A stretch of 57,660 nt of DNA from an uncultured virus (IMG/VR IMGVR_UViG_3300024302_000003) (IMGVR_UViG_3300024302_000003), one strand, 5' to 3'; shown: positions 1 to 57,660, counted from the stretch's first letter. Notes: a model not told the origin generated them from the letters alone. A program made the numbers and translations.

Positions 1-108
1 ACTTGTGAAATTTGTGGGACGGATAAAGACGCTGACGAAGTTAAACTTCGTGGAAACAAATGGTACTCAACCCATTGTAAAAAATGTTGGGAGAAAACAA
101 ATGACTAA
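1..108 (+). CDS. 5'-truncated small Zn-finger protein (CxxC...CxxC)
   Basis: Frame 1 reads TCEICGTDKDADEVKLRGNKWYSTHCKKCWEKTND* and overlaps the next ATG at 101; not in the ORF track. Confidence 0.6.
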   Translation, partial: TCEICGTDKDADEVKLRGNKWYSTHCKKCWEKTND

Positions 109-736
109 AACAGAAAACACAGACCCAACGGGCAACTACTCATCAGGCGACCGCTCCACGGGATTTTACTCATCAGGCGACCGCTCCACGGGGCATTACT
201 CATCGGGAAACCACTCATCAGGCGACCACTCATCGGGAAACCACTCATCAGGCGACCACTCATCGGGCGACCGCTCCACGGGAATTTACTCATCAGGCGA
301 CCGCTCCACGGGAATTTACTCATCAGGCGAGCGCTCCACGGGGCATTGGAGCATTTCCAATTTCTCGACTGGACACTTTAGCACCATCGATTATGCAGGC
401 TTTGGTGCTTTCAATAAGCCCTGCACAGTTGAAAAGTGGGCAGATGCGCACAAACCACATTTCCTTTTCCGCATATCCCCAACAAGGTGGATAGCAGAAA
501 ATGAAATGACAGCCAACGAAAAGCAGGGAACCCCTTCTCACAAGACCACAGGCGGTTATCTCAAAACCATATCCATGCAAGAGGCATGGGCAACGGCTTG
601 GGCAGAAAGGGGGGAGCATGACCTTGAATTGCTCAAAGCACTTCCAAACTTTGATGCTAATGTCTTCAAAGAGATTTCGGGCATTGATATTACTAAAAAC
701 ATCTGCCCATGTTGTGGGCAGGAGAAAGATAAATGA
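101..736 (+). CDS. Phage pentapeptide-repeat protein
   Basis: 14 G-x-x-S-S/T repeats followed by FNKP, TTGGYLK and LPNFD..FKEISGI motifs typical of this phage family; ATG 101 follows GGGAG. Confidence 0.75.
   Translation: MTKTENTDPTGNYSSGDRSTGFYSSGDRSTGHYSSGNHSSGDHSSGNHSSGDHSSGDRSTGIYSSGDRSTGIYSSGERSTGHWSISNFSTGHFSTIDYAGFGAFNKPCTVEKWADAHKPHFLFRISPTRWIAENEMTANEKQGTPSHKTTGGYLKTISMQEAWATAWAERGEHDLELLKALPNFDANVFKEISGIDITKNICPCCGQEKDK
131..340 (+). repeat. 14 x 15-bp coding tandem repeat with partial 30-bp higher-order period
   Basis: Units such as ggcgaccgctccacg and ggaatttactcatca encode GDRST and GIYSS. Confidence 0.95.
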
Positions 737-984
737 GCGGCGGCGAATTCGATTACCAAAACCACGCTATCGGCATTGTCAGTAAAGCGATAACAGATGA
801 AGTTGAGGTCAGCGAAAGGGGCTATTCAGACGCAACAAGGTTTGAACTGGTGCGGATAGCGCGACTGCTTGCGACCTTGGATGACCTTGTGCACCATGCT
901 GACCTTTTCTACTCTTGTGATATCAGCGAGGAAACTTTCCTTTCGAGGTGCAAGAATTCATGGAACGAAACGGAGGTAAACTAA
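733..984 (+). CDS. Hypothetical phage protein (MSGGxFDY N-terminus)
   Basis: ATGA overlap with upstream stop; GGAG upstream. Confidence 0.7.
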   Translation: MSGGEFDYQNHAIGIVSKAITDEVEVSERGYSDATRFELVRIARLLATLDDLVHHADLFYSCDISEETFLSRCKNSWNETEVN

Positions 985-985
985 A

Positions 986-1342
986 ATGACTAACACAGCA
1001 TACATAATTGCCCTAATGGGAAAAGAAGTAGATTCCCCTATAATTACAGAGATACAAGAAGTCCACGAGGACAAGAAACAGGCACTAAAAGCCTTAGAAG
1101 TCTTTAGCGAAGACTTGGAGATGATGGATAATTATTGTCCAGAACTAGAATGGTTTGAATTAATCGAAGTTCCTTTTCAATTGTCAATCCCATCGCAAGG
1201 TATCCAACAGGAAAAGGTAGACCATTGGACTGGAAAGGAAGATGGGGATAACACAGGTTGGTGCATTGAGTGCAAGAACCACATCAAAGACATGGGACAT
1301 AAAATGGATTGTTCCCGAAACCCAAAAAACAGAGGAAACTAA
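986..1342 (+). CDS. Hypothetical protein with C-terminal Cys/His cluster
   Basis: GGAGGT SD; CIEC...H..DC. Confidence 0.7.
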   Translation: MTNTAYIIALMGKEVDSPIITEIQEVHEDKKQALKALEVFSEDLEMMDNYCPELEWFELIEVPFQLSIPSQGIQQEKVDHWTGKEDGDNTGWCIECKNHIKDMGHKMDCSRNPKNRGN

Positions 1343-1386
1343 AATGAACGATATTGACCCGATAGAACTAAACAAGTTAAAAGATC

Positions 1387-1674
1387 ATGAATAGATACCC
1401 CCCACGAGCCTTTGATGAGGCAATTGATAAACTACCTAAACATATGCGCCTTGGCGTAAAATTATGGATAGAGGAAGGTGTGCCTGGCGGGCACTTCCTC
1501 ATGGCCGTGATGGCTAACGATTTTAAAGAGGTCTTTATGAGGGCGGATAAGACGAATTTAGCTGTCTTGGCTGATTGGGTTAACTTTCTACAGAACCATG
1601 CTCCTATAGGGTGTCAGGGTAATAGGGAGAAAATTAAAGCTTGGAAAGGTTTGATGAATCCAGTTGATACTTGA
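1387..1674 (+). CDS. Hypothetical phage protein
   Basis: 95-aa ORF in a co-oriented run; GGHFLMAVMAND...RADKTN...APIGC. Confidence 0.65.
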   Translation: MNRYPPRAFDEAIDKLPKHMRLGVKLWIEEGVPGGHFLMAVMANDFKEVFMRADKTNLAVLADWVNFLQNHAPIGCQGNREKIKAWKGLMNPVDT

Positions 1675-1686
1675 TATAATGCCTAC

Positions 1687-1911
1687 ATGGAACATAATGC
1701 ACTAGGTAAGATGCTTGCGAAGACTGAAGAAACAGCCCAGCGTAAGCTGAATGAGAAGATCGCTCCTCCGTCCGACAAAACCCTTAAGGAATACTTAATA
1801 GAATGTTGGATGGAAGGATATCTTGCTGGGAAAGAAGGCGATGATTCTATGAATCTAGCTACTATTGAGTGCATCGAAAAAAAAGTAATGCGGATGTTTG
1901 CCGATGTCTAA
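1687..1911 (+). CDS. Hypothetical protein
   Basis: TATAAT (1675-1680) lies 6 nt before the ATG. Confidence 0.65.
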   Translation: MEHNALGKMLAKTEETAQRKLNEKIAPPSDKTLKEYLIECWMEGYLAGKEGDDSMNLATIECIEKKVMRMFADV

Positions 1912-2176
1912 TATAACTTTTGAAAAGGCTTGGCATATTTTTACAGGCATTACAAAGACAGATAAAGCCTATGTATATAAGGACTTAGCTCGAAATCGCT
2001 GGCTGGCCGCCGGTCTCCCTATAGCTGAGACACAAGAAGATAAGTTAAATTTTGTCATCGAACATCTTGAATACCTCGCAAGAAAGTCGTATACTCCAGA
2101 TAATGGATTAACTCGATCCATTGAAACCTTAAAGGATTTACAATGTTCGAAGATGACAAATACAACGAAAGAATAG
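1904..2176 (+). CDS. Hypothetical protein
   Basis: ATG 1904 overlaps the upstream gene end. Confidence 0.6.
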   Translation: MSNITFEKAWHIFTGITKTDKAYVYKDLARNRWLAAGLPIAETQEDKLNFVIEHLEYLARKSYTPDNGLTRSIETLKDLQCSKMTNTTKE

Positions 2177-2589
2177 CAAAAGCTGGGCTTAAAGCAGAAC
2201 TAGAAATAGGCCTTACAGGAGAAATTTCTAACAAGAACGCAGCTGAACTAGACGATGTTGTCGCTATAATGATTACAAAAGTTCTTAAAGAAGACAAAGC
2301 GCTACATATGTTAGAGCCAAAGGAGATACGCCTTTTAAAGCGCACGAGAGGCTTCCTTATGGAGAACGCCGGCACCACAGAAGCTATTCCTAACATGACA
2401 GAAGTAGCGCAGATTCTTAAAGATTACCTATTAAAGATAGCCTATCTCTGTTCAGAGAATGATGCCGATGAAGCTTTTGATGAGCTTTATGAAGAAATAG
2501 AAAACTTTAATGATGAAAGTATAGAGAACGATCCTTATAAAGAAACAGATCCTTACAAAGAAACAGACCCTTACAAAGAAACAGATTGA
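2143..2589 (+). CDS. Hypothetical acidic protein ending in (DPYKET)x3
   Basis: 148-aa ORF in a tightly packed run. Confidence 0.65.
   Translation: MFEDDKYNERIAKAGLKAELEIGLTGEISNKNAAELDDVVAIMITKVLKEDKALHMLEPKEIRLLKRTRGFLMENAGTTEAIPNMTEVAQILKDYLLKIAYLCSENDADEAFDELYEEIENFNDESIENDPYKETDPYKETDPYKETD
2530..2586 (+). repeat. 3 x 18-bp coding tandem repeat
   Basis: gatccttataaagaaaca, gatccttacaaagaaaca, gacccttacaaagaaaca. Confidence 0.95.
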
Positions 2590-2852
2590 TGAACATAGAA
2601 GATAAAGACTTAACGCTTAGCATTAGGCGCTACTATAAGACTGGATGGAACATTGCGTTCTTCCAGTCTATAAAAGAGTTTAAAGACTCTCTACGCTGTG
2701 ATGAGAAATCCATGGCATATCTTAAAGCAGAGTTAGGTGGATTAGATGGTGAGTGCGATGACTCGTACTCATTTGATGACTTTCTAGAGGCCTACTGCCG
2801 TAAGTGCCGTAAATACGAAGTAACATTTGGTTATATCCCAGAGGAAGAATAA
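2589..2852 (+). CDS. Hypothetical protein
   Basis: TGATG stop/start overlap. Confidence 0.65.
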   Translation: MNIEDKDLTLSIRRYYKTGWNIAFFQSIKEFKDSLRCDEKSMAYLKAELGGLDGECDDSYSFDDFLEAYCRKCRKYEVTFGYIPEEE

Positions 2853-3115
2853 TGACAGAAGAGATGACTTGTATTGTATGTGGGCAAGAATGTGACCCTA
2901 TAGAAGATGTAAATCTATGCGATATGATGGAAGCGCTAATATGCGCAAATAAATATTTAACATGCTGTAATTGTTTTCAATATGTAGATACGAGTACCGA
3001 CGCAAGGTACCGTTTGCGCTGGCGTAAGCATTTTAAAGAGATAGATAATGGCTATCGCCCTGTTGATGAAGAAAGACTTCGTATGGTTAAAGATCTCTAT
3101 GATTCTTGTTGGTAA
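2852..3115 (+). CDS. Hypothetical Cys-rich (Zn-binding) protein
   Basis: TAATG overlap; CxxC and CCxC motifs. Confidence 0.65.
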   Translation: MTEEMTCIVCGQECDPIEDVNLCDMMEALICANKYLTCCNCFQYVDTSTDARYRLRWRKHFKEIDNGYRPVDEERLRMVKDLYDSCW

Positions 3116-3146
3116 GTAACATAGACGAGTTTATTGTTCATAAAAT

Positions 3147-3182
3147 GAGCGCCTTAGATTTTATCTAGGGCGTTTATTTTTT
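3147..3182. terminator. Intrinsic terminator between convergent genes
   Basis: gagcgccttagat-ttt-atctagggcgttt hairpin followed by a T-rich run. Confidence 0.75.
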
Positions 3183-4349
3183 CTTTTTAGATAAACCTCT
3201 CTTCAGAGCTAGCGCCCCCAAGCCTAGCCCGGCGACTGCCCCTCCACGAAGAAAGAGGTTAGAGCGTTTAGCTTTTCTAAGTTGATCTAAAACAGCTTTT
3301 TTATTGCTAACGCCTTTTATCTTATAATTGGAATTAAATAAAGCTTGCGTTGGTAATGCATTGGTAGTCTTTACCCCTCTACCAGTAGCCTTAGTAATAG
3401 CGGCTGGCAAGGTCCCACAGTGCTGTCCTGATGCATCACATACAGATACTTTTTTAGCTTTTCTTCTGAATGTAGGCAGTAGTACATTTTTTACACCGTC
3501 CATAACAGCTTTTCGTGTATCGTATACTGATCCAGCAAGCCTTTTTCCAGTCCTTGAAACTGCTTCTTGTTCAGCTTTAGTCAAAGCTTTTTTTGGTGTT
3601 AATGCTATGAAAGGTGTTGCCTGTGATAGCTTTAAAGGCGATATTGCTCCTTTACTAAAGCGAGTAGGCCGCTTCTTAAAACGCTCCTCTAGGTTTTTAA
3701 AATGTTCATACGATTTTTGCTTGTAATCAGCTTTGAAGATTTCTTTATAATCCTTAGCTAAGGTTTTCTCTACTCCCGATAAGGTTTCTTTGCCACCTCT
3801 TGTATAGGATTTAATGGCCTTTACACGCGAGGGGTCTACCTTATATACTTTTGCAAGCTCTTCTCGATATTTATTTGTTTCTATATGTATTCCTTTCCTT
3901 AGTTTAGACTTAGAAGCTATATGGTCAGGCCTAATTCTATCGCTTAATAAATGCTTAGATGTTTCGCTATACGGAGACTGTCCACCTCCTAGCATACCTC
4001 CTTTAACCCGCACCTCAGCGTGGCGTAGACCTAAACCGCTTGCCGTGGCAGCCCCTTCCCCCATTATTCTAGGTCCGTCTTTCATTAAATCTTTAAGAGC
4101 TGATACGCGTGGCTTAAAGCCTCCTTTTTTACCTATTATTTCTTTTAGATAGTTACGTTCATTGGCTGGTCTGCCTTGTAAAAATATATCTCCTACTTTA
4201 GAGGTCTTTAGCAGTTTCTTATGCTTTATCCTTGGCGCGGCTTTTACCGCTTTTTCTACTTTGCCTGCATCTCGGATATATTGCACCAGCGAGGCTCCGG
4301 GTAACGCTGCTCCAGCCGCAAATGCTCCTGTGTCTTTAAAATCAACCAT
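3174..4349 (-). CDS. Basic protein with probable permuted papain-like (NlpC/P60, YiiX/YebB-type) domain; possible virion protein
   Basis: Motif order VGDIFL...HAE...GSVYD...HCGTL (His before Cys); Gly/Ala hydrophobic termini and a Lys-rich tail. Confidence 0.55.
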   Translation of the reverse strand: MVDFKDTGAFAAGAALPGASLVQYIRDAGKVEKAVKAAPRIKHKKLLKTSKVGDIFLQGRPANERNYLKEIIGKKGGFKPRVSALKDLMKDGPRIMGEGAATASGLGLRHAEVRVKGGMLGGGQSPYSETSKHLLSDRIRPDHIASKSKLRKGIHIETNKYREELAKVYKVDPSRVKAIKSYTRGGKETLSGVEKTLAKDYKEIFKADYKQKSYEHFKNLEERFKKRPTRFSKGAISPLKLSQATPFIALTPKKALTKAEQEAVSRTGKRLAGSVYDTRKAVMDGVKNVLLPTFRRKAKKVSVCDASGQHCGTLPAAITKATGRGVKTTNALPTQALFNSNYKIKGVSNKKAVLDQLRKAKRSNLFLRGGAVAGLGLGALALKRGLSKKKK

Positions 4350-4350
4350 G

Positions 4351-4380
4351 TTAAATTATAACACCTTTTTTTGGTATAAA
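4351..4380 (+). promoter_or_regulatory. Promoter-like motif TTAAA-N17-GGTATAAA; overlaps a divergent TATAAT for 3174-4349
   Basis: Same motif as the copies at 27.3-32 kb; ATG 5 nt downstream. Confidence 0.6.
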
Positions 4381-4385
4381 CTAAT

Positions 4386-4760
4386 ATGACAAAAAACCTA
4401 AGAAAGTTAAGAAGGACAGTCCTAGAGAGAGTACGAGGTGAAAATGTCCTCGTAGTTGGGGGCTTCCTTGGAGCAGTCTCTGCTGTGTATGATGCACTGC
4501 ATAAGGTCGTAGGCGAAGGCCTATATGGCCTTTGCTACACCACCTTAAAAGGGCGCCCAGTCTGGGTCAATAGCGGCTTGAGTGAGTACGATACAGTACT
4601 CACATGCTTGCATGAGGTAACTCATGCAAGCATCGCCGAAAGCGACCTCGACCTCGCCCTCGAAGAGGAAGAGGAATTATGCGATAGCGTGGCTGAATAT
4701 GTCTATAACCATAGGCGGTTCAGGCTCAGAGATCGTAAATACATACTCTCACTATTTTAA
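4386..4760 (+). CDS. Small HExxH metallopeptidase-like protein (IrrE/ImmA-like)
   Basis: VWVNSGL...TCLHEVTHA...EEELCD. Confidence 0.65.
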   Translation: MTKNLRKLRRTVLERVRGENVLVVGGFLGAVSAVYDALHKVVGEGLYGLCYTTLKGRPVWVNSGLSEYDTVLTCLHEVTHASIAESDLDLALEEEEELCDSVAEYVYNHRRFRLRDRKYILSLF

Positions 4761-4780
4761 ATAGTGAGGGTTTCTTTTTT
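4745..4780 (+). terminator. Intrinsic terminator
   Basis: actctcactatt/aatagtgagggt stem followed by a T-run. Confidence 0.7.
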
Positions 4781-4814
4781 GTTAATCTTTTTTTATTAAC
4801 GGGCATAAAGACTT

Positions 4815-4982
4815 ATGAAGCCAGCATTCTTTCTTTATGTGCTTTGCCCTACCCTTCTTTTTTGGGGTTACTTCATAGCACCTTACTTAGGATACCTTAC
4901 ATGGTTCCTAGCGCTCATTCTGTGGGCGCTTTTCTTCACCGCAGACATTACAATGATGTTCAAAAATGACAAACGTAAATAA
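4815..4982 (+). CDS. 55-aa two-TM membrane protein (below the ORF-track cutoff)
   Basis: MKPAFFLYVLCPTLLFWGYFIAPYLGYLTWFLALILWALFFTADITMMFKNDKRK; GGCATAAA 5 nt before the ATG. Confidence 0.65.
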   Translation: MKPAFFLYVLCPTLLFWGYFIAPYLGYLTWFLALILWALFFTADITMMFKNDKRK

Positions 4983-5325
4983 TAACCTACTCCTCGATAA
5001 AATTCTAACAGAAGTTGCTGATGCTATTAGCACTGTTCGGGATGAGCTTGATAGCATTCAAGACGAGCTAAAAGACGCAGTACATGAAACAGAAACTATC
5101 CCCTGCCCAATATGTGATATCTCTGCAGATGAAATTATACAGACACCGGCAGGCGAGAAGATGTACGATATAGGGGACACAGGGCATATCCAATCCTTTG
5201 ATGGATATACCTGGCATGTACAGATAGAGGATACGAGTAAAACAACAAAAATACTGGAATTATCGCGCCGTGATGCTAAGATGCTTGCTAAGCAACTAAC
5301 GCTTGCTTTAGCAGAAAGTGACTGA
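4966..5325 (+). CDS. Hypothetical protein (coiled coil plus CPIC)
   Basis: 119-aa ORF overlapping its neighbours. Confidence 0.65.
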   Translation: MTNVNNNLLLDKILTEVADAISTVRDELDSIQDELKDAVHETETIPCPICDISADEIIQTPAGEKMYDIGDTGHIQSFDGYTWHVQIEDTSKTTKILELSRRDAKMLAKQLTLALAESD

Positions 5326-5647
5326 TTTCGATACTAGAGACGAACTGTATAAAAGACAAGATAGGGAAGAGGAACTTAAACGAGTTTCCTTCCCTGTCAC
5401 AGAATATAATATGAACGATACAATAAAAATACATGTACCCAGCTCTTGCACGCAGTGCGAGGCTATCCAAGAACTAATAACCTTCTGTCTTAATAACAAA
5501 GATCGATGGGGGGATTCAGAAGAATCTTTCCGTCACATATCTTGGGCAGTAGACAAATCAAAGGAGTTCCTCACGCATGCTGAGGAAACTTTTAAACAAG
5601 CTCAACCAAGAATAATAGATGTCAAGTACTGGACAACAGATAGATAA
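5318..5647 (+). CDS. Hypothetical protein
   Basis: GTG start overlapping the upstream gene end; CTQC. Confidence 0.6.
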   Translation: MTDFDTRDELYKRQDREEELKRVSFPVTEYNMNDTIKIHVPSSCTQCEAIQELITFCLNNKDRWGDSEESFRHISWAVDKSKEFLTHAEETFKQAQPRIIDVKYWTTDR

Positions 5648-7112
5648 ACAAACCACCACTAAGCCTAAAGAGTCGATTATTAATATTACTCCAGAAGCCT
5701 CTTCTTTATGGAAAGGTTTAGGGGGGCACTTCGATGACTTCTCCCAAATACTATGTGAATTTATTGATAATAGTATTGCTAGTTTCCCCCCTGGCTGGAG
5801 GAATAGAAATATTTACATTACTTTAAAGCCAGAGCTTCAGACTAGTGTGCATGTAGAGATAGTAGATAACGGACCAGGTATAGTAGATTTAGAATCCGCT
5901 TTTACTATAGGCAAAAAAGACGAGAAGGCTTCCCTGCTAAATGAGCATGGCTTTGGTCTAAAACATGCCTTAGCTACAGCTAACCCTGCTAATGATTCAT
6001 GGAGCGTGAAAACACGTTTAGTAGGTGAGGATACGTTTCATAGAATGATATCAGCTCCTTTTGATTTTACTATGAGCGTAGAGCATCACTTGATAGATAA
6101 TCTTGTTCTCCCTGCGAGTGGAACAGCTGTTTCTTTTACATGCACGCGTTACTTGTTCGATTCGTTAAAAGCTAGAAAAGACAACAACCTTGATGCAACC
6201 GTAAAGCTTCTGATCGAGGATTTAGGATATATCTATGCAGGCGTCCTAGATAAAGGACAATGCTCTATCCTTGTTAATAATTTAGATAATGAGTTTGGCT
6301 TCGTTAGCGTACCTGCCGTTAAGCCCAAGTGGGCAGATATGTACAATCCTGGGCAAAACGTAATCCCTTATGACCTAGGTGATGGCAAAATAAATATCGA
6401 GTATGCTTTCGGTAAAATGCGCCCTGCTGAATACAAGCGCCACTATGGGACAAATATGCGAGATGCTGGTATAGAGATTAGGATTAATGGACGTATTATA
6501 GAAAAAGGCTTAATAGCTAAGATATGGGAGCTAACAACTCATCCTAATCAAAACTCTTTCTTAGGTGTGATTAATTTGATCACCAAAGATAAAAAAGCAT
6601 TACCTAAAACAAGAACATCTAAGAATGGCTTTAGAACAGGCGATCTTAAATTAAAACGCCTCTTTAATTGGATACGTACAACTTTTCCAAAGATACCTAA
6701 GAATACTGTAGGTAATCTAAGCGAGAAACAATTAGTGAAAGAACTGGCTACATTGAAAGAAACACATCTACGCGCTGCCGACAAACATGTCGAGACAGAA
6801 TTTAGTGTATTTTCAGAGATACTCTCTAACCCATTAGCAGATCTTTATGTGTACGATGGTGCAGAGGTAATAATATATGAAGCTAAGAAATACTCTGCTT
6901 CAGTGCAGGATTTTTATCAGCTTATTATGTATTGGGATGGTCTGGTATCTGATGGGATTAAACCTAATGAAGGTGTCTTGCTAGCACCGCAACATGTAAA
7001 AGGTCTTTCTTTAATTCTAGGCAATTACAACAGTCGCTTGGACGCTAATGGTAATAACTATAACTTCGTACTTAAAACATGGGAAGACGAAGGCATAGAG
7101 CTTCTTGATTAA
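5619..7112 (+). CDS. GHKL (MORC/HATPase_c_3-like) ATPase fused to a C-terminal PD-(D/E)xK nuclease
   Basis: EFIDNS, DNGPGI, HGFGLK and SGT GHKL boxes; C-terminal ADLYV...YEAKK...QLIMY. Confidence 0.8.
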   Translation: MSSTGQQIDKQTTTKPKESIINITPEASSLWKGLGGHFDDFSQILCEFIDNSIASFPPGWRNRNIYITLKPELQTSVHVEIVDNGPGIVDLESAFTIGKKDEKASLLNEHGFGLKHALATANPANDSWSVKTRLVGEDTFHRMISAPFDFTMSVEHHLIDNLVLPASGTAVSFTCTRYLFDSLKARKDNNLDATVKLLIEDLGYIYAGVLDKGQCSILVNNLDNEFGFVSVPAVKPKWADMYNPGQNVIPYDLGDGKINIEYAFGKMRPAEYKRHYGTNMRDAGIEIRINGRIIEKGLIAKIWELTTHPNQNSFLGVINLITKDKKALPKTRTSKNGFRTGDLKLKRLFNWIRTTFPKIPKNTVGNLSEKQLVKELATLKETHLRAADKHVETEFSVFSEILSNPLADLYVYDGAEVIIYEAKKYSASVQDFYQLIMYWDGLVSDGIKPNEGVLLAPQHVKGLSLILGNYNSRLDANGNNYNFVLKTWEDEGIELLD

Positions 7113-7120
7113 GACTACCT

Positions 7121-7149
7121 AGGGGGTATAAACGTATACCCCCTTTTTA
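7121..7149 (+). terminator. Intrinsic terminator
   Basis: agggggtata-aacg-tataccccct followed by tttt. Confidence 0.8.
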
Positions 7150-7152
7150 CTT

Positions 7153-7365
7153 ATGCTTACACTACACAAATTAGACGATAACAAAGATTTTGTATATAGA
7201 AATAATATATATCTAGGTGACTTAGTTCATTTAGGTGCTGGTAAGTATTTTACCTTCTTTGATACTTCAAGAGTTGATACGCCTCAGCAAACTTTTGATT
7301 CCCGTGAAGCCGCTTTAAAGCACTTCGAAACCGCTAATTACATAAATACATCATGGCGAACATAG
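7153..7365 (+). CDS. Hypothetical protein
   Basis: 70-aa ORF at the start of a + run. Confidence 0.55.
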   Translation: MLTLHKLDDNKDFVYRNNIYLGDLVHLGAGKYFTFFDTSRVDTPQQTFDSREAALKHFETANYINTSWRT

Positions 7366-7796
7366 TCACTTCAAGGCTTTGTATTGTAGCTGATACAAAA
7401 ACTCTTACAGATATTATCTCTACACACGAACCAGACGGATCTGATATTAACCCTCTTACATTAGGGGGTATATGGGAGGATATTAAAGATGGTTCAATAC
7501 CCGAAGTTATGACAGCAGACAGTGAAGAGCTGCCTTATCTTATAAAGGAAGGAATCCTTGAACTTGGTTTGACATGTCAAAATGGGCCTCCTACAGAATG
7601 GGCGGGTAAAGTGGCAAAAAAGTATCCTAATGTATATATAATATTATCTGGAGATTATGATGAAGGGTTCACTGAAATTGAGGTATACCATGGCAAAGAA
7701 ACCGCAATTACACAGTACGAGATAGACCATGATGATTGCGAGGAAGACTTTGAAGAGGTTTTCGAAGGGTTCATAAAGGAGTGCAAAAATGGCTAA
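7353..7796 (+). CDS. DUF1281/YubB ferredoxin-like protein, divergent paralog 1
   Basis: MANIVTSRLCI...TCQNGPPTEWAGKVAKKYPNVYIIL resembles the next gene. Confidence 0.55.
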   Translation: MANIVTSRLCIVADTKTLTDIISTHEPDGSDINPLTLGGIWEDIKDGSIPEVMTADSEELPYLIKEGILELGLTCQNGPPTEWAGKVAKKYPNVYIILSGDYDEGFTEIEVYHGKETAITQYEIDHDDCEEDFEEVFEGFIKECKNG

Positions 7797-8346
7797 TTAC
7801 GTTTCAGCAACGATACACGTTCATGGACCACCAGAGGAAATTTCCGCCTTTATAGAGAAGTCTGTGTCAAAAGCAGATGGAACATATGACGTAATCTGCT
7901 TAGGCGGCTTATATAGTAAATTTAGAGGGGGTATAGCTAGGCTATGGGATCCGTCTCCACCTACCTTTCAAGAACTGCGTAAAGACACAGAAAAAACCTC
8001 TTTCTCAGTCAGCTGTGAATGCGCTTGGAGCGCTCCGCACTGCTGGCTGATAGATGTCTCCACTGCCTACCCTAAGATCTTTTTCATCTTACAAGAAGAT
8101 TCGATAGAGAATGATTACTTAGGAGTAACCGCTTACCAGGGTGGTGTTATACGTTACGAGCAAGGGAAGGAATTCAATTGCCCTGAATTCATAATAAACG
8201 ATAAAGGTGAGAATATCTCAGAAGCACGATGGGAGGAAGGAGATTACTGGGATGATTGTGATATCGATTGTGAAGCATTCTCGGGTTGGCTTTGGGAGCA
8301 CATTGAGCAAGCCCTTCAACACTACACGCAAACTTTGAACGTATAA
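7789..8346 (+). CDS. DUF1281/YubB ferredoxin-like protein, paralog 2
   Basis: MANYVSATIHVHG..EEISAF...CAWSAPHCWL..VSTAYPKIFFIL; AAGGAG SD. Confidence 0.6.
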   Translation: MANYVSATIHVHGPPEEISAFIEKSVSKADGTYDVICLGGLYSKFRGGIARLWDPSPPTFQELRKDTEKTSFSVSCECAWSAPHCWLIDVSTAYPKIFFILQEDSIENDYLGVTAYQGGVIRYEQGKEFNCPEFIINDKGENISEARWEEGDYWDDCDIDCEAFSGWLWEHIEQALQHYTQTLNV

Positions 8347-8382
8347 AAAAGAGCCTAGGGGTTAACCTTAGGCTCTTTTTTT
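8345..8382. terminator. Bidirectional intrinsic terminator
   Basis: aaaaaagagcctagggg-ttaa-ccttaggctctttttt between convergent genes. Confidence 0.85.
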
Positions 8383-9620
8383 GTAAGAGGTTTTTTCTTC
8401 TTATATTTCTTTATGAGATAGGTATTTAAAAGGTGAGGAGACAAATAGGCAGCGTAAGTACCACCAGCTAGTGCTAAATGCTTTCGAGCCCTTTTTAAAC
8501 CTGCCTTACCTATATTTAACTTTTTTAACGCCTTATATCCTCTCACAGATGCGCGGACTTCTTCGCTAATTGTTCCGAGAGCTGGAACCATAGAAGCTCC
8601 TAAAGCGGTGTTTTGCAATAAGGGATCGTCAGTGGCCCAGGCGAGTGCTCCTGGTACCAGACCAGCTACTGAGATGTGGTTGGCGGCTCGTAAAGCTTCG
8701 TGAACTTTTCGATATTTTGCGCTGTTTCTTAAACCAGAACCGTGTCCTATCTCGTGTGCCAGTACTTCAACAGGTCCTTTCTTCGGCGCAAAAACTGCAT
8801 GCGTATCAGTCCTATAGTGAGCACCTAGCCCGCTATCCTGAATTCTCGTGCCAGTATATTTCATTATTTTCTTTAATTTGTTATACTGAGCCTTTCCAGC
8901 TCGTTGCTCAACACCATGTGGCCGGTTAAATTGAGGATGGGCAAGAAATGAGCCTGCCGCTTCTGGTGCCTTTATAAGACCAAACCCAACAAGGGAATCA
9001 ACGGCTAAGCTTTTCAACCTCTTTGACGTTTCATCTTCGGCTTTTTTGGTTAAATGCGCTTTCTCGAGATTGTAGCCTTTATCATATTGCATCCCAGCTG
9101 ATGTACCAGCAAGTGCTCCGCTTACTAAAAAGGCTTTTGTGGTTTGACTAGTTTCATTTTCTATTTGCTTTTGTACAGCTTTAAGTGCCCCACGGTTCCC
9201 TTTATTCTTTAGGTTTATTTTGCCATGTCGTATATCGGTAAGCGCTTTGCGTACCTTGCGATTTGCTGTTTTTTCTTTTCCTAATATTCTTAAAGACTTC
9301 GCCGTTTTTTTGGATAGATAGGAACTTTTTAAACTCTTTTTAAGTCCTTTAGAAGCGCTGTTGCCATGATAGAGTAACTTAAAAGGTTGTTTCATGCCCT
9401 GCACGAAGCTTCTTACTAGGCCGCCTCTCTTTAGCTGAGTTAGCCCCCCTACAAGAGCTGGTACAATAGTTAAGCCTCCCAGAGTGCCACCAGCAGCAGC
9501 GGCTATCCCAGCTGATGACTTCTTTTTACCTTTAATAGCATCTTGCTGTCCGTAGGCAATTGTTTTAACGCCACTAGGATCAAAACCAGCTGCGAAATCT
9601 TTTAATAGGCCTCTAGCCAC
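8355..9620 (-). CDS. Basic Gly/Ala-rich protein with a C-terminal zinc metallopeptidase domain; possible virion protein
   Basis: VLAHEIGH plus downstream EEVRAS (gluzincin-type third ligand). Confidence 0.65.
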   Translation of the reverse strand: MARGLLKDFAAGFDPSGVKTIAYGQQDAIKGKKKSSAGIAAAAGGTLGGLTIVPALVGGLTQLKRGGLVRSFVQGMKQPFKLLYHGNSASKGLKKSLKSSYLSKKTAKSLRILGKEKTANRKVRKALTDIRHGKINLKNKGNRGALKAVQKQIENETSQTTKAFLVSGALAGTSAGMQYDKGYNLEKAHLTKKAEDETSKRLKSLAVDSLVGFGLIKAPEAAGSFLAHPQFNRPHGVEQRAGKAQYNKLKKIMKYTGTRIQDSGLGAHYRTDTHAVFAPKKGPVEVLAHEIGHGSGLRNSAKYRKVHEALRAANHISVAGLVPGALAWATDDPLLQNTALGASMVPALGTISEEVRASVRGYKALKKLNIGKAGLKRARKHLALAGGTYAAYLSPHLLNTYLIKKYKKKKPLTKKEPKVNP

Positions 9621-10197
9621 GCTTTTTCCGGTTATAGCTATCTACGGCCCTGTGTCCCAAAGAGCTAGCTTGCTGCAAAGCTTCCATTTTAAAAGCTGCG
9701 TCTTCCCGCGCTCTACGCTCAACGGCTTGTGCTGCAAAAAGCTTGACACCATATTCATGAGCCGCGCTCTTATTAGCGTCGTCTCTATCTCTTAATTTGG
9801 GGAATTTTTTACGTAATACTTTAACTGCATCGCTATAAGCATTAGCGCTTGCCCGCATCGGAGCGATTCCGAGCGTAGGAATACCTGTTAACCAAGGATG
9901 TCTTAGAACAAAAGAGTCTTTAATAGCTTTGCCAAACAACTCTCTCGCCACTTCTTCTTCTTCATCGTTAAGGTGCGTCGAAAAACGGCCCGGCATAGAG
10001 CCCGTAAAATCATGATCGAGCTTTAAGTCTTCTAGCTTATCTATAGTAAGCTGTATAGCTGCCTCCTTAAGAGCCTCTTTTTGAGAAGCTAAACCGCTCA
10101 AATATAAGGAATGCATGGAACCTGCTTTTTCAACACCTTGGGTATCTTTAGTTATCCTCTTTTTAGAGAGACCTTTTAACCTTTTTGTATAAGTCAT
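9613..10197 (-). CDS. Hypothetical protein, possible virion protein
   Basis: 194-aa ORF; TATAAT 8 nt upstream of the start. Confidence 0.65.
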   Translation of the reverse strand: MTYTKRLKGLSKKRITKDTQGVEKAGSMHSLYLSGLASQKEALKEAAIQLTIDKLEDLKLDHDFTGSMPGRFSTHLNDEEEEVARELFGKAIKDSFVLRHPWLTGIPTLGIAPMRASANAYSDAVKVLRKKFPKLRDRDDANKSAAHEYGVKLFAAQAVERRAREDAAFKMEALQQASSLGHRAVDSYNRKKRG

Positions 10198-10264
10198 AGC
10201 TTTAAATTATACCTTTCTTTTATTTTTCTTCCAATATGCACTTAAAAAGTATATACTGTTAAGC

Positions 10265-10582
10265 ATGACTCGATTATTTCAAAATGCATACCGTGTAAGA
10301 CAAGAAAAAGCTCGTAAAGAGCATACTAGGAGGATGGCTTGGAGACGAGCTATCGATATAACCATTCCTACCTTAGTTATGATAGTAGGGGTTATATTCT
10401 TATTTGCTATATTTAGTTGTTCCGCTCCCGTGAGTTTAGACAACCAAAAACTAGTCCATAACAACCATGTCCTCGGAGGAAACTTCTATAAGGACTGCAT
10501 GTTCTGCCAAGGGGAAATCAACTTTCTCTTAGGTCATTCAACAACAACAACACCTTGGGAAGATAAGGTCTTCCGATACTAA
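10265..10582 (+). CDS. Membrane-anchored or lipoprotein-like hypothetical protein
   Basis: Basic N-terminus, hydrophobic stretch ending AIFSC, then H..CxxC. Confidence 0.6.
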   Translation: MTRLFQNAYRVRQEKARKEHTRRMAWRRAIDITIPTLVMIVGVIFLFAIFSCSAPVSLDNQKLVHNNHVLGGNFYKDCMFCQGEINFLLGHSTTTTPWEDKVFRY

Positions 10583-10584
10583 TC

Positions 10585-11163
10585 ATGATTAAACTAATTA
10601 CACTTTTACTAGCCCTGTTTACAGGGGTAGATACCGACTATGGACAGTTTCAACACTATGTAGTTTTCACCGATTCGAACAAAGATGGAGTACTGAAAGG
10701 CTCGGTACATAATGAAGACTACAATTACAGAGGGGATGTTTACATTTATGGGACGGACTTTCGTCTTTCATACTCCTACCCACTTGACCAAGAAGACCCT
10801 TTCTTTGTTGCAGATATCTCCGAGGATGTTGTAAAAACACTAAAGCGTAATGTCCCTGCGGGACGATGGCAAGTAGTATACGAGTATGATGATGAGTGGT
10901 CTCCAAACAACGTCGCTCATAACTATGTAAATCTGGTATGGATAGCACCTGAAGACCATCTGGGCTTACTGTTCGCAGTATCCGTAGATGTTAATACAAC
11001 TTACCATCAAGGGCTATCCCACTACACAAATGTTTACGCTGAGAAAGGATATGATTCTTTTTTTCACTTCCAATGTTTCCTTCCTAGTTTACAAGAAGAA
11101 GCGTTTGCTACCACCTACCCTTTCGGTTTTGGTAGATGGGAAGCAGGAGACTACACCTACTAA
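10585..11163 (+). CDS. Exported hypothetical protein
   Basis: Signal-peptide-like MIKLITLLLALFTG; acidic, aromatic-rich body. Confidence 0.65.
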   Translation: MIKLITLLLALFTGVDTDYGQFQHYVVFTDSNKDGVLKGSVHNEDYNYRGDVYIYGTDFRLSYSYPLDQEDPFFVADISEDVVKTLKRNVPAGRWQVVYEYDDEWSPNNVAHNYVNLVWIAPEDHLGLLFAVSVDVNTTYHQGLSHYTNVYAEKGYDSFFHFQCFLPSLQEEAFATTYPFGFGRWEAGDYTY

Positions 11164-11215
11164 GATTCAATCTCCCTAATGATCCTTTAAGGTATTCTTG
11201 GGGAGATACCTAAAA

Positions 11216-11395
11216 ATGAACAAAGAAGAATACGAATATCACAGAGAATGCGTAGGAGGGCTACGCCTTGCGGCTATCACAGCCATAGCCTTCTCTATCA
11301 CCTTTGTCTTAACCATAATCTCCGTGTGGAACTGCGATACCTCAAAAGTCTATCAGACTGATGAGCTCCGAACAGGTGCGGGATGCGGAGAATGA
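11216..11395 (+). CDS. Small single-TM protein
   Basis: ATG 11216 after GGGAG; LAAITAIAFSITFVLTIISVW. Confidence 0.55.
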   Translation: MNKEEYEYHRECVGGLRLAAITAIAFSITFVLTIISVWNCDTSKVYQTDELRTGAGCGE

Positions 11396-11415
11396 AGCAT
11401 GAAAAAGGAGAACAA

Positions 11416-11667
11416 ATGTCTAAATCAAAAAAACAGCTAGAAGAAGAGATTAAAATACTTAAGCTCCGCTTATCACTAGCCGAAGAGCATATATTAGAAA
11501 TGCAGCCTGCCTTCCTAGAGTACCAGTTAAATAAATCAGAGAGGGAGCCTGAGCTTTGGGTAAACTATTTAAGATCTTTCAATGAGAAAATGTGTAAAGC
11601 TAAGAAAGAGAAAGTTAAGAGTAATCCTTTCTGGGGAGAGGACTACGAAGGTGAAGGTAGGTCTTAG
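11416..11667 (+). CDS. Hypothetical coiled-coil protein
   Basis: AAGGAG SD before ATG 11416. Confidence 0.65.
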   Translation: MSKSKKQLEEEIKILKLRLSLAEEHILEMQPAFLEYQLNKSEREPELWVNYLRSFNEKMCKAKKEKVKSNPFWGEDYEGEGRS

Positions 11668-11746
11668 TTCTTTTTAGGCACATCTAAGAATTGCTCATTT
11701 AAGCTTTTCTTTATTGAGCTCATCTGGTATAGATACTGATCAATAC

Positions 11747-11848
11747 TTACTTGGGGCTTCCCTTTCCCGCCGACTTATCAGCAACACGTTGTTGATGTTT
11801 TTTGTAAGTGATACTTGCATATTTCTCTATATAAAGATGCAAACTCAT
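11747..11848 (-). CDS. 33-aa ORF coupled to the giant gene; possible -1 extension to 11664
   Basis: ATGA overlap at 11845-11848; MSLHLYIEKYASITYKKHQQRVADKSAGKGSPK. Confidence 0.4.
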   Translation of the reverse strand: MSLHLYIEKYASITYKKHQQRVADKSAGKGSPK

Positions 11849-14800
11849 CTACCCATTCTCCTAGCGTCATCTGTCCCCATATTACCTTCCTGGTCAAAGC
11901 GGAAATTTATATTAGTTTGAGATTCTTCACTTGCTAGCCCTTCTATAAGTGCGCCTTCCTCGTTTCTTAACGCAAACCCATTAACCCTAGTAGCCCCAAT
12001 CTCAGTTACATAATGTGACCCATGGGGACGTTTAGTTTCTAAACCCCCCAAACCACTTTGTCGTAGCCAGTCACCTACTGTTGTGTGATCTAAGAAAACA
12101 TCAGGCATATAAGCTACCTCGTCTATACACCCTTTAAAATAATTATCGCCAGTTACCTCTGAGCCAACAGCTAGAGGTGCACTATGTACTTCAGTATTGA
12201 TTTCCGTATAGGTAGCGTCTATGTAGGCCCCTGAAATATCAAATGAGCCTATCCATGTGCCTCCTAACCTGGTTGCCATGTTTTGCGGATTAAAGGAAGA
12301 GTAGCGGCCATACGCACCATATTGCTTTCCTGCCGTACCATGCTCTAGATCAAATATTGTCGCGTCGTTATTATCAAGCGCCTCTCTTACTGCGGATTCT
12401 GGTATACGTAGAGTGTAATTCTCTATTTTACCACCTTCGATGTTGAAAGAATTTAAAGTTAGCCACCACTCGTTAGCGCTATGAGTAATATGTTGCTCAT
12501 TAGATACCCCTTGACTGATTAATCTTAACGTAGCTCCTTGCTTTATACCAACAGGTACTCCCATTACTGTTTCAGCTGTGTTTTCTAGTGTACTGTTAGG
12601 AGCCCAAATATTCACTTTTAATTCAGGTAAATATGACTCATCACTTCCATCACTATAGTGGTTATTATAAAAAGCGAAGCCAGTTATGCCAGCATCCTCT
12701 TGATCAGCTGTATCTCCTTTCTTAAAACCGAAGTATTTCTTAGATCCCCAATCACCAGCATAATCATAAGAATGCCAATCGTCATAATAAGCAGCAGCGC
12801 TTTCAGCAGCGCTAGTAGGAAATTTATAATGCGAACATGCTATTATAGTATTAGAATCACCATAAGGTGAGCTCTTATACTGATCAAGTTTAGTCCACGC
12901 CGCTACAGTGAATTTTGTATGTCTGTGGGTAGACTCACTTCCGTCTAAGCACACAAAAGAAGAAGCTAGGTCAAGCGTCGTTAGATTAGTCCAGTCAACT
13001 TCCGCTATCTCCTGTCCTCCCTCTATATAGGCGGCAGGTGTGCCATCCATATATTCTCGTGGTATTCGCAAACTATACTTGCCCCATAAAGAATCCTCAT
13101 CGAAGAACGCGGTTGGTAGTGTTAAATCACCACTCCCCTCTATTACTGTATTTTTTGCTTTTCCCTGTCCCGTATTATTACAATAATTTGGGTTATCAAA
13201 TCGCCATATGAATTTACCTGATTCATTAGGCATATATCCTCCCTCAGAGCTCGTGGTATACATACCATCAAATTTAAAGAAGGTCTTATTTTTACTTCCT
13301 ATAGATATAGGTTGTGCTGGTATTGGACTAGGAAGGCCTATAGATGTACTATTCGTAGTAAAAACCCAGGTATACTCAACTAACGAGTTTCCTGCCACAT
13401 CAGTTATATTTGTAGTTAATGTAACAACATAAATCGAAGAGGCGCTTAATAAACTCTTTGGTGTAAATGTAGCTGTATATGTAATAGGATCATAGACAAT
13501 AACACCTGTTACAGGAGTGCCATTAACTTCCACAAGGAAAGAATCGTCATCCACCGAGGCAGCACTTAGGTCTTCGTCAAAAGTGGCAGTAATTGCTATA
13601 GTACGTTCTACGTTTACTGCAGTATTAAAGGGGAAAGTGCCTGTTACTTCAGGAGGCGTAACGTCTCCCCCACCGGCTGCTACAGTCGTAAAGGTCCATA
13701 CTTCGTCTGCGCCTAAATTATCTCCATCTAAGTTTGTTATTGCAGTTGTCAATGTTGCTGTATACAGAGTTGAATTAGACAAATAGCTTTCTGGAATAAA
13801 TCTAGCTTCAAGCGTATTATGATTAAACACAACCGACCCGGCTACTGGATTACCTCCCGTCTCTAAAGTAAAACTTGTCCCAGTTACGGTAGCGGCATCT
13901 AAGTCTTCATCAAAGATCGCTGTAATACTTGTCCCTATAGGTATATCAATATCTGTATCTGCCGGGTTAGTACTAACTACCGTAGGGGGCGAAACATCAG
14001 CTGTTGTGAATGACCAGCTATAAGGAGCTGCAAGCGTGTTTCCCGCTATATCTGCTATGTCCGTAGATAAAGTAACCGTAAAGGTTTCTAGAGGATCTAG
14101 GCTATAAGACGCAGGAGTAAACACAACTACTGTATCATTAGTTGTAAAAGAGTAAGCTCCCCCAAGTGGTGTAAGAGCAGAATCTAGTATTTCGAAGCTA
14201 TATTGGTCTATAGTGTTTCTATCAATAGGCTCGCTAAAGGTAACTTCAACAAGAGTATCGCGTCTAGCTATATCTATGTCTCCTGAAAGAGGAGAGGTTG
14301 AATCAACTGTAGGCGGTGTAGTATCTGGACTATTACTGGTTATTGTAAAAGACCATACCTCAGCGTTAGCAAGCGGAGCTCCCTCTAAGTCTGTAATACC
14401 TGTAGTCAGCGTTGCTGTATATTCTTCATCATTTGTCAAAGCAACATCAGGTACGAAATATACGAGAGCGTTATTCTGAGCATAAATACCTACAGAACCT
14501 GTTATAGGCGTTCCACTACTATCCTCTAGTAAGAAATTATTGGTAGTAGCACTAGCTGGGTCTATAGCCTCATTAAAAGTACCTCTGATCGTTACTGTTT
14601 CAGCAATATCTGTCGCACCGTCAGTAGGCCAGGTGCTATCAAGTACTGGAGGTGTATTTATTTTTTCTGTTACGAAAAAAGTTTGAAGTTGCCCGACAAG
14701 AGGAGCTCCCTCATTATCTGTAATTAAAGCAGCTGTCGCCTCTACATAGTATAAATAATCTTCGTCTAGGTCCGCATTAAAAGTTATTGTAGCTGTAAAT

Positions 14801-17800
14801 GTATTAGAGTCATAAACTAGGACTTGTGCTGGTTTGGTGCCACCTGGTTCACGTACATCTAGAGAGTTGGTATCCACGCCATTTACATGCTCACTAAACA
14901 CAACTATTACATCAGTGTCTAGAGCTACGTCACGAGAACCGTCAGGCGGAGTAACTGATGTAATATAAGGCGCTACATTACTTGCTAATGTATCAAACGT
15001 CCAAGTATACTCACCACCGTCTAAAAGATTACCAGCTAGATCAGTTATGCTCGCATCTAAAGTGGCTATATAGTCATGGTCTAGAGTCAGATCGCTAGAA
15101 GGGGTAAGCGTTGCTCTGTTCTGCGCGGCATTCCAGCTGAAGGAAGCAGGGACTGGAAAACCCGTTGTTGTATTTGTTAGAGTAAACGTTGTTCCGTCTA
15201 GAAGTCCTGTATCCATTGCCTCGTCAAATTCGCAATAAACTATGGAGTTTATATAAACAAATGTAGCGCCATCAGATGGGTAGGTGCTTTCAACCGTAGG
15301 AGCTGTAGTATCACCTTGGCTCTGTTCCGTATTGAAGTAAAGGATTTGAGGCTCTAAAGGGACGAAGAACTTATTCATAATAGACCCAGAAACGTAATTT
15401 AGCCTTATATTATACGTAGTTCCGTAAGAAAAGAGTTGATCAGGTGTGAATGCTAATCTTTTAGTAGTATCATCATAACTAAGGGCTCCAGTTACTACGC
15501 TTCCTCCGTCTTGTACAACCATGTCAAAATCCTTAGTGAGTACATACTCACTTGCTTGGATAATAGATTCATTTAACTCAATAAAGCAAGGATCAGCAAT
15601 AGGTGCGTCTATCGTAGCTGTTCTTTCCATGATAACAGGAGGCCCTTGAGTGCTAGCACCAAAATCTATACGTATATTGTCTAATCTAATTTCATCCCCA
15701 GTTACAAGGTCTGACTCTCTTACTGTATTGTAAGGAGGTACGGAATCTTTAACTCTCTGACGAATTACAAGCTTACTCTCCCCGTCTGTTGCATAACTCG
15801 GCAAAGGGAAGGAAACGTTGGTCCAAGTACTATAAGCATTTTTATATGTAACAGTGTATGGATAAAACTCTGTTCCATATTCTATAAAGAATAAGATATC
15901 CCCCTCCGCCATACTTGTGGTAACTTTTAAGTCAAAATTAACCATATATAAGCGTCCTTTTGTTAGCGTATGCCTTGGATGAGAGCCAGCCGCGTAAGCT
16001 ATTACAGTGTCATATTGAGTATCTATAGGACAGACCGCTATATTGCTTTGTTTTGCCGCATCAAACATTACAGTACCCTGGTTAGTAATAGACCAAGGAG
16101 CAGCTACGGGAAGCTCAAAAGCCCCGTTCTGCAGGAGGGACTGAAAAGGCGCTGCGTAAGTACCGGTTGTAAAATCCCAATTTTGTGTAGGTAGCTTTGC
16201 TCCTGAAAAGTCCCACACACTATCCATAACCAGCGTATAAGCAGTGTTGTCAACTAAAGGCGCTGTAGGGGTAATGCCTATAGCATCGATGGAGGCATAA
16301 TAAGTAACTACAGCATCGACTTTAACCGAGGCGGCATCTTCAATATATACTGTAGTCAAGTTTACATCTTTTACGTTTAGCAGGTGATCCACATAGATCA
16401 TCAACTCCTCAGCAGGATTTACATCAACAGCATTGTTGACAGGCCTTGTATGTATTACCGAAGCTACCGCAGGGGCAGCATTAGCTATGCGTATCTTATA
16501 TTCGTATTTCTCTAGCTTATTTCCATTAACGTCCATTAATCTGTAAGAGGGATTAGTGTCCACTATTTCTGTACGGATTGTAAAAGTTCTACCGTAGTCT
16601 GTAGCAGATGCATTTTTAAGTTCAAAGTCAAAAAAGTGACCAGACGAGTTATAAGTAATATCAAAGTTAAAAGTTTCAGGGGCTTCACCAGGTTCTTCTA
16701 ATATAGTGAAATAATTTGAATAAGGCGCTGTAGGAGTGGTCATACCATTTCCTACAGATTCAATCATAAAGGAAAATCTTGATCCATTTGCTAAAGCGTG
16801 GTTTACATTCTCTTTTTTAGTAGCCACAAGAAATGGCATTGTTTTTTCCTGCGCAGCCAAGGAAACACTCGTAACAGTTACTTCATCGCCATCTACTAAA
16901 GCGCTATTATAATCCTTTATCTGGTCTCCGGTGTCTATATGGTCTACTTTTAATAAGACTGCGAAAACAGTGGCATTATATTCTTTGTTAAGATTTAAAC
17001 TTCCAGTATGAAAAATAGGTGCGTTATATACACACTCTTGGGGATAAGCCATAGTAGCGGCGTCATATTTAACTTCATGAAAACCTGTAATTCCTTCATT
17101 ACCTTGAATAGCTAATATAAAACAGGTTTCTCCGTCCACTATAGTAGAGGAATCTACGCTAAAAGTAATCTCTGCGGTTAGCGCATTAGTAGCAGTAAGT
17201 GTCGTAGGATTAACAAGCACTTGATGCATTAAAGGTAGATCACCATGAACAGGTAAGTGTGCTGTACTGATAAGTGTAGTAGTATTAAGAATAACGTGCC
17301 CCCTCCCTTCCCCGCCAAGGGTGGGTCCAAAAACCCAATGGAATGCTTCGTGTTCATCGGGTTGGTTGGCATCAAAATTAGGATTCCTCAGCAAGTTCTC
17401 TCCCGTTGCACTATAGTTGCTATCCCCTATACCAACAACCTGTACTTCAAGTTCTTCCCAAGCTTGTATATCTTTAGATCCATTCCATCTGTAAAGAGAG
17501 CAAGAAGCTAGGATATCTGAATCCTTAGATAAGCCAACCCAATACCACCCATCTGTATCTAATGCTGCATCGAAAGAAAATTGGATTTTATTTGCGCCTC
17601 TTGGTATAGAAGCAAACAACTTATTAGAGAAAAGGCCATCCGCCTCAACACCTTCTACCCATATACTAATGCCTTTAGAGCTATTGCCATGTCCAATATT
17701 AAGGAGCTCTACATAGGGTTCACTATCCCCTTGTAGGCGTGAATCCAATACTGTAGCTGCTATATCAGCGTTTGCATTTGTTGCTATTGTGCCTATTAAT

Positions 17801-20800
17801 GAGTCGTCTCTAAAAGTATTCTTAATACAAAAAATAGTTTCAGCAGAGTATTTTTTGTTAAATTGCCACGAGCTATCATGAGGGAGTGCTAAGCCTCCTT
17901 CACCTGATATTATAATGTTATCACCTAAACCAGCACTCTCAAAAGAATTTTGAGGTTGGTTATACCTATATAGCTGAATATCATCTAATAAAACAGCTGG
18001 GCGATCTACATCACTATCTTTAGCTCTATTGCCTATCGTTAGTGTATAACTATCTGATACCTTGCTATCTCTAGTATTAAAAATATGCTCGTACGTATAG
18101 TTAACTTGGCTGCGTATTACAGCCCCAACCACGTCGCTGACCGTAGTGTAAGTATTTGGGTTTAAGTCTTTCTCAATAGCATCCCATGCAATACCCCATG
18201 AGCCGTCTGCTTGCAAGTACTCATTAGTTCTATTATTCTCTAATGTAAATGTAACAAAACCATCGCTAGACGAACTCCACGCTTTAAAACTAAGCGCATA
18301 ATCACATCCAGGTTCTAATGTGTAGGCCTCTAAATCTTGCGCAATAAAAGGTTTATCTACGTTCGGGTCCGCCGCAAGCGCCTCAGGGAGCGTGCATACG
18401 GCATAACCAGACATAGGCCTTTCCATTGTTGTATTGGAGCCAGCTGTAGTAGGAATAAAGCCTACGGAGGCTCCATCCCCTAAAGACCACCGCCACACTT
18501 CAATGGAGGGATCGTTAGTAAAGGCTGTCAAGTTACTGTTTTGTATAGCACGACGCTGCCCATACATAGGTGTGACAGAAACATTGTCGATGGCTAATAC
18601 CCCATTTCCAGTATATCCCCCTTGAGATTGAATCATACCTATAGTAATACTTGCTCTAATATCAGCATCTAATGCGTTGAATAAAAGTGCTTCGTTATTG
18701 AACCACCACTTATGTATTGGTCCATAATATACTGTGGCATTACTTACAACCGTATCCCAGCGATACGTATTGAAGTTGTAGTAAATAGGCGCATCGCCTG
18801 CATCTACATTTATAGAATCACTAGCTATCCGCCCTTCTATGGTCATATAAGGTGAAATATACACAGCAGTTTTATTTGTATCTGCAGTGTTGAAAGATAT
18901 ATGATCAAAAGAAAGCTTGTAGGTGGAGGACTTCTTCAAGATGAAATCTTGACTCACGGATGTGCCTGCACCAGCTTCTGGTGGAAGAATCAATCTAGCC
19001 TTATTATCAGCAAAAGCTATCGAGTTTGAGACAGTAGCTTCCGTATCACTTGTATACCAACCACCATCAAAGGGGTGTGTCACACCTGTAGACAAGCGGA
19101 GCCATTCAAAAGAAGCGTCTTGTATCAAATTGGGCATAGTTATCCCAGCATTTCCATATGTCTCCCATGAGCGCCGCTTAGGTGTGAAAGCAAAATTAGT
19201 TACATCTTCATGTGAAGAATATGTTTTTGGTAAAATAACTAAATCAGAAATATCGGCATCTACATAGGAAGCTGTCAAAAGCTCCATTGCTGTTGCTGAG
19301 TAATTACCCATCATATCGCGTGAATGATTAGGGTGAGGAGATCGTCCAACCTGAAACCTAAAATTACTTACTGTTGCTTCTAATATCTCCTCGGAATTCT
19401 CAGGATCAGGTATGTTGTACTCTTCGTTAGAAATAAAACCCATATGATTTTGAGGACCTACATCATACTCTCCCAAGAGCTGCATGCCCCTAAAGGTCTC
19501 TCTTACTATGGTAGAGTTATCGACTAAAGCAGCTGGATCTCTAGCGTTGTCTAAATTAGCCACTAAGTCTTTTTCTCTAGCACCATAAAGCTTAATCATA
19601 CCATTACCAGTATATCCTTCTTGACTATAGCCTACAGTAGCAGCAAAAACCCACCAATCAGCGGCTGAGTCTTCTAAGCCTACATCACATAGAGCTTCTT
19701 GATGAGATACCTCGTATGTTTGTGTACCAAAGTGCCCAGACCATCCGATACGTAATTCATTAGTATTATAATCCTCCATAATACGCATACGATACATAAC
19801 AGCGTCAGTTGAGGGAGCTGCATTGATAGAGGTGCCAGAAGTGCCTTCTATATCCCATGGTGTCCAAGCAATACGCAAGGCTCTATAATCAGTGGTGGTT
19901 ACTCGAGCATTGTTATATACGTGCCCCACTATCAAAGATATATCCATCCAGCCACCTGTTCTAAACCCATTCAATAAAGAACTGAAATCATTATTAGGAT
20001 AGAATTTAATGGTTTTATACATACCATCGTTTAATACAGTAAGTGTTCCATAAGTACCTTCACCAAAACCGATATTTATAGAGCTCACACCCTCTGTGCC
20101 AAAGCTAAGGTTGATACCTTGTATATCCCCTAGCTTACTCACTGAGTTATTATTATACTCACACATGATAGCTAAGAAAGCCTCTCCAGATAGGATACCT
20201 TGATCTAGATTAACAATATTATTTTTGTCTGTACCTAGTACACTGATAATCCGTGGCATATCATAGTGGGCAAAAGAAAGAGCCCGTGTTCTATATGAAG
20301 CCAAGCCTCTTTCCGTTGAGAGTGTAGAGGTTAAATCGTTAACTGTATAACTTGTAGTGATGGAAGACTCTAGCCCATAATCAAAACGTTTTTCAGATAA
20401 CTTCTTAGCATATTGCGTGTACTCAGGTAAATTTAAGCTAGAGGTGATAGTTAATGAAGTACCGCTTAAATCAGGAAGCTCAAAAGCAGCCCAGTCTATG
20501 AGCGGAGTAGCGCTTGTTAAGTCTTTCGAGAACATAACCCCAGAGAATTCTTTCTCTTCTGCAAGAATAGGATCTACAAAAAGCTTATCTGAGTATATCT
20601 CAGAGTTGTCTATGCGATATACATAAGCCGAAATAGACTCTGTAAAGCTCATGCTTGTTTCAGCTATCTTTAAAGTTACACCTGGTAACAATGTAGTATC
20701 TGTCCCACTTGGTGCTACAGCTTCCGTATGTGCTATAGTTCCAAAGTTAAATGTATTATAGCTAAACGTAGTGCTATCATGTACACACGTTTGAATACGC

Positions 20801-23800
20801 TCATCTATAAGCTCAACTTGCGGCGAAGATGTTACGTACAAAGCGCTCTCTACTAAAGTAGAATATGTGTGCGTTTCGCCATTGATACTCCATTTGGTTT
20901 CTATGTATAGATCACCCCAGCCATCGAACGCCCAATCATTATCCTCTATTTTGAATGTAGCATATAGACGCGCATCACTAGATGCTGCCAAGTATGTTAA
21001 ATCAGTTCCAAAGCCTTTATTGAAAGAAGCTGTGATGTAAGAGCTTGAATCGGTACTGTATAAACGAATAGTAGGTTCCTCATAACCCAGGGGGATAATA
21101 TCGGCTGTAGCTCTATTAAGATTACCCAGTAAGTTTTTGCCAGAAATGCGTATAACATGATCTTTCGTAGAGTTTAATTGTTTTGGTTGTATATCCCAAT
21201 AAGTTGTAGCAGTAGTATCTTCTAAATATTCGTACTGATAAAGCGTATCCACTGAAGGAGTGGGTGCATCAGAGCCAGTATAATTTTGTGCATCTAAATT
21301 AATTATTTGTAAGTTAAGTGTTTCTAGCTCAGAAGCTGCGATACTATCACTACTTTCTAAGCCTGGATACATATAATCCATACGCTCAACTGTGAAGTAA
21401 GCATAGGTTGTATCTGGTAAGTCTAGGGGACTGAATGAGCTAAGACGTAGGTGAGCCTCTTGCCATTCCGTATTATCATATAAGCCAGTAAGTGCAGTTT
21501 GACTTTTTAGGTATCTAACAAAAGAATCATTTTCGGTCCTAAAGAGCTGGTTTTGCTCTAACGTACTTATATCGGATGTAGTAGACAGAACAGCTCCACT
21601 ACCTTCATCTAAATATACATTACCGTAAAAACTAAAGTATGAGTCAAAGGCAGTTTGATTGTTGTCTTCGTTGAACTTATTGAAAAGATCTGGGTGAGCC
21701 AAGAAATACTTGCCACTTATGCGTCTACCTAAATAATGACTTGATTGCTCAGAGAAAATATGCGACATCTTCTCTGTATCCTGATCATAATACTTAGCAA
21801 ATTCTAATTGCTTTGACCAGTAAATAGTCTCATGGTTGACAGTTCTTGGATTAGCCCATTGTTCCTGTGTAACCCCATCAGTATAGTGTTTAACAGAAGG
21901 TGCTAGTTTGGGCGCAGGTAATAGCTCTGTTATTGAATCTTCTTTGCCGAAACTCTTTTCCGAGACAGAAGTTTTTCTATTTTGTATGGTAATACCAGCA
22001 TTGGTAAAACCATGTCCACCCGTATTCTTTGTGAATATTAAACCTACTTGTTTCTTATTAGGTAATATTTTTTTGATGTGTTTTTCTAACTGTACATGCA
22101 AAGCAATATAATCCAGGCCATTATGCTTCTCGGTAGAAACGCTAAAAGAAAAAGGAACGATAACTATGGTATCGGGGAAGAAAGCGCTTTTTATAGCATA
22201 AGGCACGGCTAAAGCTGCCTTTACTATATTTTTCCTTTCTTTGGTTAGGCGTAAAGATATAACAGGCTTAGCTGACGTTATATCTAAAGTTTTGTTTAAG
22301 TCAGAAATGTAATTAACTGAAAGTGATGTGCTGCCTATGTCAAGACTATACAGCTCAGGAGAGACAAAAACGTATTGCCTATCATCTAATACACCTACAC
22401 ACACTTTATCTTCTTCTACAAAACCTGCAGTTTTTAATCTATCAATAGAGAAGGATATAAAACCACCGTGGAGTTGATAATCTAATATTAAAGCAGTAGT
22501 GCCTTTCTTTGGATCGAATATCCATACTTCTTTAATATTGGAAGTGGCTACCGGCAAGCCTCTTAAGATATTCTGCTTGTCCTCACTTATAACTTTTGAT
22601 TTCAAATGCATACTAGATGCAAAACGAATTTCAGGTTTTTTACCTGTTCTAGTTATATAATAATTATGAGGGTTTTTGTACAACAAGCGTTTATTATCTT
22701 GCTTATAAATATAACCTATCTCCGCAAAGCCACTTTCATTCGTAAAGGCTGGCTTGTATTTTAGAGTAAGCGGTATCTTATGTTTTATATTTTTCTTAAG
22801 CTTAATCTTGCCATGAACATTAGGCTTCAAGATATCGCCCGCTTCTGTAACAGCCTCTATAGTATTTTTTTGTATAAATTTAACCGCATTGAGTCCTATA
22901 ACATATCCACCAGGAATGCTTTCTTTTGAACCCCATAGGTTTCCGTTAATAAATGAGTCATCTAGCGTGCTATTACCTTTCTGAACGCCGTAAGGGATCG
23001 TGACAGGGATAGCTTCCGAGCGTAAAGTATTCTGTGTCTCTAATAAGTAGATTTCACCTTCTTTTAATGTACGGTAGCTTGTTATATTAAAGCTAAAAGC
23101 AGCCCTATCACAGACATTAAAGAGTTTATCATTTGCGCCATCTGGTTGTTGCGTTAACTCAGCAACTAACTCATTAGAGACCTCAGTGCTATCAGAGGAT
23201 GTGTACAGCCAGCCTTTATAAAGATAGTCGTGATTAAAGGTATCTCCCCAGCGCGCACTATCTGTGCTTATAGTTTTATCTGTATATATACTCTTTTGAT
23301 ATAAACCCTCCGTTAAAGCAGAGAAACCTTTTCCACCAGGAGCAGCAGAAGTTACTTGTACGTGAAATTGGTTAGCATGCTTATTTTGCTGGGGAAGCGC
23401 TGAATCTTCCTTAGAAAATAAGGTTAAACTATCTATATAAGCAACCTTAGCTTGTAAGCCATTACCTACTGTAGTTACGCCAAAGTGAGTAGGAGTTGTA
23501 CCAGGGTTATGATTGAACACCAGAGGCATGACTGTCTCTACAGCGTTATCTGGCGATATAATATTAGATGTGCTGTCAAAAGAAGCATTTATCTCATTAC
23601 CTTCAATTACATCTCTAACAGAGCCTACAGGTCCCCTAATGATAGTAGATATAGGAGAATCGATTCTCGTAAAACTAACATTGTTTTTTATAGCTCTTAT
23701 GCTTACCTTAGGCTTACCAATGAGATTGGTTTTAGTTATAGCATTCTGACCTCTCACATAATCATTACTAAACAAACCCCAAGGCACATTAGACACGCCT

Positions 23801-26800
23801 GGGACAGCAAAGCCTGCATCAATGGACTCTTCTGGGCCTAAGCCCCATTGAGTCATTCCATATGAACCAATAGGCTCAAATTCGGTACCTACTATCTCGT
23901 CTGATATAGAAAGAGAAGCTTGATCTATTGCATAGTAATATGTGAAAGAAGAAGTATGAAGGAGGTTATGGCAATTAATATGCGCAACTCCCCCTTTAGA
24001 TGAGGAGGTATGTGTGTACGCGCTTGCTGTATTAAACGCATCAGCGATCGAATCATATCCATCAGCTATGTATACTAAAGCCCCTTTTGAATCAAACAAA
24101 TCCGTACGGTGTGTAGCTACTGCATTCGCAAAAGTAAAGTCTATGCCATTGTAAACGATATCATCTGCTTCTGTGTTGGTTGTATTTTTAACTAAACCTG
24201 TGCTAGTAAACCAACCGTCAGATGTTGGTTGTGCTGTTCCTGGGTGTATTGCTAAGATGCTCGGATCAGCTGTATTTAGCTCTGTTAAGCCTGTATATGT
24301 ATAAGCGAGCTCTGTCGAAAAAGAGTCAAAAGAAACAGTAAGCGACCCAGCAGACATCCCAGTTAAGGAATGCATTAAACAATATACGCGTTGATTAAAT
24401 GTAGATGCAGTAGTGTAATCGCCATCAGAATATCTTAAATACACTTTAGAGTTATCTGTGATGGTTGTAGTATTGGCTCCTTGTAGAACTGTAATAGGTG
24501 TTAAAGACTGTGTGGTATGAATATCGCCTTCGATATCAATACTTATCGTATCACCTTTACTTATCATCTGTCCCGATACACTCTTCGTAGCACTGATAGT
24601 AGTGCTAAGAATAATCGAAGCAGTATGAAGAGAAAGAGTCTCCCAATCACAGCCGTAATCTGTAGATACGACAGCATATAAGTCTTGAGGTGAGCTTGAA
24701 TCATAAATACCTGCAACGTCTATATGGAATCGCTCATGTCCATTACTTGAACGGAGGACCTCATCAGTATATGGTACGTGGCCAACCAAATCTTTTGAAA
24801 CTTTATTGTAAAAGGAGACACCATTTACACATGATTCCCATTTCTCTAAACCAGCTTGTGTATGTGTTTTATTCTCAGAAGAAAAGCCAGTACCATTTAT
24901 CTCCATATAACGATCACCATATGGCGTTAAGCCTATAATTTGAGGTTCTCTACCTATCATTACTGATTGGGTCGTATATTCTTGTGTAATCGGATAAGGC
25001 GTTTCAATAACTACATCAGCTACACCATGCCATCTTTGCTTGTAATCTTTAATGTGTTGTTCATCTACTAAGCGCCACTCTTGTACATTTCTTTCAATAT
25101 CCTTTAGGTTGTCATCAGGGAAAGCTTCTCCAATTAGCTCCCCTGTTGCTGTATACACAAAAGAAGGGTTAGCTGCGTGACCACCATCACTGAAATCTGT
25201 GGTACAGGTAAAGTCTGCCCTTTTACCTTTTGTCCATTGGAACAAAGAGTTTCTACTAACTGGCTGTATAGGCGTTGTATTGCTAGTGGATAGCTTAAGA
25301 TTCTTAGCTATTACGTATTGCTTGTATGTACCTTTGAAATCAACGTTAGGCGTAGTGTTATGTAAGAATAAAACATCTACTGTTTCTAGCCCTGCAGTGT
25401 CTCCCGTTAGTTTAACTGTCCCATCTATATGAAATAAACCCTTTTGGCTTCTTAGTGAACTGTTGATTAAATCTATATAACCAACTATGTTATTAGATGT
25501 AAAAGAAGATTTACCTTGTACTGGTAAAGCTAAGGGGTTGTTTGGTATTGTGCCAGGCTTAAAGAGTAAAATACTAACCGAACCATCCTGAGAGGCCTTA
25601 CTAACTGAATTAAAGGAAAGCGTAGTGATACCTTCTTTTTGCAATAACCCGTTTCTGACTGTGGCACCAGCCAAAACATTACGTTGGATTGCTGGTTCTT
25701 CTATAGCTATAAATGCGTCTGAATTTTCAAGAAACTGTCCATTTTTTAAGAGCGAAACCCTTAAAGCTACACGCTTTCCTGATTTAATAAAAGAGGAAAG
25801 TAACTGAGACGGTTCAAGATTAAAGGTGAGCCTGCTTGAATTTATAATATGTATATCATCTGTGTTTAAAATCTCTGTTTGATATGCATTAGACTCTAAA
25901 GCGCCTTTAGCCGTTACATACATAAGGTCAGTTCTAATCTGATCAAACTTAGGTAACTTGTTATCTAAAAAGTTTGAGCCTTTTAATGTGATATCTTCAA
26001 AGAATGAGCGTGTATCTAAAGCGCTTACGTTTAGTATGTTAGAGGTTTTATTAACTTCGAGATACATATCAGGCGAAGCGTAATAAATATATTCACCTGT
26101 TTTGAAGTCTGTTCCGCTAAAGCCTATATATAGCGAACCAGAACCACGAAATGAGCTAATAAACGAATTAAATTCGGTAGTATACTTGAACTTATAAATA
26201 CGCTCATCAGTACTAACTTGCTCATACGGTATAGTGCTCGTGGCTATATTGCTATCAAAGATGCTAGAAACATCCCCTTTACCCTTGAATGCGTATGCTA
26301 CTATTTGCGGATTAGTTATGTTTGCTATATTCTTAGCTTTTAACCTAAAGCTATTCCCAGTAGAGTCTTGCATTAAATCAGTAACACGTAAAGCACCATA
26401 TAAAGGTATAGAGGTGATCCCCTTATTGAAGGTAATAGATACCTTAGATACCTTGTTGTAGGACACCTTATATAAGCCTTCTTTAGTGGAGCCAAACTTT
26501 ATATTGTATGCTGGTATTGATATCGTTTGCTTTACTTTACGCTCTATATCATACTTACGAAGAGCTAATGCTTTACCATATAAGCTTAATGAAGCCGCAT
26601 TCGTGGAAGAAGGAGAAAACGCTAAAGGACTATATGAATACGTATCCAGCAACTTGTTTTCAATATTTACTAAGGGTAAAGTCTTGTCCTGCACGCCTGT
26701 GTACCCCATAACACCTAATGTAGTAGCTTCCCTAATACCGCCATAAAGAAAATTCTTACCTCTTTGCGTCGTAGCCTGCTCGATCTTAATGTTGATAGCA

Positions 26801-27291
26801 CCTTTTAAAATTTCTATTCCTTTATCCCGATAAGTAAATGTTAGTATAACTGGAAGGGTAATTGTTTCGCCGGCGAGTTCTGCGTGCTTTAAAAATATTA
26901 GTGTAGATAGCTTTTCCTTTAACTTAATATGGAATACTTTAGACACATCAAATGTGTAATCTTTCTTCTTATGTCCTTGGTTCACTTCTACCAGATTATC
27001 AAACTCTACTACGCCAAGACTATCTCCTACCTTGAGCATTTTTTGCTTAGATCTTTTCTTGTAAGGTTTATTGGATATAAGGGGGTTAACAGTTTCATCT
27101 AAAGTAATAGTAGCACTCTTTACAGCTGTTTCATATATACCTCCCTGTATCTCATTAGGATTTAACGCTAATTTTCTAGATACTAATCTTATATTAATTG
27201 TATCATTTTTGAAACCCCCGAATGCTGGGGACCAAACTAGAGGAGGTGTGTCTCGAAAGATACCTTTCTTTGCCTTATTGGGAATAGCCAT
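11845..27291 (-). CDS. 5148-aa giant virion surface/fibre-like protein with IPT-like, CBM-like, ~8 Big_5/SbsA Ig-like and LamG-like domains
   Basis: Repeated DTTPPTVxSTxPxDG...F(D/S/N)ExxD...ITDxAGNxL...W(T/S)FTT units; LLQNGAFE and LLRNPNFD CBM-like starts; FTVAAW...FKGCIDEVAY LamG-like end. Confidence 0.85.
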   Translation of the reverse strand: MAIPNKAKKGIFRDTPPLVWSPAFGGFKNDTINIRLVSRKLALNPNEIQGGIYETAVKSATITLDETVNPLISNKPYKKRSKQKMLKVGDSLGVVEFDNLVEVNQGHKKKDYTFDVSKVFHIKLKEKLSTLIFLKHAELAGETITLPVILTFTYRDKGIEILKGAINIKIEQATTQRGKNFLYGGIREATTLGVMGYTGVQDKTLPLVNIENKLLDTYSYSPLAFSPSSTNAASLSLYGKALALRKYDIERKVKQTISIPAYNIKFGSTKEGLYKVSYNKVSKVSITFNKGITSIPLYGALRVTDLMQDSTGNSFRLKAKNIANITNPQIVAYAFKGKGDVSSIFDSNIATSTIPYEQVSTDERIYKFKYTTEFNSFISSFRGSGSLYIGFSGTDFKTGEYIYYASPDMYLEVNKTSNILNVSALDTRSFFEDITLKGSNFLDNKLPKFDQIRTDLMYVTAKGALESNAYQTEILNTDDIHIINSSRLTFNLEPSQLLSSFIKSGKRVALRVSLLKNGQFLENSDAFIAIEEPAIQRNVLAGATVRNGLLQKEGITTLSFNSVSKASQDGSVSILLFKPGTIPNNPLALPVQGKSSFTSNNIVGYIDLINSSLRSQKGLFHIDGTVKLTGDTAGLETVDVLFLHNTTPNVDFKGTYKQYVIAKNLKLSTSNTTPIQPVSRNSLFQWTKGKRADFTCTTDFSDGGHAANPSFVYTATGELIGEAFPDDNLKDIERNVQEWRLVDEQHIKDYKQRWHGVADVVIETPYPITQEYTTQSVMIGREPQIIGLTPYGDRYMEINGTGFSSENKTHTQAGLEKWESCVNGVSFYNKVSKDLVGHVPYTDEVLRSSNGHERFHIDVAGIYDSSSPQDLYAVVSTDYGCDWETLSLHTASIILSTTISATKSVSGQMISKGDTISIDIEGDIHTTQSLTPITVLQGANTTTITDNSKVYLRYSDGDYTTASTFNQRVYCLMHSLTGMSAGSLTVSFDSFSTELAYTYTGLTELNTADPSILAIHPGTAQPTSDGWFTSTGLVKNTTNTEADDIVYNGIDFTFANAVATHRTDLFDSKGALVYIADGYDSIADAFNTASAYTHTSSSKGGVAHINCHNLLHTSSFTYYYAIDQASLSISDEIVGTEFEPIGSYGMTQWGLGPEESIDAGFAVPGVSNVPWGLFSNDYVRGQNAITKTNLIGKPKVSIRAIKNNVSFTRIDSPISTIIRGPVGSVRDVIEGNEINASFDSTSNIISPDNAVETVMPLVFNHNPGTTPTHFGVTTVGNGLQAKVAYIDSLTLFSKEDSALPQQNKHANQFHVQVTSAAPGGKGFSALTEGLYQKSIYTDKTISTDSARWGDTFNHDYLYKGWLYTSSDSTEVSNELVAELTQQPDGANDKLFNVCDRAAFSFNITSYRTLKEGEIYLLETQNTLRSEAIPVTIPYGVQKGNSTLDDSFINGNLWGSKESIPGGYVIGLNAVKFIQKNTIEAVTEAGDILKPNVHGKIKLKKNIKHKIPLTLKYKPAFTNESGFAEIGYIYKQDNKRLLYKNPHNYYITRTGKKPEIRFASSMHLKSKVISEDKQNILRGLPVATSNIKEVWIFDPKKGTTALILDYQLHGGFISFSIDRLKTAGFVEEDKVCVGVLDDRQYVFVSPELYSLDIGSTSLSVNYISDLNKTLDITSAKPVISLRLTKERKNIVKAALAVPYAIKSAFFPDTIVIVPFSFSVSTEKHNGLDYIALHVQLEKHIKKILPNKKQVGLIFTKNTGGHGFTNAGITIQNRKTSVSEKSFGKEDSITELLPAPKLAPSVKHYTDGVTQEQWANPRTVNHETIYWSKQLEFAKYYDQDTEKMSHIFSEQSSHYLGRRISGKYFLAHPDLFNKFNEDNNQTAFDSYFSFYGNVYLDEGSGAVLSTTSDISTLEQNQLFRTENDSFVRYLKSQTALTGLYDNTEWQEAHLRLSSFSPLDLPDTTYAYFTVERMDYMYPGLESSDSIAASELETLNLQIINLDAQNYTGSDAPTPSVDTLYQYEYLEDTTATTYWDIQPKQLNSTKDHVIRISGKNLLGNLNRATADIIPLGYEEPTIRLYSTDSSSYITASFNKGFGTDLTYLAASSDARLYATFKIEDNDWAFDGWGDLYIETKWSINGETHTYSTLVESALYVTSSPQVELIDERIQTCVHDSTTFSYNTFNFGTIAHTEAVAPSGTDTTLLPGVTLKIAETSMSFTESISAYVYRIDNSEIYSDKLFVDPILAEEKEFSGVMFSKDLTSATPLIDWAAFELPDLSGTSLTITSSLNLPEYTQYAKKLSEKRFDYGLESSITTSYTVNDLTSTLSTERGLASYRTRALSFAHYDMPRIISVLGTDKNNIVNLDQGILSGEAFLAIMCEYNNNSVSKLGDIQGINLSFGTEGVSSINIGFGEGTYGTLTVLNDGMYKTIKFYPNNDFSSLLNGFRTGGWMDISLIVGHVYNNARVTTTDYRALRIAWTPWDIEGTSGTSINAAPSTDAVMYRMRIMEDYNTNELRIGWSGHFGTQTYEVSHQEALCDVGLEDSAADWWVFAATVGYSQEGYTGNGMIKLYGAREKDLVANLDNARDPAALVDNSTIVRETFRGMQLLGEYDVGPQNHMGFISNEEYNIPDPENSEEILEATVSNFRFQVGRSPHPNHSRDMMGNYSATAMELLTASYVDADISDLVILPKTYSSHEDVTNFAFTPKRRSWETYGNAGITMPNLIQDASFEWLRLSTGVTHPFDGGWYTSDTEATVSNSIAFADNKARLILPPEAGAGTSVSQDFILKKSSTYKLSFDHISFNTADTNKTAVYISPYMTIEGRIASDSINVDAGDAPIYYNFNTYRWDTVVSNATVYYGPIHKWWFNNEALLFNALDADIRASITIGMIQSQGGYTGNGVLAIDNVSVTPMYGQRRAIQNSNLTAFTNDPSIEVWRWSLGDGASVGFIPTTAGSNTTMERPMSGYAVCTLPEALAADPNVDKPFIAQDLEAYTLEPGCDYALSFKAWSSSSDGFVTFTLENNRTNEYLQADGSWGIAWDAIEKDLNPNTYTTVSDVVGAVIRSQVNYTYEHIFNTRDSKVSDSYTLTIGNRAKDSDVDRPAVLLDDIQLYRYNQPQNSFESAGLGDNIIISGEGGLALPHDSSWQFNKKYSAETIFCIKNTFRDDSLIGTIATNANADIAATVLDSRLQGDSEPYVELLNIGHGNSSKGISIWVEGVEADGLFSNKLFASIPRGANKIQFSFDAALDTDGWYWVGLSKDSDILASCSLYRWNGSKDIQAWEELEVQVVGIGDSNYSATGENLLRNPNFDANQPDEHEAFHWVFGPTLGGEGRGHVILNTTTLISTAHLPVHGDLPLMHQVLVNPTTLTATNALTAEITFSVDSSTIVDGETCFILAIQGNEGITGFHEVKYDAATMAYPQECVYNAPIFHTGSLNLNKEYNATVFAVLLKVDHIDTGDQIKDYNSALVDGDEVTVTSVSLAAQEKTMPFLVATKKENVNHALANGSRFSFMIESVGNGMTTPTAPYSNYFTILEEPGEAPETFNFDITYNSSGHFFDFELKNASATDYGRTFTIRTEIVDTNPSYRLMDVNGNKLEKYEYKIRIANAAPAVASVIHTRPVNNAVDVNPAEELMIYVDHLLNVKDVNLTTVYIEDAASVKVDAVVTYYASIDAIGITPTAPLVDNTAYTLVMDSVWDFSGAKLPTQNWDFTTGTYAAPFQSLLQNGAFELPVAAPWSITNQGTVMFDAAKQSNIAVCPIDTQYDTVIAYAAGSHPRHTLTKGRLYMVNFDLKVTTSMAEGDILFFIEYGTEFYPYTVTYKNAYSTWTNVSFPLPSYATDGESKLVIRQRVKDSVPPYNTVRESDLVTGDEIRLDNIRIDFGASTQGPPVIMERTATIDAPIADPCFIELNESIIQASEYVLTKDFDMVVQDGGSVVTGALSYDDTTKRLAFTPDQLFSYGTTYNIRLNYVSGSIMNKFFVPLEPQILYFNTEQSQGDTTAPTVESTYPSDGATFVYINSIVYCEFDEAMDTGLLDGTTFTLTNTTTGFPVPASFSWNAAQNRATLTPSSDLTLDHDYIATLDASITDLAGNLLDGGEYTWTFDTLASNVAPYITSVTPPDGSRDVALDTDVIVVFSEHVNGVDTNSLDVREPGGTKPAQVLVYDSNTFTATITFNADLDEDYLYYVEATAALITDNEGAPLVGQLQTFFVTEKINTPPVLDSTWPTDGATDIAETVTIRGTFNEAIDPASATTNNFLLEDSSGTPITGSVGIYAQNNALVYFVPDVALTNDEEYTATLTTGITDLEGAPLANAEVWSFTITSNSPDTTPPTVDSTSPLSGDIDIARRDTLVEVTFSEPIDRNTIDQYSFEILDSALTPLGGAYSFTTNDTVVVFTPASYSLDPLETFTVTLSTDIADIAGNTLAAPYSWSFTTADVSPPTVVSTNPADTDIDIPIGTSITAIFDEDLDAATVTGTSFTLETGGNPVAGSVVFNHNTLEARFIPESYLSNSTLYTATLTTAITNLDGDNLGADEVWTFTTVAAGGGDVTPPEVTGTFPFNTAVNVERTIAITATFDEDLSAASVDDDSFLVEVNGTPVTGVIVYDPITYTATFTPKSLLSASSIYVVTLTTNITDVAGNSLVEYTWVFTTNSTSIGLPSPIPAQPISIGSKNKTFFKFDGMYTTSSEGGYMPNESGKFIWRFDNPNYCNNTGQGKAKNTVIEGSGDLTLPTAFFDEDSLWGKYSLRIPREYMDGTPAAYIEGGQEIAEVDWTNLTTLDLASSFVCLDGSESTHRHTKFTVAAWTKLDQYKSSPYGDSNTIIACSHYKFPTSAAESAAAYYDDWHSYDYAGDWGSKKYFGFKKGDTADQEDAGITGFAFYNNHYSDGSDESYLPELKVNIWAPNSTLENTAETVMGVPVGIKQGATLRLISQGVSNEQHITHSANEWWLTLNSFNIEGGKIENYTLRIPESAVREALDNNDATIFDLEHGTAGKQYGAYGRYSSFNPQNMATRLGGTWIGSFDISGAYIDATYTEINTEVHSAPLAVGSEVTGDNYFKGCIDEVAYMPDVFLDHTTVGDWLRQSGLGGLETKRPHGSHYVTEIGATRVNGFALRNEEGALIEGLASEESQTNINFRFDQEGNMGTDDARRMGR

Positions 27292-27350
27292 TAAAAGTAA
27301 TTATATGTCTTTTTGTGCTACAAATAAAATAGACACATTCTATCAGTTTA

Positions 27351-27397
27351 GCACTAAAAAATAGGTACTTTTATAGGTATAAATAAGTATCAGATAA
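27351..27397 (+). promoter_or_regulatory. 47-bp promoter-bearing direct repeat, copy 1 (CTAAA-N17-GGTATAAA)
   Basis: Identical to 28241-28287. Confidence 0.85.
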
Positions 27398-27438
27398 TTT
27401 CATCTGACAACACTTGTACTTATAAGGAGGTACAAAAA

Positions 27439-27621
27439 ATGGATACTACTGCTACTACTACTGCTACTACTCTTCGTCGTGTGGATTCAATTAAGGAGTC
27501 TGCGAAACTCGGTGGCTACGTTGCCATCACCGTGCTCACATACTTGGGCCTCGTCAACGGGACGTGCCGTCTGGTTAAGTGGTGTGAGAAAAAGATCAAG
27601 AGTGTGCCTTCAAAGGCCTAA
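27439..27621 (+). CDS. Small single-TM protein
   Basis: AAGGAGG SD; own promoter motif and terminator. Confidence 0.75.
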   Translation: MDTTATTTATTLRRVDSIKESAKLGGYVAITVLTYLGLVNGTCRLVKWCEKKIKSVPSKA

Positions 27622-27626
27622 GAAAA

Positions 27627-27663
27627 AGAAGCCCAACATTATATGTTGGGCTTCTATTTTTTT
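27627..27663 (+). terminator. Intrinsic terminator
   Basis: 13-bp perfect stem agaagcccaacat/atgttgggcttct followed by a T-run. Confidence 0.85.
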
Positions 27664-27676
27664 AAATACCTCTAGA

Positions 27677-27684
27677 GGTATAAA
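27677..27684 (+). promoter_or_regulatory. GGTATAAA -10-like element upstream of the pistol ribozyme
   Basis: Ends 7 nt before P1; the -35 element is not well conserved. Confidence 0.6.
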
Positions 27685-27691
27685 AAAGATA

Positions 27692-27748
27692 ACTCGTCTG
27701 AGCGAGTATAAACAGATCTTAAGCTCAGAGCGTTCCGAAAGGAGGTGA
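27692..27748 (+). ncRNA. Pistol self-cleaving ribozyme
   Basis: P1 ACUCG/CGAGU; loop UCUGAG forms a 6-bp pseudoknot with CUCAGA; AUAAACAG linker; UUAAG; GCG; P3 UUCC-GAAA-GGAG; G/U cleavage site at 27745/27746; P2 only about 2 bp. Confidence 0.85.
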
Positions 27749-27923
27749 AACCGTGCATATGTAACATATGTAAGTATGTATATTACTGGATGAAGGTAAA
27801 AGGTAAATTTAGATCCCTATGGGGGGAAGCTAAATAAAACTACTCCTGCAAGGAGATAGTTGGGTCAGGTGGGTAAGATAACTAACCCCAACGAAACAGG
27901 ATGATTCATCTGCCTGTTTTTTT
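27746..27923 (+). ncRNA. Putative structured small RNA released by pistol cleavage
   Basis: No sizeable ORF; hairpins at about 27754-72, 27807-35, 27838-61 and 27859-92 plus a terminal terminator. Confidence 0.55.
27894..27923 (+). terminator. Intrinsic terminator
   Basis: aaacagg...cctgttt stem followed by a T-run. Confidence 0.7.
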
Positions 27924-27949
27924 CTTTAACCTTAAATAGGAGTAATCAA

Positions 27950-28171
27950 ATGACAGAAGTTCGTTTAGATACGTTGTCTTCCCCGCAACATAAATTTATT
28001 ATAGCCGCTATGAGTGCGGGATACGATGTATTCCATTACTCGGGTAGAGGTATGATGGGAGAAGAATGTCCCGCCATTCAGGTAGAAAATGTGGCGGATT
28101 TCGCCAGCCCAGTGCCTTACGAGTCTGATCAACTAGGGATGGGTTACGTTATTTACTGCCCGGGCAAATAA
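27950..28171 (+). CDS. Conserved-looking small phage protein (YSGRGMxGxxC)
   Basis: AGGAG SD; YSGRGMMGEECPAI...DQLGMGYVIY. Confidence 0.75.
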   Translation: MTEVRLDTLSSPQHKFIIAAMSAGYDVFHYSGRGMMGEECPAIQVENVADFASPVPYESDQLGMGYVIYCPGK

Positions 28172-28254
28172 TGCCTTTCTTTCTCATCTGCATACCAGCA
28201 GCATTAGCTGCTGCTCTTTATATAAGTGTAAGAGATAGGTGCACTAAAAAATAG
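28171..28254 (+). CDS. 27-aa hydrophobic peptide
   Basis: TAATG coupling; MPFFLICIPAALAAALYISVRDRCTKK. Confidence 0.4.
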   Translation: MPFFLICIPAALAAALYISVRDRCTKK

Positions 28255-28287
28255 GTACTTTTATAGGTATAAATAAGTATCAGATAA
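28241..28287 (+). promoter_or_regulatory. 47-bp promoter-bearing direct repeat, copy 2
   Basis: Identical to 27351-27397, 890 bp away. Confidence 0.85.
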
Positions 28288-28435
28288 AGGTTGCACAAGC
28301 AACATGCCTGTAAAGATTAGTGGTTACGTCAGCAATGCTTAATATTCCTGACAAGATTAAACATAATGCCTATGAATAGCGTTTGATAATCTAATGCTGT
28401 ACTCAGCATTGTTGGACATACTACTAATCTTTTTC
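28281..28435 (+). ncRNA. Putative rod-shaped small RNA (or 5' leader)
   Basis: 28312-28339 pairs with 28405-28432 including G-U pairs; inner stem agatt-aaac/gttt-aatct; U-run at the end; no ORF. Confidence 0.55.
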
Positions 28436-28463
28436 CCCTCGCCTCAAAGTAGTTTTTATTTTA

Positions 28464-29039
28464 ATGATGAAAGATCTTGATAGCTTTTTCATTAAAATTG
28501 AGGGAGATTCTCTCTCCTACTTTACCTCCTTTAGTAAAAAAAATCAAGAGTCTTGCCAGAGGGACTTAAAACCTCTGGCTCTTTTACCCTTTTCTTTTAA
28601 TAAAATGCAAACAGCACAATTAACAAAACGCGTTAATCATTTACTTGATAAATGCGAAAAAAATAGAACAGTAGGTGGCGAGAACATCTACTATTTAATT
28701 AAATCAGATTTCGAGGCCGAAGGGCTAGTAATGATGACGGTTTTAAATTTCATGACAAACGATACAGAAGCTTTAAATGTATTAGCGAATATAATAAACA
28801 TGCATCCTAACTTCGCTTATAAGCAGCTAATGCGAGGAGCTTTCGAGGAGTTAGACGATGATGAAATGCAGAGGCTGATGGATGAGCTAGGTATTTCCTA
28901 CGGCTCATATTGCGAGTGCCGCGATCAAGCCGTTAAGACATACTTTAATAGAAGACGGTTACTTATAGACCCTGATGTATACAAAGAGTTTAAACTGCAG
29001 AAGGATTTTAAACGTGATAAAGAACTAGCAGAAGCTTAG
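28464..29039 (+). CDS. Hypothetical protein
   Basis: 191-aa ORF followed by a terminator. Confidence 0.7.
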   Translation: MMKDLDSFFIKIEGDSLSYFTSFSKKNQESCQRDLKPLALLPFSFNKMQTAQLTKRVNHLLDKCEKNRTVGGENIYYLIKSDFEAEGLVMMTVLNFMTNDTEALNVLANIINMHPNFAYKQLMRGAFEELDDDEMQRLMDELGISYGSYCECRDQAVKTYFNRRRLLIDPDVYKEFKLQKDFKRDKELAEA

Positions 29040-29044
29040 TTCAC

Positions 29045-29077
29045 TAGGGAGAGGTTAATACTTCTCTCTATTTTTTT
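29045..29077 (+). terminator. Intrinsic terminator
   Basis: tagggagagg/cttctctcta stem followed by T7. Confidence 0.75.
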
Positions 29078-29102
29078 GCCTTTAAGTGGGTATAATACTT
29101 TA

Positions 29103-30932
29103 ATGATTACGCTTGAAAATGTAAAAGATAAAACCCTTGTTTTCGATATTGAAAGCGATGGACTCATACCCTCAATGACTAAGGTACATTGTATTGCTGT
29201 GGTATTAGAAAATGGCGAATCTGAGCTCTTCGGTCCTGATAGAATCGAAGAAGGTTTAGATATCGTAGCTAATGCTCATACTATAGTAGGACATAATATT
29301 ATTAATTTTGATATACCAGCTATTCAAAAGATTTATCCTGAGTGGAGGCCTAAGGGTCTTGTGAGAGATACTTTGATTATGGCTCGTGTAGAGCATAGTG
29401 ATGTATTTAATGAGGACGAAGAGGAAAGGCGTATTCCTTCTAAGTTATGGGGACGACACGGTTTAGAAGCATGGGGCCATCGTTTAGATGAGGCTAAAGG
29501 TGACTTTGGTAAAAATAGTGATTGGACTAATTACTCAGAAGAAATGGGTTTGTATTGCGTACAGGATACGATAGTTAATCTAAAGCTTTGGGAACACCTA
29601 AGGGATATACCGGAACAAGCTTGTCAGTTAGAGCATGCCTTTTTTAGGGTCTTGGAAAAACAAATGGCCCATGGGTGGCATTTCGATTGGGAGGCAGCCC
29701 AAGAACTACATCAAGTTTTATTGCGAAAGAAAAAGGATATTCAATATAACTTGGAGGAGAGCTTTCCTCCTATAGTAACTTATCTTAAAACGCCCGAATA
29801 TTGGTTAGACGATCAAGGCTTCTTCGATACTAGATATACTAACAAAGGCTCTGCTCCTAAGAGCATTAGAGGTAGTTTAAAACCAGGTCCTTTTAAAGCC
29901 AAGACAGCACCTTTTAATCCAGGTAGCCGAGATCAAGTAGCCGCTGTTTTAATGGCGAAATACAATTGGAAGCCTACTGAAAAAACAGCAACAGGTAAGC
30001 CTAAGATTGATGAGGAGACTCTTAAAGACTTAGATTATCCTGAAGTAGCTTTATTCAGAGAATACCTAATGATTACTAAACGTTTAGGGCAGTTAGCTGA
30101 TGGCGCAAAAGCATGGCTTAAGTCTGTAAAAGATGGGCGTATTTATGGCCGTATTAATCACAACGGTACAGTTACTGGAAGATGTAGCCATTCAAATCCA
30201 AACATGGGTCAAGTGCCTGCTATACGTGCTCCATATGGTAAAGAGTGCAGATCGCTCTTTGTTGTGCCTGAGGGTTATAAATTAATAGGTTGTGATGCCT
30301 CTGGCTTGGAGTTAAGGTGCTTAGCTCATTATACGTATAAATGGGATCAAGGTACTTATGTAAAAGAGGTATTGGGTGGAGACATTCATACAGCTAATCA
30401 AAAAGCAGCTGGTCTTGACACTAGAGACCAAGCTAAGACTTTTATCTATGCTCTTAATTATGGCGCAGGTGACGCCAAGATCGGTAGTATTATGGGAGGT
30501 ACTGCTGTTGATGGTAAAAAGATTAAAAAGAAATTCTTTGAAACTTTACCAGGCTTAAAGAAGCTTATGAAAGAAGTGGAAATTACTGTTAATCGTCGTG
30601 GATATATCCGTGGCTTAGATGGTAGGCCTTTGCCTATTAGAGCTATGCATGCTGCGCTTAATGTATTACTTCAATCAGCTGGTGCGGTAATCATGAAACA
30701 AGCTACTGTTTTAATGGACGCCGAATTCACCAAACGAGGCTGGACACCTAAAGAGGTACAACAAGTAGGGCATATACATGATGAAGTACAGATACAAGCT
30801 AGGGAAGATCTTGCCGATGAGGTAGGACGTATAGCTGTGAAATGCATAGAAGATACTACTGATATATTAGGCTTAGATTGCCCTATGACAGGTGAGTATA
30901 AGGTAGGCAGTAATTGGGCAGATACGCATTAA
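29103..30932 (+). CDS. polA: T7 gp5-like family A DNA polymerase with 3'-5' exonuclease
   Basis: FDIESDG (ExoI), GHNIINFD (ExoII), YCVQD (ExoIII), DASGLELR (motif A), RDQAKTFIYA (B), HIHDEVQ (C); ATG 29103 is 6 nt after TATAAT. Confidence 0.95.
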   Translation: MITLENVKDKTLVFDIESDGLIPSMTKVHCIAVVLENGESELFGPDRIEEGLDIVANAHTIVGHNIINFDIPAIQKIYPEWRPKGLVRDTLIMARVEHSDVFNEDEEERRIPSKLWGRHGLEAWGHRLDEAKGDFGKNSDWTNYSEEMGLYCVQDTIVNLKLWEHLRDIPEQACQLEHAFFRVLEKQMAHGWHFDWEAAQELHQVLLRKKKDIQYNLEESFPPIVTYLKTPEYWLDDQGFFDTRYTNKGSAPKSIRGSLKPGPFKAKTAPFNPGSRDQVAAVLMAKYNWKPTEKTATGKPKIDEETLKDLDYPEVALFREYLMITKRLGQLADGAKAWLKSVKDGRIYGRINHNGTVTGRCSHSNPNMGQVPAIRAPYGKECRSLFVVPEGYKLIGCDASGLELRCLAHYTYKWDQGTYVKEVLGGDIHTANQKAAGLDTRDQAKTFIYALNYGAGDAKIGSIMGGTAVDGKKIKKKFFETLPGLKKLMKEVEITVNRRGYIRGLDGRPLPIRAMHAALNVLLQSAGAVIMKQATVLMDAEFTKRGWTPKEVQQVGHIHDEVQIQAREDLADEVGRIAVKCIEDTTDILGLDCPMTGEYKVGSNWADTH

Positions 30933-30957
30933 AAAAAATACATATACTAGGTATAAA
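30929..30957 (+). promoter_or_regulatory. Promoter-like motif TTAAA-N16-GGTATAAA
   Basis: Motif copy followed by a hairpin at 30960-30985. Confidence 0.7.
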
Positions 30958-31006
30958 ATAGTATCAGGCTCTTCTGTCTGATACTTTTCCTTTTAGGAGA
31001 CACAAC

Positions 31007-31369
31007 ATGAAATGTAAATTTAAGGGCTGCAGTAAAGCAGCCAAGACACGAGGGTTGTGTAGTTCCCACTACACAGCTATTCACCAAGCTTTAAAGAAGG
31101 GTACCTTCGAGGTGACCCTTGCCGAGGCTGCTGAAGGCAGGGAGCTGCTGAGTTTGTTAGCCGATGCGGAGCTTCATACAGAAGCCACCCTCTTATCAGA
31201 GGGGAACACTATTCCCATTACGTCTATCAAGATGGCGGAAGCGGTAGGGCTGGTGAACCCACCTATTCCTGCCAATAAAAGGTATAAACGCCGCAAGCGC
31301 ACTAAGCTGGAAATACAGCTTATTAACACCTTTGCAAAGGTAGGTGGGGTAGTTAACATCAAGCGTTAA
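31007..31369 (+). CDS. Protein with N-terminal C-x4-C-x9-C-x2-H zinc finger, likely DNA-binding
   Basis: MKCKFKGCSKAAKTRGLCSSHY; AGGAG SD; basic C-terminus. Confidence 0.75.
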   Translation: MKCKFKGCSKAAKTRGLCSSHYTAIHQALKKGTFEVTLAEAAEGRELLSLLADAELHTEATLLSEGNTIPITSIKMAEAVGLVNPPIPANKRYKRRKRTKLEIQLINTFAKVGGVVNIKR

Positions 31370-31382
31370 CAGAGGCTCCTTG

Positions 31383-31416
31383 AGAGAGATTGCATTTTAT
31401 GTGGCCTCTCTTTTTT
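31383..31416 (+). terminator. Intrinsic terminator
   Basis: agagag...ctctct stem followed by a T-run. Confidence 0.65.
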
Positions 31417-31417
31417 G

Positions 31418-31446
31418 CTAAAAAATACAGTTTTACTAGGTATAAA
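31418..31446 (+). promoter_or_regulatory. Promoter-like motif CTAAA-N16-GGTATAAA
   Basis: Motif copy directly after a terminator. Confidence 0.7.
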
Positions 31447-31450
31447 TTAA

Positions 31451-31609
31451 TACTCAGAAATGAGTAGAAATTTCATTAACTTACAAATACTAGTTTGGTA
31501 AGGTAATGGCTGTTAATTTAAGGTATTCTCCTTCCTAGTTAAATAGGTAACCTTTTAACAAAGTTGATCGCTTTGATAAATTACACACATTATATTGAAA
31601 TTTCTTTTT
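31451..31609 (+). ncRNA. Putative multi-branched small RNA
   Basis: 5' tactca-GAAA-tgagta hairpin; 10-bp closing helix 31466-75/31596-605 followed by a U-run; internal hairpins; only very short ORFs. Confidence 0.5.
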
Positions 31610-31610
31610 G

Positions 31611-31639
31611 CTAAAAAAGACAGCTTTACTAGGCATAAA
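31611..31639 (+). promoter_or_regulatory. Promoter-like motif CTAAA-N16-GGCATAAA
   Basis: Motif copy. Confidence 0.7.
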
Positions 31640-31684
31640 AGAATGTAAGCAAAATGTTTACGTACATTTAACAAAGGAGTTAAC

Positions 31685-31828
31685 ATGAAAGAGTCCGCCC
31701 CCCAACATATCAGTGCTCTTATCGAAAAGTATTTACCAAAGATGTTAAACGAGGATATATCAAAAACTAAAAAGAAAGAAGGTCAACAACTTCTTTTATT
31801 CCCTAAAAAGTCATCTAAGGAGAAATAA
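31685..31828 (+). CDS. 47-aa protein with a QLLLF clamp-binding-like motif
   Basis: AAGGAG SD; MKESAPQHISALIEKYLPKMLNEDISKTKKKEGQQLLLFPKKSSKEK. Confidence 0.65.
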   Translation: MKESAPQHISALIEKYLPKMLNEDISKTKKKEGQQLLLFPKKSSKEK

Positions 31829-31845
31829 TGACTAAAACAAGAAAC

Positions 31846-31910
31846 TACTTTTATAAATATATTAATCTTTTTACTTTTATAAATATATTAATCTTTTTAC
31901 TTTTATAAAT
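31846..31910. repeat. 2.5 x 26-bp AT-rich tandem repeat inside small ORF 31828-31908
   Basis: Unit tacttttataaatatattaatctttt. Confidence 0.9.
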
Positions 31911-31939
31911 TGGGTCCTTAATTGGACTCGGCTTTTTTG

Positions 31940-31969
31940 CTAAATTTAGATCTCTTTTTTTGGTATAAA
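31940..31969 (+). promoter_or_regulatory. Promoter-like motif CTAAA-N17-GGTATAAA
   Basis: Motif copy upstream of the lysozyme gene. Confidence 0.7.
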
Positions 31970-32018
31970 TAAATATCCAGCAATTCGCTGGTGTAAACGT
32001 TTACCAAGGAGGTAAAAA

Positions 32019-32528
32019 ATGGAAGTATTCTTCCCAAAATTCCGCTCACTGAAGCGGCAGAAGCTGAGGTTTGGCCTCATCTTATACGCACTGGGCATAG
32101 CCACAGGTTTTCTTGTGTCCATGCTAGTGGGGCCAACACAGGCAACACAGGTGGCGTGGCCCACCCAGGCACCACAGGTGACACAGGTAACACATGAGGC
32201 CTTCTTGGAGGCCTTATGGGAGGTGGAGGCGAGTGGATCGCTAACACCCCCCGATGGGGATGACGGTAAGGCCATAGGACCTTACCAGATCCATCTTGCT
32301 TATTGGCAAGATGCGGTGGCCAAAGTTGGCTCGGGAGTCTACCAAGACTGCCGGGACAAGATGTATGCGGAGAAGATAATCTCCGCGTACATGGGGCGAT
32401 ACTGTCCCCAGGCCTGGGAGGAGGGTGATTGGGCGACAATCGCCCGGACGCACAATGGCGGCCCAAGGGGGCCGTTGAAAACCAGTACTAAAAAGTACTG
32501 GAAGAAGGTGAAGGCTCAGTTATACTGA
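32019..32528 (+). CDS. Destabilase/i-type lysozyme-like muralytic enzyme with an N-terminal TM anchor
   Basis: EVEASG, GPYQIHLAYWQDA, ARTHNGGPRG, TKKYWKKV; AAGGAGGT SD. Confidence 0.8.
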   Translation: MEVFFPKFRSLKRQKLRFGLILYALGIATGFLVSMLVGPTQATQVAWPTQAPQVTQVTHEAFLEALWEVEASGSLTPPDGDDGKAIGPYQIHLAYWQDAVAKVGSGVYQDCRDKMYAEKIISAYMGRYCPQAWEEGDWATIARTHNGGPRGPLKTSTKKYWKKVKAQLY

Positions 32529-32560
32529 GTCTTCACCTGGGGGTTGAACTCCCCCTTTTT
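32506..32560 (+). terminator. Double hairpin / intrinsic terminator
   Basis: aggtgaaggctcagt/actgagtcttcacct, then ggggg/ccccc and a T-run. Confidence 0.7.
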
Positions 32561-32566
32561 GTAAAA

Positions 32567-32764
32567 ATGATACTAGAAAAAATAAAAAACTTATTTAACC
32601 CCACACGCAAGTTTGATTCAGAGCTACTAGTAATGAATAAACGGCTTGAAAAAATTGCATCTCAGGTCGAAAACCAACGCGTGACGCTACAAATACTCGA
32701 AGACCGTGTTAGAGATAACGGCACTGAGATCGTAGCATTGAAAGCTTACGAAGATATTAAATAA
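32567..32764 (+). CDS. Small coiled-coil protein
   Basis: 65-aa ORF with heptad pattern. Confidence 0.55.
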   Translation: MILEKIKNLFNPTRKFDSELLVMNKRLEKIASQVENQRVTLQILEDRVRDNGTEIVALKAYEDIK

Positions 32765-32773
32765 GGATGCGGG

Positions 32774-35700
32774 TTATTTGTACCCCTCCTCTTCTTCGTA
32801 GGGCAGTGACCCCATAGATCCGTTTGCTTCACATTCGAAAGAATAAGGAGATCCTCCTACAGCATAGCAATCCGCCTCGGTGATGGTATCGTCACAGTAT
32901 ACATAAGGAGTCCCCTTACCTATACAGCAATTGCAGTAGTTATCGTCGCCGTCTTGTGCCCATGCAGGTGGCTCTGGTGCAGCGGGCTCATTGTGAAAAT
33001 AAAGATCTATAGTTACAGGGTCGGCCTCGTTTGAGAAAATAATAACTGTTGGATACCAACCCTGTCTAAAGTTTGTGGCATCATTTAATGGTGCGGTTAT
33101 CTCCATAACCATATCTAAACTAGTACCTGCAGGAACTATATATGTACCGTCTACAGCTATCGGCGTAGCAGTGTTTATAGCTGTAACAGTAAACCTCTCG
33201 GTGGGTGTATTAGGCAGTTCTGTAATAATGCAGGGATAGAATGAAGTAGCAGCAGTGCTTCCATATACTTCTACATTATATCTATTGTCTACTATTCTTA
33301 GTGGGTAAGCTGCCCCAGTATTTTTCATTTTAATCGGTATATAATATGTTCCGCCATCACATACAGGGTCTTTAACCGTGCCAGCTGCATCTACTAAGCG
33401 CCCTGTAATGCGGTATTCGGAAGGACCCCCAATCTCGCGTCTTTTAATAACCACTGTACCAGTGTAATGGTGTAGATGAGTCGAAGGATTATTTATATCA
33501 AAATTATGGACCAGTGCATCAAAAATATCATGTAAGCGGAAAGCTTCTTTTGCCATATCCCCCGGACCCGTATTGTTGCCGGTGCGCAGTCTATAAATAC
33601 CGGGCCTATGAAAATTAATATGCCTTAAATCCGTATTAAGTAAAGCAGCATTGGTGTCTTCTAGATAAAACCACTGGATACCAGTAGCTGTAGCATCTAT
33701 CTTTGGCCTTATCATTGAATAAGATACAGGTAAGTCATAACTAGGCTCTCCGCTGTACCATGGTTCAGTATGTAAAGCTGTTTTAGTGTAATAAGTGTCT
33801 GATATCTCAGTACTGGATAAAAACCAAACAGCCTCATTATTTACGTTATTATGTATATCTATTGCTGTAAACTTGATAGTGTTTGCTATAGCCCATTCTA
33901 TGGGATTATTTTTTAATAGAATAATTCTATAATTAGGGTCTATAGGATCTTGGCTATACGTCCAACCAGGCTCTACATTAAAAATATTAAAGGCATCAGG
34001 GTCTGGTGTGTTTTCCGCATAGTAAGAGCCTTCGTTCTTTAAAACTAGCTTAGGGAAATCTGTAATAATACGCCCCCCTGCTACATATGTGTGCTGTGCG
34101 GAATTTAGTAAGTTACTATTATCTTGAGTGTATAAAGACGCATGAACACGGCTTCGTGCGTCACCAATAGGTATATGTTTAGGGATATAATCAGTCGTAA
34201 ATACAAGAGAAGCCCCAACTACCACTTCTACATGCCCATTTGGTAGGTAATCAGCCGCCGAAGGTGAGACAGCTACATTGTGAGATTCAGGGTCATATGA
34301 GTCTAAGTGTGCCCATATGGTTTTTTGTCCTGTATTGATTAAGGTTCCTGTCTGTATATTTGGAAAAGTATAGCCTAATCTAGCCGCCCCTGCGTTCCCT
34401 ATTGAAGGTACGTTAGTTATAGTAAAAGAATAACCAGCTGGCTTGACAAGGGTAGTGAAAGTAGTAATATGTTTACCCTCAGCGTTAAAGCCATGATCTA
34501 CCTCTGCCGTATAGTTCACCGAAGCTTCTGTGTCATTGGCGGGGGCGAGCCCTTCAAAGTCTATAACTTGTGTGGCGTCAGGTATTAGCGTACCTGAAAT
34601 GGGGGAAGAAGCAGCTACACCAAAATCTAGGCTATTTTGGCCTATTGTTATGTTATATGCAATATCTACATTGCCTATGTTTCTTAATGTATTAGTGGTA
34701 GTGATAACTGACTCAGGTTCCTCTCTAGTACCTCCAAAAGAAGGGTACTTCTCCCAAATAAGACTCTCGACCAAGGGCTCAATAGTAGCTTGTATGGTAA
34801 CAACACCTCGCTTATAACCCTCTTCTCCCGTAGTGCAGGTAATATTAACCCCCTCCAGCAGAGTCGTATTTTCTGCTGGAACAGTCAATCGAATTGTTAC
34901 GTCATGCGCAGAAGCGCCGTTTTCTAAGTCAGTAAAAGCCCCTCCACTAAGAATTGTAAGGTTTTGTGCGCTACTATCCAGGGTAACAGTACCCGACAAA
35001 GCCCCTCCGCCTGTATTTATAATAGAAAACGTTTTATCAACAGTACCTGCATTAGAGGCAATAGTGCCTAGATTAAATGTATCCTGAATAACACGTTTTG
35101 CTGTATCTTTTTTATGAGCTGCGCTCTTTGTAGGAGGATCAGTTTCCGCAACAGTGAAAGTATTTAAATCCGGACTGTGGATACTTAATACCGGACCCCA
35201 AACAGGATTAATTAAAAAAGGTACGTTGTCCGGGGATATAAAAGGACCATCGGCTGTTAGGTGGCCTGTTCCTACATTTATTATCTCAAACAAGCTAGTG
35301 GGTAAGGTATCCACGCTGTAATTGTTAATAGGCACAAAAGTAAATGTACGTGTATCAGATATATTTTCATCTGCTAAAGATATAGCAGCACTACCATTTA
35401 ATGTTAATTCGTTTTGTGTATCTACAATTGATATATCACCATACACATCTATGTTGCCCGCGTCACCTATACTATCATTATCAAATGTTATATCATCAGT
35501 AGCGTAGCTAAATGTGTTATCGCCTACTATGTTTTGCCTAAAATATTCATTCCCTAAACCTATAAAGGTATATCTGTCTATCGCTGAAGGACTTATATTA
35601 AGTATAGCTCTAGGATCAGTTGTAACTTCTCCGCCCCATGCTACAGTAAAATCAGCTAGATTTGTATCAGAGAGAATAGAGACATTGTAGATTTGCTGAT

Positions 35701-38700
35701 CTCCAATAGTAGATAGATTGGGGTCATCTGCAGGTGTAAATTTACCTACACAGTAGATAGTTTCCCCCGGAAGCAATGTATAAGTATCTGTTAATATAAC
35801 CTGATTAACATCATGCCAATCTGCTGCCCATGCAGGCCTGCCAGGAGGTTCAGCTTCTAAAGTAACCGTAGCGTCAAATAAACCTTCGTTTGTAATCTCG
35901 AATGATTCCCATATTTCTCTAGTCTCGTTTAAATCTGCATAATATGCACTGGAATTTGTTCTAAGACTTAGTTGAGGTGTAATATCTTGTACACTTGTTT
36001 GAATAAGCTGCGTGCCTAGATCTCCTAAGTCTCCATTTGTGGTTGTGGCGGCTAAGCGCAAGCTAAAAGTACTATTAGCTGTGATTTCCCCAAAGACTGC
36101 TTTTAGAGTTAGAGATAGTGTCTCACCTATTGCTAAAGCCTGGGACACTGTATGATCCCAAGGCGTCGCGCCTTGATAAAGCATTAGTTCTGATTCGCCA
36201 TAGTGCCCAAAAGGGTTCTCGAAGTTTCTTATATCAAAAGTAAAAGAAACAACGCCATCCGAAGTATTTGAGTTTTGTATATTAAAAGGGAAATCCGTTG
36301 TCGTATTCTCTTCTACATCTACAATTAAATCATTCCCTCCATTGATAATAAGTACATAATTGGATGCAGAGACATTAGCGGATAAATATATATGAGACAC
36401 AGGGGTGTCTCCTTCAGCATTTATAGTTAATACTTCAGAATAAGGACCTTCTTTAGTGAAAGGATCAAATTCTATCGTGTAGGTAGCCGAGGAATTCAAT
36501 CCACCTGACTCATCCAAGGTTGTTTCTCCCCCATAAGCTACTAGAGTAAAAGCACTTAAGGCGCTATCATCTATTGTAAAAGATCCTTGAGCCGTCCCTG
36601 TGTTATCAACAGTGAAAACAGTACTCTCAATATCACCCCCTTCAATTAAAGAACCCAGGGAGATGTTATCTACTGAAGGTGTGATATCAGCTGAATTTAA
36701 TGTTATATTCAAATTAATGGGGATTTCATTATATGTAAGCACCTCCGAATTTATCTTGACGCCATCACTATCAACTAGAGTAATTGTGTTCACGTAAGAC
36801 GATAGACCTGTTTGTGGGGTAAAAGTTAAAGGAGTAGCTGAAAGATCTCCCACGTTATTAAATGTAAAAGAGACACCCGGTTGACCCGCCTCCGTATCAG
36901 GGAGGTTTAGATTAAACAGGCTGTCTAGGGCGATAAAGCCTGAAATACCTTGCTCGGGAAGGGCAACACCTTCATCGATTAACTCATATTGTATGGCAAG
37001 CGTATAGGTTTTTCCTACCGTAAAAGCTCCACTACTTATTTCAGTACCTTGCTCATCTGTCCAGTAGACACTTATTGTTTCGTTTGCGTCCACACCGCCC
37101 CCTTCGTTTATATGATCTGGCGTATTGCCTACCTTAGGCGGCTGTTCTTCTTCTTCTTCTTCTACCTCGCCACAGCAAGGACCTGGAGCTACAGGACTAA
37201 CACAGTTATGCGCAGGGAAACAATCTTCGTTAGCAATGAAAACGCCTGTCCTGCACTCACAATACTCCTGGTACCACTCATTACAAGGATGTGGATCGGA
37301 GCAATGGCCATAGGGTTGATTACAATGTTTGCCAGAATGATTAAAGTTAACTCTATCATCCCCACAACATTTTGCCGTTGTAACGTCACATGATGTATTA
37401 TTAGCTGCAATGCTTCCGTTCCCTAAAAAGGAGCCGTTTTGAGCTGCACACCAATTTTTAGGTCCGTTGAAGTATATGAAGGGAGGAGTGTCTACACAGG
37501 TATAACCATTTTCGTCGCACCCAGTGATTCCAATATGGTCTCCGCCTATGGGAGGACTACAAGGAGCGCAGACGGCACCTCCTATCGGTATACAGCAAGC
37601 GCCTGTATAAATGGTCGGCTCAGTTTCATACCCTATTTCACCTGATAATTCAAAAAGAATACCTTTGTGTCTAGGTCGCACACGTGTTAAAACTGTTAGC
37701 CCCTCTGATATAGAGACCGTGGTTCCTTCTGCATCACTGCCTAATTTTGTTCGTATTTGGAGAGGCATTACATCGTCATCTTTTTGTGGGTACTCAAAGT
37801 GTTGCTCAAACCCAGTGATAAAATCGGAGGTTTTTCTATGTAAAGAGGCGTACCATTCTCCATTTCCAGAGGTACCATAATGATTAAAAAGACTAAGCCC
37901 TGATCGATCTGATTCCCACGTTGTCATAGGCTCAATACCTATGTTCCGTTGTTCAGGTATATCATATATGAAATTCCCCCAGCCAGAAGCGTGTATATCT
38001 TGTGACGCTTTATTAAAAGAGGGGAAGAATTTAAAAACTCGCCCAGCCGCTGCCTTAATCCTATCAAAACCTAAAGTCCACCCAGATTTAGAACCATCTT
38101 CTAAACCTTTTCCACCTAAAGATGCATAGACTGTATCCTTGTCTTCTATCAGCTCATCTGTATTAATTTTCTTATATGTCTGTCCTTGTGTACGTGCTTC
38201 ATTAGGATTGAATTTATTTCTTTCTGCGCCTTCTTTTGTTATCTCTAAATTAGGAGCTACATGCAGCGCACTCTCTTGTCTTTCTTTTAAAACCCAGTCG
38301 CTTCCTGAATGCATGTAATTATACATATTGTGATCAAAGGTAGGCTCCACATGTAACGTAACAGCCATATCTGGTTTTTTCTCTTTTATAAGAGCTTCTT
38401 CGATAGGTCGTTGCGCTATAAGAAATTGGAAAAGATGATACTGCCCTCTGACTTGTTCTATAATATGAAAAAGATCATCGTACATTTCATTCCTAGAGCC
38501 CCAACCGAGTTTTTCATATAGCTCACCTACTTTATCTATGCTATTAGCATCTAACTCGCCGATCGTAGTATTATAAAGACCTATGCGTTGTTTCCTTAAA
38601 ACCTTGGCTAGTGATTCAATCTTTTCTGGTTTTGTTTTGCGATCATAAACGTCAAAGGCGTTAGAGGCAGGTGCTAATGAAAATAAGTTTAGATTCATTA

Positions 38701-41700
38701 ATTCTTTAGCGTTAGTTACTGTAACTTGAGAGGTTAAACCTGTTCTAACAATAATAGGTCTCTCTGTGGAAGGAGCGAAAACTGCCGGTATTTCAATAGT
38801 ACGTTCATTACCAAATTGATCTTCTATAATTAAAGACAATAATGTATTAGTATTATTAATAAATTTAACTCGTCCTCTGTAAGGAATTAAAGGGAACCCT
38901 GCAATAGCATCACATATTAACTTAAAGACATTTAAGGTATGTCCATTCCATAGACCATATAAGCCTGCCATGACAGCTTCTTTATACTGCATAGACTCTG
39001 GCTTCTTGAAATCTAAGAAAACACCGAAATTTTGATAGATAATGGACTCGTCATATGAAATCCATGGAGCGAATAGAACTGATGTGCTAGACGTAGAGAT
39101 AACATTATCTTTAAAGTATAACTTACCATCTTTTATTTCATAGTCTTCGTTCTCTTTAAATATATCGCCCTCTTCGTTTACCTTTTTCTGCAATAAAGGG
39201 ATAGACTTTACAGAATCTGCTATCATAAATTGAGCCGAAGTGTCTACGCCATTAAAGAAATCATAAGATGAGGTAGATAGATAAGAGGCATCTGTAATTG
39301 GAAGAGTCTCATTACTTGCGATGATCTCTGGCGGAGCCAACTGGATACTTTTTGCTAAATCATATTGATATAGGTTAGATAGCATATTTGAAGCAACATC
39401 CGCTAAGCCTCCCCACATCTCTGAAATAGCTGGCAAGTCTTCAAAGTGCGTTGTCCAAAAATCTGGAAGCATAGCCCACATGTGATCCCAATCTCCTTCA
39501 ACACGTTGTTGTAAAGCTTCCTTGCTTTCTCTTTTTAGTATTCTTATCTCTCCCTCTTTCAACGTTACTTCAAAGGAAGAATCTTTTGTCAGTAAACCTA
39601 AAGAACCCTCAACGGCGTCGAAACTAAATACTGTTATTACTGTATCTGTATTATCAATAGCGTACTCAGCGTTTGTTTTTACATCCTTGGGCGACCACAC
39701 TAAATCAAGAGTATTGCCTTGTATATTTGCAATAGAGCGTTTTACTAAACTTGTAGAAGGGTCATTATCAAAAGCAGTCGTATCTAAAGGGATGCCTCCA
39801 AAAATAAATGTTTTGTTAGCTTCGAATTGTAAAGGCAATGAGATATGAGAGGGGTATACACGAGCTCCTCCGGCCACTAGATTATATTCTATAAAATTTA
39901 GGTATTCATAACTCTTCTCTATCAAGACATCATCGATTTTTTCGGTATTATACGCAAAAAGTTTTCTATTAGTATCATATATTATATAGCCTTTTTTAAG
40001 AGGATCACCTATATGTATAGGAATGTATTCTTGGTTTGTAAAAGAAGAAACAGGATTTACGTAAAAACCTTCTGTAGCTGTACTTCCTTCATTTGTATAG
40101 TAGGCATTCCAATGCTCTCTAAAGAACCATACGTCCCTAGCGAAGTAATCCTCTTTTTCTATGCAACCTACTTCTAAAGCAGAAATAATGGTAGGTGTAT
40201 TAGTCCATTTGTTTGCATAGCCTATGCTTGAAAGAGCTGAAATAGGATAAGGCAGTTCGCTTACATTATATGAAGAATCATAACCACAATACAATCCTAT
40301 AGCACTAATGTCATCTAATAAACCTTCTTCCCAATTATGCTTTAGATGATGCTGGGTTTCGTACGGAATGCCAGACGGGCTTGCGACCGATATAACTTCT
40401 TTATCGGGTACATCCCAAAATTTTAAATTGTACGCTGTATTACTGTTTTCTAAACTTTTAAAATTGATAGATTGGTAATCCCCTAATTCAAAATCAGTGA
40501 CAAGAGGAGAAGACTCATTACTATCAGGATAAAATACGTTATATTCTGCTAAACCACTACCAGTATCCATTCCATACTGACTGGCATGCGTTACAGGATG
40601 TTTTCTATGTTTTAGCCATGTGAAAGGTTTTAATGTAGGACCATTATCTTTTACTTGACAAAACCGTCCACTAAAAACTTCTGGTGATTTGCCAGAAAGC
40701 ATTAAAGGTGTTCCTACATAAGACGCATGATTTTTTACCTCATCTGCTGTTTTTTGTATGAAATTAATTAGACAGGCAGATTCTCTATCTGAAAATAGCG
40801 GCCTGTTTATAGCAAAAGGATATTCAAATATATCAATAGCTTCTACAGTCAAGTTATGCTCTGTTATAGCATTCCCTAGGGTTTCTAAAATATCAGTTAT
40901 ATAATAAGAAGCCCCATTTATATCCAAATTATTTAATCCTGTTATCGCTACATCTTCATAGGTAGATGAGAAAAAGGCTTCGTAATTATTAATACGATAA
41001 GAACCTGGATTGGGTAAGGTAACTGCATTTCTATAGGATTCAAAAGGGGGAACGATTTCTTCATTGATTGTTAACTGACCCCTATACCCATTAGAGCTCT
41101 TGATCATGTCAATAGGCAAAGCGTAATCATCTTCACTAGTATTTCTAGGACAGAAATAATTACGTATGTCTGGCTCACTCCCACATAAATATAAACCTAT
41201 TTTATTAAAAGCAATCTTACGATTTTCATCTGCTGGCTTTATCTTTAAAGTATAGTTGCCAGTAAGTGAATCTCCAGATGTTTCAAACCATACACCCCTC
41301 TGCTGTCTCATAGAGGTATTAACTGCAATTAAAACAGAAGGGATAATGCCATCATCTTCAAGGCTCCAATATTTTCCTGTCCAGTAATAACTTAATCCAG
41401 ATTCGCCTATAGTCGAAATAATACATTCAAGCTCTGTGTCTTGGTCTGCACGTACGTTAAATAAAAATTGTGCCGGTACTTCTGAAGGTAATTTAAGAGA
41501 ATTCAAAAATAAAGGAGATATAAAAGGTGCTTCCCCTGCAATATAATCATATGTAGCATCTGTATTATCTATAACAGCAACATTATTTGTGCTTGGGTTA
41601 TTTTGACCCCAGTGTGTTTGTGTATCACTTGAGATTGTAATGGCAGAACCTGTCCAATATGTATAAGAGAGGCTATCAAAATCTCTATCCGTTACTATTA

Positions 41701-42181
41701 CATCTAAACCATTTGTCCATTCAAACAGCTCTCTATCTACTGCGGCTTCGTATCTAATACCTTCAAATTCGCACTTAGATAATATGCTTAATGGATAAAA
41801 ATAACCTGATAAATTAGTATGCCCGGACCACAGAACAGGTACTACTTTTAAGTTAGTTTCGGCTAAGATTCTGAGAATTTCCGCCAATCTTTTTCTATAT
41901 AGCCTGTCTTCATTGACGGTTACGCCGTCAATGGCGTTCCCTTCGGTGTAATCATACTCCCACACATTCCATGACATAGGTAGGCGAACGGACGTCACAC
42001 CATCTACCCATGCTAGATGTTCAGCATAAGGACGTATATATTTTTCTAAATACTCATCAAAAGTCTCTGTATCTTCTATGCCGTTAAAGTTATATTTCTC
42101 TCCATCAATGCCATAATATAGGCGCTCTGCGTGCTCAACTAGCGGAGGCAAAAAGGTCGTTGTAAGTTCAGAATTAGCCAT
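32774..42181 (-). CDS. 3135-aa giant baseplate/fibre-like protein with GH5-like TIM barrel, baseplate-like region, Cys-rich module and tandem ASH/choice-of-anchor-D-like Ig domains
   Basis: VTSVRLPMSW...LKVVPVLW; MLPDFW...MWGGL...LYQYDLAKSI; GACC cluster; repeated FxIxNxG (FSIINTGGGALSG); lies downstream of the baseplate J-like gene. Confidence 0.75.
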   Translation of the reverse strand: MANSELTTTFLPPLVEHAERLYYGIDGEKYNFNGIEDTETFDEYLEKYIRPYAEHLAWVDGVTSVRLPMSWNVWEYDYTEGNAIDGVTVNEDRLYRKRLAEILRILAETNLKVVPVLWSGHTNLSGYFYPLSILSKCEFEGIRYEAAVDRELFEWTNGLDVIVTDRDFDSLSYTYWTGSAITISSDTQTHWGQNNPSTNNVAVIDNTDATYDYIAGEAPFISPLFLNSLKLPSEVPAQFLFNVRADQDTELECIISTIGESGLSYYWTGKYWSLEDDGIIPSVLIAVNTSMRQQRGVWFETSGDSLTGNYTLKIKPADENRKIAFNKIGLYLCGSEPDIRNYFCPRNTSEDDYALPIDMIKSSNGYRGQLTINEEIVPPFESYRNAVTLPNPGSYRINNYEAFFSSTYEDVAITGLNNLDINGASYYITDILETLGNAITEHNLTVEAIDIFEYPFAINRPLFSDRESACLINFIQKTADEVKNHASYVGTPLMLSGKSPEVFSGRFCQVKDNGPTLKPFTWLKHRKHPVTHASQYGMDTGSGLAEYNVFYPDSNESSPLVTDFELGDYQSINFKSLENSNTAYNLKFWDVPDKEVISVASPSGIPYETQHHLKHNWEEGLLDDISAIGLYCGYDSSYNVSELPYPISALSSIGYANKWTNTPTIISALEVGCIEKEDYFARDVWFFREHWNAYYTNEGSTATEGFYVNPVSSFTNQEYIPIHIGDPLKKGYIIYDTNRKLFAYNTEKIDDVLIEKSYEYLNFIEYNLVAGGARVYPSHISLPLQFEANKTFIFGGIPLDTTAFDNDPSTSLVKRSIANIQGNTLDLVWSPKDVKTNAEYAIDNTDTVITVFSFDAVEGSLGLLTKDSSFEVTLKEGEIRILKRESKEALQQRVEGDWDHMWAMLPDFWTTHFEDLPAISEMWGGLADVASNMLSNLYQYDLAKSIQLAPPEIIASNETLPITDASYLSTSSYDFFNGVDTSAQFMIADSVKSIPLLQKKVNEEGDIFKENEDYEIKDGKLYFKDNVISTSSTSVLFAPWISYDESIIYQNFGVFLDFKKPESMQYKEAVMAGLYGLWNGHTLNVFKLICDAIAGFPLIPYRGRVKFINNTNTLLSLIIEDQFGNERTIEIPAVFAPSTERPIIVRTGLTSQVTVTNAKELMNLNLFSLAPASNAFDVYDRKTKPEKIESLAKVLRKQRIGLYNTTIGELDANSIDKVGELYEKLGWGSRNEMYDDLFHIIEQVRGQYHLFQFLIAQRPIEEALIKEKKPDMAVTLHVEPTFDHNMYNYMHSGSDWVLKERQESALHVAPNLEITKEGAERNKFNPNEARTQGQTYKKINTDELIEDKDTVYASLGGKGLEDGSKSGWTLGFDRIKAAAGRVFKFFPSFNKASQDIHASGWGNFIYDIPEQRNIGIEPMTTWESDRSGLSLFNHYGTSGNGEWYASLHRKTSDFITGFEQHFEYPQKDDDVMPLQIRTKLGSDAEGTTVSISEGLTVLTRVRPRHKGILFELSGEIGYETEPTIYTGACCIPIGGAVCAPCSPPIGGDHIGITGCDENGYTCVDTPPFIYFNGPKNWCAAQNGSFLGNGSIAANNTSCDVTTAKCCGDDRVNFNHSGKHCNQPYGHCSDPHPCNEWYQEYCECRTGVFIANEDCFPAHNCVSPVAPGPCCGEVEEEEEEQPPKVGNTPDHINEGGGVDANETISVYWTDEQGTEISSGAFTVGKTYTLAIQYELIDEGVALPEQGISGFIALDSLFNLNLPDTEAGQPGVSFTFNNVGDLSATPLTFTPQTGLSSYVNTITLVDSDGVKINSEVLTYNEIPINLNITLNSADITPSVDNISLGSLIEGGDIESTVFTVDNTGTAQGSFTIDDSALSAFTLVAYGGETTLDESGGLNSSATYTIEFDPFTKEGPYSEVLTINAEGDTPVSHIYLSANVSASNYVLIINGGNDLIVDVEENTTTDFPFNIQNSNTSDGVVSFTFDIRNFENPFGHYGESELMLYQGATPWDHTVSQALAIGETLSLTLKAVFGEITANSTFSLRLAATTTNGDLGDLGTQLIQTSVQDITPQLSLRTNSSAYYADLNETREIWESFEITNEGLFDATVTLEAEPPGRPAWAADWHDVNQVILTDTYTLLPGETIYCVGKFTPADDPNLSTIGDQQIYNVSILSDTNLADFTVAWGGEVTTDPRAILNISPSAIDRYTFIGLGNEYFRQNIVGDNTFSYATDDITFDNDSIGDAGNIDVYGDISIVDTQNELTLNGSAAISLADENISDTRTFTFVPINNYSVDTLPTSLFEIINVGTGHLTADGPFISPDNVPFLINPVWGPVLSIHSPDLNTFTVAETDPPTKSAAHKKDTAKRVIQDTFNLGTIASNAGTVDKTFSIINTGGGALSGTVTLDSSAQNLTILSGGAFTDLENGASAHDVTIRLTVPAENTTLLEGVNITCTTGEEGYKRGVVTIQATIEPLVESLIWEKYPSFGGTREEPESVITTTNTLRNIGNVDIAYNITIGQNSLDFGVAASSPISGTLIPDATQVIDFEGLAPANDTEASVNYTAEVDHGFNAEGKHITTFTTLVKPAGYSFTITNVPSIGNAGAARLGYTFPNIQTGTLINTGQKTIWAHLDSYDPESHNVAVSPSAADYLPNGHVEVVVGASLVFTTDYIPKHIPIGDARSRVHASLYTQDNSNLLNSAQHTYVAGGRIITDFPKLVLKNEGSYYAENTPDPDAFNIFNVEPGWTYSQDPIDPNYRIILLKNNPIEWAIANTIKFTAIDIHNNVNNEAVWFLSSTEISDTYYTKTALHTEPWYSGEPSYDLPVSYSMIRPKIDATATGIQWFYLEDTNAALLNTDLRHINFHRPGIYRLRTGNNTGPGDMAKEAFRLHDIFDALVHNFDINNPSTHLHHYTGTVVIKRREIGGPSEYRITGRLVDAAGTVKDPVCDGGTYYIPIKMKNTGAAYPLRIVDNRYNVEVYGSTAATSFYPCIITELPNTPTERFTVTAINTATPIAVDGTYIVPAGTSLDMVMEITAPLNDATNFRQGWYPTVIIFSNEADPVTIDLYFHNEPAAPEPPAWAQDGDDNYCNCCIGKGTPYVYCDDTITEADCYAVGGSPYSFECEANGSMGSLPYEEEEGYK

Positions 42182-42237
42182 TCTACATTTATTATAGCAA
42201 TTACATAAATACTTAGAAAGTCATGGCATAATATCAT

Positions 42238-43275
42238 ATGGAAACAGTAACTAAAAAGAAGAATCTGTATCGGTGGAACATTAATAAAGATATAAACTTT
42301 TTATTGCGTACAGATAATCAACAGCTTTTCGATGACTCTTTAAAAACCCTTGCATCTTTAATACCAAAGGCGCAGAAGTGTATAAGAATAACTAACGCTT
42401 TAGTTCTACGAGCTACGACGCTTGAAGAAATTACGATAGGCGTAGGCGGTTCTCCCGCTGTGTCTTTGGAAGACTATATTACTCTATTAGATACCTGCAA
42501 GGGAACAGCTAACCCTTTTAATAGTTTAAGCGTAGCAGTGACATCTATCGAAAGTGTGCTGTCTAAGATTGACTATGATGAAGTACCAACACAATATATA
42601 GAACATGTGAAACTATGCGTGCGTTTTCTGAAACATAGAGCTCGTTTAGGCTCTATAGCTGTTTGCAACATGAATACTCCTGATATATTTACTTACACTC
42701 CTCTAGAAGAACCGACAAAATGTATACAATCTAAAGTGCTTAAAGAAACAGTTTATTATAAGGAGCGCCCTGATGAGTATACAAGGCAGGTTTATAGATC
42801 GCACACTTACTTTATAAATATACTGTCTAATATTTTGGTGCCTTTCCATACTGAAAATGAACAGCTTGCTGTAAACTGCTTCGGGCCTTATGTTTATGTA
42901 ACAGCGCCTCAGAAGTTCGCGTGGTATATGCAGATTGTAGGTCCAACGGTAGTAGCTGCTTTACTCTACCCTCAAATAATACCTTTTATCAGTAGAGACA
43001 AAAGAGTGTCCATTATTGACTTTATTAATAATAAAATAGCACTACGCGCTTGTGGGGAGCATTTTGAGCTGATGGATCTTAAATGTTTATGTGAGGCTTT
43101 TCAGCAAGGAGGGGCTATAAGGCTAACTAGAAAGTCAGTTAAAGCTTACAGTAAATTTAAAAGGAGCAAGCTTACGCAAAACCAGTTCAAAAGAATAGCC
43201 AGTACGAGCAAAAACGAGATGGTAAGATTACTCGCAGCTTCTTACTTTTTACCTATAACAACTATAGAACGTTGA
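42238..43275 (+). CDS. Hypothetical protein, isolated on + within the structural region
   Basis: 345-aa ORF; GGCATAAT 5 nt before the ATG. Confidence 0.7.
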   Translation: METVTKKKNLYRWNINKDINFLLRTDNQQLFDDSLKTLASLIPKAQKCIRITNALVLRATTLEEITIGVGGSPAVSLEDYITLLDTCKGTANPFNSLSVAVTSIESVLSKIDYDEVPTQYIEHVKLCVRFLKHRARLGSIAVCNMNTPDIFTYTPLEEPTKCIQSKVLKETVYYKERPDEYTRQVYRSHTYFINILSNILVPFHTENEQLAVNCFGPYVYVTAPQKFAWYMQIVGPTVVAALLYPQIIPFISRDKRVSIIDFINNKIALRACGEHFELMDLKCLCEAFQQGGAIRLTRKSVKAYSKFKRSKLTQNQFKRIASTSKNEMVRLLAASYFLPITTIER

Positions 43276-46039
43276 TAACTAAATCAGCCATGACAAAGTA
43301 CTGTGAATTACCCGCCTGTACTTCATCTTCGATGCCTTCGATAACTACACGCTTAAAATAAATGTCTCTTGAGGTGAAGACCAATTCATCAAGAGGCAAG
43401 CGTAATCCTTTTATATTAGCCTCGAATAAATGATTAATAAGGGCTACTATAGAGAAGGCACCTCCAGTGCCTATAGAATATATATATCTATTAACTTCTT
43501 CTTTTAACTCTTCAGATGAGATAAGTTGATCCGTGGCTATATCTATACTACCACTTACATAAATAGGCGCTGTGTGTTTAGCGAGGATATCAGCATTTGC
43601 TGGCCTTGTGTCATTTAAGTTAATAAAATCTTGTATATCACTTATGTCCTTTGCTGCGTCATAAATAATTTTTACACCCACACCTATAGGAATTTCTCCT
43701 TCAGTTGTTAAGGTATTTCCGTATTCTATATCGCCCAATAAATTAGTTGTAAGCTTTTGGTTATTTATATAAAGCGGAGCCGGAAGAAAGGCATATCTGT
43801 CATCATCTTTTATTTTTGTAACTGGGCAAGAGCCTGTCCCTGTTATTGTTATATCAAGCGCCCTTCCATCGTTAATAAAGGGGGTTACGCAGTCTGTGAC
43901 AGCAAATACATTACCAGCTGCTCCTCCCGTAAGCATTAGAATTTGACCTCCTAATAAACCGTAACCTGGATACTGATCAAAAATAGCCTCGAGCGCTTCT
44001 GGAATATTACATAAAGCAGAATCCTCTAAACCATAAGTATTTAAAGAGCCTTGATTTTTTTTGATTGTTTGATTTTCGACGAAAGAAAGAGGCGTTCCAT
44101 AGAACTGAAGCCCATCTATTAAACCATTATAAATAGTCGTTGCGCTTGTTTCACTATTTAAACCCGTACCTATACTGATAGAAGCCACCATTGTCGAATT
44201 ATGTATAGGCGCTAATGAAAAAGTAGCATAATCAAGAGGCACTTCATAAATATCTGTATTCTGTATGTTAGAAAAATATATTATTTTTTTATCCCGAATT
44301 ATATCATAAATAAAACTTATAAATACCCAATTAGCCTCTGACATATCTGCGTCTACATAATCTTTAAAGATAGGTGTTTTTGTCTTATTCTCTTGCGCAT
44401 ACCCGTTACTTATGGTGTTATAATTAATATAGCCATCAGAATCTACGTATATATCTAAAACATCCCTATAGTCAGGCAGTAAAGGGTCTTGACCTATATC
44501 CGTAAATGTATTAAAGAGTGTGTGTTTGCTGCCAACGGCAGGCAAAGAAGCCAAATTAAACCAACCAGTAATGCTAAAGCCTTTAGTAGAGTTTAATAAA
44601 AGATTGGGTAAATAATTGCCGCCTGCGATAACATGTACACCTCTCATTAAGGGACTGCTAGGGTCTTCGCTATCACTACTAACAAGCTTTTGCGAGGGAG
44701 TGATAAAGAGAGACGAACCTCCGTCTGTAGACCCAAAATCATGCTTAAATAATTTTAAGCTGTCGATTTCACTCTCATCTACACCAATTATTAGTAAGGC
44801 TTGTGAGCTATTGGAGCTTCTAACATAGAGTTGATCATTTTTGTCTAACGAAAAACTAATAGCGCCTAGATCATCTAAACTAAATTTATTAACTGAAGAA
44901 GCATGAATAGTACCTGTGCCTCTAATAAACCTCAGCTCTCGTGTGGTTTCCATACTATTATTTAGACCAGGAGAAGGTGTAATAAAGGTATAATCAAAGT
45001 CTTCGCGCAAAAAAACTGTGCTTAAGCCTGGAATAGCATCTTTCGACGATTGAGCTATTTCAACGGACTTTATCTCCATTAACGGTTTTTCTGTTACACC
45101 ACATTCGCTAGAGCTTCCTTCATAAAGAATATTTGGATTATCTCCTTCCGTATATAAGCCTATGCGGTTTAAGCCGAAAGTCGAGATATCAGAAAGATTC
45201 GCTATTTCAACTTCGTGCTCTGTTAAGCCTATTGTACTATAAATATCTATCTTTCCGCCTAAATGAACTCCTTCGGATTCAGGATATGCTATCCCGTCTA
45301 TACTTAAACTTGGAGCATAAATTATATCGCGCAGCATTTCATCGTTTCCGAAACCTACAACATTAACAGAAAGTATCTCAGGAAAAGTACTCTTTAATAT
45401 GTCAACAGCTCCTCGCTTTGTCGAAAGGTCTCTGGACCCTAAGCTACTTTTAGCTCTATCTAACAAAGCTTCACTACTTTCCCGCACTTCTCCACCAACA
45501 AAACTTTCTTTACAGACAGCGCTGAGTACATTAGAGTCGCTCAGGACAACACCTGTAATTTCTCCCGCGTTTATATTATAAACACTTCCTGCATTAGAAG
45601 CTTCTACAGGTACATCTACTTCGTAGCGGCCCGTTACAAAATTAACAGTAAAAGCTGCTGGACCTTTATCCACCGACTGTGTGCTATAGTACTTTAACCC
45701 GCCCACACCTGTAAAAACAGTTCCTTGCGGCACATAAACGCGTTGAGGCTGCCGCAGAATAATAGTAGCTATACCTCGGGCTTTACTGCCTACATTTCTA
45801 TCAATAAATATATTAGCTAAAATAGCATCAATATCTTCATCTGATAAATCAGTGGCGTTTAAAAGACTTTGTGATTTTTTAACACGATGCACTTCGTTAG
45901 CTAAAGGCTGTAGAATTGTAATCATGGGAGAAACCAAGAGATCGCGTATAGCGCTGCCTGGCTCAGTATTTACGTCCGGAGCTACCTCCTTTATACGTTG
46001 TATAATATAGTCTTCTATATTTAATAAATTAATAGCCAC
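43262..46039 (-). CDS. Baseplate J-like wedge protein with a LamG-like insertion
   Basis: PGSAIRDLL, FIDRNVGSKARG, VPQGTVF, GSVYNI, GGEVRESSEALLDR; FSITGWF...YNGLIDGLQFY. Confidence 0.85.
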   Translation of the reverse strand: MAINLLNIEDYIIQRIKEVAPDVNTEPGSAIRDLLVSPMITILQPLANEVHRVKKSQSLLNATDLSDEDIDAILANIFIDRNVGSKARGIATIILRQPQRVYVPQGTVFTGVGGLKYYSTQSVDKGPAAFTVNFVTGRYEVDVPVEASNAGSVYNINAGEITGVVLSDSNVLSAVCKESFVGGEVRESSEALLDRAKSSLGSRDLSTKRGAVDILKSTFPEILSVNVVGFGNDEMLRDIIYAPSLSIDGIAYPESEGVHLGGKIDIYSTIGLTEHEVEIANLSDISTFGLNRIGLYTEGDNPNILYEGSSSECGVTEKPLMEIKSVEIAQSSKDAIPGLSTVFLREDFDYTFITPSPGLNNSMETTRELRFIRGTGTIHASSVNKFSLDDLGAISFSLDKNDQLYVRSSNSSQALLIIGVDESEIDSLKLFKHDFGSTDGGSSLFITPSQKLVSSDSEDPSSPLMRGVHVIAGGNYLPNLLLNSTKGFSITGWFNLASLPAVGSKHTLFNTFTDIGQDPLLPDYRDVLDIYVDSDGYINYNTISNGYAQENKTKTPIFKDYVDADMSEANWVFISFIYDIIRDKKIIYFSNIQNTDIYEVPLDYATFSLAPIHNSTMVASISIGTGLNSETSATTIYNGLIDGLQFYGTPLSFVENQTIKKNQGSLNTYGLEDSALCNIPEALEAIFDQYPGYGLLGGQILMLTGGAAGNVFAVTDCVTPFINDGRALDITITGTGSCPVTKIKDDDRYAFLPAPLYINNQKLTTNLLGDIEYGNTLTTEGEIPIGVGVKIIYDAAKDISDIQDFINLNDTRPANADILAKHTAPIYVSGSIDIATDQLISSEELKEEVNRYIYSIGTGGAFSIVALINHLFEANIKGLRLPLDELVFTSRDIYFKRVVIEGIEDEVQAGNSQYFVMADLVINVL

Positions 46040-46055
46040 TAGTTTTTACCTATTT

Positions 46056-46283
46056 CTACTCTTCGTCTTCGTCTTCCATCTGATTTATAATAAAATTAGT
46101 TGCGTATTCGCGTGCAACATCTTTATCAGTATAACCATTCACAGCATCTACGGCATCTTGCCCGTGGGTCATATACATGTTATCTGCAAAGTCTAAAGAC
46201 TTATCTAATTTCTTTGATAAATGCTCTGAGGCATCGTTAAGGGCTTCTGAGAAGCCTATGAATTTTATAGCGTTATTTGGCAT
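46056..46283 (-). CDS. Hypothetical protein
   Basis: Fills the gap in the tail operon. Confidence 0.6.
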   Translation of the reverse strand: MPNNAIKFIGFSEALNDASEHLSKKLDKSLDFADNMYMTHGQDAVDAVNGYTDKDVAREYATNFIINQMEDEDEE

Positions 46284-46284
46284 T

Positions 46285-46719
46285 TTAAATACTTAAGGTA
46301 AGAGGTGTCGATACTTTATCGATTGTTACTATTCTAAGAAAAAGCGTCACTTTATTCAAATCTGTAAGCTCTACATCCATTACCTCTAAGGAGTGAAGAG
46401 CCTCATCGGAGGGAACAGGGTTTATGGCTTGGGAATTTTTTATATCTTCTTCGACTTTGGAAACAGCGAACATAATACTATTTTGGTGTGCTGAGAGTAT
46501 TTCCTCCCCATCGTGGAGTATTGGAGGTATTTGATCGGCACCTCCTCCCCAATAAGGGAACCTCTTATCTGTACCTGGCGTGGTAAGAAGACTTTTAGCC
46601 ACTTGCTGCGCTAATCTATCTATACCTGTAACTAAACCCGTACCAGAAGATAGTTTAAATCTATATTTAATATCTTCACCGAATTGTTCTAAATCGAAAA
46701 TTTTTACATCTATACTCAT
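46285..46719 (-). CDS. gp25/GPW-like baseplate wedge protein
   Basis: VTGIDRLAQQVAKSLLTTPGT...PYWGGG; ATGA overlap at 46716-46719. Confidence 0.75.
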   Translation of the reverse strand: MSIDVKIFDLEQFGEDIKYRFKLSSGTGLVTGIDRLAQQVAKSLLTTPGTDKRFPYWGGGADQIPPILHDGEEILSAHQNSIMFAVSKVEEDIKNSQAINPVPSDEALHSLEVMDVELTDLNKVTLFLRIVTIDKVSTPLTLSI

Positions 46720-48530
46720 CGTAAGCAGCACCCCCCGTGCTCATCTTTGGTGTCTTCTAAGGAAGCAGAATAACCGTCATCATTTGGTCCTATAATTGAA
46801 TTGTACATATCTGAGTTTAATGACGTAGAGGCATCCGAAGAGAAATCTCCGCCATAATCCCCTATATCCGAAAAAGAGCTATGTCCTTCACAAAAACGTA
46901 GTAAGCCTATTAGGGCTGCTATAAATTCAGCTATCTCTGTATCAATCTGGCTTAACCAGCTAAATACGCTATTCATTGTTTCAGCTATGGACGCCGCTGT
47001 GCCTTCTAAGGCAGCGGTCATATTACTTAAACCATCCAAGACATTATTCTCTATGTCGGAGTCAAAGCCAGTAGATGGGCCTGTTCCTAATAATTCTGGT
47101 GATACCCCTAAACAACGCATGATTATCATATACATTCTACCTACTGGAGTAGCAGCTAAGAAATCTTCAAATGTATCTAGCACGAAAGCTTGTGCGCCTA
47201 ATATAAGATCTAAAGCCGCGTCTACTGAGCCTCCTATATCAGAAATGTTACCAAGCACCCCTAAAGCTCCTTCTCCTATGTCAGACGTAATCTCATTCCA
47301 ACCATCAAAAACACTTGACGCGTCATCATAAAAAGAATCACATGACGACTTACTTCCTTGAGTAGCTGCTTTTGCTGCATCCATACTTTCTTTTGTTTTA
47401 GTGTCACCGGTTACTGCATACGAAATAAGCGCATTAATATATACTTTCTGCTTAGAGACGCTGGCAGCATTATTAGACATGTTTCTTTTTAGCAAGTTTA
47501 AATCATCTAAATAGGCATCGTAAGCTACAAGGACACAAGGAGAGCTGATATCTATATTATCTGGATCAATATTAAAATCATTAATGCGTGATTTTAATAG
47601 CGCTATTAAAGATGAATCAGCATGTCCTAATATTTTAGTAAGTCCAGTAAAAACTTTATTTGGGTCGTAGCGACATCCACTCTTTAAATACCCTAGCATG
47701 TCATTACTTTCGCCTAAGTTCTGCTTAGCTTTAGCTAAGGCGCGTAGAAGCATTCGATTTAACTTTGCGCCTTCTTTTATATTAGCTAACAACTTTAAGC
47801 TGTCTTCTATATTTTTATCTAAGCTAGCCCAGAGCTTTTCCATTTCATTGGTTTTTTTCTTAGAGGCGTTTACTGCGTTGGCTAACTTTCTGAAATCAGC
47901 CACAATATTATCTCCTCTGTAAGAACCTTGCGTTATCTCTTCTAAAAGTGGGACAACGTTCTCCCATGAATCATGTACTGTACCCTTATCTTCATTGAAA
48001 GCATCGTCAATAATGCTGTAAGCTTCTTCGAAGCGCCACTCCCAATCATCTATCAAGGAATCTAAATTAAAACCTCCTCCAAACGCTGCAGAAATATCAT
48101 CTACGGTGTTGTTGATGTTCTCTATCTCGCGGCAGGCAGATCTAATAGCACCTAATGTGGCAGTCATTCTATAGTTCTGTACACGCTGTATTTGATACAT
48201 TACCATCTGGTCGAGAGCCAATAGCGCTCCAAGGAAATCTTGTAACCCGTTACCTAAGGCTTCTACAGTTTCAAAAGGAGTCTTTATAGCATTAAAGGCG
48301 CCTGAGCCCAGAGGAAGTAAAAAAGAGTTTAGAGTACTCATTAACCCTGCAGCAGTCGCGCGTATGATATTTAAAGGGTTGTCTGGGCTTACACCCCATG
48401 TAGCAATTTCCTTTGTCTGACTAGCTAAAAAAGACATATTTTTAGATTCTATTTTAGCCTGCTTTGCCTGCGCTTCCCGCATTTTGCGGATTTGCTCATC
48501 ATAGACTACCGAGAAAGGGTCTGCCGCCAT
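46716..48530 (-). CDS. Helical hypothetical protein in the baseplate operon
   Basis: 604-aa coupled ORF. Confidence 0.75.
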   Translation of the reverse strand: MAADPFSVVYDEQIRKMREAQAKQAKIESKNMSFLASQTKEIATWGVSPDNPLNIIRATAAGLMSTLNSFLLPLGSGAFNAIKTPFETVEALGNGLQDFLGALLALDQMVMYQIQRVQNYRMTATLGAIRSACREIENINNTVDDISAAFGGGFNLDSLIDDWEWRFEEAYSIIDDAFNEDKGTVHDSWENVVPLLEEITQGSYRGDNIVADFRKLANAVNASKKKTNEMEKLWASLDKNIEDSLKLLANIKEGAKLNRMLLRALAKAKQNLGESNDMLGYLKSGCRYDPNKVFTGLTKILGHADSSLIALLKSRINDFNIDPDNIDISSPCVLVAYDAYLDDLNLLKRNMSNNAASVSKQKVYINALISYAVTGDTKTKESMDAAKAATQGSKSSCDSFYDDASSVFDGWNEITSDIGEGALGVLGNISDIGGSVDAALDLILGAQAFVLDTFEDFLAATPVGRMYMIIMRCLGVSPELLGTGPSTGFDSDIENNVLDGLSNMTAALEGTAASIAETMNSVFSWLSQIDTEIAEFIAALIGLLRFCEGHSSFSDIGDYGGDFSSDASTSLNSDMYNSIIGPNDDGYSASLEDTKDEHGGCCLR

Positions 48531-48531
48531 A

Positions 48532-49242
48532 CTAGTCTCTCGCTATCTCTCCAACGGCGAAAGCACTTGAAAGCTTATCCCCTATTTTATTTTTTATATG
48601 ACTTATTTGAGCAGGAGATACATTTAATTCTTTAGCTAATTCCCCAGCTTTCTTTTTTTGCGCTCCCTTGAAGCCAGTCGAACCATCAAACACAATGATC
48701 TCTTTTGGTGTCATATCAAATGTACGTGTATAGTCTACATAGTCTTCTATTAATGTGGAGGTATGTTTGCCAGCATCAAAACCCATGTCTATCTGCACAT
48801 CTTTTATTTGAGGTAGAATTCTGTTTACTTGGTGCTCTGACATTTTTAACTCAGCTGACATTTCTGGTATGCTCGGCTCTCTGTTTAACTTATTCCTAAG
48901 CTTACTCTGCGCTTCTTTAAATTTACTAACCAGCCCAAAAACCTCTTCACTCTGTCTGATAGTATGTCCATATGTATTTACGTAACGACTCATCTTACGC
49001 AAATAGTTAAATAAGTGGGTGCTAAAGGCGGCTCCTGCCATAGGGTTGTAATTATCGATAGCTTTTATAACTTGAGCTATGCCTTCGCTTTCTATAGCTG
49101 TTTTCGGGATAATAGTACCAGAGCCAAATCTTAAATTAATCTGTGATTTGATCATAGGCATATACCTCTTAACAAGCTCATTTCTTGCTTGAATATCGCC
49201 TTGTTCTTTAAAGCGTGAAATTAGTTCTATATCTGTTGTCAT
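48532..49242 (-). CDS. Sigma-70 family RNA polymerase sigma factor (FliA/WhiG/SigF-like size)
   Basis: ARNELVKRY, KAIDNYNP..GAAFSTH (region 2), LNREPSIPEMSAEL (region 3), ELAKELNVSPAQIS (region 4 HTH). Confidence 0.9.
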   Translation of the reverse strand: MTTDIELISRFKEQGDIQARNELVKRYMPMIKSQINLRFGSGTIIPKTAIESEGIAQVIKAIDNYNPMAGAAFSTHLFNYLRKMSRYVNTYGHTIRQSEEVFGLVSKFKEAQSKLRNKLNREPSIPEMSAELKMSEHQVNRILPQIKDVQIDMGFDAGKHTSTLIEDYVDYTRTFDMTPKEIIVFDGSTGFKGAQKKKAGELAKELNVSPAQISHIKNKIGDKLSSAFAVGEIARD

Positions 49243-51392
49243 CTATCTAAACCTTGCTCTTCACTTAGTGTTTTTGGTGTTATTTCTTCCGAGACCAAAG
49301 AAACTAAAGAATTTTCAATATTTACTCTTTTGGATAGATAAGGAGCAGTTCCTCTATTATTAATATCCTCGGCTAATTTTTCTGCAACTTTTCTCCGTAT
49401 AAAAAGCGAAGCAAAAGCAGGGTTTGAACTAGTTACATCAAACCAATAACCTCTTCTAGTATAAGCATGTTTATCGCCTTTCCAAGCTACATTATCCCTT
49501 TTCTTGGCGGCCAATACAGGCTTTCTGCCTCCATTTAATCGTAAATATTCCACTAAGGCATCTTGGGATAAGCCTGCCTCTCGCACTCGTTTCATTATGA
49601 TCTCTAAACCAGTTAACCTGTCAATACCTTCGTCTATCTTCGATGTTTTTGGGTTCGTCTTCTCACCGGAAGCTTCTTTTAATCTTTTAAGTATATCTGG
49701 TTTATTTTTCTCTAATATAATTTTTTCCTCTAACCTATTCTCAGCTCCCAGTTCTTTTAACAAAGAATCAATCAGAGAGGGGAGTTCGATAGATAAATCT
49801 TTATCTCCCTTTTCTTGAGCAGTCTGGCTAAGTATAGTTTGGCTGAAGCAGAAGTCAAAGAAAGATGGACCGAACCCTTGCGATAAATACTGCTTACCTA
49901 TTTCTCTTTGGCTTATCTGTTTCTCAACACCGTTTGCACTTCTTAAGTCAGGGTTAAGATAATCTAGAGGTGTTAAAGCGTGTGTGCCTTGTATAGAAGT
50001 TGAGGCTGAAGAGGGAGAAAAACTATGTGAAACAGAGGCCACATAAGCAAAATAAGGTTGGTCTTGATCCAATACCGCCATAGTAAACCCAGGTACCACT
50101 GAAGGGTTAAATACAGTGGATACTGTACATCTATGCTCTTGATACTTTCTATTCAAATAAAATAAATTAGCATACTTTGAAATGTATGTCCTTGTTTTAT
50201 CGAAAGATGCATCCGTCGCTAGCATACTATAGAAGGGAGGCAGCACCTGATAAAAACCTTTTGGAGTTAAAAACCACTCATTATTACCATATGCTTTATC
50301 TAATTGGGTTGAATCTACTGTAAACTCTAGAGCTTTTTCGGTATCAAATTCATTGAAAAGAGAATCTGGAGCAGGATATAAGTAAGCAGAATAGGCCGTA
50401 TCTCCTTTAGTGTGTACACTAGGGGCTACCAAAGAAGCACGTGTTATCTCATGTTCATAGTTTATAGATATATTAGAGTCTAATATAGCATCCGGCAATA
50501 GGATATTACAAGCAGGAGGGGAGAGGAACGCGGAAGAAGGCGCTAAGGTGTAACGAACTGAATTTTCCATCGAAGTTTCTTCGATTGTTCTTAAGTGCGG
50601 TACTCCTATATCAGTCAAGTTGAAATTAAAATTGTTATACAATGAAACCATAAAAGTATAATAATCAGCCGAACTAGTTCCATCTCCGCCAAAAGCGAGC
50701 TTCTGAATAAAGGTAGTGAAATTAGTACTTTTCCTGAAATCTGCCCATTCTTGGTCTCTGTCGAGCATATCGATAATAGCAAAAGAATCTAAATAACCAT
50801 ATAATTGTTCATGCACCTGTACCGTAGTAGGTGTATTATTTATATTATTAGCTCTAATCCCTTCAGCGATTTCATCGTGTAAGCAGGCAGGGAAAGGTTT
50901 GTCGCCTCCTATTACCTCGAGAAGGCGTTTACTTTGAGAATCAGCGCCAGGTACCTCAGCAGCTTTCACGCTATAGATGGCTATATGTTTTTCTCCTCGA
51001 TTATCGGGAGCCAAGTGTAGCTGCGCTGCAGAGGTAATCGGAGCGCTTTTATTTGTTTGTACATATTTTCTATAGCGCTTCAAAGCTGATAAAGGTGACG
51101 ATAACATTAAAGTACAAGTTTTACTTGAAGAGTTTCCTCCAATACGCATAGAGACCATTTCGCCATCAAATAAAACATATTCTCTTATTTGATTATTAAG
51201 GTCTTTATCGTCTGCGTATCCATAGGTTATAGTAACAATAGTTCTTGGGCGCAATTGAGTAGCATATCTTGAAAAAGGTATTATCACTGAAGCTGCAGAT
51301 AGAGCCCCCGCTTGTGCTGACATATTCCCTCCTATGAAAGCAATTTCTTTGCCTTCTATATACACCTTAAAGATAAGTTTGCGTGTTTTCAT
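49239..51392 (-). CDS. Putative baseplate hub (gp27/GpD-like)
   Basis: KVYIEGKEI, VLFDGE, PPACNILLP, FNPSVVPG...YVASVSHSF; position after the tape measure. Confidence 0.55.
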   Translation of the reverse strand: MKTRKLIFKVYIEGKEIAFIGGNMSAQAGALSAASVIIPFSRYATQLRPRTIVTITYGYADDKDLNNQIREYVLFDGEMVSMRIGGNSSSKTCTLMLSSPLSALKRYRKYVQTNKSAPITSAAQLHLAPDNRGEKHIAIYSVKAAEVPGADSQSKRLLEVIGGDKPFPACLHDEIAEGIRANNINNTPTTVQVHEQLYGYLDSFAIIDMLDRDQEWADFRKSTNFTTFIQKLAFGGDGTSSADYYTFMVSLYNNFNFNLTDIGVPHLRTIEETSMENSVRYTLAPSSAFLSPPACNILLPDAILDSNISINYEHEITRASLVAPSVHTKGDTAYSAYLYPAPDSLFNEFDTEKALEFTVDSTQLDKAYGNNEWFLTPKGFYQVLPPFYSMLATDASFDKTRTYISKYANLFYLNRKYQEHRCTVSTVFNPSVVPGFTMAVLDQDQPYFAYVASVSHSFSPSSASTSIQGTHALTPLDYLNPDLRSANGVEKQISQREIGKQYLSQGFGPSFFDFCFSQTILSQTAQEKGDKDLSIELPSLIDSLLKELGAENRLEEKIILEKNKPDILKRLKEASGEKTNPKTSKIDEGIDRLTGLEIIMKRVREAGLSQDALVEYLRLNGGRKPVLAAKKRDNVAWKGDKHAYTRRGYWFDVTSSNPAFASLFIRRKVAEKLAEDINNRGTAPYLSKRVNIENSLVSLVSEEITPKTLSEEQGLDR

Positions 51393-52171
51393 GCCTCAAA
51401 AAGAAATCTAACCTTCTGATCTGGAGTAGTCATAAAAGCTCCCTCATTAAGGGCCTCGTTCCCTAGCGCTCTTGTAGCAGAATCAACAATAGGTTTTGCT
51501 GTTAAAGAGTCTGCTTTATGATATAAGCCCGATTTCTTGACTAACATTGATAGAGTAAAAGGAACAGAACCTAATGTAGCTAATGTAGACGAGAAGTTTA
51601 ATAAGTAACCCTGCGCCCATCTCCAGTCATAGTTGAGTCTTACCTGTAACCCATACTCAGCACACTTGCTTCCTTTTAATAGATTCTCATAAGCGTATTT
51701 AAAATTATCAAACCAATTAGCGTCTGATGTGAGGTCAGGGGTAACCCCACTTGAATTATCTGTGGCTAAATCAGTTTTGGTTGTCTTTAAGTGGAATAAA
51801 TTCCCAGAAAATTGATATACGCGGGGCTGTTCTCCAAAAAAATTAACATGCACATCTTCTCCACCTGTTTTTGGGGAAAATGTTTTCATTATTTGGGTAG
51901 TTTCTGCTACGCTTTCTTGTATCTGCGTAAAAGTAATACGATGAGTAGAGAAAACTAAACCTGGTTTAGTGGTACCTCCTTTCATATTATAAACAGCTAT
52001 AGAAGGCATGAAGTCTGCGAAAAGCGATTTATGCTCATTTTTATCTCGTCTTCTTTGACCTGCCTTGGATGAGACTAAACCAGCAGAGCCTTTATCTGAT
52101 TGCTCGTCTAAAGGAGTGACTACTCTTTTAGCGTAAACATCGTCATAAAAATTAGAGTTTTCATTACTCAT
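51389..52171 (-). CDS. Putative tail-tube-initiator-like protein
   Basis: QIMKTF...FFGEQPRVYQFSG...GYLLNF; position in the operon. Confidence 0.5.
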   Translation of the reverse strand: MSNENSNFYDDVYAKRVVTPLDEQSDKGSAGLVSSKAGQRRRDKNEHKSLFADFMPSIAVYNMKGGTTKPGLVFSTHRITFTQIQESVAETTQIMKTFSPKTGGEDVHVNFFGEQPRVYQFSGNLFHLKTTKTDLATDNSSGVTPDLTSDANWFDNFKYAYENLLKGSKCAEYGLQVRLNYDWRWAQGYLLNFSSTLATLGSVPFTLSMLVKKSGLYHKADSLTAKPIVDSATRALGNEALNEGAFMTTPDQKVRFLFEA

Positions 52172-52595
52172 TTGGTTTTACTCCTTTGATTTGAGCTAAA
52201 CGTAATGTCTCTAACTCATTCAGGTGTTTTATATAACTAGCATATATAATAGTATAGTAATCAGTAGCGATCAAAGGAGCTTTTCCGCCTCTCTCAGCGC
52301 TTTCTGCCTTAATCTGCTTGATAGAATCGAGTAGTTTATTTGTATTAGCTTTTTCAGTTAGAAAAGCATGTTTATTAGCATCAACAACGTTATGGATATC
52401 ATCTGGATCATGCATCCGTCTTAGCAAGACAGGAAGGGATAAACCCATTTTATCTGCCTTCTGTCTAATAGTTATAATATTTGCCACCGTTGCAATCGGG
52501 AAAGCAACTGTTTTCTTTTCGGTTTCAATAGCAGAGACTTCTTGTGCTGCCTTTGCGCGTGTTGAAAAATAAATTAAATTATGTTCTAAAGCCAT
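52164..52595 (-). CDS. Hypothetical protein
   Basis: Coupled to the tape measure gene (TAATG). Confidence 0.7.
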   Translation of the reverse strand: MALEHNLIYFSTRAKAAQEVSAIETEKKTVAFPIATVANIITIRQKADKMGLSLPVLLRRMHDPDDIHNVVDANKHAFLTEKANTNKLLDSIKQIKAESAERGGKAPLIATDYYTIIYASYIKHLNELETLRLAQIKGVKPNE

Positions 52596-54934
52596 TATTG
52601 TACATTTCCTGCTAGTTCGTCCTCTCTATATAGCCGCGCCATTTCATTAGCAGCATCGCCTATAGTTGACATTAAGGAGGCGTATTTGTCACTTGCAGCT
52701 CCACCAATGTTAAAATTTGTTGCTATTTTAGTTTTAGCTTCTGAGCTTATTCCTGATTGAGCAGTAAAATCGTTGATTAGTTCTGCGAGGGCTTTAAGGG
52801 CTTTTTCCTGGTCTTCTCCGCCCCTTCCACTCGATATATGCTTCCCTATGTTTCCTGACATCTGTATAAGCTCCTTTTCGCTTAGCTTTGTTATATCATA
52901 ATCAAACTGGGTGATTAGCTTTTGTAAAATAGGAGCCTTTAGATCTCCGTCTGCTAGATTCTCTGCTAGAGAATCTCGTGTAAAGAGATCAACGAAAGGG
53001 TCAAGGATTGCTTGAGATGTAAGATTAATCGCCCTAAATATATTACCTTTCTCATAGGCGTCGCCTATAGCTTCATTATATTGCCCAAAGGTATAATCAT
53101 TATCACCTAAGCGATCAAACCAGCCTCTGTCAGTAGATACATAGTTATTGTCGGCATCTTTATAACCCTCTCTGCCGCTCAGCGCCGCCCTTAAGCGTTG
53201 TTGAGTGGGTCCTATAACCGCATCGCTTACTTTTGTTCCATCATGTAATTCCCAAGGTTTTGCCGAGCTCCTAATATGACGCCCGCCCCATCCTGCTGTT
53301 AATATAAATTCACCCCAATCTGTATATTCTTCGTTCGCATCATACAGGTTTTGTGCCTTAAGCTCACTTCTTAGATCTATTTCTCTAGTGAATAGACCTC
53401 CACTCTCTGCTGCTTTTCTATTATGATGTATATTTTTAGCTTGTCTTACAGCAGCTCGTCCAGCATCTGTATTTACTCCTAAATCAAAAGCTAACTCTTC
53501 CACAGATTTACTTGCAAATTCTGGTGTATTCAAAAGTGCCATTGCTGCTTCTACCGGATCACTCGCTAGTTTATTTCTTTCATATTCAAAAGCTATCCAA
53601 TCTCTCTTGCCTCCTCTAGTTAAGGCCTCAGATTGACTTAAGGCTGAGCCTGCGCCTACTACGTTAGCTAGAGCAGCCCTGTCCATAGCATAGGAACCTT
53701 CTCCGGAGCGATCCATTCCACCAAAAGTTTGATTAAAATTAGCTACTGCCATGTCTGCATTATATGCGCCCGCTAAAGACCCCATAGTGAGCGCAGAGGT
53801 TGAAGAGGCTATTTGTGCCGTATTAAAAGCCCTTTGGGAAGAGAAGTTTGCTCCATAAGTTTGGAAGCCTTCTTGAGCTGCTTGTACAATTGAGCCCATC
53901 CAAGCATTAGCGTGTTTTGTATTTCGACCATCGAAAGTTTTCCCGCCAAGAGCAGACATAGCTTGGAGCGCTGTTAGTTGCGCACTATCATTAAAGGCAC
54001 CAGTTGGAGCAAAAGAATTAACAAGCTGACTAGCAGAACCCATACCCATACCCGTTCTGGTCATCAGCTCATTCATAGCAAGCATACCTCCTTGTAAAGC
54101 GGCTACTGATTTATCTAATTGATCTTGATCCAGCAAAGCAGCGGCTGCGCGTATTCCAGTATAGTTTTCTCCGTTTACATTAATACCTTCTGACCATGCC
54201 TCGGCTAGATACGTCTTTTTATCGTGAAAAGGATTAAGATTTTTATTTAATCCCTGTCCTATACCAGCCCAAAAACCTCCCTCCATTGCTCCTTCAGCTT
54301 CATGCGCAGAATAACCCATTTTCTGTAATTGTGTAATATGCGTTAACCTATCAAGCCCTGGACCTATTAGAGCATCTGTCGCTTTGTTAATCCCAGACGC
54401 CATGGCCCAGCCAATCGGATTAAAACCTGTCCCTAGCCATGGTAAGACATCCAATACTCCTTTGGCTGTATCAGCAGCGAACATTTTTCCTGAGCCGCCA
54501 GAAAATAAACGCCCAAAATAAGCATTATCCTGTGACTCTATTTGCTGCGCAGACATAGAGCCACTTGCATAATTCGCGCCGAACAAGCGCCCTGCTTGTC
54601 TCTTTATGTTCCCCCATGCACCATCTTCTGGCATAGGGCCCATGGAAGAGCCTATCGCTTGTGTTAGCTGCGCGCCAGTGCGTAATGAGTCGGTGACCAT
54701 TCCGCCTGTATAGGCAACAGCCCCTTGCACGTCGCCTGCTAGCTGCTTAGCGGCTATACCTAACCCCCAGAAAAGGCTATCTTTATTAGTTGGGTGTCCG
54801 CCCGGATCTTCTTGAGATGAACCTGCCGATGGCGTTATCGCTGTGGCTACATTGCTTCGAATACTCGCTAACTCAGAGCCTAGATTTGATTGATCTAGTT
54901 CTACCTTTAGACGGAGAGTATCTTCTATAGCCAC
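52595..54934 (-). CDS. Tail tape measure protein
   Basis: Ala/Gly-rich helical 779 aa with N-terminal LRLKVELD; directly downstream of the frameshifted chaperone. Confidence 0.7.
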   Translation of the reverse strand: MAIEDTLRLKVELDQSNLGSELASIRSNVATAITPSAGSSQEDPGGHPTNKDSLFWGLGIAAKQLAGDVQGAVAYTGGMVTDSLRTGAQLTQAIGSSMGPMPEDGAWGNIKRQAGRLFGANYASGSMSAQQIESQDNAYFGRLFSGGSGKMFAADTAKGVLDVLPWLGTGFNPIGWAMASGINKATDALIGPGLDRLTHITQLQKMGYSAHEAEGAMEGGFWAGIGQGLNKNLNPFHDKKTYLAEAWSEGINVNGENYTGIRAAAALLDQDQLDKSVAALQGGMLAMNELMTRTGMGMGSASQLVNSFAPTGAFNDSAQLTALQAMSALGGKTFDGRNTKHANAWMGSIVQAAQEGFQTYGANFSSQRAFNTAQIASSTSALTMGSLAGAYNADMAVANFNQTFGGMDRSGEGSYAMDRAALANVVGAGSALSQSEALTRGGKRDWIAFEYERNKLASDPVEAAMALLNTPEFASKSVEELAFDLGVNTDAGRAAVRQAKNIHHNRKAAESGGLFTREIDLRSELKAQNLYDANEEYTDWGEFILTAGWGGRHIRSSAKPWELHDGTKVSDAVIGPTQQRLRAALSGREGYKDADNNYVSTDRGWFDRLGDNDYTFGQYNEAIGDAYEKGNIFRAINLTSQAILDPFVDLFTRDSLAENLADGDLKAPILQKLITQFDYDITKLSEKELIQMSGNIGKHISSGRGGEDQEKALKALAELINDFTAQSGISSEAKTKIATNFNIGGAASDKYASLMSTIGDAANEMARLYREDELAGNVQ

Positions 54935-54962
54935 TATATATGATTATACATGTTTTTTGCAA

Positions 54963-55771
54963 TCATTCTTTTTCAGCTTCAAAATCAGTCCTCATTGAGT
55001 AATTACCTTTAGATGTTTCATCTACAATAAAAGGTTTTCCAATATGCTTATCTAGTCTATTATGGGCCCGCTCGACAAATGAAGACTGCGCTGTATCCTG
55101 TTCTGGGTAAAGAACTTGAATGTATTCATCTAAAAGATCTTTTATCTTCTTCGCATCGGCCCCTAATGCGGATAAAGCCAAAAGCATAAGCTCATAAAGC
55201 TTTGCTTCGCGTTCTAAATTATATATATTTAAAAGAAAAGATTCTTCTAGTGATCCAAATTTAGTATCGATGCCTTTTAATTTTAAGGCCCCTCTGGCAT
55301 ATAGTCGAGGAACCTTTAGGAGTTTTTTGGGTCTGTTTCTTTGATTAACAAACCTACTTTATCTTCGAACTGTATATAAAGAGCAAATAACTTATTGAAA
55401 ATAAAAGTACTTGTTCTTTTTAAAGCTTCTTCTTTCCCTGCCGAATCTAACTCTGAAAAATCCCATTGGGTCGTTTTATCAGCGCCTTCTTTAATAAAAA
55501 CATACTGTACACTTATAGCAAGATATTTTAAATAACGAGCATTCCTAGCTGCTCTATGATCTTCTGTACCATTCATAGCTACAACAAGTGTATCTACTTT
55601 CTGCACTTCTTCCGTAGTGAGTGATCTAAACTTAACTTCAAAGCGTGCTTCTTTTATTACATCTTCCACATAACCTTTTATAAGGAGATGTGAGATGTTC
55701 ATTGTAGTATCTTCTTCCTGTACCTGCTGAGGCTCAGTGGGGTTTGAATTAATTCCTGGGATAGCGGCCAT
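54963..55771 (-). CDS. Tail assembly chaperone GT-type fusion via -1 frameshift (about 269 aa)
   Basis: In-frame A AAA AAC at 55328-55322; the -1 frame is open (LLKVPRLYARG...) into ORF 55187-54963. Confidence 0.75.
55316..55771 (-). CDS. Tail assembly chaperone (G-type)
   Basis: VKFRSLTTEE motif; ends PKNS* over the slippery site. Confidence 0.75.
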   Translation of the reverse strand: MAAIPGINSNPTEPQQVQEEDTTMNISHLLIKGYVEDVIKEARFEVKFRSLTTEEVQKVDTLVVAMNGTEDHRAARNARYLKYLAISVQYVFIKEGADKTTQWDFSELDSAGKEEALKRTSTFIFNKLFALYIQFEDKVGLLIKETDPKNS

Positions 55772-55807
55772 GACGTAAGTATACAGAAAGATAAACGTAA
55801 AAGCAAT

Positions 55808-55840
55808 AAAAAAGAGGGATTAAGATAACTTAATCCCTCT
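55808..55840 (-). terminator. Intrinsic terminator after nrdJ
   Basis: 12-bp stem agagggattaag/cttaatccctct with a T-run on the - strand. Confidence 0.8.
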
Positions 55841-55859
55841 AAACCCAAAACATACATGA

Positions 55860-57659
55860 CTATAATTCACATATTCCATTTTTGCAGGAGTCCACAAATT
55901 CAACCTGCGCTTCTATTTTACCGTCCTTCCTTAACTTGTCTAAATTGATATCTTTTAAACTCAAGGCTTCCAGGGGTTCATTGCCCCTTGAGCCTGCTTT
56001 ATAGAAGGTAAAACCTTTAATGTCAGAAGCAAAAGTTAATAACTCGTTATAAAGAGTATCTGGAGTAAAATCAGCGGGTAAGTTACACGTTTTAGATACA
56101 GCAGAGTCAATATATTTCTGCACAGTAGCTTGCATTTTAATATGCTCTTCTGGGGATACATCATAAGCGCCTACGATATGCTCTACGGACTTATTCTTAC
56201 TTAATAGATCATCGAATAAAGGATCGAGCACAATTGTCTCATTCCAAACATTCTCGCTTCCTGTACGCCACCGTCTTTTGTAAACAGGAGCAAAGATAGG
56301 CTCTAAACCTGTTGAAACGCCGAGCACCATACTTATTGTACCAGTAGGTGCAACAGTAAGAAGGACAGCATTGCGTAGCCCATTCTTTTTAATGTCTGAA
56401 CGTATATGGGAAGGAAGTGTCTTGAAAAACTTTTCATTTTTTAATTTTGTCCATTCGTATTCTGGAAAACTGCCTCGCTCTTTCGCAAGGCGCATCGAGG
56501 CTTTATAGGCTTCATTTCTAATCGTATCAAATAACCTAGCTACTTCTTCTAGACATTCTTCTGAGCCATATTTATAACCGGTTTTAATTAAGAAGTAATG
56601 TAATCCTGTAACACCTAAACCTATTCTGCGCGACCTGCTTCCAGCTTCGCTACACTCTGGAATAGGGAAGTGATTCGCCGTGAGTACATTATCTAGAAAA
56701 CGTACACCTACTTTAATGGTGCGTTTTAAGCGCCCCCAATCTACTTTTCCATCTTCCATTACCATATTAGCTAAGTTAACGTGACCGAGACAGCAGTTTC
56801 CGTAAGCAGGCAGAACTTCCTCCCCACATGGGTTAGTGGAAGGCATGTACTCAAAATAAGAAACATTAGTGTACTCATTGGCGAAATCAATATTAAAGAT
56901 CCCGGGCTCCCCGGATTCAACAGCGTTATCCACGATACGCTGCCAAAGTTCTCTAGCCATTATCTCTTTTTTTGTTACGCCTTCAAAGGTATCTCCAAAA
57001 TGCTTAAGGTGGTGAGTGCTGGCTCTTCCAATTGCGTCTTCTTCGTTCTTAGCAACGATTTCTATGGTATCGTTACCTCCCTCCGACTGGCGCTGAATTT
57101 CATACATAAAATACTTATTCTGCCTACCACCAAAAGTAAAATACCATTCCTCATCTTTTTCAACGGCTTCAATAAATCGATTGGTGATACCTACTGAGAT
57201 ATTAAAATTATTCAGTTCATCACGGTCGAGCTTAACATGCAAAAACTCCAAGAAATCTGGGTGGTGTACATTAAGAATAGACATTAAGGCCGTACGTCTA
57301 TTCTTTCCAGCTCTAACATGGTTACCTATCTCATTAATCATGCGCATTACTGAAATAGAGCCAGGAGCAGAGTTACGTATGTTCTGGATATCATCCCCTT
57401 TAGGGCGAATCTTAGAGAAGTTGAAGCCTATGCCACCTCCTCCACAGGATATCTTATACATGTCTGAAACTGTTTTACCTATACTCTCCACCGAGTCTTC
57501 TGGATCGAGTACGTAACAGTTTAGTAAATTCTGGTTACTACGTCCCGATCCAAAAAGAATCCTACCTCCAGGACAAAAGTCACCTGCGTTTATAGTTTCG
57601 TAGAATTTTTGCTGTATTTTTTCCCTATCTTCTGGGAACTCTGGATCGGCTGCCGTGCG
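55860..57659 (-). CDS. nrdJ: Ribonucleotide reductase, probably class II (B12-dependent); 5' end outside the window
   Basis: Frame open to the window edge (FCPGGRIL...LLNCYV); TNPCGE, RRIGLG, APTGTIS; single Tyr in FYKAGSR; C-terminal CKNGIC. Confidence 0.85.
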   Translation of the reverse strand, partial: RTAADPEFPEDREKIQQKFYETINAGDFCPGGRILFGSGRSNQNLLNCYVLDPEDSVESIGKTVSDMYKISCGGGGIGFNFSKIRPKGDDIQNIRNSAPGSISVMRMINEIGNHVRAGKNRRTALMSILNVHHPDFLEFLHVKLDRDELNNFNISVGITNRFIEAVEKDEEWYFTFGGRQNKYFMYEIQRQSEGGNDTIEIVAKNEEDAIGRASTHHLKHFGDTFEGVTKKEIMARELWQRIVDNAVESGEPGIFNIDFANEYTNVSYFEYMPSTNPCGEEVLPAYGNCCLGHVNLANMVMEDGKVDWGRLKRTIKVGVRFLDNVLTANHFPIPECSEAGSRSRRIGLGVTGLHYFLIKTGYKYGSEECLEEVARLFDTIRNEAYKASMRLAKERGSFPEYEWTKLKNEKFFKTLPSHIRSDIKKNGLRNAVLLTVAPTGTISMVLGVSTGLEPIFAPVYKRRWRTGSENVWNETIVLDPLFDDLLSKNKSVEHIVGAYDVSPEEHIKMQATVQKYIDSAVSKTCNLPADFTPDTLYNELLTFASDIKGFTFYKAGSRGNEPLEALSLKDINLDKLRKDGKIEAQVEFVDSCKNGICEL

Positions 57660-57660
57660 A

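Follow-up and report, generated by a model that had tools for sequence, protein, structure and literature searches.

Pistol ribozymes have been known since 2015. Each has a short P1 hairpin, the loop of which forms a pseudoknot with the P2–P3 junction, and cleavage occurs by an internal phosphoester transfer that leaves a 2′,3′-cyclic phosphate and a 5′-hydroxyl (Harris et al. 2015, PMC4604425). In the same report, pistols are described as lying near phage genes. The portions of the literature covered by our search describe no biological role for them. Two other phage systems bear comparison with the locus described here. HDV-like theta ribozymes are found beside phage tRNAs and have been proposed to trim neighboring RNA (Kienbeck et al. 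2024, PMC10879173). The present locus is like theta ribozymes in that a small self-cleaving ribozyme is encoded in phage DNA and trimming of an adjoining functional RNA can be proposed, and it is unlike them in that the ribozyme belongs to another class and no tRNA is found within 60 kb. Promoter-early stem-loop (PeSL) cassettes, described in T4-type phages (Arbiol et al. 2010, PMC2839356), combine a repeated promoter with a stem-loop; we return to these below, once the promoter region has been described.

Here, we analyze a pistol ribozyme encoded by an uncultured marine virus. The window, meaning the whole stretch of DNA that was analyzed, is 57,660 nt long and corresponds to bases 766–58,425 of a 156,428-bp record rated 93% complete. 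All coordinates refer to the window unless the genome frame is stated. On balance, we think that the ribozyme trims the 5′ leader of the message of a small ORF, orf73, and that this leader also accumulates by itself as an RNA of 130–147 nt ending at 27892. The relevant features of the locus are as follows.

27439–27621: 60-codon ORF of the cassette that precedes the pistol, matching no family
27627–27655, both strands: strong two-way terminator hairpin closing the cassette of the 60-codon ORF (13-bp stem on both strands, −19.5 kcal/mol)
27666–27681: perfect 16-nt palindrome, ATACCTCT/AGAGGTAT, overlapping the −10-like motif (opposite-strand self-match 16/16)
27677–27684, + strand: GGTATAAA, a promoter −10-like motif 7 nt before the ribozyme, from which transcription would start at about 27690–27692
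27692–27750, + strand: pistol self-cleaving ribozyme (RF02679), with a predicted cut at G27745/U27746
27746–27892, + strand: RNA that the predicted cut would release, putatively with its 5′ end at 27746, leader of orf73
27806–27835, + strand: hairpin H2 of the leader (−9.2 kcal/mol; in both the MFE and the centroid structure)
27838–27862, + strand: hairpin H3 (−9.1 kcal/mol)
27859–27892, + strand: hairpin H4 (−8.4 kcal/mol), at whose 3′ base the abundant RNA stops
27894–27923, + strand: weak, leaky terminator or attenuator (5-bp stem, inner 2-bp stem, U7)
27950–28171, + strand: orf73, an orphan of 73 codons, the ATG of which is preceded at 5 nt by AGGAG
28196–28215, + strand: terminator-like hairpin closing the pistol–leader–orf73 unit (7-bp stem with five G-C pairs)
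28266–28273, + strand: GGTATAAA of the next cassette

This order of elements is reminiscent of RiboJ-type synthetic insulators, in which a promoter is followed by a self-cleaving ribozyme, a structured 5′ end and a gene, such that the cut strips promoter-proximal RNA and leaves a 5′-OH. Whereas RiboJ-type insulators were engineered from a hammerhead-type ribozyme, the same layout occurs here naturally, is built on a pistol, and includes a long leader that accumulates by itself. The locus can thus be viewed as a natural counterpart of the ribozyme insulators of synthetic biology.

The original prediction had read the pistol elements, in order, at 27692–27748, and had proposed a search with the Rfam pistol model as a check. 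That search gives a clear answer. RF02679 matches 27692–27750 on the + strand over the full length of the model (positions 1–68 of 68), scoring 60.2 bits as compared to a gathering score of 34.5, with E-values of 1.7e-8 in the window and 1.1e-11 in the genome. It is the sole Rfam family above threshold in the window and the sole pistol in the 156,428-bp record, and none of 14 control genomes yields a pistol match. Every element named earlier can be read from the sequence: P1 is ACUCG/CGAGU; the loop UCUGAG pairs with CUCAGA (27725–27730) at 6 of 6 positions to form the pseudoknot; the AAA linker, UUAAG and GCG are all in place; and P3, UUCC-GAAA-GGAG, is followed by the 2-nt GU junction G27745/U27746. 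Outside P2, all upper-case consensus letters are matched in the cmscan alignment to the Rfam consensus. The cut site was placed by alignment to the junction of the family, which is strictly 2 nt long and usually GU; 71 IMG/VR pistols were amenable to parsing, and 60 of these have GU there. Judged by its sequence, then, this is a genuine member of the known class, and self-cleavage is predicted.

The earlier estimate that P2 comprises only about 2 bp also proves accurate. C27718 pairs with G27747 and U27717 with A27748, followed by A·A and G·A, which leaves two canonical pairs in four model positions. Among 76 non-redundant IMG/VR pistols, P2 has three pairs in 52, two in 11, four in five and fewer in three (five were unparsed), and two members of this set, L050 and L051, show the same pattern of P2 pairs as the pistol described here. 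Hence, the P2 of this ribozyme falls in the low tail of the distribution yet is not disqualifying, because 11 of the 76 natural pistols likewise have two pairs. One might still argue, from the 2 of 4 pairs in P2 and from the shuffled promoter cassettes that line up in this region, that the ribozyme-like sequence is inactive or without relevance, being a passenger left to decay as cassettes were shuffled, and that the RNA ends near 27760 (see below) come from a host nuclease or from an unrecognized start site. The match speaks against this, as it is full-length, exceeds the threshold by 25 bits and retains P1, the pseudoknot of 6 bp, P3 and the conserved consensus letters, and we consider this reading very unlikely.

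The motif 7 nt before the ribozyme had been taken for a promoter, and its distribution in the genome fits this well. The genome contains 22 copies of the 8-mer GGTATAAA, of which 19 are on the + strand and 14 fall outside long ORFs, in just 9.4% of the genome (binomial 6e-10). All 14 of these intergenic copies are on the + strand, each ahead of a + strand ORF; the one at 7125 contributes to a hairpin of the terminator type. An A-tract precedes many of the copies, at variable spacing. A scan with the sigma-70 consensus returns no + strand site at 27650–27690, and the −35 region does not conform to sigma-70, both of which weigh against a promoter. Of the 12 other intergenic copies tested, 7 have a hairpin with an energy of −6 kcal/mol or lower that begins no more than 8 nt from the motif (27376, 30950, 31439 and 31962 in the window; 103447, 127252 and 154863 in the genome frame), and P1 of the pistol starts where these 5′ hairpins start. 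Since GGTATAAA is recurrent, strand-biased and intergenic, a promoter is plausible here, with the ribozyme at about +1. These patterns support the view that GGTATAAA acts as the −10 element of a phage promoter, transcripts of which would normally open with a 5′ hairpin.

Six copies of GGTATAAA lie within 27376–31962, before small ORFs, and flank the polymerase gene on both sides. Near-identical copies of the promoter/leader cassette are present at 27352–27446, at 28242–28287 and at ~127.2 kb (95 nt at 97.9%). This arrangement is like that of PeSL cassettes, in which small orphan genes around the polymerase gene are preceded by a repeated promoter that combines a stem-loop with A/T-rich sequence upstream, and the near-identical cassette copies recall the plastic region described for PeSL-bearing phages (PMC2839356). 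There is also a PeSL subclass in which the stem-loop lies over the −10 box (PMC2839356), and here the palindrome at 27666–27681 takes a similar position: the GGTAT of the motif is at the same time half of the palindrome, a point that weighs against the promoter reading. The palindrome is found at no other promoter copy in the genome; an operator is conceivable, as is a stem-loop of the PeSL type. Several differences are evident, however. The PeSL promoter is identical to the sigma-70 −35/−10 consensus, whereas no sigma-70 consensus is present here, and PeSLs are not described as including a ribozyme. PeSLs belong to T4-type phages (PMC2839356), while the DNA polymerase of this phage is of family A and no more than 45% identical to its nearest relatives, the enzymes of Roseobacter and Pelagibacter podophages; for this reason, the phage is not shown to be of the T4 type. 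A baseplate-wedge PHROG is matched as well.

The layout seen here is not the usual one for pistols. We compared it with the 76 non-redundant IMG/VR pistols, 60 of which have a clean GU junction. In 37 of the 76, a same-strand upstream frame of at least 60 codons has its stop within 10 nt of the first base of the ribozyme (−2 to +10), and in 18 of the 60 a ribosome site and ORF follow no more than 51 nt past the cut (among loci L004–L088). These counts indicate that the usual layout of a pistol is gene, pistol, gene on one message. By contrast, the upstream frame at the present locus ends 70 nt away, the next ORF is 204 nt off, and a strong terminator and a promoter motif intervene, a rarer layout. 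Two general rules were considered for the class and set aside. A terminator-like site before the next ORF occurs in only 4 of the 60 pistols, too few for pistol-then-terminator to be the general layout. In 13 of the 76, the hexamer TANNNT ends 5–7 nt upstream of the ribozyme, versus ~4 expected from other offsets, and no upstream motif is shared among the 15 pistols with TANNNT at offsets 4–8; as evidence that pistols generally sit at transcript starts, this is a weak hint at best.

The nearest relative in sequence comes from Gordonia phage GMA2, where a pistol missing from the annotation of the record (Rfam, 56.8 bits) shares 87.1% identity over 62 nt. This pistol is part of a tRNA array: tRNA-Trp ends 3 nt upstream of it, and tRNA-Gln follows at a distance of 127 nt.

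KR063281.1, 3001–3184: GMA2 pistol and the ORF-free stretch behind it, ending at tRNA-Gln

The ORF-free stretch of ~127 nt that follows the GMA2 pistol folds better than its shuffles (z −2.88; 1 of 200). The two loci are therefore alike in that ORF-free RNA follows the ribozyme, which gives a hint that the layout of pistol plus orphan folded RNA may recur. They are unlike in that the GMA2 pistol is embedded in a tRNA array and has no promoter motif, and the downstream RNAs share no sequence likeness. A tRNA link of the GMA2 kind can be dismissed here, as ARAGORN finds neither tRNA nor tmRNA in the window and the 86 IMG/VR pistol stretches contain no tRNAs; the only RNA content in the rest of the genome consists of five tRNAs, at 95–101 kb. 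The GMA2 record holds two further unannotated RNAs. Positions 2280–2691 match Rfam tmRNA (94.6 bits), covering the annotated ‘hypothetical protein’ Orf58 (2333–2464), and at 5315–5387 Rfam places another tRNA (60.5 bits), which extends over the beginning of Orf57.

We turn now to the RNA downstream of the cut. It had been called ORF-free, and indeed 27751–27949 contains no ORF of more than 30 codons; a 30-codon GTG frame starting at 27745 would be split by the predicted cut. It had also been described as a structured, multi-hairpin RNA, a claim that stands for the discrete hairpins H2, H3 and H4 and not for the fold as a whole. Compared to shuffled sequences, 27746–27925 gives a z of −1.41 (20 of 200 shuffles as good), 27746–27892 a z of −1.42 (18 of 200) and the opposite strand a z of −2.23. 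Within 27751–27923, no Rfam family is matched at E up to 10. The suggestion of a CsrA-type sponge finds no backing in the motif counts: GGA occurs 4 times in 178 nt versus 3.3 in shuffles, 44% of which reach 4, and ANGGA occurs once versus 1.1. A CsrA/RsmE-titrating sRNA of the CsrB/RsmZ type, which would carry numerous GGA motifs, chiefly in the loops of hairpins, is accordingly set aside. Complementarity between the downstream RNA and the phage genome nowhere exceeds 12 nt.

A terminator at the end of this RNA had been thought to close the unit, and here the data point the other way. The hairpin at 27894–27923 has a predicted stability of just −5.0 kcal/mol, or −8.4 kcal/mol with its A/U extension, as compared to −19.5 kcal/mol for the terminator at 27627–27655; it is absent from the listing of a consensus terminator scan; and it is crossed by RNA contigs from all three of the metatranscriptome runs described next.

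Sea-water runs that contain the 3-kb stretch around the site come from 18 studies and comprise 14 DNA runs and 6 metatranscriptome runs; 6 of the 14 DNA rows are possibly the source of this assembly. We examined three RNA runs from three studies (X15, X16 and X17) and one DNA run (X9). The RNA data are assembled contigs, for which true starts, strand and level are not provable and shared ends amount to a weak hint. With this in mind, the left ends of the RNA contigs lie at 27762 (X15), 27765 (X16) and 27760 (X17), 14–19 nt past the predicted cut; as a pointer to Mg2+-dependent self-cleavage they are indirect, and there is no other. A DNA contig, X9#17 (27395–27851), crosses the site unchanged, and no run examined shows a sequence variant on the stretch. 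No RNA contig in X15, X16 or X17 covers 27559–27759, where an uncovered contig stretch proves nothing. In two of the three RNA runs (X16 and X17), the left end is directly preceded by loose letters, which we take to be Illumina adapter. The adapter-like letters have the same orientation at all three informative ends, as would presumably be seen for + strand RNA in libraries made by a dUTP-type method.

The 5′ ends of RNA are usually lost in the second-strand synthesis of library making, and to such loss we ascribe the offset of 14–19 nt; a nuclease cut near 27760 would look alike. Contig starts at 27760–27765, and not at 27746, are also what one would expect were the pistol inactive, as discussed above, but no −10-like hexamer could be placed for a transcription start near 27760. 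The contigs begin in a region (27759–27773) that contains two ATG-TAA start-stop pairs in a short direct repeat (CATATGTAA, twice). Two oddities of the assemblies have plain explanations. A joint in X17 that appears to go back 890 is an assembly join via a 47-nt promoter repeat, and the second cassette copy, located at 128,087 in the genome, accounts for a 1-nt gap at 27424 and for a loose end after 27446. RNA contigs of the ~127-kb cassette copy are present in X15 and X17.

The most abundant RNA is seen in X15, where a 131-nt contig spanning 27762–27892 has a depth of 704.6, versus 5.7–34.7 for the other X15 contigs on the stretch, and is ~35 times deeper than the read-through contig. In the X15 assembly graph, an adapter-like branch after 27892 has a depth of 140, while the branch that continues into the genome (X15#5, 27863–28287) has a depth of 20.2; most molecules in the X15 library thus end at 27892. 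This position is the 3′ foot of H4, immediately ahead of the weak terminator. Of the three RNA runs, one shows a discrete end there; in the others, X16#9 (27765–28524) and X17#13 (27760–28240) bridge both the weak terminator and orf73. Hence, the data support the existence, in natural sea-water libraries, of an RNA whose start lies shortly after the ribozyme and which, in one of the three runs, is very abundant.

What does this RNA belong to? The product of orf73 matches no Pfam or PHROG family, and its Atlas matches are all <0.9. In 27685–27949 there is neither a copy of GGTATAAA nor a sigma-70-like site that could serve orf73. Given its good ribosome site and the lack of a promoter motif of its own, orf73 appears to depend on read-through from upstream. 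The unit therefore consists of promoter, pistol, 200-nt leader, orf73 and terminator, and is not a closed sRNA gene: its internal terminator is weak, RNA contigs run into the promoterless orf73, and the abundant species ends at 27892. The original prediction of a self-contained non-coding RNA unit is in this respect half right, as RNA that starts just behind the ribozyme is found, whereas read-through into orf73 is seen in 3 of 3 runs.

The abundance of the short species does invite another interpretation, namely that the locus encodes a stand-alone, trans-acting phage sRNA of ~150–180 nt, such as a protein sponge, with read-through into orf73 being incidental. The species 27762–27892, so much deeper than read-through in that one run, and an ORF-free stretch with three discrete hairpins are both in keeping with this idea. 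They have to be set against the ribosome site of orf73, an ORF that would need the read-through; against the weakness of the terminator and an RNA end that falls at 27892 and not in the U-run; and against the chance-level GGA count, the absence of phage-genome complementarity beyond 12 nt, a fold with a z of only −1.4, and the lack of a homologue in the collections searched. All told, a stand-alone sRNA seems to us unlikely. A related and somewhat broader proposition, that the 130–147-nt RNA is a new functional phage sRNA, abundant in natural infections in the sea, and that it needs its ribozyme-made 5′-OH for stability or action, we regard as a tentative possibility which we are inclined to doubt. 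If true, 5′-end maturation of a non-coding RNA would become the first task in nature to be demonstrated for pistols.

The leader might alternatively respond to a signal, as a riboswitch-like element or a protein-dependent attenuator, in which case the pistol would merely give the sensor a clean 5′ end. Under such a scheme, either the fold of 27746–27892 would set passage through the terminator, or TACTCCT would mask the ribosome site of orf73. TACTCCT (27841–27847) lies in the 5′ strand of H3 and is the exact complement of AGGAGTA (27938–27944), the ribosome site of orf73; in H3, it is paired with a decoy, AGGAGA. It could serve to mask and unmask translation of orf73, or it could be due to chance, since a 7-nt complement within ~170 positions is expected by chance at roughly 1–5% (a rough estimate). 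A leader followed by a weak terminator and an ORF, with an abundant short leader RNA, resembles terminated riboswitch leaders, and the abundant short species and small read-through fraction in X15 conform to this pattern. Against a sensor of this sort, the leader matches no Rfam family, has no relatives that show a conserved aptamer, and does not have an unusually stable fold. We judge a signal-responsive leader to be quite unlikely.

We return, then, to the ribozyme-trimmed leader of an orf73 message. In the mechanism we propose, the locus is a small unit of the early type, with the GGTATAAA promoter at 27677, the pistol at about +1, the 200-nt leader, orf73 and the terminator at 28196. The pistol would fold during transcription and cut between G27745 and U27746, discarding a piece of ~55 nt that carries the 5′ triphosphate, while the remainder would keep a 5′ hydroxyl. 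The weak P2, with its two pairs, may let the product leave at once. The resulting 5′-OH RNA would be the leader of the orf73 message. Most copies would either stop at the weak terminator or be trimmed back from it to the foot of H4 at 27892, and these shortened copies would pile up as the RNA of 130–147 nt, while a minority would read into orf73. In this arrangement, the ribozyme would replace the plain 5′ hairpin found at the other promoters of the phage. Because the ribozyme stands in place of a promoter 5′ hairpin, its likely use is to define the 5′ end and shield it, or else to release the downstream fold from promoter-proximal sequence. The 5′-OH itself may also be of benefit.

Here, the layout of the genome predicts which RNA a pistol should make, and public sea-water RNA data contain such an RNA. 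The phage occurs in DNA and RNA runs of 18 studies. The purpose that pistols serve thereby becomes open to direct testing. The layout, along with the RNA found in situ, is a useful, testable lead, and not a new kind of system.

Relatives of the RNA and of the phage were sought in several ways. Against 50,697 phage records, blastn matches only the ribozyme itself, in GMA2, and blastn of 27751–27949 against all loci gathered gives nothing below E 0.4. There is no second copy of the downstream RNA in the genome of the phage, and an IUPAC pattern of H2 has 0 matches in IMG/VR. With orf73 as anchor, one spurious locus is returned, and no homologue is found among 5.8 billion proteins. With the DNA polymerase as anchor, 17 IMG/VR loci are recovered at 33–52% identity, none of which has an Rfam match, as well as 19 metagenome loci, one of them a 100% match across 7,854 nt and the others no more than 52% identical. 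A pattern search for the promoter cassette retrieves only another copy of the same phage. The relatives found are thus either identical copies or polymerase relatives of at most 52% that carry no pistol, and in the collections searched the downstream RNA has no cousins.

Finally, a few observations concern the neighborhood of the unit. The 60-codon ORF at 27439–27621 encodes a hydrophobic stretch that resembles a membrane segment, and its promoter and leader are duplicated at ~127.2 kb, before a different ORF. Additionally, the window contains two giant ORFs on the − strand. One, at 32774–42181, has 3,135 codons and matches no Pfam or PHROG family; the other, at 11845–27291, has 5,148 codons and includes seven Big_5 Ig-like repeats.
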